NCBI GenBank assembly: GCA_032718475.1
Contig: JAUCBJ010007595.1
Span: 1 to 57,997, forward strand
DNA length: 57,997 bases
Direction: 5' to 3'
Source of the DNA: Nemertoderma westbladi
Lineage: Eukaryota; Animalia; Xenacoelomorpha
A model generated the notes under the pieces. That model was not told the DNA's origin. It did not search any database and saw only the letters and a program-made list of their open reading frames with translations. Each line of letters begins with the position of its first letter. Within the stretch, counting starts at the first letter, position 1. The position numbers were made by a program, and so were the translations under genes. Below are positions 1 to 57,997 of this stretch, in pieces.

Positions 1-516
1 CCCGATTTATCCGATGTGGTATTTAGTCCACGCGTCCCCGCCGTGTATAAGAGTGAAATAAAGATAACTGAGTTCTGAAGTTCGGTGTATAATAATAGGT
101 TATAGGATATAGATATATTGTGAATTATACGGTAGGCGGGATACGGTAACTAAAGTCCCGTGATCCCCTAACTAAACTAATTGGCTGTACCCTACGCTAG
201 CACTGCTGCACTGAGATAACTGAATCACTGATTAATAGGTTATTGGTTATATTGCACGGTGGCCTTACTGCTACTCAATCGATGCCATTCCCCCCTCTGA
301 TTGGTTAATACCCTTGTTGGCGCCCCGTGGAGTATTCCCGTTCACTCCACCTGTTCTCCTTGGGTTAGGGGTTTGGCCCCTGACCCTCTATTGTGTGCTT
401 CCTTCCCACTCTTATTGGGATGGCACGAGTTGGTTAATTGCCCAATCTCGTGGCTCCCAATATTGCTTATCGGCTTACAACTTTATGGGGTGTTGGCGGG
501 ATTGAATAAGCTAACA
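1..516 (-). repeat. 3' LTR (last ~22 bp lie outside the window)
   Basis: Matches 13662-14177 with about 4 substitutions seen by eye; begins TGTTAGC at 516 on the minus strand. Confidence 0.95.
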
Positions 517-525
517 CTCCCCCCC
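517..525 (-). other. Polypurine tract (PPT)
   Basis: Minus-strand GGGGGGGAG directly abuts the TG of the 3' LTR. Confidence 0.85.
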
Positions 526-1227
526 ATGCTATCTTCCCGGTAAGAAGATAGCATCAACCAAAAAAAGTGCGTTACAATCCCGCTGGATCCCGATCTAGTA
601 TCGGGTGTGGGGTGGAATTCTTTTCTCTAGGAGCCGGCTTTCCAGGCCGCCCCCTATGGGTATGATAACGCTACCCTGTGTGCCTGGCGTCTCATGTCGG
701 GCCGATCGCGCTCACCTCTTCACGCGATTTTTGTTTCCCCAACATTTTCGCCCTATCTCACCTCTCACTCTCACCCTAACTCTCTCATACCCCCGGACCT
801 CCTCGTCCCTCACTCAGCCTCTTATTCTCCCCCCCCCCCACACTAGAATTGCGTTCGCACTCTCTCCGCACTTCGCACTCTTATTCCGATTCTCAACTCC
901 ACTTTGACTGTTTTATCTCTCCTGACGAACCTCCCCCCCCTCTCGTGCCGTCGCACTCAAGAAGCGTGAAATTGTCAGTTGTCTCGTCCATAGTGCCATA
1001 GTCAATTGTCCCCCAGTCCCAGTAGCTAATTGAGAAAGGTTGTATGACTATAGTACTTACTCCAAACGTATGTATTTTACTGCTAATCACTACGTACGTA
1101 CATACAAATTGCACTTATATGTTATTTGCATTAATTAAATTTATACTTAATAGTTCGTACGTTACATGCGGCGCCTTCCAGGCGCACCACTTCCCAGTCT
1201 CAGTCTCATTCCCTCGTCTCCGGGAAC

Positions 1228-3762
1228 TTATCTGTTCCTCCTCACGTCCTCTTCCCTGGCCCGTTTCTTGGTTATCACCGCTCCTCTGGCATCATCCGCT
1301 TTCTGCTTCCGGACCTTCGCTGCCACTTCCTTGCTGATCCCGGTCGTCGGCTCCTTGGGCGCTGGTGTTATTAAAGCCCGATACCGCTTCGCCGGTGGCC
1401 CCTCAGAATGGCCTGGTTGTTTCCCTCGTGTGGCGTCCCATAGGATCATCTTCATTGCCTTTGGTACGTGTTCCGCCAAGAAATCCCTAAACTCCCTCCG
1501 GTTCTCTGGTGTCCACCTGTCCAGGTACCGTTGCGTGTTCATAACTCCGGCGAACGATGCCGCCGTAGCTACCTCTTGATAGGTAAACGGTAACCTTCGC
1601 TTTATGATTTCCATGTGGGTCTCCTGGTTTATGAGGAAGAAACCCCACTTGAACTCTTGGGCCTTCATGCGCTGGCGCGTCATGGCCCCGACGTCGGCCC
1701 ACTCCTCGAACCTCGTGAACTTCTCCTCGTCGCTCATCCAGTCGCACTCGCGTCCGTAGTGTCCCCGAAAGTGGCACTTTGGACATCGGTTATGCAACCG
1801 TGGACACGCCCCCATCCTGTGACTTGGTTCTCTACAGTAGAGACAAAAGGTTCCCCGTTGGAACCGGTATAGGCAGCTGCTTTCCTGATGGGTCTGTCTC
1901 CCACAGTAGTCGCAGCCGAGTACCAATGTCTCCCGTCCCACCTCGTCCTTCGTCCCAAGCGATCTCCGCGGTCTATGGAGTCGCTGGTAGGCAAACTTCT
2001 CCACGTTGCTCTCCCTGTTTACGTCGATCTCTCCGCCCCTCTCGGGCATCGTCTCCCCGAATACTATCCGTGGTGCCGTCCCCGGTTGCTCGCCCAACCT
2101 GATGGTGCTCCCCGCGAAATCCATCGCCGGCCCCTCGTGCACCCAGGTCCGCTTGCCGGATCTGTTCCAGAAGGCCCTCGCCCCACTGGCCGTCACCACC
2201 CTTCCGCCAACCCAGTCCGTGTCCGAGTGGCCTATCCTTTCGATGGGCGGCATCTCTCCGAACTCGTCGTCGTCGTCCTCCTCTTCTGGTAGTGTCTCCA
2301 ATCCCGGTATCCCGATGGATCCACTATGTCCCTTCCCGCCTTGGCTCTCGCCCGTAGCTCTCCATCCCTCTAGCTCCCTTAACTTCCTTGGCGGTTGGTC
2401 GCCCTCGGCGCCCGCTGGTATGGGCATCGCGTGCAACCCCGACGTCGACTGTTTCGGCGATCCCACCGTCCATCCCAATTCTCGTCCTAGAGACTCCCCC
2501 GAACTCCCTGACGAAGTCCAATGAAGCTCGTCTAGACCCGCCTGTTCCTCGAAGCCATAACTCTGTGTCCTGGCCTCCTCTTCCCTCTCCTCTGCTTCTA
2601 TCCTCTCCCGTCTAGCGACTTCTTCCAGTCGCTTTGCTTCCCGTCTATCCATCTCTAGCTGCTCCCATCTCTGATACGGTGTATCCGTCTCCCCATCTAC
2701 CAGATGTCGGCTGTTGTAGTACACCGACTCGCCCTTCAGCCCCGGGTGGTCTACCAGACCGTCAAAGGCCGTCTTAAAGGCTCTCCTGTAGCTTAGGGGT
2801 GATCCCGATAACAGAAATGCCCCTGGTTCCCTTTCGATAACTACGGTCATGAATAAGTTAAGCAAACTTATCATCATCCAGTCCTCCTGCAGGATATATC
2901 GCTTCTGATATACCTTTATCGCTCCTCTGCGAAACTGATATACCTCCTGCTTTCCCGGTCTCGCTCCCCACTTCAGCGAGTTCGCTAGTTCTGCTCCGTA
3001 TTCTTCCCTAAACTTCCCCCAATCCATTGGTTTGTGGCATACGAGCCCCAATAATTGGCCCATCGCCACCGCCCCGCATTGGCCTGAGTTCTCGACCACC
3101 CCCAATCCATCCGGTGCCGTCATAGCCATAAAGACTTTCTGCATATCCAGGAGGTTGGTGGCGTCCGGACCGATGATCCTCTCCGCGTCCTCGCGAATCG
3201 CCGATCCCACTTTCGTCGTCGACTTCTCTCTTACTAAGACTTGTACCGCTTTCGGCAGTCGGTCTAATTTCGGCCCGTCCTTCTTCCCATACGTCCCTAG
3301 GTCGAATAAGAAGATGTCCCCATTTGGCGCTGCCAAATGCAAGAGTATGGTCCTGGCCGACCCTGCCGTTCCTCGTCTCGAACCCGCTTCGTCTTCCACG
3401 GTTCCCTCGTCATCTAGGATCATATATCCTCCTCTGTTGACGGACTCTATGAATCTTTTCCAGTCCTTCCTCGGCGATTCCCTCGGATACTTCGGAATCC
3501 CGAACTTCGCTTCGTCCCCTTTCACCACGTAGTGGAAGTGTTGGAAGATCGCGTTGTCCAGCGACGGCGTCCCGTAGGTCCCGACCAACCGCTGTTCGTG
3601 CGCCTCCCGGAAGTGATCCTGCAGCGCTCGTGCCGCGTGACCCCTTTCCAACCTCTCGTAGTATCCTCTCGTCTTCTCCTCCGGGTGTCTTTCGGTGAAA
3701 TCCACCAATATTTCTTTTCCTCCTGACTCCGCCTTTCTCTTCCTGATCAGCTTACTCGCCAT
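1228..3762 (-). CDS. Retrotransposon extra ORF: DEDDy 3'-5' exonuclease-like domain plus three CCHC zinc knuckles (844 aa from first ATG)
   Basis: Uninterrupted ORF inside the LTRs. ExoI ILDDEG (~3414), then LLHLAAP..IFLFDL..LPKAVQVLV, ExoII KVGSAIRED (~3187-3213), LLDMQ, and ExoIII-like QKRYILQED (~2881-2907). Three CX2CX4HX4C motifs at 1744-1914. The ORF track starts at GTG 3771; the first ATG is at 3762. Confidence 0.8.
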   Translation of the reverse strand: MASKLIRKRKAESGGKEILVDFTERHPEEKTRGYYERLERGHAARALQDHFREAHEQRLVGTYGTPSLDNAIFQHFHYVVKGDEAKFGIPKYPRESPRKDWKRFIESVNRGGYMILDDEGTVEDEAGSRRGTAGSARTILLHLAAPNGDIFLFDLGTYGKKDGPKLDRLPKAVQVLVREKSTTKVGSAIREDAERIIGPDATNLLDMQKVFMAMTAPDGLGVVENSGQCGAVAMGQLLGLVCHKPMDWGKFREEYGAELANSLKWGARPGKQEVYQFRRGAIKVYQKRYILQEDWMMISLLNLFMTVVIEREPGAFLLSGSPLSYRRAFKTAFDGLVDHPGLKGESVYYNSRHLVDGETDTPYQRWEQLEMDRREAKRLEEVARRERIEAEEREEEARTQSYGFEEQAGLDELHWTSSGSSGESLGRELGWTVGSPKQSTSGLHAMPIPAGAEGDQPPRKLRELEGWRATGESQGGKGHSGSIGIPGLETLPEEEDDDDEFGEMPPIERIGHSDTDWVGGRVVTASGARAFWNRSGKRTWVHEGPAMDFAGSTIRLGEQPGTAPRIVFGETMPERGGEIDVNRESNVEKFAYQRLHRPRRSLGTKDEVGRETLVLGCDYCGRQTHQESSCLYRFQRGTFCLYCREPSHRMGACPRLHNRCPKCHFRGHYGRECDWMSDEEKFTRFEEWADVGAMTRQRMKAQEFKWGFFLINQETHMEIIKRRLPFTYQEVATAASFAGVMNTQRYLDRWTPENRREFRDFLAEHVPKAMKMILWDATRGKQPGHSEGPPAKRYRALITPAPKEPTTGISKEVAAKVRKQKADDARGAVITKKRAREEDVRRNR

Positions 3763-4264
3763 TCCGAACACTACACTCGCTCACCTGTAGGGTGGTGCCT
3801 TACCAAGGCGCAATACAGATGAGTGATGTATTAAGATGTTTCGTACAGTTCGATAATGGCCTACTTTTCTACTTAACTGCGCCTTTCAAGCTTAATTTAA
3901 TCTAATTAATTTCGGAGCTAGTAAATCAGCCTAATTTACAATTTCCGTCCGTTACTTTTATTATGTTCTAGAACGACTTTCCTTGTGTTACCACTATTTT
4001 TCGATTTTTAGCCCTATTCTATTTATTTATTTATTTTGCTTTGATTCTACTGTCCTACTACTTACTACTGCCTATGGATTTATTCTATTCTCTCTCTGAT
4101 CCATTTTCTGGCCTACTCAGTGGGCCTATGCAGTACAGCAGTATGCGTCGTGTGGCCACACGATTTATCCAGCTGCACTCATATGCCCCCCTCTCTCTAC
4201 TAACTCTACTTACTGCTAACTAATATCTATATCCTATTTACCCCTTTTACCTCTTACTCTCTCT

Positions 4265-4995
4265 CTCTAACTAATGGTACTACGTACCCTCTAACTCTAA
4301 CTCTGACTAGGTACCACGTACCTACTAACTCTAACTCTAACTAGGTACTACGTACCTACTAACTCTAACTAACTATTGGTACTACGTACCCTCTAACTCT
4401 AACTCTAACTAGGTACTACGTACCTACTAACTCTCTAACTATCGGTACTACGTACCCTCTAACTCTAACTAACTATTGGTAATACGTACCCTCTAACTCT
4501 CTTACTATCGGTACTACGTACCCTCTAACTCTAACTCTAACTAGGTACTACGTACCTACTAACTCTCTAACTGTCGGTACTACGTACCTACTAACTAACT
4601 CTAGGTACTACGTACCTACTAACTCTCTAACTATCGGTACTACGTACCCTCTAACTCTAACTCTAACTAGGTACTACGTACCTACTAACTCTCTTACTAT
4701 CGGTACTACGTACCTACTAACTCTAACTCTAACTAGGTACTACGTACCCACTAACTCTCTTACTATCGGTACTACGTACCCTCTAACTCTAACTCTAACT
4801 AGGTACTACGTACCTACTAACTCTCTAACTATCGGTACTACGTACCCTCTAACTCTAACTAACTATTGGTACCACGTACCCTCTAACTCTCTAACTATCG
4901 GTACTACGTACCTACTAACTAACTAACTCTAGGTACTACGTACCTACTAACTAACTAACTCTAGGTACTACGTACCTACTAACTAACTAACTATT
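4265..4995. repeat. Tandem array of ~22 units (28-34 bp), each with a GGTAC-TAC-GTACC palindromic core
   Basis: Core (TA)GGTACTACGTACC(TA) recurs from ~4277 to ~4976, separated by variable CTAACT/CTCT linkers; lies between pol and the extra ORF. Confidence 0.9.
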
Positions 4996-5100
4996 ATTTT
5001 TATTTTATTTTATTTTATTTGTGTGGGAAGGGCGTCTCGCCCTCAATCCCACCCCCCTCAGTCCAAAACTTGGACGACTAAACTCCACACTAACTCCGCT

Positions 5101-7749
5101 CTAAGGTGCTCCTTCTAAGAGACAGCATTTACCTACCGCTCTCCTGTAGGTTTTTCTGTCCTTCGCACCTATCTTTCCACCTATCCGCACTTCTACCGAT
5201 CGGACTCTTCCGTCCTCGTCGGAGTAGGTGCCTACAACTCTCGCCAACCGCCATTGGTTGTTGATGATAGTATCATCCGTGACGATTACGAGATCTCCCT
5301 CTCTCAACTCCCTGTTTGGCTTCCTCCACTTGCTTCGCTTATGGAGCGTGGGTAGGTATTCTTCTACCCACCTCCTCCAATACTCTGCGCTTATTGCTTT
5401 AGCGACTTTCCAACTTTGGCGGGAGTGTATGTCATCTGGGTCTACACCCCGCATATCGATGGTCGCTGGCCTTTCCATCAGAAAATGGCTAGGCGTCAGC
5501 ACGTCTAACGACTCAGGGTCATCATTCTCCGGATATAGCGGTCTGCTATTAATGATCCCCTCGCACTTCGCAAGTACCGTCCGTAAGACGTCTTCAGTGA
5601 CCATGTGGGTGTTCATCAGCTTCGTCATTAGACGTTTTGAACTGCCCACCAGTCTTTCGATGCATCCTAGTGTATGTGGTGCATACGGCGTCCGTCTCTC
5701 CCACTTTACTTGTCGTCTCCTCATGGCCGCCCTGACTTCTTCTCCCTCCAAGATGTCTAAGGCCTCTGCCATCTCACTCTCTGCGCCCACAAAGTTGGTG
5801 CCGTTGTCGCTATATATCACTGCGATCGTCCCACCTTTGCGGTCCCTAAACCTTTCTAAGGCGTTAATGAACGCTGATGCGGTTGCATCTTGGGCGAGTT
5901 CTATCCCTACCGCCCGCGTATTGTTGCATACGAAGATAATACCGTAGCGTTTCTCCGTGTGTCGCATCACTTTGATCTTTATCGGCCCGAACATGTCCAC
6001 ACCGCAATGCGTAAATGGCGGGTCGTGCTGTCTTACCCTACTCGCCGGTAGTGGCGCCATTTCCTGTACGGCTCGTTCCTTCTTCGCTCGTCGGCAGGTC
6101 TGGCACTGCCCCACTACCGCTTTAACCTTCTTCCTTAATTGTTTGACCCAATAGGTCCTTCTTATCTCTGTGAGGGTTCGGTTGGTGCCCCCATGCAATA
6201 TCGATTTATGGGAGTCCCATATAATCTGGTGGACTATTGGCGATCCTGTGGGAATGATGATGGGTTTCGGTGGCACGACTATACTGTTGTTATATCCCAC
6301 CCTAGAATTCATTACTAGAATCCCATCGTCGTTTAGTTGTGGCGACAGCGTTATCAACTCGCTATCCCGTCGGAGGTGCTGTTGGTTACCGACGCGTTCC
6401 ACCTCGTCGCCGTAGTTCTTGCGTTGTTCATAGCGGATCACTGCCTTGGCCGCTCCTTCCAGATCTATGGTTGTCCTGGTCTTCTTGTCCTTGCCGACTC
6501 CCGCAAGGAAATTCCCAAAGGCTCTCCAGTACGCCACTAGTTTCTTGGTCTTATACCAACTAGAACTGTAGCTGAGGAGTTTATCCGTCGGGTTATCGCA
6601 CAGCTCCCTTCCTGGTTGCACGTCCCTAATCTCCCTCACCATCTGGGAGTATATCTCTTCTCCCTCCGAATCTCCCTCTTCTCCTTCTGATACTACTTCC
6701 GAGCCCGGGTCCACCTTCCTCATCGGCGGCCAGGCCTCCCTATCGCTCAGAAATTGTGGCCCATGTTGCCACAATACTTCCTTCTTCAGGAAAGTGTGGC
6801 GTTCCACGCCCCTCGACAGCAAGTCCGCTGGGTTCTCATCTGTTGGGCAGTAGTGCCACCTTTCCAGTTCTGTGCTCGCCCTTATTTCGTCCACTCTATT
6901 CGCGACGAATATCGGGTATCTCGTCTTTTCGTTGTGTAGCCAACCAAGCACTACCATGGAGTCCGTCCAGTAGTGTGTCTCCACTATGTTGGGAATTGTA
7001 TCCACTAGGTAGGCTGTGGCTCTAACTCCTAGTCTCGCAGCTGTCAATTCTAACTTGGGAACAGATGCTGAATCTGGCGGCGTTGACTTAGCTTTGCTAA
7101 AGGCTAGTCTGGGCTTGTGAGCCCCCTCTCGTTGTACTAAATAGAGTGCCGCTCCGTATGCCTCTAACGACGCGTCGGAGAACATATGTAGGTCCAGATT
7201 CGTCATGTTCCCGTCCGGAAAATACACTCGCGGCATGTTGTATGTTCCCATCCTCTCCAAGTCTCCTGTCCATTTGCTCCACTGTTTCTTGATGTCCTCT
7301 GGTACCTCTACATCCCACTCATCCTTCAATTTATATACTCTCTTGAGTATCTGTTTCCCCGTGACTAGTAATGGGGATGCTAGGCCTAGGGGATCGTATA
7401 TCCTTGCTATATACGATACATAACCCCTCTTCGTATGGGTGTCTGCGCCCTCTTGGCTCAGCTGATACTTCAGTTCGTCTGTTCCTCTATCCCACACGAT
7501 TCCCAATGCCTTTTGCTGCGATTGTGTTCTCTTATTCGCCATGTCCTGTCCTTTGGCTGTTGTAGGGTTATCCATGGTCGATCCTGGTTTCTTGTCTTCT
7601 ATTTCCTTGATAAATTCTTCTGAACTGGATTGGAATTTGGTCAGGTTGAAGCCGGATCCTTTCAGGATGTCGCGAACCTCGCGCCCTGTTTCCAGTATCT
7701 CCTCAACCGTATTTCCAGACTCCATACCGTCGTCTACGTAGAAGCCGCG
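5101..7749 (-). CDS. pol: pol C-terminal part: RT YVDD/thumb, Pao RNase H, integrase (HHCC, DDE), DUF5641-like tail
   Basis: RGFYVDDGMES read after the TGA (YVDD at 7729-7740); FSDAS; H..ILHGG...CQTC; GVDMFGP, YSDNGTNFVGA, IERLVG. Confidence 0.9.
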   Translation of the reverse strand, partial: RGFYVDDGMESGNTVEEILETGREVRDILKGSGFNLTKFQSSSEEFIKEIEDKKPGSTMDNPTTAKGQDMANKRTQSQQKALGIVWDRGTDELKYQLSQEGADTHTKRGYVSYIARIYDPLGLASPLLVTGKQILKRVYKLKDEWDVEVPEDIKKQWSKWTGDLERMGTYNMPRVYFPDGNMTNLDLHMFSDASLEAYGAALYLVQREGAHKPRLAFSKAKSTPPDSASVPKLELTAARLGVRATAYLVDTIPNIVETHYWTDSMVVLGWLHNEKTRYPIFVANRVDEIRASTELERWHYCPTDENPADLLSRGVERHTFLKKEVLWQHGPQFLSDREAWPPMRKVDPGSEVVSEGEEGDSEGEEIYSQMVREIRDVQPGRELCDNPTDKLLSYSSSWYKTKKLVAYWRAFGNFLAGVGKDKKTRTTIDLEGAAKAVIRYEQRKNYGDEVERVGNQQHLRRDSELITLSPQLNDDGILVMNSRVGYNNSIVVPPKPIIIPTGSPIVHQIIWDSHKSILHGGTNRTLTEIRRTYWVKQLRKKVKAVVGQCQTCRRAKKERAVQEMAPLPASRVRQHDPPFTHCGVDMFGPIKIKVMRHTEKRYGIIFVCNNTRAVGIELAQDATASAFINALERFRDRKGGTIAVIYSDNGTNFVGAESEMAEALDILEGEEVRAAMRRRQVKWERRTPYAPHTLGCIERLVGSSKRLMTKLMNTHMVTEDVLRTVLAKCEGIINSRPLYPENDDPESLDVLTPSHFLMERPATIDMRGVDPDDIHSRQSWKVAKAISAEYWRRWVEEYLPTLHKRSKWRKPNRELREGDLVIVTDDTIINNQWRLARVVGTYSDEDGRVRSVEVRIGGKIGAKDRKTYRRAVGKCCLLEGAP

Positions 7750-9486
7750 TCAGATCATATCGACGGCCCTACTGCTGTATCTATCTTCCTTCCCCTTTAC
7801 CGTGTCTCTCACTGCCATAGTCGTCGTAAATGAGGACGACTTGGCCCCCATATTTTGTACTACCATCTTATACACTGGTATTACCGGCGGTTCTTCTTCG
7901 CCGTTATACCATAAGAAGCGTTGACTATCGCTATCTTCCTCTGTTACTCGGACTTGGTTGAACATGCCTTCTATGTCACACGTGAAGGCGTGTTTCCCAT
8001 TCCGAAACCTAAGTAACACCTCTATGCCCGAATTGTAAATATTTGGGCCTTCCAACAGGTAATCGTTTAAGCATTTTCCGTCGGTCTTTGCCGATGCATC
8101 GACTACCATCCTCAGTTTACCTTTCTTTGGGTCTAATGCTACGTGGAGTGGCAGGTAGTATGTCCTGTCCGTATTCGGCTCGTCGACCGGTAACTCCACG
8201 GCCCATCCTTTCTCGACGTACTTCTTAATGGTTTTGTGAATGTACTCGTTCTTCTCGGGGCTCCGTTGTAGTGTTTGTTTCAGCTTGCGGAGTCTCGTGA
8301 GTACCATCCCTCTATTATCGGGTAGCGGTATCTTCGGTAGTTTCCATACCATTCCTATTGTATACCGCCCCTCATCACACGTCATCGATTCCTCCACACT
8401 TTGTAGAGCCTGCTTGTCTTCTACCGAGGTCCCGACCCCTGTATCTTTCAGTCCCTCGAAGTCTTGTCTGAGCAGTCTTTTAAGCTGCTCCTCTGCTCCC
8501 TCGTCACCCATTTCCTGCATTGTTCCCGCGAACATGCATCCTGATGTCTCCGACATCCTGAATGGTATCTTGCTCTTAATTGGACCACTCAGCGTCCACC
8601 CGAATGGCGTTAATATGGCCACCGGGTCGCTCTGCTTGTCTTCGCCGAAGACTGTTTGCATTCTCTCGTGGGCCGTTGGGCAGTCCATGCCTACTATGAT
8701 GGATACCTTCCTAACGTCCACGTCTGGGATTGAGAAGTCAATGTTGTCCAGGAATTTGTATTGCTCGACCTCGATGTTGGTTGGCCGCCTGGCATTGATG
8801 TTAATTGACTCTATTACTTGGATGGGGTCGATGGTTGCCCCATAATCGCATCCTGGTGCCACTGCTGCAATTGCGCACCGTCCTGTCCTCATCTCTAGGA
8901 TCTCGTCTTTGCTAGAGATGGTTGTCACCGCCATCCTGCTTGGCCTCGTTCTCAACCCTATTTCTTCGGCTACCCATTCCTCAACTAATGTGAAGGCAGC
9001 TCCACTATCAACCAGCATTAGTGTTGTTACTGATCGATTGCCTTCCCCGATCACTCGTACTGGTACTACTCCAAGTAGCACTGTTCCTCCCTTCTTCGCC
9101 CCTATTGTGCTCGTTGCCATCGTCTGGCCTCTCCTTTGGCCAAACTTGACCGGCTTCTCTTGGCATTCCCTGGCCTTGTGTCCACTCTTCACACATCGCG
9201 AGCAGATTTTATTGCTCGACGCGTAATCTATCTGGTCTTGCCTCGGTAGCGCCTGCCAGTACCTGTAATTCATAGTTTTATGAAGCGCATTTGCGTGTAG
9301 CTGGCATTTGCTCTTTGGGTCGTAGCCCTCTTTATACAATGCATTGCGTATCGCAGTTATATTCGTACCAAAGTCCCTACTATTTTTATTGACTGGGTTT
9401 GGCCTACTGGACGTACTGGGGTTATGTTTATTCATGTTGTTATTGTTCCCCTGTCCGTCCCTTGATGTTGTCTTATCTTCGTTTGT
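7750..9486 (-). CDS. pol: Gag zinc knuckle, aspartic protease and RT N-terminal part
   Basis: CSRCVKSGHKAREC; LVDSGAAFTLV and IIVGMD; TPFGWTLSG; YYLPLH..KLRMVVDAS..CLNDYLLEGP..CDIEGMFNQV..QRFLW. Confidence 0.9.
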   Translation of the reverse strand, partial: TNEDKTTSRDGQGNNNNMNKHNPSTSSRPNPVNKNSRDFGTNITAIRNALYKEGYDPKSKCQLHANALHKTMNYRYWQALPRQDQIDYASSNKICSRCVKSGHKARECQEKPVKFGQRRGQTMATSTIGAKKGGTVLLGVVPVRVIGEGNRSVTTLMLVDSGAAFTLVEEWVAEEIGLRTRPSRMAVTTISSKDEILEMRTGRCAIAAVAPGCDYGATIDPIQVIESININARRPTNIEVEQYKFLDNIDFSIPDVDVRKVSIIVGMDCPTAHERMQTVFGEDKQSDPVAILTPFGWTLSGPIKSKIPFRMSETSGCMFAGTMQEMGDEGAEEQLKRLLRQDFEGLKDTGVGTSVEDKQALQSVEESMTCDEGRYTIGMVWKLPKIPLPDNRGMVLTRLRKLKQTLQRSPEKNEYIHKTIKKYVEKGWAVELPVDEPNTDRTYYLPLHVALDPKKGKLRMVVDASAKTDGKCLNDYLLEGPNIYNSGIEVLLRFRNGKHAFTCDIEGMFNQVRVTEEDSDSQRFLWYNGEEEPPVIPVYKMVVQNMGAKSSSFTTTMAVRDTVKGKEDRYSSRAVDMI

Positions 9487-11193
9487 CTATGGACTTGCAG
9501 TCCCCTGCGTCGCTGCGTATGGCAATGATTGTCTGAGCCTCGGCAATGCGTTTGATGTATTGTGCTCTGGTTTGGGCCTGTAGTGATCTGTCTTTGGTCC
9601 CTTTCCCAGGCTATCTTCACTATAGACTGGGTCCGTTATTAGTTCAGCCTCGTAATTTAAGAAGTTTGACATTTCTTCTAAACCTGGTTCCGCACCCTTC
9701 TTGTCTCGGGTGGAGAAAGCGATCTTCCTCCATTTGTTGCGCAGCCAGCTCGGTAGTGCCTGCGCTATCGTGGTGATGTTATTGGACGCGTTGAGCTCGT
9801 ATGGCGCGTCTAGCGTCTTCAGCACGATCAGCGCCTTCTCGACTTTGTTAGCAAACGTCTTAATGCTAACGGGATTATCCTGTAGGCCACCCGATGTTAT
9901 GCCTCTCAGCGTTTGCCTGATGATCTTGGCCGGGTGCCCGTATTCCCTATCCAGTGCCCGCCATGCTGTCGTGAAGCCGCCCTCTATTCCCTGATATTGC
10001 CTCACGATGTCGTATGCTGGGCCTCCCGTGTACACTTGTAGATACTTTAGGCACTCCGCCTGCATCAAGTTTTTTGTTAGTATTTCGTTACTATACATTC
10101 GCCGAAACTGTAAGTATTCTTCCGGCCTGCTCCCATCGAATTTGAACGGTTCCACGGGTTGTAATTCGATCCTTGTTTTCAACGCATCGATCAACGTGGC
10201 CATCCCCATTGCCTGCGCTTCTAATGGATTCGACGGGTGCTGTATAGTTTCCCCTGTCTGGTGCGGTCCGTCCGTCCTATTTCTTGATCTTCTCTGACTC
10301 GGATATGTCATCGGGGGTAGCGGCCCCCTCCATATGTCTGTATCACACGATCTGTTTTCGTCCAAGGGTCTTGTTGTTCTTGCTACCATCGGGGTATATT
10401 GTTGATATTGTGATGGGGGAATGTCACCCTGTCCCCCCCCCACCGGTATCTCTGGTACTGGGGTTGATGTTAATACGTTGGGGCCCATGCACCTATCCGC
10501 AATAATTCCCCCCTCCCCTGGGTATATGTTATGTCCCTGCATGCTGTAGTCATACTGCTGTGCTGGTACCGGTATAGGCCTATCAGCTTCTGGCCTACCC
10601 GCCGGTATGTATTCCGCGACTTCCGGGTTTAATCCCGTTGTCCGCGCTATCCTATCGCCTACATTGCCTCTCTCAGTATGGCCTACGGTATGTGCAGTAA
10701 GACCTACAGTATGCCCTACAGTCTGCATGTGTTGCTCGGGATCGAAGTTTATTCTTCTCGAATAATCCTCCCCGCGGCTACCGTATTCTCGATCGGTAGG
10801 TATATTCCGTCGGAAAGTTTCTCTTCGACCCCCCTCTCCACTGTTTTCATCTTCGTACCGGTACATCGCGTACCCCTCTCTCGGCGTGTAATGCGTCTCA
10901 CCGGATCGCATCCCTCCGGGGCGACGGCAATCTCCCGGAGTCCGACCCCACTGACTCTCCGTTCTCATCTCGACTACCGACGGCTCGCTGTCCGTCCTCG
11001 CTCTTCTATCTTTTGCGGCGATGCTTCTACTACTCTCTTCCTCTCTTCTCCTATCAGTGGAATATTCCCGCTCACGAGATCTCTCGTCGACCTCCCGGTT
11101 AAACCCCACTGTTCTTCTTTCCTCCTCTGATCGGGCTCGACGCTCCGTCTGCCCTCCCGCGACGTCAACCTGTCTTTCTCTGCTCGATCGCAC
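9487..11193 (-). CDS. gag: Gag capsid-like (DUF1759-type) region with low-complexity N-terminal part
   Basis: PFKFDGSRPEEYLQF..KYLQVYTGGPA..AWRALDREYG..ALPSWLRNKW is typical of BEL/Pao Gag. Confidence 0.85.
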   Translation of the reverse strand: MRSSRERQVDVAGGQTERRARSEEERRTVGFNREVDERSREREYSTDRRREEESSRSIAAKDRRARTDSEPSVVEMRTESQWGRTPGDCRRPGGMRSGETHYTPREGYAMYRYEDENSGEGGRRETFRRNIPTDREYGSRGEDYSRRINFDPEQHMQTVGHTVGLTAHTVGHTERGNVGDRIARTTGLNPEVAEYIPAGRPEADRPIPVPAQQYDYSMQGHNIYPGEGGIIADRCMGPNVLTSTPVPEIPVGGGQGDIPPSQYQQYTPMVARTTRPLDENRSCDTDIWRGPLPPMTYPSQRRSRNRTDGPHQTGETIQHPSNPLEAQAMGMATLIDALKTRIELQPVEPFKFDGSRPEEYLQFRRMYSNEILTKNLMQAECLKYLQVYTGGPAYDIVRQYQGIEGGFTTAWRALDREYGHPAKIIRQTLRGITSGGLQDNPVSIKTFANKVEKALIVLKTLDAPYELNASNNITTIAQALPSWLRNKWRKIAFSTRDKKGAEPGLEEMSNFLNYEAELITDPVYSEDSLGKGPKTDHYRPKPEHNTSNALPRLRQSLPYAATQGTASP

Positions 11194-11481
11194 GTCGCTG
11201 GGGATACTCGCAATCCCCCTATTACTTTCCGTCGCCGGTTGTTGCGGTTTACCTTGTTCGGCCCTCGCATTGTCCGCTGACGGCTGTGGGACACTCTCTG
11301 CCCCCCCCCCCCCCCCCCCCTCTCGCCGCTAACTCTCTGTTGTGGGGCCTTTGTAGCCCCCCCCCCACTCGCTACATTCTACTTCGCTACCTCTCGCCCC
11401 GCTACTATATATCTCTCTAGTCGACACATCAACCCTGCCACAGTCGGGTCTATTCACCCCCGCCTCTCCCTCTGCTATTGC

Positions 11482-11664
11482 GTGGCCTTCCAGGCCCTCT
11501 ACTCCCTGCCTACCAACTACGCGGCCTACCAGGCCCTCTGCTCCCTGTCTACTAACTACGTGGCCTACCAGGCCCTCTGCTCCCTGTCTACTAACTACGT
11601 GGCCTACCAGGCCCTCTGCTCCCTGTCTACTAACTACGTGGCCTACCAGGCCCTCTGCTCCCTG
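11482..11664 (-). repeat. 39-bp in-frame coding tandem repeat (QGAEGLVGHVVSR x ~4.7)
   Basis: GTGGCCTACCAGGCCCTCTGCTCCCTGTCTACTAACTAC repeated on the plus strand. Confidence 0.9.
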
Positions 11665-12050
11665 GTTACGTAGGCCCGACGTGTTTACATTAATAGCACC
11701 CATATTGGAAACGGAATTAATTTGCTCATTTGAAACAAAATCATTTGTATTATTCTGCGCGACTACGTTATCTGAATTATTTTGTAAATTCGGGCTAAGA
11801 TCATTATTTGAATTGTTCGAATTATTCTGTGTAATTGCGTTATTTAAGTTATTTTGTAGGTCCGAATTCGAGTTATTATTTTGATTATTTGAATTATTTT
11901 GCGTAACTACATCAATATTAGGATTATTTTCTACATTAACACTGGGATTGTTCTGATTTAAATTTAAATTACTACCACTAGGCAAAGTATTTCCTGTAAT
12001 AAAGGTTTGATTAGCGTTATCCCATACGGTACTATTAATATCAACAACGT

Positions 12051-13559
12051 CTACTGTACCATTATTATTATCACCCCCCCCCCGCCCGTACGATTACACC
12101 AGTTCTGGGTCTGTCGTGCGGTCCCTGTCAGTGGGGTGTTAATGAACGTGTCTACGGCTCCTGGCTCCTCAAAAATACTCGAGCCGGCCCCGCTTTCAGA
12201 CGGCAACACTCGGACCAATTCCAGCTCGTGCGCCCGTCTAATCTTATTTTTTGCCGATACACCTTGGCGTTTCTCTAATTCCCTTAACTCTCGCTCAGCC
12301 TTTGCCCCTCTCTCCTCACTCTCCTGGCTGTCCCGTCTGGCCGACTCTACTACACTCCTAGCGTTCTCCCTTCGTCTCGCCTCACGTTCTTTGCGTTCCT
12401 TTTCCCTTCTTGCCTCACGTTCCTTGCGTTCCTCGTCCTCCCTTGCCTCACGCTCTCTGCACTCCTTTTCCTCTATCTCGTCACTCTCCCTAAGGCTCCT
12501 CAAAGCCCTTTCGACCCTCTCACCGTTCTCTTTAATCAATGCCGCTTCCCTCGCTAACCGCGCTCTCCCCTCCTCTAGCCGTTCCTCCATTTCCTTCTGA
12601 CCTTGCTCTGCCACGTCGAGGCGGTATGCGGCACCTATCTCTCTCACCACTCTTTCTTTCGCGGAGGATGTAACAGACTTATCGGTTACGACGGACTTCC
12701 CCCGCCTTCCCGACCTACTAACTTTCCCCGGCCTCCCGGAGCTTTCTCCGACCGACGAGGCCGAATCCTCGGGGTTAACCTCGGATTCGCCCCCTTCGAG
12801 TCCCCTCCAACCCACTGGTTTTACTCCCCGGGCATCGACCAAGTATGGCCCTATGTACACTGGCGCTACACTAGGTTCCATACTCCCACACTCCCATAGT
12901 TCAAACAGTTCGCCGGCTATCCTTTCTGCTCTCTCCCCGGCCAGTTCTCTCTGCCCAAAACGTATTAGGTAATTTAAGTGTCTATCCGACTCACCTAGTC
13001 GCTTTCTCAGTCTCACCTCGTCTACCTTCGCCCCTTCCTTCTTGGCGTCGTTTATCAGCTTCCGGGTCGCGTTGTAGGCCCGTCGAAGTCGCTCAGAAAC
13101 CCCGACGTCCTCGTCGCCGACCTCTCCTCCGTCCCTCCGGGTTCGACGTCGTACCGGCGGCTCCACCGTCGCCGTTCCGGTGGGCCGTCCGTCGCCCTCG
13201 GCCTGTAGCTGGCCGGCGACATCGGTACCGATCTCTCCTCCGTCTCTTCGCGTCCGGCGCCGCACCGTCGGCCCCACCATCGCCGTTTCGGTGGGCCGCC
13301 CGTCGCCCTCGGCCGGTAGCTGGCCGGCGACATCGGCGCGCCGTTCTCCCTCTCGTGTCGACTCGTCTCCATCTCCCTCCATCTCGCTCTCTTTCTCTCT
13401 TGGTTCGACTTCGGGTTCCAGGCCCTCCTCGTCCTGGACTTCCGGTTCGCCCGTTATCGATGTCTCCGGCGTCGTGGGCCTGTATCGCTTGGTCGCGGCC
13501 TCGCGGATCGTTTGATCTTCGTCCGGGGTCCGCGTCGGTGTCTCGCCCGATTCACTCAT
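12051..13559 (-). CDS. N-terminal Gag extension, E/R-rich, predicted coiled coil
   Basis: 502-aa ORF starting at an ATG 81 nt downstream of the 5' LTR; contains a duplicated 37-aa motif and EREARE repeats. Confidence 0.7.
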   Translation of the reverse strand: MSESGETPTRTPDEDQTIREAATKRYRPTTPETSITGEPEVQDEEGLEPEVEPREKESEMEGDGDESTREGERRADVAGQLPAEGDGRPTETAMVGPTVRRRTRRDGGEIGTDVAGQLQAEGDGRPTGTATVEPPVRRRTRRDGGEVGDEDVGVSERLRRAYNATRKLINDAKKEGAKVDEVRLRKRLGESDRHLNYLIRFGQRELAGERAERIAGELFELWECGSMEPSVAPVYIGPYLVDARGVKPVGWRGLEGGESEVNPEDSASSVGESSGRPGKVSRSGRRGKSVVTDKSVTSSAKERVVREIGAAYRLDVAEQGQKEMEERLEEGRARLAREAALIKENGERVERALRSLRESDEIEEKECREREAREDEERKEREARREKERKEREARRRENARSVVESARRDSQESEERGAKAERELRELEKRQGVSAKNKIRRAHELELVRVLPSESGAGSSIFEEPGAVDTFINTPLTGTARQTQNWCNRTGGGGVIIIMVQ

Positions 13560-13630
13560 CTCGTCTGGTGGCTGATGATTCGGCTAGCTAGGTTGCAGTT
13601 CTTGATGTTCAACTAGGGCGGCAGCTCGGT

Positions 13631-13639
13631 TTTAGTTAC
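13631..13639 (-). other. Putative non-tRNA primer-binding site GTAACTAAA
   Basis: Directly follows the 5' LTR end, has no TGG start, and is complementary to LTR positions 13807-13815. Confidence 0.5.
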
Positions 13640-14177
13640 TGTGACGGGATCCAGGAGGGATCCCGATTTATCCGATGTGGTATTTAGTCCACGCGTCCCC
13701 GCCGTGTATAAGAGTGAAATAAAGATAACTGAGTTCTGAAGTTCGGTGTATAATAATAGGTTATAGGATATAGATATATTGTGAATTATACGGTAGGCGG
13801 GATACGGTAACTAAAGTCCCGTGATCCCCTAACTAAACTAATTGGCTGTACCCTACGCTAGCACTGCTGCACTGAGATAACTGAATCACTGATTAATAGG
13901 TTATTGGTTATATTGCACGGTGGCCTTACTGCTACACAATCGATGCCATTCCCCCCTCTGATTGGTTAATACCCTTGTTGGCGCCCCGTGGAGTATTCCC
14001 GTTCACTCCACCTGTTCTCCTTGGGTTAGGGGTTTGGCCCCTGACCCTCTATTGTGTGCTTCCTTCCCACTCTCATTGGGATGGCACGAGTTGGTTAATT
14101 GCCCAATCTCGTGGCTCCCAATATTGCTTATCGGCTAATAACTTTATGGGGTGTTGGCGGGATTGAATAAGCTAACA
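13640..14177 (-). repeat. 5' LTR (538 bp)
   Basis: Minus strand TGTTAGC...GATCCCGTCACA; the end is supported by the identical termini of the solo LTR at 40375-40961. Confidence 0.95.
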
Positions 14178-15372
14178 TACTCTGCGAATGGTCTTTGGAT
14201 ACTCATCTCTATCGCAAATGGTGTTCAACATGTGACTCAAAATGCTGAGAAGGTTATGTCCTAAGCTGTACTTACAGAGAAGTCTTCGTTTTCTTCTAAC
14301 AATTAACTCCTATACAAAGATGAAACAGCCAGGTCTTAGTCAGACATAGGCCTACGAATTGGCCCGACAGTTATATAGTCTCCCATTGTTATTCAGCTAT
14401 AATTTATGCTAATCGTGAACTACAGTCTCATATCGTCTGCAGAAGTTGGACATATTGAAGATATAGAGGGAACTTTTACTTTCTCCACAGGTGCTTTTCG
14501 ATTAATTGTATCCGTTTTAGTGAGAAACTCGAGCTTGCCCAGAAAAATTTCAACCAATTTAATTAAATTTTAGTATAAGCTCATTAATTGAACTTCATTT
14601 AGACAGAGACCGACCACTAATAGACTCTCAATTCTATAAACTCTAACATTTTTACATAATTCAATGTGTCCTGGTTTCTAATTATGGATTTTACTTAACC
14701 CTCTGGGTTTTATTTTAAGTGCAATTTTAATGTCACACTATATTTAATATTATCTTGCGCTGTGAGAGTCTTATGATCCTCGTCGTTTTTTTTTATTAAT
14801 TATATGCCGGTCTTACCGGATGGGTACAGTTCAACAGCGAATCAGAAGAAAGTGAAGAATGACCGCCCTAAATAATAACATTAGTTTTATATTGGTTTCG
14901 TTTTAAATTAGTTTTTCGGATGTTGAATTCAAATATACAGTAGATCCTACCCCCAAAATGGACAAATCGTATGTTATCTTAATTTTGGCAAACATTAAAT
15001 TCGACTGAATGAGATTAGATTCTATAATACCTGTATAATTGGGATAGGCACTACATAGCTGTATAATACACTTAACATCAGTCCTGTCATTACACCCTGT
15101 TGTAGGCAGGCCTTAAATATGCACAGGAATTACATTAATTTGTATGTTGAATTTGAAGTTAATTTTTCTTCTTCAAAAAATTTGTTAACAACCCTCAACC
15201 AATAATATGTGCATATCTTACCTTCATACAGTAGTACCCTTTGACCCTATGTTAAATCACTAATTAGGCCTACCCATGAACAAACAATAAATAAAATATT
15301 ATTCCGTAATGACATACAGTATATACTGTAGCTATTATGGGTAGCTTTGGGGGCGAGCCATGCATCGAGTAC

Positions 15373-15900
15373 CTACGTCGACCCGTAATTAGGAAGCGGC
15401 GTCTGATCCATTGTCTGATCGGTATCGTCAGAGTTACATAACTCACTCTCTCCGAGGCCATCTACCGTCAATACTTGGCAATAGCTAGCCACAACGGCCA
15501 CCATATAAAGGCCCAACAAACAATATAAACCAATGGTAACCGTTATAGCAACCTTCGTTGATTGGTTGAAATCATCTCGGAGCCACGCAATAAAACCCTC
15601 CACAATGTAGTCTATCATACAAACAAACATCAATACAACCCAGGGGTATATTAGGTGCGCGCTGCGCTGATTGGTCCCCGCTATTAGACCAATAGAAGAT
15701 GGGATCAATAGTATCATTACCCATATGGACAAGTCCTGTAATAGTGACAACACAATGGCACCAGGCGATATTGGAATAGTTGACACGTAGGTCACCTTGG
15801 CAACCAGGCTAACAATAGCTATAATCATGGTGATGTATCCGCAATAACGAGCTCCGTTGCGTAGGTTGGCACAGCAACAGCAATAATTAAGAAGCGCCAT
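15373..15900 (-). CDS. Four-TM membrane protein, DUF4728/LAPTM-like (175 aa)
   Basis: MALLNYCCCCANLRNGA start, four hydrophobic helices, GLIAG...LIYPWVV and VVASYCQ motifs, C-terminal LPNY (PY-like). A putative 5'-UTR splice acceptor (ctaat...tattatctttatag) lies at 16007-16008. Confidence 0.75.
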   Translation of the reverse strand: MALLNYCCCCANLRNGARYCGYITMIIAIVSLVAKVTYVSTIPISPGAIVLSLLQDLSIWVMILLIPSSIGLIAGTNQRSAHLIYPWVVLMFVCMIDYIVEGFIAWLRDDFNQSTKVAITVTIGLYCLLGLYMVAVVASYCQVLTVDGLGESELCNSDDTDQTMDQTPLPNYGST

Positions 15901-16225
15901 GTCAAAGTGGAAAAATGAAGTAATTATGTTAAGAAAATTAAACACATCGTAAAAATAATGGTTTCTTAGCGTCATCAATCAGTTGCTATTAATCACAGCG
16001 CCAAATCTATAAAGATAATAAGATTAGGTTAATTCATACTATGGGAGCGACACAATATGTTCGCAACTATGTATAAACACAACAACAGCTGGTACCGTGA
16101 CCGGTATAGGCCTAACTATAACCGAATTTGGGGTAATTGAATACGGCGCGGCGGTACGATAAAAGCTACAAATTACGGTGGATCTGTTGTAACTAAAAGG
16201 AATGGAATAAACTTGCGTTAATCGA

Positions 16226-19200
16226 TTAGTTAGTTACAATAGTTAGGTAATCTAACAGTTAGTTACAATAGTTAGGTAATCTAACAGTTAGTTACAATAG
16301 TTAGGTAATCTAACAGTTAGTTACAATAGTTAGGTAATCTAATAGTTAGTTACAATAGTTAGGTAATATAATAGTTAGTTACAGTAGTTAGGTAATCTAA
16401 CAGTTAGTTACAATAGTTAGGTAATCTAACAGTTAGTTACAATAGTTAGGTAATCTAACAGTTAGTTACAATAGTTAGGTAATCTAACAGTTAGTTACAA
16501 TTAATAGTTAGGTAATCTAATAGTTAGTTACAATAGTTAGGTAATCTAACAGTTAGTTACAATAGTTAGGTAATCTAACAGTTAGTTACAATAGTTAGGT
16601 AATCTAACAGTTAGTTACAATTAATAGTTAGGTAATCTAATAGTTAGTTACAATAGTTAGGTAATCTAACAGTTAGTTACAATAGTTAGGTATTCCAATA
16701 GTTAGTTAGAATAGTTAGGTAATATAATAGTTAGTTACAATAGTTAGATAATGTAATAGTTAGTTACAATAGTTAGGTAATCTAATAGTTAGTTACAATA
16801 GTTAGGTAATCTAACAGTTAGTTAGAATAGTTAGGTCATCTAACAGTTAGTTACAATAGTTAGGTAATCTAATAGTTAGTTACAATAGTTAGGTAATCTA
16901 ACAGTTAGTTACAATAGTTAGGTAATCTAACAGTTAGTTACAATATTTAGGTAATCTAACAGTTATTTACAATAGTTAGGTAATCTAACAGTTAGTTACA
17001 ATAGTTAGGTAATCTAACAGTTAGTTACAATAGTTAGGTAATCTAATAGTTAGTTACAATAGTTAGGTAATCTAACAGTTAGTTACAATAGTTACGTAAT
17101 CTAACAGTTAGCTACAATAGTTAGGTAATCTAATAGTTAATTACATAGTTAGGTAATCTAACAGTTAGTTACAATAGTTAGGTAATATAATAGTTAATTA
17201 CAATAGTTAGGTAATCTAACAATTAGTTACAGTAGTTCGGTAATCTAACAGTTAGTTACAATAGTTAGGTAATCTAACAGTTAGTTACAATAGTTAGGTA
17301 ATATAAAAGTTAGTTACAATAGTTAGGTAATGTAATAGTTAGTTAAAATAGTTAGGTCACCTAACAGTTAGTTACCATAGTTAGGTAATCTAACAGTTAG
17401 TTACAATAGTTAGGTAATCTAACAGTTAGTTAAAATAGTTAGGTAATATAAAAGTTAGTTACAATAGTTAGGTAATATAATAGTTAATTACAATAGTTAG
17501 ATAATCTAACAGTTAGTTACAATAGTTAGGTAATCTAACAGTTAGTTACAATAGTTAGATAATCTAATAGTTAGTTACAATAGTTAGGTAATCTAACAGT
17601 TAGTTACAATAGTTAGGTAATCTAACAGTTAGTTACAATAGTTAGGTAATCTAACAGTTAGTTACAATAGTTGGGTAATCTAACAGTTAGTTACAATAGT
17701 TAGGTAATCTAACAGTTAGTTACAATAGTTAGGTAATCTACTAGTTAGTTACAATAGTTAGGTAATCTAACAGTTAGTTACAATAGTTAGGTAATCTAAT
17801 AGTTAGTTACAATAGTTAGGTAATCTAACAGTTAGTTACAATAGTTACGTAATCTAACAGTTAGTTACAATAGTTAGGTAATCTAATAGTTAATTACATA
17901 GTTAGGTAATCTAACAGTTAGTTACAATAGTTAGGTAATATAATAGTTAATTACAATAGTTAGGTAATCTAAGAGTTAGTTACAGTAGTTAGGTAATCTA
18001 ACAGTTAGTTACAATAATTAGGTAATCTAAAAGTTAGTTACAATAGTTAGGTAATCTAACAGTTAGTTACAATAGTTAGGTAATCTAACAGTTAGTTACA
18101 ATATTTAGGTAATCTAACAGTTATTTACAATAGTTAGGTAATCTAACAGTTAGTTACAATAGTTAGGTAATCTAACAGTTAGTTACAATAGTTAGGTAAT
18201 CTAATAGTTAGTTACAATAGTTAGGTAATCTAACAGTTAGTTACAATAGTTACGCAATCTAACAGTTAGTTACAATAGTTAGGTAATCTAATAGTTAGTT
18301 ACAATAGTTAGGTAATCTAACAGTTAGTTACAATAGTTAGGTAATCTAATAGTTAATTACATAGTTAGGTAATCTAACAGTTAGTTACAATAGTTAGGTA
18401 ATATAATAGTTAATTACAATAGTTAGGTAATCTAACAGTTAGTTACAGTAGTTAGGTAATCTAACAGTTAGTTACAATAGTTAGGTAATCTAACAGTTAG
18501 TTACAATAGTTAGGTAATCTAATAGTTAGTTACAATAGTTAGGTAATCTAACAGTTAGTTACAATAGTTAGGTAATCTAACAGTTAGTTACAATAGTTAG
18601 GTAATCTAACAGTTAGTTACAATAGTTAGATAATCTAACAGTTAGTTAAAATAGTTAGGTAATATAAAAGTTAGTTACAATAGTTAGGTAATATAATAGT
18701 TAATTACAATAGTTAGATAATCTAACAGTTAGTTGCAATAGTTAGGTAATCTAACAGTTAGTTACAATAGTTAGGTAATCTAACAGTTAGTTACAATAGT
18801 TAGATAATCTAATAGTTAGTTACAATAGTTAGGTAATCTAACAGTTAGTTACAATAGTTAGGTCATCTAACAGTTAGTTACCATAGTTAGGTAATCTAAC
18901 AGTTAGTTACAATAGTTAGGTAATATAATAGTTAATTACAATAGTTAGGTAATCTAACAGTTAGTTACCATAGTTAGGTAATATAATAGTTAATTACAAT
19001 AGTTAGGTAATCTAACAGTTAGTTACAGTAGTTAGGTAATCTAACAGTTAGTTACAATAGTTAGGTAATCTAACAGTTAGTTACAATAGTTAGGTAATAT
19101 AAAAGTTAGTTACAATAGTTAGGTAATGTAATAGTTAGTTAAAATAGTTAGGTCATCTAACAGTTAGTTACCATAGTTAGGTAATCGAACAGTTAGTTAC

Positions 19201-22200
19201 AATAGTTAGGTAATCTAACAGTTAGTTACAATAGTTAGGTAATCTAACAGTTAGTTACAATAGTTAGATAATCTAACAGTTAGTTAAAATAGTTAGGTAA
19301 TATAAAAGTTAGTTACAATAGTTAGGTAATATAATAGTTAATTACAATAGTTAGATAATCTAACAGTTAGTTGCAATAGTTAGGTAATCTAACAGTTAGT
19401 TACAATAGTTAGGTAATCTAACAGTTAGTTACAATAGTTAGATAATCTAATAGTTAGTTACAATAGTTAGGTAATCTAACAGTTAGTTACAATAGTTAGG
19501 TCATCTAACAGTTAGTTACCATAGTTAGGTAATCTAACAGTTAGTTACAATAGTTAGGTAATATAATAGTTAATTACAATAGTTAGGTAAGCTAACAGTT
19601 AGTTACAATAGTTAGGTAATCTAACAGTTAGTTACAATAGTTAGGTAATCTAATAGTTAGTTACAATAGTTAGGTAATCTAACAGTTAGTTACCATAGTT
19701 AGGTAATATAATAGTTAATTACAATAGTTAGGTAATCTAACAGTTAGTTACAATAGTTAGGTAATCTAACAGTTAGTTACAATAGTTAGGTAATCTAACA
19801 GTTAGTTACAATAGTTAGGTAATCTAATAGTTAGTTACAATAGTTAGGTAATCTAACAGTTAGTTACAATAGTTAGGTAATCTAACAGTTAGTTACAATA
19901 GTTAGGTAATCTAATAGTTAGTTACAATAGTTAGGTAATCTAACAGTTAGTTACCATAGTTAGGTAATATGATAGTTAATTACAATAGTTAGGTAATCTA
20001 ACAGTTAGTTACAGTAGTTAGGTAATCTAACAGTTAGTTACAATAGTTAGGTAATCTAACAGTTAGTTACCATAGTTAGGTAATCTAACAGTTAGTTACC
20101 ATAGTTAGGTAATCTAATAGTTAGTTACAATAGTTAGGTAATCTAACAGTTAGTTACCATAGTTAGGTAATATGATAGTTAATTACAATAGTTAGGTAAT
20201 CTAACAGTTAGTTAGAGTAGTTAGGTAATCTAACAGTTAGTTACAATAGTTAGGTAATCTAACAGTTAGTTACCATAGTTAGGTAATATGATAGTTAATT
20301 ACAATAGTTAGGTAATCTAACAGTTAGTTACAGTAGTTAGGTAATCTAACAGTTAGTTACAATAGTTAGGTAATCTAACAGTTAGTTACAATAGTTAGGT
20401 AATCTAACAGTTAGTTACAATAGTTAGGTAATCTAACAGTCAGTTACAATAGTTAGGTAATCTAACAGTTAGTTACAGTAGTTAGGTAATCTAACAGTTA
20501 GTTACAGTAGTTAGGTAATCTAACAGTTAGTTACAATAGTTAGGTAATCTAACAGTCAGTTACAATAGTTAGGTAATCTAACAGTCAGTTACAATAGTTA
20601 GGTAATCTAACAGTTAGTTACAGTAGTTAGGTAATCTAACAGTTAGTTACAATAGTTAGGTAATCTAACAGTTAGTTACAATAGTTAGGTAATATAAAAG
20701 TTAGTTACAATAGTTAGGTAATGTAATAGTTAGTTAAAATAGTTAGGTCATCTAACAGTTAGTTACCATAGTTAGGTAATCTAACAGTTAGTTACAATAG
20801 TTAGGTAATCGAACAGTTAGTTACCATAGTTAGGTAATATAATAGTTAATTACAATAGTTAGGTAATCTTACAGTTAGTTACCATAGTTAGGTAATATAA
20901 TAGTTAATTACAATAGTTAGGTAATCTAACAGTTAGTTACAGTAGTTAGGTAATCTAACAGTTAGTTACAATAGTTAGGTAATCTAACAGTTAGTTACAA
21001 TAGTTAGGTAATATAAAAGTTAGTTACAATAGTTAGGTAATGTAATAGTTAGTTAAAATAGTTAGGTCATCTAACAGTTAGTTACCATAGTTAGGTCATC
21101 TAACAGTTAGTTACAATAGTTAGGTAATCTAACAGTTAGTTACAATAGTTAGGTAATCTAACAGTTAGTTACAATAGTTAGATAATCTAACAGTTAGTTA
21201 AAATAGTTAGGTAATATAAAAGTTAGTTACAATAGTTAGGTAATATAATAGTTAATTACAATAGTTAGATAATCTAACAGTTAGTTACAATAGTTAGGTA
21301 ATCTAACAGTTAGTTACAATAGTTAGGTAATCTAACAGTTAGTTACAATAGTTAGATAATCTAATAGTTAGTTACAATAGTTAGGTAATCTAACAGTTAG
21401 TTACAATAGTTAGGTAATCTAACAGTTAGTTACAATAGTTAGGTAATCTAACAGTTAGTTACAATAGTTAGATAATATAATAGTTAGTTACAATAGTTAG
21501 GTAATCTACTAGTTAGTTACAATAGTTAGGTAATCTAACAGTTAGTTACAATAGTTGAGTAATCTAACAGTTAGTTACAATAGTTAGGTAATCTAACAGT
21601 TAGTTACAATAGTTAGGTAATCTAACAGTTAGTTACAATAGTTAGGTCATCTAACAGTTAGTTACCATAGTTAGGTAATCTAACAGTTAGTTACAATAGT
21701 TAGGTAATCTAACAGTTAGTTACAATAGTTAGGTAATCTAACAGATGTAAAACAATAGTTGGGTAATCTAACAGTTAGTTACAATAGTTAGGTAATCTAA
21801 CAGTTAGTTACAATAGTTAGATAATCTAATAGTTAGTTACAATAGTTAGGTAATCTAACAGTTAGTTACAATAGTTAGATAATGTAATAGTTAGTTACAA
21901 TAGTTAGGTAATCTAACAGTTAGTTACAATAATTAGGTAATCTAACAGTCAGTTGCAATAGTTAGGTAATCTAACAGTTAGTTACAATAGTTAGGTAATC
22001 TAACAGTTAGTTACAATAGTTGGGTAATCTAACAGTTAGTTACAATAGTTAGGTAATCTAATAGTTAGTTACAGTAGTTAGGTAATATAATAGTTAGTTA
22101 ATATAGTTAGGTAATATAAAAGTTAGTTACAATAGTTAGGTAATCTACTAGTTAGTTATAAGAGATAGGTAATCTAACAGTTAGTTACAATAGTTAGGTA

Positions 22201-24920
22201 ATCTAACAGTTAGTTACAATAGTTAGGTAATCTAACAGTTAGTTACAATTAATAGTTAGGTAATCTAAAAGTTAGTTATAATAGTTGGGTAATCTAACAG
22301 TTAGTTACAATAGTTAGGTAATCTAACATGACAATAGTTAGGTAATCTAACAGTTAGTTACAATAGTTAGATAATCTAACAGTTAGTTACAATAGTTAGG
22401 TAATCTAACAGTTAGTTACAATAGTTAGGTAATCTAACAGTTAGTTACAATAGTTAGATAATCTAACAGTTAGTTACAATAGTTAGGTAATCTAACAGTC
22501 AGTTGCAATAGTTAGGTAATCTAACAGTTATTTACAATAGTTAGGTAATCTAACAGTCAGTTGCAATAGTTAGGTAATCTAACAGTTAGTTACAATAGTT
22601 AGGTAATCTAACAGTCAGTTGCAATATTTAGGTAATCTAACAGTTATTTACAATAGTTAGGTAATCTAACAGTCAGTTGCAATAGTTAGGTAATCTAACA
22701 GTTAGTTACAATAGTTAGGTATTCCAATAGTTAGTTAGAATAGTTAGGTAATATAATAGTTAGTTACAATAGTTAGATAATGTAATAGTTAGTTACAATA
22801 GTTAGGTAATCTAATAGTTAGTTACAATAGTTAGGTAATCTAACAGTTAGTTAGAATAGTTAGGTCATCTAACAGTTAATTACAATAGTTAGGTAATCTA
22901 ACAGTTAGTTACAATAGTTAGGTAATCTAACAGTTAGTTACAATAGTTAGATAATCTAATAGTTAGTTACAATAGTTAGGTAATCTAACAGTTAGTTACA
23001 ATAGTTAGATAATCTAACAGTTAGATACAATAGTTAGGTAATATAATAGTTAATTACAATAGTTAGGTAATCTAACAGTTAGTTACAATAGTTAGGTAAT
23101 CTAACAGTTAATTACAATAGTTAGGTAATCTAACAGTTAGTTACAATAGTTAGGTAATCTAATAGTTAGTTACAATAGTTAGGTAATCTAACAGTCAGTT
23201 ACAATAGTTAGGTAATCTAACAGTTAGTTACAATAGTTAGGTAATCTAATAGTTAGTTACAATAGTTAGTTAATCTAATAGTTAGTTACAATAGTTAGGT
23301 AATCTAACAGTTAGTTACAATAGTTAGATAATCTAATAGTTAGTTACAATAGTTAGGTAATCTAACAGTTAGTTACAATAGTTAGGTAATCTAATAGTTA
23401 GTTACAATAGTTAGGTAATATAATAGTTAGTTACAGTAGTTAGGTAATCTAACAGTTAGTTACAATAGTTAGGTAATCTAACAGTTAGTTACAATAGTTA
23501 GATAATCTAATAGTTAGTTACAATAGTTAGGTAATCTAACAGTTAGTTACAATAGTTAGATAATCTAACAGTTAGATACAATAGTTAGGTAATATAATAG
23601 TTAATTACAATAGTTAGGTAATCTAACAGTTAGTTACAATAGTTAGGTAATCTAACAGTTAATTACAATAGTTAGGTAATCTAACAGTTAGTTACAATAG
23701 TTAGGTAATCTAATAGTTAGTTACAATAGTTAGGTAATCTAACAGTCAGTTACAATAGTTAGGTAATCTAATAGTTAGTTACAATAGTTAGGTAATCTAA
23801 TAGTTAGTTACAATAGTTAGGTAATCTAACAGTTAGTTACAATAGTTAGATAATCTAATAGTTAGTTACAATAGTTAGGTAATCTAACAGTTAGTTACAA
23901 TAGTTAGGTAATCTAATAGTTAGTTACAATAGTTAGGTAATCTAATAGTTAGTTACAATAGTTAGGTAATCTAACAGTTAGTTACAATAGTTAGGTAATC
24001 TAACAGTTAGTTACAATAGTTAGGTAATCTAATAGTTAGTTACAATAGTTAGGTAATCTAATAGTTAGTTACAATAGTTAGGTAATCTAACAGTTAGTTA
24101 CAATAGTTAGGTAATCTAACAGTTAGTTACAATAGTTAGATAATCTAATAGTTAGTTACAATAGTTAGGTAATCTAACAGTTAGTTACAATAGTTAGGTA
24201 ATCTAACAGTTAGTTACAATAGTTAGGTAATATAATAGTTAGTTACAGTAGTTAGGTAATCTAACAGTTAGTTACAATAGTTAGGTAATCTAACAGTTAG
24301 TTACAATAGTTAGGTAATCTAACAGTTAGTTACAATAGTTAGGTAATCTAATAGTTAGTTACAATAGTTAGGTAATCTAACAGTTAGTTACAATAGTTAG
24401 GTAATCTAATAGTTAGTTACAATAGTTAGGTAATCTAATAGTTAGTTACAATAGTTAGGTAATCTAACAGTTAGTTACAATAGTTAGGTAATCTAATAGT
24501 TAGTTACAATAGTTAGGTAATCTAACAGTTAGTTACAATAGTTAGGTAATCTAATAGTTAGTTACAATAGTTAGGTAATCTATTAGTTAGTTACAATAGT
24601 TAGGTAATCTAACAGTTAGTTACAATAGTTAGGTAATCTAACAGTTAGTTACAATAGTTAGATAATCTAATAGTTAGTTACAATAGTTAGGTAATCTAAC
24701 AGTTAGTTACAATAGTTAGGTAATCTAATAGTTAGTTACAATAGTTAGGTAATATAATAGTTAGTTACAGTAGTTAGGTAATCTAACAGTTAGTTACAAT
24801 AGTTAGGTAATCTAACAGTTAGTTATAAGAGTTATGTAATCTACTAGTTAGTTATAAGAGTTAGGTAATATAGTTAGATAATAGTTAGACAATAGTTAGA
24901 TAATCTAATAGTTATTTACG
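16226..24920. repeat. 29-bp satellite, ~300 copies
   Basis: Consensus ACAATAGTTAGGTAATCTAACAGTTAGTT, highly homogeneous, with recurrent variants. Confidence 0.97.
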
Positions 24921-25329
24921 ATACACTGCGGGAGTATTTGTAAATATCATTGTTAGAAATCCAAAAGTTAATTATGTAGTAAATTTAATAGAAGTAAATA
25001 CGTAGATCAATAAATATATTTTGTATTGCAATAATAACTTATAATAATCTTAATGTGACAAACACTGTTCAACTAAATGATAAAATAACACAATTTATGT
25101 TAAAACAACAATTTACTAAAACAGTAACTGAAAGATATACAACTAGCGATGTATTTATTATATGGCGTAACTATAATTATTTACTGCAATAAAATTAGTA
25201 CTAATAATGGAGGCAAATACTAAAATATGTTAATCAAATCACTGTGTTTAACTATTTGTGGTGTCGACCGAGTCTAGTTTTGCAAAAAGTGCAAGATAAG
25301 AAGTAGATTATTCAACGGGGTGAAATAAA

Positions 25330-26050
25330 GAACCAATGCGACAAAGAGGGCTGACTGTCCTGGAAGATAAGCTTTGCCTTAGCGCAGTGGGTATTTAAGA
25401 GCACCGAATGCAGACTGGACAGACTGATGAGGTTCTGATTAAGGACATGGGGGGCGGTTGGCGACTTGCCCTCGCATCAGCAGATGATAGTGGTAATGGT
25501 CGAATTGGTCTATTGATGAATCCAACTGCACATGCAGCATTGGACAAAATAGACCAAATCTCTAACCGCATCATCTGTTGCCACTTCTCATGTTCTGGAA
25601 GACTTGCTAAGAAGTTCCCTAAGGTGGTTCTGATTGTGTGCTACTCTCCAACTAGTGTTGCCCCTGTAGAGGAGGTGGAAAATTTCTACCACAATCTACA
25701 AGCAGCTATTGATGGAGTGGATCAGCATGCACTCCTAAGTTTCCTGGATAACTTTAATGCAAGTCTACATCACTTATCTTCATCTATATCGTCTTGGATC
25801 TTTAGCAATAGTGTCAACCGAAATTCCGTCCATCTTCAAGATTTTATCTCCGTAAATGGATTGTTTTCGGCTGGAACTCAGTTCAAGATGCGAACTGAAA
25901 AACTATGAACTCATACTGGACCCAGTGGTCACAAGTCCCAGATAGACCATATACGAGCTCTGTACAAGACTGTAGTGCATTTACACTTCGACCCTTCTCC
26001 AGTGATTACTGCCTTATTGTGGCCAAGGAAAACTTAGGTTCTGCGCAAGC
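25330..26050 (+). pseudogene. Decayed LINE (RTE-like) APE endonuclease fragment
   Basis: GRIGLLM..ISNRII..CYSPT..VENFY..DNFNA..NRN..; after a stop, THTGPSGHKSQIDHI. Parallels the RTE endonuclease at 36392. Confidence 0.8.
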
Positions 26051-27001
26051 AGAATGACAATATCTGCCTTGCCACGGCATGACCTTTTTCAACTGAACTA
26101 TATCTATATTGTTCGTAAATTTTGATACCCGGCTTTTCCACAATTAAATCTTGGATTAGATAAGTTAGTAATATATTAACAGTCAGTATGTAGTAACTCA
26201 AGTAGGCCTACCGCTACTGAATTGGTAGACATATTAGTGTTAGTTGTAGTGCAGTTTCTGAACCTGTATGTATTTCAATAATATTTAACTGAATAAACAG
26301 TGTTGGGAGGGGCTTGTAAAACTGTCGTTATTCATTTTATTAGCCACCTACCGTAACTGCTTCAAAAGTTGATTCAACTACATTTAGATAAAAACGTAGC
26401 TGCTTCTTACTTCAGCTAATTTATTTACAGTCATAGAAGTTGATTCTTAATTTACCGGTACATATTAATATATAGCTGCATATTGGTGCAGTACTCACAT
26501 TCTAGTTCGTTTGATTTGCAATGCTGCTAATTCTGGGAATTTGTTTGCGGGTATCATGATCTCTTATAGATCTGTGGTAAGTCATGTGCGCATATTTCTA
26601 CCGCACTGGAGACCTACATTTATACAGCATAAACATACATGCCTACTATGTTACATATACGTATGTACAGTACAATATACAGTACTATTAGGAAAGTTGA
26701 TCAATAACCTTATATGCATTCATCACACAATGTTACACAGGGTAGATTGTTGTAATCTTAATCCACCAAGTATTAAAATTAGGGCATGATAATTACTCTG
26801 AAGATGCCTCCTGTTGAAAATATAACTCCTGTGTTGTCGCCAATCGATACGTTTGAAATGTATAGCTTAGCATAACCGAATTCATCTTTATTATTGTTTG
26901 CATTAATGTTATAATTAAATGTTAAAGCTAATTTACATTGTATAATTTAAAGGTAACTTTACAACAAATATATCTTGAAGAATTTCGAGACCATTAACAT
27001 A

Positions 27002-27119
27002 ATGGGTGTAGCAGTAGCAGGCCTGTGTCTAGTTATTGCTATTCTGCAAGGCTTTCGGCCTTCATGTGCAGTGGTTATTAGAGAAAGATACGATATTCTG
27101 GATCTAATGGAAAGACAGG
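27002..27119 (+). CDS. First coding exon (signal peptide) of a putative mucin-like gene
   Basis: MGVAVAGLCLVIAILQGFRPSCA-VVIRERYDILDLMERQ then G|GTTGGT, a phase-1 donor compatible with the downstream micro-exons. Confidence 0.6.
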
Positions 27120-30100
27120 GTTGGTTTGAATCGTTCGTTTACAATCATTATACCACTATCACTCACTGTGGTTGGCACTATTTTATATTTCTGTTTCGAT
27201 TTTCCTTGACATTTTGAAAAAATTCCCTGAATGCAGGTACACTACATTTGAATAGAATATATAGTGACTAATATTGGCCGCTTAGTGAATACTCTACTCT
27301 GTAGGCTTACTGCAGTACTGGAGTAATCCATAATCATGCAACTGGTAATCAATCAGTGTTATTGTACATGGGTTATGGGTAGCACGTCATCTTAAGTTAG
27401 CGACATTATAAATGCCACTAAATTTTAAATCTATTATTACACCAAGTTAACTTCAATATCTATTTTCACCTGGATGCATGGATGATTATTTTTAAACGAT
27501 CTAACTGTTTTCGTCTAATTCCCTACATTCCAACTGTTTTCGCTTGTTTTCGCCTGTTTTGGACTGTTGTCACAATCTAGTACTATCCCCGCTTTATCTT
27601 ATTCTCTTTACCTTATTATATTCCTGTGATTACTTTTATTATCAAGGTAGGTAAATTACGGTACCTCAACCAATGACTGACAAAGAAGCGAATAGATGGA
27701 GTGCTCCTATATAAATGGGGAGCGAAGCGAACAGATACGATTTTACACATCTTCGCTTACATTTTCTCTCTGTCCTCTCTATATCACCTGACATTTGAAG
27801 AAAAAAATTTAAATTTCCTTACTATTCCAGGGTGAGTGGCAACCCCTTGAGAACGTGCCGCATAAAATCACCCATGGAATACCAAATATAGATTCCAAGA
27901 ATCTATACAGGTAATAATCAATTAGCGATTCATCCATTATAGATAAAATGTTTACTACTCAGGGCCTGTAGCATGGATGGTATATAAAAACTCCTGTCAG
28001 TTTTCATACAAACTGTGGAAATTGTACTTTTGTAATAATTGGTGAACTAATTTAAAAGGTACAGCCTTCTTAATGAATTCAATAAAAAGGCGCTATCTCA
28101 GAAAATGTATAGAGATAGCATATTTCTAAATGCTATAATCGGCCTACTGCATTGAAACTGCACATTGAGATGCTATGCCACCTTGACAAAAATATTTTGT
28201 CACCACCATGCAATACATAATTGGCAAGCCCAATGCGGCGTGCATTGCGAATGCTATGCCGGCTTATCAAGAAAGTTGCACCGCCACAACTCCCTATCTC
28301 CCATGATTTTTGCGAGACTATCCGCAAAATATTGCAGGTTGCAATGTGTGGCAATTAAGTTTCGACTAGTTGCGTGTTATACTAACATTTTTGTTATTGT
28401 ATACACCATAACCCTTAATACAACTAATACCAACTAATCCAACTTAATACCTTAATACCCTGGCCGGATTTTTTAATTCATGAGCTATTTCGATACAACA
28501 AGCCGTTAAAAATCGTCGATTTCGCAATATTTAGCCACCTCCGTCAGCTTTATTTTTCGTCTTTGGAATGAAATCTAGATATCATTAGAACCGCCTTCAT
28601 CTGCAGATTCCGAATATGAAACCCGTTGTAAATTTCACCAAGAACTTCCGGAGATATTATCAAAATACTAAGGTGTAAATTTTTGTGACGTAAATCACTA
28701 TAATTCTGATATTTTGTTGTCTTTATTCTAGAATATTAATTATTATTTAGCTGAGCGTTTAAAACTCTCGATCTTGTTTATTTATTACCCATAATTAATA
28801 TTCTAGAATTGAGTAAAAAAAACATTAGAATTATAGCGATTTACGTCAACTAAATTTACACCTTAGTATTTTGATAATATCTCCGGAAGTTCTTGGTGAA
28901 ATTTACAACTGGTTTCATATTCGGAATCTGCAGATGAAGGCGGTTATAATGATATCTAGATTTCATTCCAAAGACGAAAAATAAACCTGACGGAGGTGGC
29001 TAGATATTGCGAAATAGATGATTTTTAACGGCTTGTTGTATCGAAATAGCTCATAAATTAAAAAATCCGGCCAGGCCACCTGTAAGAAAAGGTGTCGATC
29101 TATCATCATACCAAATTTTGTAGCATTTTATTGAAATTTGAAAAAAATTAGGGGGGGAGGGGGGGGGGGGGGGGGGCTCCGACCCCCTAAAAATGGTTGT
29201 TGTATTAAGTGGTATAGGTATATTTTTAAATGCTTAATAGCAATACTTATTATTTTATTCATTATAGTTACTACGTCTACCATGGATAATTCTGTATCGG
29301 ATTCCACTACCCATACCCAATCGGGTTAGTATTCCATCTTGTATTGTTTTATGTTATACAAAACTGCAAACTTACAAAACTAGCTGGTCAGCTTCACGTT
29401 TACTTGAGATAAATATCTTTATGACCTTAGCTGTATAATCAGTAATAATCAGCTTGAGGGATGTTGTACCAAAATGCTGACATCAGAATGAGTTAGGGTT
29501 GGGGGGAAAAACGAAGTCAGATCTTTGGGGTGATCAAAATAGGTGGAATTTGGTGCCAATATTTCGGCCACAACATGTAATAATAATAATAAATAATTAT
29601 TTATATTATACAAATAAATAAATTTATATTAATTCCACCTATTTTGATCACCCCAAAGATCTGACTTCGTTTTTCCCCCCAACCCTAACTCGATTATGTT
29701 TACCCCGGTGATCTGGGCCCGTAACTATCTTTGTAGACATCAGAATGATGTATTGTGTTACTATGCAAACTGTCAGATTCTAGTCGGCATCGTTCTGGTA
29801 GACATTCGGTAGACGGGTTAGACGGGTTTCTAACCTTAGCTGTATAATGGACAATGGCCCCCGGATATTTGCTCCCCGGTCAATTATCCCCGATATTTTA
29901 TTTAATGAATATATTTTTAATTATTAATTTTTTTTTAAATAATTATAAATATTTATTAATTTAATTATTTTAACTATTAATTTTTAATTCATTGAATGTT
30001 TCCCTATGGTTTTATGGAATTCAAGAAATAATATTAACCTTGATAAACACTTCTAAACTTTAATTTTTTTGATTTTCTCGAAAAATCCAAGATTTTTTCT

Positions 30101-33100
30101 CTAACAATTTAATTTAATCACCATTTCTAAACTTTTAATTTTATGTGTTTTTCAAAGTATGCACGATTTAAATTTGATTGTCTTTATGCTAGCTATAGTT
30201 TTTTATGACATAATTTATTTTTATTGTAATTAATTACTTCAATTGGAAAATATAGAAATTATTGAGCACATAAATAAGCAAACATTGATGTTTTATTAAA
30301 TATAAATCGGACTTAGCTATATAAAATTATTGTTTAATGTTGTAAGGAAGACTAAATTGCTGTGATGAACGAACTTATTTAATTTGCAATTTTCCTTGGG
30401 GCCAATTTTTTGTTTGGCGGCCAAGTATAATTGCGGGGAAATTGTCCGAGGGGAAATATTCCTGGGAGCAATTGTCCTGCGGCAGGCAATTGTCCGGGGG
30501 CAATTGTCCGGGGTGCCGATCTTCATCACGTCGTCCAGTGCACTGCAACATTTCGGAAACGTCAATCCTCCATGCAAATGCTGGGACGGATCCAAAGCCC
30601 ACTGGATAAACTTGAGAATAACTCTAACCCCCAGCCCCCCCCAGCACACGCATCCCTTGTTGGGTGCTATACTAACATTTTTGTTATATATATATTTTTT
30701 TAATATTAATACATATTATTTTATTCACTATAGATACTACCACGGATAATTCTGTATCAGCTACCATTACCCAAACGGGTTAGTATACCATCTGTTATTG
30801 TTTTATGTTATACAATAAGAAACAAAATGTCGATTAGTGGGCAAATCTCCACTCTATAGAGTTTGCACTATTCGCGCAATGTGGTGATGTATGGACATAA
30901 CCTACTATAGATACGACCCGCCAAGCTGCTTTAGTGGGCCAGTTATTTCTCATAGATAAAACCCCTGAAACAATACGTCTAGTGCGTTAGAAAGTACTTG
31001 TCCCTAACTAAAATTATGTCCTCTTTCAGATGAGACAAATAAAAATTTAATAGCTCCAGTAGTTTTCGAGATATGAGGAGTACATGGCACCCATACCATA
31101 TCAGCACTTTTCGGAATTGATAAAATTACTCAAAATACATCACCCTTCAAGACGTTGGTATTGCCATTAACCCTTTCGGTACGGATTCTACATTAATGTT
31201 TAGCCCCCAGGACCTGAATAAATTTGAGCAAAACCAAATTTTTTAATTTGTTAAATAATAATGTCGTAATAAGTATAACTACATACTTTACATTTTCATC
31301 CCTAGGGGTTTTCCTGGTCGCTGATTTCATTTCTGATGTCAGTTTTTACGACTGACCAACTCTAAGATGTCTGTGTCTGTATGTATGTCTGTTTGTCTGT
31401 CAGTCTGTCAAAAAATAAGGAAGCATACTATGTAATAAAAAAATTCGCCATGGGGGTTTTCCAGGTCGCTGATTTCATTTCTGATGGCAGTATCTACAAC
31501 TGACCAACACTAGGATGTGTCTGTGTCTGTATGTGAAAACTGACAACAGAAATGAAATCAACGCTGCACAGGAAAACCTCTTGTGAAAGTGCTTTATATA
31601 TCACATGGTTTATTCCAATCTTGAACAGACAAACCGACAGACAAACGACAGAGAAACGACAAACCGAGAGACAAATAGACGTACATACAGTCACGCAGTC
31701 ACGTGAGTCGAGCAGGCGTGAAAACTGGCATCAGAAATGAAATCAACGAACAGGAAAACCTCTGTTGAAAGTAGTGTTATCAACATCAGAGGACATACGT
31801 CAGAAATTACCTTTCGACTAGTTGCGTGTTATACTAACATTTTTGTTATGTATATTTTTAAATGTTTAATAGTAATACTTATTATTTTATTCATTATAGT
31901 TACTACGTCTACCATGGATAATTCTGTATCGGATACCACTACCCATACCCAATCGGGTTAGTATTCCATCTTGTATTATTTTATGTTATACAAAACTGCT
32001 CCTATCTGGTCAGCTCCACTTATACTTGAGATAAATATCTTTCTAACCTTAGCTGTATAATCAGTAATAATCAGCTTGAGGGATGTTTGCTGAGATCAGA
32101 ATGATGTATTGTGTTACTATGCAAACTGTCAGATTCTAGTCGGCATCGTTCTGGAAGAGGGATAACAGTTTGCACCAACTGTGAGTGTAGATCGATGGCC
32201 GGTCTTGCATTGCTTGAAATCTGCAAAAATGACTTAAAACTGGACACTAGTTGATTTTTACACAATATAGCTCAGGATTAAATTACCTTTAGACAAACTA
32301 ATGACAAGTTATGCTAAGATTTTTGTTATATTTTTAAATTTTAAGTTGAAACTTTTATTCATTATAGATACTACCATGGATAATTCTGTACCGACTACAA
32401 ATACCCATGCGGGTTAGTTTTATTCCAACTCGTATTGTTTTATGTTATATAACAAAATAAATGTTCAACCAAAATGACGATTAGTGGGTTTCTTGTTAAA
32501 ATAAATCGCCACTCTAGAGTTTGTACTTTTCGGGCAATGTGGTGATGTATGAACTTTTCTATAAGGGTTTACTGCAACGCTGAATCGAATAGAGCCACTT
32601 TCAGAGACACAAAACGTTGTGGTATGCGAGTTTTCATCAATAATTTAACAGAAATTTTCAATTTTGGTTTTCGGTATGTCAATAGAGGCACCCTATTTAT
32701 TGTTTAATGTTTTGAGTGTTTCCTATTCGATTCAACATCTCAGTAAACCCTTATAAAAATGACCAAATACGAAAATATTAAATTTTAACTTGATTTTCAC
32801 AATTTACAAATTTAGTGTGCCACGCCCACTTTTCTAGCACCAAAAATGCCACATCATCGGTCAATTTAAATGTGTTAAATTTTCTGCCATTCTATTAAGC
32901 CTGCCAGAAAACTCCCTCAAACAATGTTAAAATAAAATATTATACATTTTACTGCGAAATATAAAATGAACATATTTATGTGCCGCAATAATATGGTGCC
33001 CCAAAAATATCATAGCAGAACATTTTCATGTTTTGGTACCGGTAGTACTCCCTGATTCTCTTAAAACCCGCATAAAACCATTAAACGAAATTGCTAAAAT

Positions 33101-36100
33101 TAAACATTTTGCAATTTGCTTCTCGCAAATTGACACCCTGTGCTTTTCATGAAAATCGATATATATGGTTTGTGAAATTTTTAGGTTTTTGGGTTTTATA
33201 ATTTTCCATGATAGATTTTCCAGATAAATCCCCAATTTTGTAAAATTTTACCTTATCTTTAAGAAATTATATTGGGTGGACCGTTGTCTGTTGACTGTTC
33301 TAAGCTAATGAGAGTTGTCAATATCCCTGGAATGCAATTGGCCAAGAACTGTTCATGTAATTAATTGACCTGACCCTTCATGATGGCATGGTACATATAA
33401 AACACACTTCGGTTCAGCAGAGATTTGACATTATCATTCGAAATATCAGGAAACCGAGAATGATAATGGCAAAATATTGCAGGTTACAATGTATGGCAAT
33501 TAAATAACCTTTCGACTACTTGTGTGTTATACTAACATTTTTGTTATGTATATTTTTAAATGTTTAATAGTAATACTTATTATTTTATTCATTATAGTTA
33601 CTACGACTACCATGGATAATTCTGTATCGGATACCACTACCCATACCCAATCGGGTTAGTATTCCATCTCGTATTGTTTTATGTTAGACAAAACTGCTTC
33701 TATCTGGTCAGCTCCACTTATATTTGAGATAAATATCTTTCTAACCTTAGCTGTAATCAGTAATAATCAGCTTGAGGGATGTTGTACCATAACCCTGACA
33801 TCAACATCTAATGTGTTACTATGCAAACTGTTCTAGTTTCTAGTCGGCATCTTTCTGGTAGAGGGATTACTGTTTGCACCACCTGAGTGTAGATCGATGC
33901 CCGGTCTTCTTCAACCGTTGCGTTGCCTGAAATCTGCAAAAATGACTTAAGGGGGGGTACACCATTTTCGGACAACTCTTCGATTTATCACTCTTAGCGT
34001 TTCTAAATTGTTTGGTTTTGGCTATAATTTGGAATATAAGTGCCTAAGATGCTATTCTACATGACAGATTAGAAAATTTTTATTTTTCGCTATTTAATAT
34101 TAGTTGATACTAGTTAACAACAAAAAAAGCTTGGTTGCGCTTAAAACCCTAAGGCTTTTACAGTTTTAAATCTAATCACATGAAAGTTTTTTTATATGAT
34201 AGATCAAAGATGGGGCAACATAACTATCAGGCGAAATTTTGTGAAAATAATTCTGCACCGCTAGGTGGCGCTGCAAATTTATGCCTAACTTTTAGGTTTG
34301 TTATAAATAGTATTAAATTTTATTAACAAATCTGATCTGATCTGATACTTTTATGCAGGGTGGCTATGTAGACACCCACAGAAAGTTTCAGACTAATTGC
34401 TCGAAAATTGTAGAAGTAGTAGGGTTTTGAAGTTGACAATTTCATAAAATAAATATTTGGAGATAATCGACCTTTCATTATACATAGTAATAGTAATTTC
34501 AATTGGAATCCCTAAATGGAAATTGTTATAACTTAAAAACTAAAAGAGCTATTAAATAGCGGTTTTCAGATTTGGAAACACCATTTAATGGTGCATTATA
34601 ATAGATCATAAAAAAAATTTCGACATATTTTTGACCAAAATGGTGTACCCCCCTTAAAACTGGACACCAGTTGATTTTTACACAATATAGCTCAGGATTA
34701 AATTACCTTTAGACAAACTAATGACAAGTTATGCTAAGATTTTTGTTATATTTTTAAATTTTAAGTAGAAACTTTTATTCATTATAGATACTACCATGGA
34801 TAATTCTGTACCGACTACAAATACCCATGCGGGTTAGTTTTATTCCAACTCGTATTGTTTTATGTTATATAACAAAATGAATGTACAACCAAAATGACGA
34901 TTAGTGGGTTTCTTGTTAAAATAAATCGCCACTCTAGAGTTTGTACTTTTCGGGCAATGTGGTGATGTATGAACTTTTCTATAAGGGTTTACTTCAACGC
35001 TGAATCGAATAGAGCCACTTTCAGAGCCACAAAACGTTGTGGTATGCGAGTTTTCATCAATAATTTAACAAAAATTTTCAATTTTGGTTTTCGGTATGTC
35101 AATAGAGGCACCCTATTTATTGTTTAATGTTTTGAGTGTTTCCTATTCGATTCAACATCTCAGTAAACCCTTATAAAAATTACCAAATAAGCAAATATTA
35201 AGTCTACCAAATATATATATATATATATATATCTGCCATATATATATCTATTCCATGTATTCCATCTCGTATTGTTTATGTTATGCAACAAATGTTGAAC
35301 CAAAATGCAGATTATTGTGATTCTTGTTAAAAAAAATCACCAATCTAGAGTTTGTACTTTTCGCGCAAGGTGGTGATGTGTGAACATTTTTATGGAACTT
35401 TGACAATTGTCCCCCGGACAATTGCCCCCCGAACCATACCCCACGGACCATTGCCCCCAGACCATTGCCGCCGGACCATTGCCCCCGGACAATTGCCTCC
35501 CAAGGACAATTGGCCCCCGGACCATTGCCCCACCGGACAATTGCCTCCCGATGACAACTGCCCCCGGACAATTGCCTCCTGGACAATTGCCCCCCTGATA
35601 ATTGCCCCCGGACATTTTACCCCCAGACAATTGCCCTCCGGACAATTTCACCCGACAATTGCCCCTCCGGACAATGGCCCCTGGATATTTGCTCCCCGGT
35701 CAATTATCCCCGATATTTTATTTAATGAATATATTTTTAATTATTAATTTTTTTTTAAATAATTATAAATATTTATTAATTTAATTATTTTAACTATTAA
35801 TTTTTAATTCATTGAATGTTTCCCTATGGTTTTATGGAATTCAAGAAATAATATTAACCTTGATAAACACTTCTACAAACACTTCAAACACTTCAAACAG
35901 CCCAGTAGGGCAGGCCCGATAAGAATAGCCTATTCATTATTTAGTTGATCAAGAGTGGGTTGGTTCAGCCCCGTCAACTAAATAGGTCATTGAGGGCTAT
36001 AGCGCCTAGGGCACCATTGAAGGCAAAGGCTTGATACGCATCTGCATTAGAGATGATACACGCACCGCCCTGTCTATACTGGATGCTCCTCTACCAGTGT

Positions 36101-39100
36101 TAGGTAACCTAACCCAGGAGGCACACTTGGTTCAGGGTGTAACAAAAGGACCCCTACAGTCGGCAGCAGGGCTGTAGGCCATGGATAGGCGGAAGGTAAT
36201 CAACCAATGGCTAGACATGCTGACAAGGTCGGCGGAAGGTAATCAACCAACGGCGATCTACTGCGAAGACGCTTGTAGGAGTTGCGACCACAAGCGGTTT
36301 ACACCCGCAACTGAAAGATATGAGTATGAGAACCCTCCAGGAGAAATACCGGCTCGGTCGACGCCCGGGTCAATAAGGACCGCGTCCCCCAGTGGTACAG
36401 CAGGCTGGGGTCGATAAATTGGCTACTGGAACAGAAGACCGAGAAGAAAGCCTGTTGAAATGTAAAAAGACAATAAAGATTGCTACAATGAACGCACGCA
36501 CGCTGAAAGCACATACCAAACAGGGTGACATGGTCCCTCTGGAAATGGAATATAACATCGACATCATCTGCATCCAAGAACATCGGATTTGTCATGAAGA
36601 CACTGCCATGAAGTACAATGACATTGGAAATGGATGGACGTTAGTAACAAGCTCAGCAGTAAGAAACTCGGCCAATGCATCAATTGGTGGAGTAGGAATT
36701 CTGCTAAGCCCATTTGCACTTAAGACCCTAAACAACATCGAATCTATAAATTCCAGGGTTATGATCGCAACATTTGATGGGAATCCCAAGGCAACAGTTA
36801 TATGTTGCTACAGTCCAACCAATGCCTCAGAGCCAGAACAAGCAGTCAAGTTTTATGAAGAACTGACTGGACTTATAAAGGACATTCCGAAACACAATGT
36901 TAAAGTCATTGCTGGTGACCTGAATGCCCAAATTGGCCCAGAAGACATCAAGGGTTACACCTATAACACCAGTTCTAACAGAAATGGGTACTTACTTTTA
37001 GACCTAATGGAAGAATGTGAATTGATACCAACAAACAACACATTCGAAAAGAGTAAGGGGAAGCTATGGACCTGTCAATACCCTAATGGAACCAAAGCAC
37101 AACTGGATTACATCCTCATAAACAAAAAGTGGAGAAACAGCATGATCAACTGCGAGGCATACAGCTCGTTCAACCTAATTGGTTCGGACCACAGAATTGT
37201 GACTGCAGAGATCAGACTCAGTTTGAGAGCTAGCAAACCCAGGACAAGCAAGCAAATCAAATATGACTGGGAAAAACTCAGAACTGACAATGCTGTAAAG
37301 GATGCTTATACAGTAGAAGTTCAAAACCGCTTTGAAGCACTTCAGTCAATGGATGAAGACCAATCCACCAATTCAATATACCAGAATATAATAACAGCCC
37401 ACAAGGAATCAGCTAAGAGGCATATCCCCCAGAAACCCAAACGAAAACAATATGTGCCATGGCAAAACTCTGAGGTTACTTGTAAGAGAGAAGATCTTAA
37501 AATAGCCTACAAAGTTAAAACCGAACAACCAACAACCGAAAACATTAACAAGGTTGAGAAAGCTAAGGACGATCTTAAATTGGCCTACAACATCAGCCAG
37601 GAAGAGTACATACAAGATAAAACTGAAGCAATTACAACTGCTCACATACAGCAACAATCAAGACTTACCTGGCAAACTGTAAATGAGGTATCTGGTCAGA
37701 AAAGTTCTGGAAAGGGGCGCCTCAAAGCCGATAGTCCTGAAGAACGTGTTGGGAAGTGGAAAAATCACTTCATCAACTTGCTTGGGCAGCCACCAAACAT
37801 CGAGGTCAGCCCTACAAGGAAAATATATGACAAGACACTACCTATAGAAACAGGGGACTTCACAACTGCCGAACTCTAAAGAAGCATTAAAAGCATGTCC
37901 AATAATAAAGCAAGTGGATTAGATGAAATCCCAGCGGGGGTATGGAAAACCGGAGTGCTAAACAGACCATTATTGAATGTTTGCAACCGGATGTTAAAAG
38001 GGGAAAAGCCACCATCAATTTGGACTAAAGGTCAACTAAAGCCTCTCCCCAAGAAAGGAGACCTCGGCATACCAACAAACTATCGTGGGATCTGTCTGCT
38101 TGTGGTAGCTGCCAAAATATACAATAAAATGATTCTATATAGGATTAGGCCTCACATAGAGAAACTACTGTGTAAGAGCCAAAACGGATTTCGATCAAGT
38201 AGATCAACTATAGCTCAGATACTTGCACTACGGAGACTGATTGAAGGAATTAAGTCAAAGAATCTCCCCGCTGTCATGACTTTTGTGGACTTCAAGAAAG
38301 CATTCGACTCCATCCATAGAGGTAAAATGCTTGAAATCCTAAGAGCTTATGGAATACCAGAAGTAATTGTTGCTGGCATTGGATTGTTATATTGTGACAC
38401 AGAAGCGCAGGTACTCTCACCAGATGGTGAAACTGCGTTTTTCTCAATCCTGGCTGGCGTACTGCAAGGTGACACATTAGCACCATTACTATTTGTAATT
38501 GTGCTGGATTACGCAATGAGGACGGCCACAAAGGGTGAAGACCTGGGATTCACACTTCAAGAACGCAGAAGTAGTAGATATCCGGCAACTACAGTCACAG
38601 ACACCGACTTTGCGGATGACATCGCCCTGCTCTCTAATACCCTAGCAGATGCACAGCTTCTACTAAATAAAGTGGAGAGGGCTGCTAAGGAAGTTGGATT
38701 GCATATAAATGCTACAAAGACCGAATTCATGACCTTTAATGTTGATGGAAACTTGACAACCATTGATAATAATCAACTAAGGAAGGTCGATGACTTCCAG
38801 TACCTTGGATCATGGATAGAGAGTAGCAAAAAGGACATAGAAGTTAGGAAAGCAAAGGCTTGGGTAGCTCTATCAAAAATGGATACCATCTGGAAATCAG
38901 ATCTCTCCAGGCACCTGAAGACTAAGTTCTTTCGAGCCACAGTGGAAAGTGTATTTTTATATGGGGGTGAGTCCTGGACACTGACTAAATCACTTGAACA
39001 ACGAATTGATGGTTGCTACACAAGACTACTGGAGACAACACATGACAAACGCCGAGCTTTATGGTACAATACCACCTGTATCAACCACCCTCCGTGAACG

Positions 39101-42100
39101 CAGATTAAGATTCAGTGGGCACTGCTGGCGAAGTAAAGACGAGGTCATACCAGATCTACTTTTCTGTCAACCAACTCATGGAAAGCGTAGTCGTGGACGA
39201 CCGGCCATAACATATATAGATCAACTTGAAAGGGATACTGAACTTAGGAGAAACGAAATTGCGACAACTATGGAGAATCGGGAAGCCTGGAAGGATCTCA
39301 TTTCCACTGTCCGAGTTCGCTCTACCTAGTAGTAGTAGTAAACACTTCTAAACTTTAATTTTTTTGATTTTCTCGAAAAATCCAAGATTTTTTCTCTAAC
39401 AATTTAATTTAATCACCATTTCTAAACTTTTAATTTTATGTGTTTTTCAAAGTATGCACGATTTAAATTTGATTGTCTTTATGCTAGCTATAGTTTTTTA
39501 TGACATAATTTTTTTTTTATTGTAATTAATTACTTCAATTGGAAAATATCGAAATTATTGAGCACATAAATAAGCAAACATTGATGTTTTATTAAATATA
39601 AATCGGACTTAGCTATATAAAATTATTGTTTAATGTTGTAAGGAAGACTAAATTGCTGTGATGAACGACCTTATTTATTTTGCAATTTTCCTTGGGGCCA
39701 ATTTTTTGTTTGGCGGCTAAATATAATTGCGGGGAAATTGTCCGAGGGGAAATATTCCTGGGAGCAATTGTCCTGCGGCAGGCAATTGTCCGGGGGCAAT
39801 TGTCCGGGTTGCCGATCTTCATCACGTCGTCCAGTGCACTGCAACATTTCGGAAACGTCAATCCTCCATGCAAATGCTGGGACGGATCCAAAGCCCACTG
39901 GATAAACTTGAGAATAACTCTAACCCCCAGCCCCCCGAGCACACGCATCCCTTGTTGGGTGCTATACTAACATTTTTGTTATATATATATTTTTTTAATA
40001 TTAATACATATTATTTTATTCACTATAGATACTACCACGGATAATTCTGTATCAGTTACCACTACCCAAGTGGGTTAGTATATCATCTGTTATTGTTTTA
40101 TGTTATACAATAAGAAACAAAATGTCGATTAGTGGGCAAATCTCCACTCTATAGAGTTTGCACTATTCGCGCAATGTGGTGATGTATGGACATAACCTAC
40201 TATAGATACGACCCGCCAAGCTGCTTTAGTGGGCCAGTTATTTCTCTTAGATAAAACCCCTGAAACAATACGTCTAGTGCGTCGAAAGTACTTGTCCCTA
40301 ACTAAAATTATGTCCTCTTTCAGATGCGACAAATAAAAATTTAATAGCTCCAGTAGTTTTCGAGATATGAGGAGTGTTAGCGAATCAATTCCGCTAACCA
40401 CCCCACAAAGTTGGGCCAGCGAGACCCTTAAGCAATATTGGGAAGCACGAGGTTGATTGCCAATAAACCTCGTATCACCCCAATAAACGGGGACGACAAA
40501 CCCCAAAGGAACACACACAATGGGGGTCAGAGGTTATACCTCCGAGAGAGAGAGAATGACAGTAGCAAGGGGAGAACACTCCCAGAGAGATGGGAGGGCG
40601 AGAATTAGGTTATTGGCCAATGGGGGGCAAGCATCGACTGAGTAACAAGGCCACAAGTGCAGTAACCAATATATATATTATGTTGCATGCCCCACTACCG
40701 GTCAGTTTACTCAGTCACCAGTTTACTGTGGACCGGCGACATAGTTCGACCGTCATTGCGGTGCTGTTGTATGTTATTTTACCGGTACCTGTATCATATC
40801 TTACTATCATATATCAGCTATCAATAGTCTATATTATATTATACTTCAGTTGAACATCAAACTCATAGCTTTATCCGTTTATACATTCTATCGCGCCCAT
40901 CCATCAGCCTGCTGTGACGCGTACTTGCTAGACCCGGTCGGGATCCCTCGATCCCGTCACAAGGAGTACATGGCACCCATACCATATCAGCACTTTTCGG
41001 AATTGATAAAATTACTCAAAATACATCACCCTTCAAGACGTTGGTAATGCCATTAACCCTTTCGGTACGGATTCTACATGAATGTTTAGCCCCCAGGACC
41101 TGAATAAATTTGAGCAAAACCAAATTTTTTAATTTGTTAAATAATAATGTCGTAATAAGTATAACTACATACTTTACATTTTCATCCCTATGGGTTTTCC
41201 TGGTCGCTGATTTCATTTCTGATGTCAGTTTTTACGACTGACCAACTCTAAGATGTCTGTGTCTGTATGTATGTCTGTTTGTCTGTCAGTCTGTCAAAAA
41301 ATAAGGAAGCATACTATGTAATAAAAAAATTCGCCAGGGGGGTTTTCCAGGTCTCTGATTTCATTTCTGATGTCAGTTTTTAGGACTGACAAACTCTAGG
41401 CTATCTTTGTCTGTATGTATGTCTGTTTGTCTGTCTGTCGAAAAATAATGAAGCATATTTTGTAATAAAAGCATTCGCCATGGGGGTTTTCCAGGTCGCT
41501 GATTTCATTTCTGATGGCAGTATCTACAACTGACCAACACTAGGATGTATGTGTCTGTGTCTGTATATGAAAACTGACAACAGAAATGAAATCAACGCCG
41601 CACAGGAAAACCTATTGTGAAAGTGCTTTATATATCACATGGTTTATTCCAATCTTGAACAGACAAACCGACAGACAAACGACAGTGAAACGACAAACCG
41701 AGAGACAAATAGACGTACATACAGTCACGCAGTCACGTGAGTCGAGCAGGCGTGAAAACTGGCATCAGAAATGAAATCAACGAAAAGGAAAACCTCTGTT
41801 GATAGTAGTGCTATCAACATCAGAGGACATACGTCAGAAATTACCTTTCGACTAGTTGCGTGTTATACTAACATTTTTGTTATGTATATTTTTAAATGTT
41901 TAATAGTAATACTTATTATTTTATTCATTATAGTTACTACGTCTACCATGGATAATTCTGTATCGGATACCACTACCCATACCCAATCGGGTTAGTTTTC
42001 CATCTTGTATTATTTTATGTTATACAAAACTGCTCCTATCTGGTCAGCTCCACTTATACTTGAGATAAATATCTTTCTGACCTTAGCTGTATAATCAGTA

Positions 42101-45100
42101 ATAATCAGCTTGAGGGATGTTTGCTGACATCAGAATGATGTATTGTGTTACAATGCAAACTGTCAGATTCTAGTCGGCATCTGGTAGAGGGATAACAGTT
42201 TGCACCAACTGTGAGTGTAGATCGATGGCCGGTCTTGCATTGCTTGAAATCTGCAAAATTGACTTAAAACTGGACACTAGTTGATTTTTACACAATATAG
42301 CTCAGGATTAAATTACCTTTAGACAAACTAATGACAAGTTATGCTAAGATTTTTGTTATATTTTTAAATTTTAAGTAGAAACTTTTATTCATTATAGATA
42401 CTACCATGGATAATTCTGTACCGACTACCAATACCCATGCGGGTTAGTTTTATTCCAACTCGTATTGTTTTATGTTATATAACAAAATAAATGTTCAACC
42501 AAAATGACGATTAGTGGGTTTTTTTGTTAAAATAAATCGCCACTCTAGAGTTTGTACTTTTCGGGCAATGTGGTGATGTATGAACTTTTCTATAAGGGTT
42601 TACTGCAACGCTGAATCGAATAGAGCCACTTTCAGAGACACAAAACGTTGTGGTATGCGAGTTTTCATCAATAATTTAACAAAAATTTTCAATTTTGGTT
42701 TTCGGTATGTCAATAGAGGCACCCTATTTATTGTTTAATGTTTTGAGTGTTTCCTATTCGATTCAACATCTCAGTAAACCCTTATAAAAATGACCAAATA
42801 TGAAAATATTAAATTTTAACTTGATTTTTACAATTTACAAATTTAGTGTGCCACGCCCACTTTTCTAGCACCAAAAATGCCACATCATCGGTCAATCACC
42901 TTTTGGTCAATGAACCTTTTTTTAAAATGGCTGTCAATTAGTTTTAAATGATAATATTGCTATTTTGTCATGGTCAACCACTGTATGGAAGACCAAATAG
43001 CCTTTATAGTAAAATTGGAAAATTTATAGCCTCCCCCTAGCGGCTGGCGGCGGAATTAAAGATTTCACTAAAATTGCTACTAGTCCCTCAATTTTGGTCC
43101 AAATTTCTTGAAACCAACTTTTTAGGACTCAGCGTGATCGACTCTACAAAAGTTATCTTATAGAATTTTTAATTAGCCACTTTTATTTTAATTAATTAAT
43201 TTAATTAATTAATTATCATATTTTTAATTAAAATTGGCTAATTAGAAAAAATGGTAATATTTATCAAAATTCCATAAGATAACATTTAAAGAGCTTCCAA
43301 AGCTCGTTCGAATGAGCCATAAATGAAGAAAATTGGTTAAAAAATGACGGAGGAGTAGTAATTTGAAAATGAAAAATGTCATTCCGAGAAAATGCCCTTC
43401 AAAGTTTAAACTGTCCCGCCAAAATTGGCTGTCTGTGTTTTGGTTGGGTAATTATTTCTGGCACTAAGGATGCACACCAACGAGCTAAAATGTTCATTAC
43501 GGGGGTTTTCGCGGTCGCTGATTTCATTTCCGATGTCAGTTTTAATTTTTGGTGGAATCTAGTCTATCTGTCTGTCTGTCGGTCTTCTGTCTTTTTTACA
43601 ATTTGACGGACAGACCGTCATCCGGAAAAACAGTGATAACTCGAGAACTGAAAGAGGTCTCACTAAGCGGTTTTCAGATTTGTATTCCTTATTAAATTCT
43701 GCTCTAGATGAAATAAAGAAACAACAATTTGAAAATTTTACCTGAGGGGGGTATACCCCCCCCCCCCCCCCCCCCCCCCTTAAGCCTGCCAGAAAACTTC
43801 CTCAAACAATGTTAAAATAAAATATTATACATTTTACTGCGAAATATAAAATGAACATATTTATGTGCCGCAATAATATGGTGCCCCAAAAATATCACAG
43901 CAGAACATTTTCATGTTTTGGTACCGGTAGTACTCCCTGATTCTCTTAAAACCCGCATAAAACCATTAAACGAAATTGCTAAAATTAAACATTTTGCAAT
44001 TTGCTTCTCGCAAATTGACACCCTGTGCTTTTCATGAAAATCGATATATATGGTTTGTGAAATTTTTAGGTTTTTGGGTTTTATAATTTTCCATGATAGA
44101 TTTTCCAGATAAATCCCCAATTTTGTAAAATTTTACCTTATCTTTAAGAAATTAGATTGGGTGGACCGTTGTCTGTTGACTGTTGTCTGTCTGTTGACTG
44201 TTCTAAGCTAATGAGAGTTGTCAATATCCCTGGAATGCAATTGGCCAAGAACTGTTCATGTAATTAATTGACCTGACCCTTCATGATGGCATGGGACATA
44301 TAAAACACACTTCGGTTCAGCAGAGATTTGACATTATCATTCGAAAAATCAGGAAACCGAGAATGATAATGGCAAAATATTGCAGGTTACAATGTATGGC
44401 AATTAAATAATCTTTCGACTACTTGTGTGTTATACTAACATTTTTGTTATTGTATTATTTTTAAATGCTTCATAGTAATACTTATTATTTTATTAATTCT
44501 AGTTACTACGTCTACCATGGATAATTCTGTATCGGATTCCACTACCCATACCCAATCGGGTTAGTATTCCATCTCGTATTGTTTTATGTTAGACAAAACT
44601 GCTTCTATCTGGTCAGCTCCACTTATACTTGAGATAAATATCTTTCTAACCTTAGCTGTATAATCAGTAATAATCAGATTGAGGGATGTTGTACCAAAAT
44701 CCTGACATCAACATCTAATGTGTTACTATGCAAACTGTTTTAGTTTCTAGTCGGCATCTTTCTGGTAGAGGGATTACGGTTTGCACCACCTGAGTGTAGA
44801 TCGATGCCCGGTCTTCTTCAACCGTTGCGTTGCCTGAAATCTGCTAAATTGACTTAAAACTGGACACTAGTTGATTTTTACACAATATAGCTCAGGATTA
44901 ATTTACCTTTAGACAAACCAATGACAAGTTATGCTAAGATTTTTGTTATATTTTTAAATTTTAAGTAGAAACTTTTATTCATTATAGATACTACCATGGA
45001 TAATTCTGTACCGACTACCAATACTCATGCGGGTTAGTTTTATTCCAACTCGTATTGTTTTATGTTATATAACAAAATGAATGTACAACCAAAATGACGA

Positions 45101-48100
45101 TTAGTGGGTTTCTTGTTAAAATAAATCGCCACTCTAGAGTTTGTACTTTTCGGGCAATGTGGTGATGTATGAACTTTTCTATAAGGGTTTACTGCAACGC
45201 TGAATCGAATAGAGCCACTTTCAGAGACACAAAACGTTGTGGTATGCGAGTTTTCATCAATAATTAAACAAAAATTTTCAATTTTGGGTTCCGGTATGTC
45301 AATAGAGGCACCCTATTTATAGTTTCATGTTTTGAGTGTTTAATATTCGATTCAACATCTCAGTAAACCCTTATAAAAATTACCAAATAAGCAAATATTA
45401 AGTCTACCAAATATATATATATATATATATCTGCCATATATATATCTATTCCATGTATTCCATCTCGTATTGTTTTATGTTATGCAACAAATGTTGAACC
45501 AAAATGCAGATTATTGTGATTCTTGTTAAAAAAAATCACCAATCTAGAGTTTGTACTTTTCGCGCAAGGTGGTGATGTGTGAACATTTTTATGGAACTAG
45601 GACAATTGTCCCCCGGACAATTGCCCCCCGAACCATACCCCACGGACCATTGCCCCCGGACCATTGCCGCCGGACCATTGCCCCCGGACAATTGCCTCCC
45701 AAGGACAATTGGCCCCCGGACCATTGCCCCACCGGACAATTGCCTCCCGATGACAATTGCCCCCGGACAATTGCCTCCTGGACAATTGCCCCCCTGATAA
45801 TTGCCCCCGGACATTTTACCCCCAGACAATTGCCCTCCGGACAATTTCACCCCTGACAATTGCCCCTCCGGACAATGGCCCCCGGATATTTGCTCCCCGG
45901 TCAATTATCCCCGATATTTTATTTAATGAATATATTTTTAATTATTAATTTTTTTTAAAATAATTATAAATATTTATTAATTTAATTATTTTAACTATTA
46001 ATTTTTAATTCTTTGAATGTTTCCCTATGGTTTTATGGAATTCAAGAAATAATATTAACCTTGATAAACACTTCTAAACTTTAATTTTTTTGATTTTCTC
46101 GAAAAATCAAAAGATTTTTTCTCTAACAATTTAATTTAATCACCATTTCTAAACTTTTAATTTTATGTGTTTTTCAAAGTATGCACGATTTAAATTTGAT
46201 TGTCTTTATGCTAGCTATAGTTTTTTATGACATAATTTATTTTTATTGTAATTAATTACTTCAATTGGAAAATATCGAAATTATTGAGCACATAAATAAG
46301 CAAACATTGATGTTTTATTAAATATAAATCGGACTTAGCTATATAAAATTATTGTTTAATGTTGTAAGGAAGATTAAGGGGGGGGGGGGGGGTATAGTAA
46401 TTTTACAACGATTTGGTGGGTTTATGTATTTAGCGTATAACTTTTGAATATATGAATGGTTTTTCTTGAATATAGTCCCATTTCAAAGATAAAAGATGGG
46501 TCATTAACTTAACAAAAAAAAATCCACAATAATTAACGTAATTAGCTTAATTATGCATAAATTAACATAATTAATGAGGACAAATTACGAAACAGTAGAA
46601 ACACGATTTCTCATTTAGTTCTCAATGGATTTTTAAAATTATTTTTTTGTTTTAATGAGAATTGTACCCGCATCAAAGTGAACGAGCAAAATTTTTCTAG
46701 ACCTCAAAGTTTTGGAATTATATCAAATTTTGTGACGCTTCGATGAAAAATTCCGAAATTTTGGGAAAAAGACACCATAACTTTTTTTCTAATTTTTTTT
46801 TCAAAATTCTGTTCGTTCATTTTATTGCACAGTTTCTGAGCATTCCAAACCAAAAAACAGATTGAAAATCGGTTCACAAATGGCGGAGAAAACGTGTTTC
46901 CCATTTTTTCATATGTTCAAAAAATAGTTTTGAGTGAAATCGCTTTAAAGTTCGGTTATAATAATTCAAACCTTCCCGCCATTTTTAGTAATATGGATTT
47001 TTTTCCCTTTTCCTTTGTATAGTATTTTTCGAATCAGTCTTTGGTGCCAATTTTGTACCTAATAAAAGTAACAAACAAAAACAAATTGGCAAAAAAACAA
47101 AATTGATTTTAACAATATTTAGCAGTGATGAAAGAAAGCCTTCGCGCAGCACGAGAAATTAAGTGAAGCTTTATTTATAGAACAAATATTACTTTTTTAT
47201 TAGAATATTAGAGTATTACACATATGACTAACATGAAACTTGAATTAAGACTAATACAAAACAAAATAAGTAGTTCTGAAATCATTTACTAGAGGATAGA
47301 TGTTAACTTTTTATTACTATTAAGAAAAGTTAACTTTTCCCCACTCTGGAATAAAACGCTACTTTTCATATTTTAGTTTTCACAATTTTTAACAATATTC
47401 AAAGTTTTCACTAGACAACAATTTTTCTGTTAGGGTTTTTCTGGATGGTGATTTCATTTCCAATGACAGTTTTTTCGTTTGATGGCAGCCAAACTGTATG
47501 TTTGGTTATCCGACTGTCAGTAATATTTTGACAGACTGACTGACAGACCGACATCCACAAAGACAGACACGGCGTCGTCAAATGTAAAAACTGACTTCAG
47601 AAATGAAATCTCTGCCCAAGAAAACCCTTAGAACGGAAATTTTAGCTGGGTTGCGTGCTTGAATACATTTTGACAGACTGACCGACAGACAGACAAATGT
47701 ACAGACAGACATATAGCAGTCTAGATTCTGCAAAATATTAGAACTGACTCGGGAAATTAAGTTACCGAATTAAAACACGGTAACAAAAGTTATAGTTATA
47801 GTAGCTATAGTTATAGTAGTATATGGAGTGCTTTCTTAGACTACGTCAGGCAAACCGACAGGTGCTTTATAATAATTTTGATCAGACAGACCGACATACG
47901 GTTAGAAAATCCGCCACAACTCGAGAAGTTAAATAGATCTCGCCAAGCCGTTTTCAGATTTAAAATCCTCATAAAATTCTGCTCTTGATGAAATTATAAA
48001 AAAAAAATCAAATTTTTTGACCAAAATTACTATACCCCCCCCCCTTAAATTGCTGTGATGAACGACCTTATTTATTTTGCAATTTTCCTTGGGGCCAATT

Positions 48101-51100
48101 TTTTGTTTGGCGGCTAAGTATAATTGCGGGGAAATTGTCCGAGGGGAAATATTCCTGGGAGCAATTGTCCTGCGGCAGGCAATTGTCCGGGGGCAATTGT
48201 CCGGGTTGCCGATCTTCATCACGTCGTCCAGTGCACTGCAACATTTCGGAAACGTCAATCCTCCATGCAAATGCTGGGACGGATCCAAAGCCCACTGGAT
48301 AAACTTGAGAATAACTCTAACCCCCAGCCCCCCGAGCACACGCATCCCTTGTTGGGTGCTATACTAACATTTTTGTTATATATATATTTTTTTAATATTA
48401 ATACATATTATTTTATTCACTATAGATACTACCACGGATAATTCTGTATCAGCTACCACTACCCAAACGGGTTAGTATACCATCTGTTATTGTTTTATGT
48501 TATACAATAAGAAACAAAATGTCGATTAGTGGGCAAATCTCCACTCTATAGAGTTTGCACTATTCGCGCAATGTGGTGATGTATGGACATAACCTACTAT
48601 AGATACGACCCGCCAAGCTGCTTTAGTGGGCCAGTTATTTCTCTTAGATAAAACCCCTGAAACAATACGTCTAGTGCGTCGAAAGTACTTGTCCCTAACT
48701 AAAATTATGTCCTCTTTCAGATGAGACAAATAAAAATTTAATAGCTCCAGTAGTTTTCGAGATATGAGGAGTACATGGCACCCATACCATATCAGCACTT
48801 TTCGGAATTGATAAAATTACTCAAAATACATCACCCTTCAAGACGTTGGTATTGCCATTAACCCTTTCGGTACGGATTCTACATGAATGTTTAGCCCCCA
48901 GGACCTGAATAAATTTGAGCAAAACCAAATTTTTTAATTTGTTAAATAATAATGTCGTAATAAGTATAACTACATACTTTACATTTTCATCCCTAGGGGT
49001 TTTCCTGGTCGCTGATTTCATTTCTGATGTCAGTTTTTACGACTGACCAACTCTAAGATGTCTGTGTCTGTATGTATGTCTGTTTGTCTGTCAGTCTGTC
49101 AATAAATAAGGAAGCATACTATGTAATAAAAAAATTCGCCAGGGGGGTTTTCCAGGTCTCTGATTTCATTTCTGATGTCAGTTTTTAGGACTGACCAACT
49201 CTAGGCTATCTTTGTCTGTATGTATGTCTGTTTTTAGGACTGACCAACTCTAGGCTATCTTTGTCTGTATGTATTTCTGTTTGTCTGTCTGTCTGTCAAA
49301 AAATAATGAAGCATATTTTGGAATAAAAGCATTCGCCATGGGGGTTTTCCAGGTCGCTGATTTCATTTCTGATGGCAGTATCTACAACTGACCAACACTA
49401 GGATGTATGTACGTCTGTGTCTGTATATGAAAACTAACAGAAATGAAATCAACGCCACACAGGAAAACCTCTTGTGAACGTGCTTTATATATTACATGGT
49501 TTATTCCAATCTTGAACAGACAAACCGACAGACAAACGACAGAGAAACGACAAACCGAGAGACAAATAGACGTACATACAGTCACGCAGTCACGTGAGTC
49601 GAGCAGGCGTGAAAACTGGCATCATAAATGAAATCAACGAACAGGAAAACCTCTGTTGAAAGTAGTGCTATCAACATCAGAGGACATACGTCAGAAATTA
49701 CCTTTCGACTAGTTGCGTGTTATACTAACATTTTTGTTATGTATATTTTTAAATGCTTAATAGTAATACTTATTATTTTATTCATTATAGTTACTACATC
49801 TACCATGGATAATTCTGTATCGGATACCACTACCCATACCCAATCGGGTTAGTATTCCATCTTGTATTGTTTTATGTTATACAAAACTGCTCCTATCTGG
49901 TCAGCTCCACTACTTGAGATACATATCGTTCTAACCTTAGCTGTATAATCAGTAATAATCAGCTTGAGGGATGTTTGCTGACATCAGAATGATGTATTGT
50001 GTTACTATGCAAACTGTCAGATTCTAGTCGGCATCGTTCTGGTAGAGGGATAACAGTTTGCACCAACTGTGAGTGTAGATCGATGGCCGGTCTTGCATTG
50101 CTTGAAATCTGCAAAAATGACTTAAAACTGGACACCAGTTGATTTTTACACAATATAGCTCAGGATTAATTTACCTTTAGACAAACTTATGCTAAGATTT
50201 TTGTTATATTTTTAAATTTTAAGTAGAAACTTTTATTCATTATAGATACTACCATGGATAATTCTGTAGCGACTACCAATACCCATGCGGGTTAGTTTTA
50301 TTCCAACTCGTATTGTTTTATGTTATATAACAAAATGAATGTTCAACCAAAATGACGATTAGTGGGTTTCTTGTTAAAATAAATCGCCACTCTAGAGTTT
50401 GTACTTTTCGGGCAATGTGGTCAGGCCCGTATGGTGATCATAATATCTGGGGGGGCAGAGGCCAAATCTGGGGGGGCAAACCCATAACTGGGATTAGGGG
50501 AGCATACAAAAAAGTGAGAGTTAATTTAGTACATAAAGTAAAATCAATATTGTTGAATGATAGGGGTGTGGGGCGAGCCACGAAGTTGGCGGAGCCTTGG
50601 CGAATTGACACTGTTAAGGAGAATGTCAATAGAGGCAAATAGTTTTTGACGTAACTATTTTGACATTAAATAACTTTGTCAGATTTAAAGCTGTCGAATT
50701 GAAAATTTGTAGGCATAAATATGTCCAAAACTTGACATTATTTAGCGACTTTTCACCCCAACAGTTCAACAGTCTCCCGCTAGATGGCTACATATCTATA
50801 CATTAAATGTCCTCCCATTTCTTTGCTTTTAATCCGTTCAACCTGAAACTTGACAGAATTGTACTCGACCATTAGCTGTGTCATTTAAACTTTTTCTGAG
50901 GTCTTAACCCTTCGTTTCTCAAACAGATGATTCCTTTGAGGTCAATTTTGACCTCAGGTAAATGAGAGGGTTGGGGTGGTCCAAAAAAAACGTGTTGTCG
51001 AATTTAAACTCAGTTTGCACATCAGAAGTCATAAAATGAGCCCAAACTTCGATAGATACCAAAATTTTGATTTGGGGATGACAGGAAATATTCCCAGAGG

Positions 51101-54100
51101 TACATGGCCAGTTCCCGCCCTTGGCGCAAGTGAGTCATATTCCCAATTTTTGTGATGATCAACTTCTATTATTCCTACTGCATTGATATTTATGCTCAAT
51201 AGAACCGCAATGACAGATTTAGATCGTGTAGACACCTTCAATACAAGCATAGAGCGAATAGTTTTTGAGATATTGCAGATATTCTGAAGTCCGGCACAAA
51301 TCAAAATTAGCGCCTTGATGCGATATTGACAAATACCGGACAAATATCTTAAAACCTATTCGCTCTATGCTTGTTTTGAAGGTGTCTACAACAACTAAAT
51401 CGGTCATTGCGGTTCTAAATGAGCATAATATCAATGCAGTAGGAATACTAGAAGTTGATCATCACAAAAATGGGGAATATGACTCACTTGTGCCAAGGGC
51501 GGGAACTGGCCATGTGCCTGTGGGAATATTTTCTGTCATCCCCAAATCCAAATTTTGGTATCTACAGTACATATCTAAGTTTGGGCCCATTTGATGACAT
51601 CTGATTTGCGAACTGAGTTGAAATTCAAAAAAAGTTCCTTGTTGATATTGATAATGGTACAGGTACAAAACACGATGTGGTGAAATTTGACCTCAATGTC
51701 AATATGTGTAGGCCCCTATAAATTGTAAAATTGAATAGACCCCCTTGCAGATTTTTACATTTTTGTTTTTCTAATTGAGAAGTACTATAAAATAATAAAT
51801 GTCACAAAATTTCGAGATAAAATATCAATGTGTGATAAAATTGTGTAAGTTTAAATCTTCGATGGGTCAAAAATGACCACAAAGAGAGCACAAGGGTTAA
51901 ATCGACTGCAGTTCTTAAGCCTGCCTCTAGCCTCTAGTCGGCATCTTTCTGGTAGAGGAATTACGGTTTGCACCACCTGAGTGTAGATCGATGCCCGGTC
52001 TTCTTCAACCGTTGCGTTGCCTGAAATCTGCAAAAATGACTTAAAACTGGACACCAGTTGATTTTTACACAATATAGCTCAGGATTAAATTACCTTTAGA
52101 CAAACTAATGACAAGTTATGCTAAGATTTTTGTTATATTTTTAAATTTTAAGTAGAAACTTTTATTCATTATAGATACTACCATGGATAATTCTGTAGCG
52201 ACTACCAATACCCATGCGGGTTAGTTTTATTCCAACTCGTATTGTTTTATGTTATATAACAAAATGAATGTTCAACCAAAATGACGATTAGTGGGTTTCT
52301 TGTTAAAAAAAATCACCAATCTAGAGTTTGTACTTTTCGCGCAAGGTGGTGATGTGTGAACATTTTTATGGAACTAGGACAATTGTCCCCCGGACAATTG
52401 CCCCCCGAACCATACCCCACGGACCATTGCCCCCGGACCATTGCCGCCGGACCATTGCCCCCGGACAATTGCCTCCCAAGGACAATTGGCCCCCGGACAT
52501 TTTACCCCCAGACAATTGCCCTCCGGACAATTTCACCCGACAATTGCCCCTCCGGACAATGGCCCCTGGATATTTGCTCCCCGGTCAATTATCCCCAATA
52601 TTTTATTTAATGAATATATTTTTAATTATTAATTTTTTTTAAATAATTATAAATATTTATTAATTTAATTATTTTAACTATTAATTTTTAATTCTGAAGC
52701 AATTACAACTGCTCACATACAGCAACAATCAAGACTTACCTGGCAAACTGTAAATGAGGTATCTGGTCGGAAAAGTTGTGCAAAGGGGCGCCTCAAAGCC
52801 GATAGTCCTGAAGAACGTGTTGGGAAGTGGAAAAATCACTTCAGCAAATTGCTTGGGCAGCCACCAAACATCGAGGTCAGCCCTACAAGGAAAATATATG
52901 ACAAGACACTACCTATAGAAACAGGGGACTTCACAACTGCCGAACTCCAAAGAAGCATTAAAAGCATGTCCAATAATAAAGCGAGTGGATTAGATGAAAT
53001 CCCAGCGGAGGTATGGAAAACCGGAGTGCTAAACAGACCATTATTGAATGTTTGCAACCGGATGTTAAAAGGGGAAAAGCCACCACCAATTTGGACTAAA
53101 GGTCAACTAAAGCCTCTCCCCAAGAAAGGAGACCTCGGCATACCAACAAAATATCGTGGGATCTGTCTGCTTGTGGTAGCTGCCAAAATATACAATAAAA
53201 TGATTCTATATAGGATTAGGCCTCACATAGAGAAACTACTGCGTAAGAGCCAAAACGGATTTCGACCAAGTAGATCAACAATAGCTCAGATACTTGCACT
53301 ACGGAGACTGATTGAAGAAACTCCCAAAGAATCTCAAAATATCTCCCAAAAATGAATCTAATGTCAAAGAATCTCCCCGCTGTCATGACTTTTGTGGACT
53401 TCGAGAAGGCATTCGACTCCATCCATAGAGGTAAAATGCTTGAAATCCTAAGAGCTTATGGAATACCAGAAGTAATTGTTGCTGGCATTGGATTGTTATA
53501 TTGTGACACAGAAGCGCAGGTACTCTCACCAGATGGTGAAACTGAGTTTTTCTCAATCCTGGCTGGCGTACTGCAAGGTGACACATTAGCACCATTACTA
53601 TTTGTAATTGTGCTGGATTACGCAATGAGGACGGCCACAAAGGGTGAAGACCTGGGATTCACACTTCAAGAACACAGAAGTAGTAGATATCCGGCAACTA
53701 CAGTCACAGACACCGACTTTGCGGATGACATCGTCCTGCTCTCTAATACCCTAGCAGATGCACAGCTTCTACTAAATAAAGTGGAGAGGGCTGCTAAGGA
53801 AGTTGGATTGCATATAAATGCTATAAAGACCGAATTCATGACCTTTAATGTTGATGGAAACTTGACAACCATTGATAATAATCAACTAAGGAAGGTCGAT
53901 GACTTCCAGTACCTTGGATCATGGATAGAGAGTAGCAAAAAGGACATAGAAGTTAGGAAAGCAAAGGCTTGGGTAGCTCTATCAAAAATGGATACCATCT
54001 GGAAATCAGATCTCTCCAGGCACCTGAAGACTAAGTTCTTTCGAGCAACAGTGGAAAGTGTATTTTTATATGGGGGTGAGACCTGGACACTGACTAAATC

Positions 54101-56945
54101 ACTTGAACAACGAATTGATGGTTGCTACACAAGACTACTAAGGGCAGCCCTAAACATGAGCTGGAGACAACACATGACAAACGCCGAGCTTTATGGTACA
54201 ATACCACCTGTATCAACCACCCTCCGTGAACGCAGATTAAGATTCAGTGGGCACTGCTGGCGAAGTAAAGACGAGGTCATACCAGATCTACTTTTCTGGC
54301 AACCAACTCATGGAAAGCGTAGTCGTGGACGACCGGCCATAACATATATAGATCAACTTGAAAGGGATACTGAACTTAGGAGAAACGAAATTGCGACAAC
54401 TATGGAGAATCGGGAAGCCTGGAAGGATCTCATTTCCACTGTCCGAGTTCGCTCTACCTAGTAGTAGTAGTAAACACTTCTAAACTATAATTTTTTTGAT
54501 TTTCTCGAAAAATCCAAGATTTTTTCTCTAACAATTTAATTTAATCACCATTTCTAAACTTTTAATTTTATGTGTTTTTCAAAGTATGCACGATTTAAAT
54601 TTGATTGTCTTTATGCTAGCTATAGTTTTTTATGACATAATTTATTTTTATTGTAATTAATTACTTCAATTGGAAAATATCGAAATTATTGAGCACATAA
54701 ATAAGCAAACATTGATGTTTTATTAAATATAAATCGGACTTAGCTATATAAAATTATTGTTTAATGTTGTAAGGAAGACTAAATTGCTGTGATGAACGAC
54801 CTTATTTATTTTGCAATTTTCCTTGGGGCCAATTTTTTGTTTGGCGGCTAAGTATAATTGCGGGGAAATTGTCCGAGGGGAAATATTCCTGGGAGCAATT
54901 GTCCTGCCGCAGGCAATTGTCCGGGGGCAATTGTCCGGGTTGCCGATCTTCATCACGTCGTCCAGTGCACTGCAACATTTCGGAAACGTCAATCCTCCAT
55001 GCAAATGCTGGGACGGATCCAAAGCCCACTGGATAAACTTGAGAATAACTCTAACCCCCAGCCCCCCGAGCACACGCATCCCTTGTTGGGTGCTATACTA
55101 ACATTTTTGTTATATATATTTTTTTAAATATTAATACATATTATTTTATTCACTATAGATACTACCACGGATAATTCTGTATCAGCTACCACTACCCAAG
55201 CGGGTTAGTATACCATCTGTTATTGTTTTATGTTATACAATAAGAAACAAAATGTCGATTAGTGGGCAAATCTCCACTCTATAGAGTTTGCACTATTCGC
55301 GCAATGTGTTGATGTATAGACATAACCTACTATAGATACGACCCGCCAAGCTGCTTTAGTGGGTCAGTTATTTCTCTTAGATAAAACCCCTGAAACAATA
55401 CGTCTAGTGCGTCGAAAGTACTTGTCCCTAACTAAAATTATGTCCTCTTTCAGATGAGACAAATAAAAATTGAATAGCTCCAGTAGTTTTCGAGATATGA
55501 GGAGTAGATGGCACCCATACCATATCAGCACTTTTCGGAATTGATAAAATTACTCAAAATACATCACCCTTCAAGACGTTGGTATTGATTGCCATTAACC
55601 CTTTCGGTACGGATTCTACATTAATGTTTAGCCCCCAGGACCTGAATAAATTTGAGCAAAACCAAATTTGTTAAATAATAATGTCGTAATAAGTATAACT
55701 ACATACTTTACATTTTCATCCCTATGGGTTTTCCTGGTCGCTGATTTCATTTCTGATGTCAGTTTTTACGACTGACCAACTCTAAGATGGCTGTGTCTGT
55801 ATGTATGTCTGTTTGTCTGTCAGTATGTAATAAAAAAATTCGCCAGGGGGGTTTTCCAGGTCTCTGATTTCATTTCTGATGTCAGTTTTTAGGACTGACC
55901 AACTCTAGGCTATCTTTGTCTGTATGTATGTCTGTTTGTCTGTCTGTCAAAAAATAATGAAGCATATTTTGTAATAAAGCATTCGCCATGGGGGTTTTCC
56001 AGGTCGCTGATTTCATTTCTAATGGCAGTATCTACAACTGACCAACACTAGGATGTATGTGTCTGTGTCTGTATGTGAAAACTGACAACAGAAATGAAAT
56101 CAACGCCGCACAGGAAAACCTCTTGTGAAAGTGCTTTATATATCACATTGTTTATTCCAATCTTGAACAGACAAACCGACAGACAAACGACAGAGAAACG
56201 ACAAACCGAGAGACAAATAGATGTACATACAGTCACGCAGTCACGTGAGTCGAGCAGGCGTGAAAACTGGCATCAGAAATGAAATCAACGAAAAGGAAAA
56301 CCTCTGTTGAAAGTAGTGCTATCAACATCAGAGGACATACGTCAGAAATTACCTTTCGACTAGTTGCGTGTTATACTAACATTTTTGTTATTGTATATTT
56401 TTAAATGTTTAATAGTAATACTTATTATTTTATTCATTATAGTTACTACGTCTACCATGGATAATTCTGTATCGGATACCACTACCCATACCCAATCGGG
56501 TTAGTATTCCATCTCGTATTGTTTTATGTTATACAAAACTGCTCCTATCTGGTCAGCTCCACTTATACTTGAGATACATATCGTTCTAACCTTAGCTGTA
56601 TAATCAGTAATAATCAGCTTGAGGGATGTTTGCTGACATCAGAATGATGTATTGTGTTACTATGCAAACTGTCAGATTCTAGTCAGCATCGTTCTGGTAG
56701 AGGGATAACAGTTTGCACCAACTGTGAGTGTAGATCGATGGCCGGTCTTGCATTGCTTGAAATCTGCAAAAATGACTTAAAACTGGACACCAGTTGATTT
56801 TTACACAATATAGCTCAGGATTAATTTACCTTTAGACAAACTTATGCTAAGATTTTTGTTATATTTTTAAATTTTAAGTAGAAACTTTTATTCATTATAG
56901 ATACTACCATGGATAATTCTGTAGCGACTACCAATACCCATGCGG
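27002..56945 (+). CDS. Putative secreted mucin-like Thr/Ser-rich protein, multi-exon, 3' end beyond the window
   Basis: 18 phase 1-1 exons, each bounded by ...tag| and |gttagt: 29268-29324, 30734-30778, 31900-31956, 32368-32412, 33598-33654, 34788-34832, 40029-40073, 41934-41990, 42398-42442, 44503-44559, 44988-45032, 48426-48470, 49791-49847, 50246-50290, 52175-52219, 55159-55203, 56443-56499, 56901-56945. All are 45 or 57 nt and stop-free (VTTSTMDNSVSDTTTHTQS / DTTMDNSVPTTNTHA / DTTTDNSVSATTTQT). Confidence 0.75.
28404..29218. mobile_element. MITE with long internal palindrome
   Basis: Absent from paralogous intron copies (TTGTATATTTTTAAA, e.g. 56391). TATA/TA duplication, imperfect TIR with a CTTAATACAAC core, and inverted arms at 28459-28743 / 28791-29075. 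Confidence 0.7.
29492..29735. mobile_element. Short insertion with a 13-bp TSD and ~60-bp perfect inverted repeat, probably a truncated non-LTR retroelement
   Basis: GACATCAGAATGA duplicated at 29479-29491 and 29736-29748; inverted arms span 29490-29691. Confidence 0.65.
33951..34653. mobile_element. Non-autonomous Kolobok-like DNA transposon
   Basis: TTAA TSD, TIR GGGGGGTACACCATTTT, empty site GACTTAAAACTGG in other copies. GG...CC termini with TTAA fit Kolobok rather than piggyBac. Confidence 0.75.
35876..39338 (+). mobile_element. Full-length RTE-clade LINE, disabled
   Basis: TSD TAAACACTTCTA (35864-75 / 39339-50), ~0.5-kb 5' UTR, APE+RT ORF, and a (TAG)4 tail starting at the stop codon. 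Confidence 0.9.
36392..39329 (+). pseudogene. RTE APE endonuclease-reverse transcriptase ORF
   Basis: IATMNART, CIQEHR, AGDLNA, LDYILI, SDHRIV; YRGICLL, FVDFKKAFDSI, GVLQGDTLAP, FADDI, FQYLGS. Broken by TAA at 37877-79 and a 23-bp deletion near 39030. Confidence 0.9.
40375..40961 (+). mobile_element. Solo LTR related to the BEL/Pao element at 1-14177
   Basis: TGTTAGC...GATCCCGTCACA, 5-bp TSD AGGAG, empty site in the other repeat copies; shares blocks such as TAAGCAATATTGGGA with the BEL LTR. Confidence 0.9.
42897..43779. mobile_element. Kolobok-like element, left end deleted
   Basis: Ends TAC-poly(C)-TTAA and shares the subterminal GCGGTTTTCAGATTT motif; ~30 bp of left flank is missing compared with other copies. 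Confidence 0.6.
46378..48044. mobile_element. Non-autonomous Kolobok-like DNA transposon
   Basis: TTAA TSD, TIR poly(G)-TATAGTAATTTT; absent from the other copies. Confidence 0.75.
50422..51932. mobile_element. Composite DNA-transposon-derived insertion (hAT-like left end; nested piggyBac-like MITE ~50908-51896)
   Basis: Starts CAGGCCCGTA; contains TTAA-CCCTT...AAGGG-TTAA and a long palindrome at ~51000-51627; replaces ~1.3 kb of the repeat unit. Confidence 0.5.
52694..54470 (+). mobile_element. Second RTE copy, 5'-deleted
   Basis: Near-identical to 37623-39338 with the same 3' junction; frameshifting insertion at ~53318-53362. Confidence 0.9.
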
Positions 56946-57997
56946 GTTAGTTTTATTCCAACTCGTATTGTTTTATGTTATATAACAAAATGAATGTACA
57001 ACCAAAATGACGATTAGTGGGATTCTTGTTAAAATAAATCGCCACTCTAGAGTTTGTACTTTTCGGGCAATGTGGTGATGTATGAACTTTTCTATAAGGG
57101 TTTACTGCAACGCTGAATCGAATAGAGCCACTTTCAGAGCCACAAAACGTTGTGGTATGCGAGTTTTCATCAATAATTTAACAATAATTTTCAATTTTGG
57201 TTTTCGGTATGTCAATAGAGGCACCCTATTTATTGTTTAATGTTTTGAGTGTTTCCTATTCGATTCAACATCTCAGTAAACCCTTATAAAAATGACCAAA
57301 TACGAAAATATTAAATTTTAACTTGATTTTCACAATTTACAAATTTAGTGTGCCACGCCCACTTTTCTAGGTACCAAAAATGCCACATCATCGGTCAATT
57401 TAAATGTGTTAAATTTTCTGCCATTCTATTAAGCCTGCCAGAAAACTCCCTCAAACAATGTTAAAATAAAATATTATACATTTTACTGCGAAATATAAAA
57501 TGAAAATATTTATGTGCCGCAATAATATGGTGCCCCAAAAATATCATAGCAGAACATTTTCATGTTTTGGTACCAGTAGTACTCCCTGATTCTCTTAAAA
57601 CCCGCATAAAACCATTAAACGAAATTGCTAAAATTGCTAAAATAAACATTTTGCAATTTGCTTCTCGCAAATTGACACCCTGTGCTTTTCATGAAAATCG
57701 ATATATATGGTTTGTGAAATTTTTAGGTTTTTGGGTTTTATAATTTTCCATGATAGATTTTCCAGATAAATCCCCAATTTTGTAAAATTTTACCTTATCT
57801 TTAAGAAATTATATTGGGTGGACCGTTGTCTGTTGACTGTTGTCTGTCTGTTGACTGTTCTAAGCTAATGAGAGTTGTCAATATCCCTGGAATGCAATTG
57901 GCCAAGAACTGTTCATGTAATTAATTGACTTGACCCTTCATGATGGCATGGGACATATAAAACACACTTCGGTTCAGCAGAGATTTGACATTATCAT

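What the first reader, a model, noticed from the sequence alone, without database searches (positions are those of the whole stretch)
1228..3762. BEL/Pao retrotransposon carrying an intact DEDDy exonuclease-triple zinc-knuckle gene in the env position
Seen: an 844-aa ORF lies between integrase and the 3' LTR, in the same sense as pol, with no signal peptide or TM pattern of an Env. It has ExoI (LDDEG), ExoII (KVGSAIRED) and ExoIII-like (YILQED; acidic residues at Y+4 and Y+5) motifs, an acidic linker, three tandem CX2CX4HX4C knuckles and basic NLS-like patches (KLIRKRK, PPAKRYR). Known: this motif spacing is that of the WRN-exo/EXD1/EXD2/Mut-7(Nibbler)/Egalitarian branch of DnaQ-like nucleases, several of which act in piRNA or siRNA biogenesis. 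BEL/Pao extra ORFs, when present, are usually envelope glycoproteins. Inference: a captured RNA-binding nuclease that could trim or decoy host small RNAs (anti-silencing), or process primer, RNA or cDNA ends. I do not know of this architecture being described in Belpaoviridae.
Basis: partly seen in the sequence, partly recalled or inferred. Interest (0 to 1): 0.92.

Follow-up and report, generated by a model that had tools for sequence, protein, structure and literature searches.

The report
Jumping-gene lineage carrying an RNA-trimming enzyme
A diverse group of BEL/Pao retrotransposons (virus-like jumping genes of animals) carries, where an envelope gene would normally sit, a conserved gene predicted to encode an RNA-binding, RNA-end-trimming nuclease that likely helps the element get past the host's RNA-based defences.

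Summary
Confirmed and extended. The 844-aa ORF lies between integrase and the 3' LTR of a ~14.2-kb BEL/Pao element. Pfam misses it, but its AlphaFold model matches Nibbler exonuclease (Z 14.1, 3.3 Å, 203 residues) and its family profile matches EXD2 (E 1e-11). D117/E119/D192/Y289/E293 occupy the DEDDy columns, and three CCHC knuckles follow. It is no one-off capture: 31 of 40 listed variants among sister copies are synonymous. A knuckle-motif scan returned 120 metagenome loci, and 30 of 33 with at least 5 kb upstream have BEL pol there, same strand (median pol identity 36%). ORF3 and pol trees largely agree. 36 of 62 domains keep all four acidic residues; one seven-member clade lost them yet keeps the ORF under purifying selection. 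DEDDy ORF3s are already published for rotifer LTR elements; I found none for BEL/Pao, nor with knuckles. Closest architecture: trypanosome RNase D. Activity, expression, substrate and the anti-silencing role are untested. Verdict: new variant of a known kind, defining an apparently undescribed BEL/Pao accessory gene family.

The parts
13640..14177 (-). 5' LTR, 538 bp, TGT...ACA
   Evidence: Matches 1-516 at 99.2%, 4 mismatches. Inner end at 13640 is inferred from the TG..CA termini and one diverged contig whose match to the window stops there (table 7).
13610..13639 (-). Primer-binding-site position; no TGG start; first 9 nt are complementary to LTR nt 363-371
   Evidence: 22 of 5000 shuffled LTRs give a match this long; test chosen after seeing the sequence.
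9487..13559 (-). gag region, broken: frames 12051-13559, 11329-12093 and 9487-11328 (DUF1759)
   Evidence: (DUF1759 E 5.6e-11).
7750..9486 (-). Gag knuckle, aspartic protease and first part of reverse transcriptase; ends at an in-frame stop
   Evidence: (Asp_protease_2 E 1.1e-5).
5101..7749 (-). Rest of RT (YVDD), BEL-type RNase H region (Peptidase_A17) and integrase with DUF5641
   Evidence: PF05380 E 2.4e-40, PF17921 E 1.3e-12, PF18701 E 3.8e-24.
4310..4995 (.). Tandem-repeat array inside the element, between pol and ORF3
   Evidence: TRF; sister copies vary in unit number (tables 4 and 5).
1228..3762 (-). ORF3, 844 aa: DEDDy exonuclease domain, acidic disordered linker, three CCHC knuckles, small helical domain, basic tail
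2743..3567 (-). DEDDy exonuclease domain (aa ~66-340); codons for D117, E119, D192, Y289, E293 start at 3414, 3408, 3189, 2898, 2886
1744..1914 (-). Three tandem CX2CX4HX4C knuckles (aa 617-673)
   Evidence: conserved across 61 aligned rows. Knuckle 2-3 residues were partly fixed by the search pattern.
1429..1743 (-). Conserved helical domain after the knuckles (aa 674-778; F685, A689, G692, T695, G707, Y728)
   Evidence: pLDDT block means mostly 80-95; G692 61/61, T695 59/61, G707 55/61, Y728 55/61, none of them part of the search pattern; no PDB match by profile.
517..525 (-). Polypurine tract, 9 nt, abutting the 3' LTR
1..516 (-). 3' LTR, cut by the window start (no target-site duplication can be read)

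Best explanation
ORF3 is a conserved accessory gene of a diverse group of BEL/Pao retrotransposons, inherited together with pol, whose product is predicted to be an RNA-binding 3'-to-5' exonuclease that likely counters host RNA silencing by gripping and trimming single-stranded RNA ends. Shown: position, family-wide presence, purifying selection, broad co-divergence with pol, retention of the four acidic residues in this copy's family, and their loss in one branch. Predicted: the DEDDy fold. Inferred: (1) expression from its own subgenomic message; (2) the knuckles tether single-stranded RNA and feed the 3' end to the active site, as the CCHC fingers of trypanosome RNase D do; (3) the target is host small or antisense RNA aimed at the element (piRNA/siRNA precursors before their 3' ends are protected); (4) catalytically dead members keep the job by binding and sequestering alone.
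For: Fold: Nibbler EXO Z 14.1, rmsd 3.3 over 203 residues, with WRN-exo, RNase D, Rrp6, Egalitarian and EXD1 at Z 11.5-12.8; Foldseek top hits are T. brucei RNase D, Nibbler and Egalitarian; family profile hits EXD2 at E 1e-11 and T. brucei RNase D over both exonuclease and knuckle (whole-chain E 2.9e-6). In that enzyme the fingers are needed for RNA binding and efficient trimming (PMC7797062, passages). Selection: 31 of 40 listed variants synonymous against 22-32% expected; dN/dS 0.10-0.51 for the domain in 7 of 8 pairs of related elements, saturated in the eighth. Context: 30 of 33 informative loci have BEL pol upstream on the same strand, none antisense. Trees: 10 of 17 (exonuclease) and 11 of 17 (knuckle region) splits shared with pol against a mean of 0.3 under label shuffling. 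Pointing to a host-facing rather than core role: BEL/Pao elements are described with gag, pol and at most env (PMC8742986), so the gene is dispensable for the superfamily; DEDDy domains recur in mechanistically unrelated elements (rotifer LTR elements and Terminons, PMC5408684; Dada DNA transposons, PMC3706591); catalysis was lost in a seven-member clade (SH-aLRT 100) that keeps the ORF constrained (dN/dS 0.19 and 0.44 in 2 pairs).
Against: No activity, substrate, localisation or expression data. The closest sequence match, EXD2, is not a small-RNA enzyme (recalled). The gene shows purifying selection, not the rapid adaptive change expected in a tight arms race (positive selection was not tested site by site). 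Rotifer DEDDy-bearing elements are still covered by small RNAs and show no clear copy-number gain (PMC5408684). 26 of 62 domains lack one or more acidic residues, so trimming cannot be the function shared by all members. The fourth ligand is Glu here, not Asp (Glu in 19 of 62). The exonuclease tree conflicts with pol at 5 supported split pairs, mostly deep, and the window's own branch is long and unsure. All the same evidence fits a role in handling the element's own RNA.
Confidence: 0.42

Rival explanations
1. Replication helper: ORF3 is packaged with, or acts on, the element's own nucleic acids, trimming or protecting the 3' end of genomic RNA, primer or cDNA, with the knuckles as an extra nucleocapsid-like chaperone.
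For: Steady co-inheritance with pol and purifying selection. Knuckles resemble Lin28 and retroviral nucleocapsid by profile (E 1.6e-5 to 0.01). Only one intact knuckle was found in the first 200 aa of the frame carrying the Gag C-terminus. The same role was proposed for rotifer and Dada DEDDy domains.
Against: BEL/Pao elements without such a gene replicate. Relatives with ORF3 mostly show an ordinary TGG-type primer site (read by eye), so no special priming step is shared. Loss of catalysis in a successful clade argues against an essential trimming step.
Confidence: 0.3
2. Transport adaptor: like Egalitarian, the exonuclease fold serves as an RNA-binding module that carries element RNA to the germline, standing in for env.
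For: Egalitarian is a repeated match (Foldseek E 5e-5; profile E 8.7e-6), including structures bound to an I-factor localisation signal. Catalysis is dispensable in one clade. The gene sits in the env position.
Against: 36 of 62 members keep a complete active site over deep divergence. Nibbler and RNase D match as well or better. No LOTUS-like or other Egalitarian partner domain was detected by Pfam.
Confidence: 0.13
3. Proofreader: the exonuclease raises reverse-transcription fidelity for an oversized element, in the way nidovirus nsp14 does for large RNA genomes (recalled analogy).
For: The window element is ~14.2 kb and complete relatives ~10 kb, at or above the 4.2-10 kb given for the family. 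Family-A polymerase proofreading domains are among the fold matches (Z 11.4-13.1).
Against: The dead clade has contigs of the same ~10 kb size. The separate ORF and RNA-type knuckles fit an RNA substrate better.
Confidence: 0.08
4. Neutral passenger or nested element.
For: In this one copy intactness is expected by chance (P about 0.3). One locus, L012, has a broken ORF3 with no pol in the ~9 kb upstream.
Against: Synonymous excess, dN/dS well below 1, fixed position in 30 of 33 loci, tree agreement; no internal repeat pair flanks ORF3 in the window.
Confidence: 0.02

Closest known systems
DEDDy ORF3 of bdelloid rotifer LTR retrotransposons Juno and Vesta, shared with Terminons (PMC5408684)
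   Same: DEDDy exonuclease as a separate ORF3 after pol in place of env; catalytic residues intact; activity not demonstrated; same hypotheses.
   Different: Different LTR lineage (Ty3/gypsy-like, recalled); motif given as DEED; no triple knuckle described in the text I read; reported as recent and neutrally evolving within the genome, whereas here it is old, constrained and tracks pol. Direct homology to the rotifer proteins was not tested.
Trypanosoma brucei RNase D (TbRND; PDB 7c4c, 7c45; PMC7797062)
   Same: DEDDy exonuclease followed by tandem CCHC fingers; top Foldseek hit; both domains hit by the family profile.
   Different: Cellular mitochondrial enzyme with four fingers on a ~28-aa linker; ORF3 has three knuckles after a ~250-aa disordered linker plus an extra helical domain. 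Probably convergent (inferred).
EXD2
   Same: Best sequence-profile match of the exonuclease domain (E 1e-11; 1.8e-9), over ExoI-ExoII.
   Different: No membrane anchor in ORF3; EXD2's anchor and C-terminal domain are recalled, not tested. Orthology or donor status was not tested with a tree.
Nibbler/Mut-7, Egalitarian, EXD1, WRN-exo, Rrp6
   Same: Same fold, Z 11.5-14.1. EXD1 is a precedent for an inactive RNA-binding derivative (PMC5408684).
   Different: 11-15% identity; Z values of the top rows are close, so no single closest relative can be picked by structure.
Belpaoviridae (ICTV profile, PMC8742986)
   Same: LTRs in the 0.2-1.2 kb range, PPT, PR-RT-RH-IN order, BEL-specific Pfam domains.
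   Different: Third gene is a nuclease-knuckle protein, not env-like; ~14.2 kb against the described 4.2-10 kb; no TGG-type primer site visible in this copy.

Membership tests
Belpaoviridae (BEL/Pao) | Paired LTRs with TG...CA ends and a PPT before the 3' LTR | tested here: met
   outer end of the 3' LTR lies beyond the window.
Belpaoviridae (BEL/Pao) | Domain order gag-PR-RT-RH-IN with BEL-type domains (DUF1759, Peptidase_A17, DUF5641) | tested here: met
   8 of 8 relatives' pol ORFs scanned carry Peptidase_A17 and DUF5641.
Belpaoviridae (BEL/Pao) | 18-nt primer-binding site complementary to a host tRNA | tested here: inconclusive
   No TGG follows the inferred LTR end in this copy; no host tRNA set to compare; several relatives show TGG-type sites.
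Belpaoviridae (BEL/Pao) | RT phylogeny with named BEL, Pao, Tas, Suzu, Sinbad clades | not testable with these tools
   No reference BEL/Pao sequences could be fetched (searches gave none).
Belpaoviridae (BEL/Pao) | Target-site duplication | not testable with these tools
   3' LTR is cut by the window start; no genome is held.
DEDDy (DnaQ-like, RNase D group) exonucleases | RNase-H-like DnaQ fold | tested here: met
   Model from a 32-row alignment; Z 14.1, rmsd 3.3, 203 aligned to Nibbler; Foldseek E 9e-6.
DEDDy (DnaQ-like, RNase D group) exonucleases | ExoI D-x-E and ExoII D | tested here: met
   D117, E119, D192 fall in conserved columns (D 39, E 40, D 36 of 62); the family profile aligns its ExoI and ExoII columns to EXD2's.
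DEDDy (DnaQ-like, RNase D group) exonucleases | ExoIII Y-x3-D | tested here: inconclusive
   Y289-x3-E293: acidic but Glu; column is D 32, E 19 of 62. Whether Glu supports catalysis is unknown.
DEDDy (DnaQ-like, RNase D group) exonucleases | Two-metal 3'-5' exonuclease activity | not testable with these tools
   Needs a bench assay.
Envelope glycoprotein (env-like ORF3) | Signal peptide or transmembrane anchor | tested here: not met
   Highest 19-residue hydropathy 1.3; 10 of 62 relatives reach 1.8 in some window, not mapped.
Rotifer DEDDy ORF3 pool (Juno, Vesta, Athena) | Clusters with rotifer transposon DEDDy ORFs in a tree | not tested

The most novel reading that the evidence does not exclude
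An ancient branch of Belpaoviridae replaced env with a self-encoded antagonist of small-RNA silencing, built from the same nuclease fold the host uses to mature piRNAs, and later split into cutting and non-cutting (decoy) forms: a family-wide silencing suppressor in animal LTR retrotransposons.
Probability: 0.3. Interest if true: 0.9.

Novelty: new variant of a known kind. Interest (0 to 1): 0.72.

Why it matters
How animal retrotransposons persist under piRNA control is an open question, and element-encoded countermeasures are scarcely known in animals (recalled). This gives a concrete, assayable candidate with natural controls: active-site-intact and active-site-dead clades of the same gene. 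Whatever its job, it adds a third-gene class to Belpaoviridae that Pfam does not detect, shows that DEDDy capture is not a rotifer oddity, and offers a new exonuclease-knuckle architecture plus an unclassified helical domain.

Tried and rejected
Direct searches that found nothing: Pfam on ORF3 and sub-regions; PDB phmmer; word-indexed homologue searches with aa 40-370 and alignment A1; viral contigs with ORF3, knuckle pattern and pol. Single-sequence AlphaFold was unusable (pLDDT 31.7). One search is circular (A2 contains the window) and was replaced. One search returned 13 unnamed proteins, one already held, which were not examined further; it gave no host EXD2/Nibbler sequences, so the donor gene could not be placed in a tree. 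No RNA holder listed; one run guessed to be RNA had a small share and gave scattered low-depth contigs, no evidence either way. Summed contig depth over ORF3 is similar to that over pol and far above the flank but is not a copy number. Atlas search of aa 585-790 gave leads under 0.9 only; zf-nanos hit 4 of 61 knuckle regions weakly; a profile of the knuckle-helical region has no PDB match, and that part was not folded alone. A CAGG 26 nt upstream of the ATG could be a splice site but no shared acceptor was evident in 18 relatives by eye. L071 and 6 of 12 prokaryote-collection matches are chance hits of the pattern. Earlier scan findings: none. Monophyly of ORF3-bearing BEL elements and the share of BEL elements lacking ORF3 could not be tested, because loci were found through ORF3.

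Full report
1. Observation. The ORF is at 1228..3762 on the minus strand, 844 aa. It lies downstream of a BEL/Pao pol (Peptidase_A17 E 2.4e-40, integrase, DUF5641; DUF1759 gag and an aspartic protease upstream) and upstream of a 9-nt polypurine tract and the 3' LTR. The LTRs (13640-14177 and 1-516, the latter cut by the window edge) differ at 4 of 516 positions, so the insertion is recent. This copy's gag-pol is broken by three in-frame stops and a frame change. At that load ORF3 would stay stop-free with P about 0.3, so its intactness here is not evidence of function.

2. Fold. Pfam, PDB phmmer and word-indexed searches found nothing for the protein alone. A language-model search of aa 60-360 scored 0.94-0.95, with 25 of 30 hits in a set where DNA_pol_A_exo1 is the named family (on 34% of members in its best cluster). 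An unindexed phmmer search gave 75 proteins, mostly through the knuckle region; 33 of the 75 also carry the N-terminal domain (iterated profile, partly circular; 11 were found by the window's domain alone), and 2 of 42 scanned hit DNA_pol_A_exo1 just under its cut-off. With a 32-row alignment AlphaFold gave mean pLDDT 64.9, mostly high over aa 66-340 and 640-778 and low across the linker. The model matches Nibbler EXO at Z 14.1, rmsd 3.3, 203 residues, followed by other DEDDy enzymes; Foldseek ranks trypanosome RNase D, Nibbler and Egalitarian first. A 27-row profile of the domain hits EXD2 at E 1e-11, with Egalitarian and WRN only at E about 0.5. A profile built without the window's protein recognises it at E 2e-14, against at most 1.8 bits for 200 shuffles. 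D117, E119, D192, Y289 and E293 fall in the catalytic columns.

3. Sister copies. Contigs from public DNA runs of one coded organism cover ORF3 as they cover pol. In the exonuclease region 31 of 40 listed variants are synonymous against 22-32% expected (P at most 3e-9). Only 40 of 103 rows were listed, about seven rest mainly on one diverged contig, and variants are not independent events. No frameshifting indel reached the listing threshold there. The listed rows do not cover most catalytic codons, so their invariance among copies is not shown.

4. A family, always in the same place. Of 33 with at least 5 kb upstream, 30 have BEL pol upstream on the same strand and none antisense. Of the three misses, L022 has an integrase C-terminus, L071 is a chance match and L012 is a broken ORF3 without pol. 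Eight of eight pol ORFs scanned are BEL-type, several being uninterrupted 2,100-2,400-aa gag-pol frames. L023 has a 797-bp LTR pair around pol and a broken ORF3. Pol identities among 24 elements span 26-84%, median 36%. For 20 elements (4 of 24 dropped for lacking the domain in the same frame) the pol tree shares 10 of 17 splits with the exonuclease tree and 11 of 17 with the knuckle tree (shuffled mean 0.3, maximum 3-4; Mantel rho 0.90 and 0.88, 0 of 2000 permutations). Five supported split pairs conflict for the exonuclease, none for the knuckles; the window's branch is long and its place unsure. dN/dS for the exonuclease is 0.10-0.51 in 7 of 8 pairs and saturated in one. The loci were found through ORF3, so they say nothing about BEL elements that lack it, and host taxa are unknown.

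5. Active and dead forms. Of 62 full domains, 36 keep all four acidic residues and 26 do not. Seven dead members form one clade in the pol tree (SH-aLRT 100) and keep ORF3 open and constrained (dN/dS 0.19 and 0.44). The function common to the family is therefore likely RNA binding, with cleavage an added capacity in more than half.

6. Mechanism. The nearest architecture is T. brucei RNase D, a DEDDy domain followed by CCHC fingers that bind RNA and enable 3' trimming of guide RNAs (PMC7797062, passages); the family profile hits both of its domains. I infer the same division of labour. I put a host-facing role against RNA silencing first (0.42) because the gene is dispensable for BEL/Pao in general, DEDDy domains recur in unrelated transposons, the nearest folds include small-RNA trimmers, and catalysis can be lost. 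Processing or chaperoning the element's own RNA (0.30), Egalitarian-like transport (0.13) and proofreading (0.08) remain open. None of these was tested; a neutral passenger is excluded.

7. Literature. DEDDy ORF3s in LTR retrotransposons are known: PMC5408684 (main text read, parts 1-3 of 5) reports them in rotifer Juno and Vesta elements and in Terminons, activity undemonstrated. Passages in PMC6431247, PMC5718144 and PMC6338049 repeat this; PMC3706591 reports a DEDDy domain inside Dada transposases (passages). For BEL/Pao, the ICTV profile (whole text) lists only gag, pol and env-like genes, and term searches found no 'exonuclease' in three surveys (PMC3118150, PMC8556966, PMC6238403). Ten library searches (listings only, some cut at 20-40 rows) showed no report of this gene in BEL/Pao. 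Repbase, GyDB, subscription journals and supplements were not seen and could hold an annotation.

8. Verdict. A real, selected accessory gene that marks an apparently undescribed set of BEL/Pao elements. The concept has a published precedent in rotifers; the host superfamily, knuckle fusion, depth of conservation and dead clade are new as far as I could search. New variant of a known kind; interest 0.72.

Noticed in passing
window 13610-13639 and 13807-13815: No TGG-type primer site follows the inferred 5' LTR end; the first 9 nt are complementary to LTR nt 363-371, near an initiator-like TTAGTT (motif recalled). Resembles Tf1-type self-priming (recalled). 22 of 5000 shuffles match as well; test chosen after the fact.
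   Followed up: partly
window 16228-24869: Satellite array, 29-bp unit, about 298 copies.
   Followed up: no
window 15373-15975 (-): 200-aa host-type membrane protein ORF with DUF4728 (E 5.5e-6); the arthropod association of this domain is recalled.
   Followed up: no
window 36488-39097 and 53352-54461 (+): Non-LTR retrotransposon pieces: endonuclease plus RT in two adjacent ORFs, and a second RT fragment.
   Followed up: no
window 28459-29075, 51053-51564, 30435-56305: Long inverted repeats and dispersed repeats with 14-15-bp minisatellite units, probably non-autonomous DNA elements.
   Followed up: no
window 1205-1750: Contigs from two studies join across a 544-nt gap that removes the end of ORF3 in some sister copies (table 5).
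   Followed up: no
L125, L126, L129, L130, L132, L134: 6 of 12 matches in the prokaryote genome collection carry the exonuclease and knuckle domains, 2 with BEL pol; likely animal contigs binned into bacterial MAGs.
   Followed up: partly
L005, L015, L043, L051: ORF3 frames of 1300-1600 aa with a long N-terminal extension and no Pfam hit.
   Followed up: no
P0001, P0047: P0001 has the knuckle-helical module twice; P0047 couples the module with a homeodomain hit (E 1.8e-5).
   Followed up: no
L012:8912-10209: Broken ORF3 with no pol in about 9 kb upstream; deleted derivative or orphan.
   Followed up: partly
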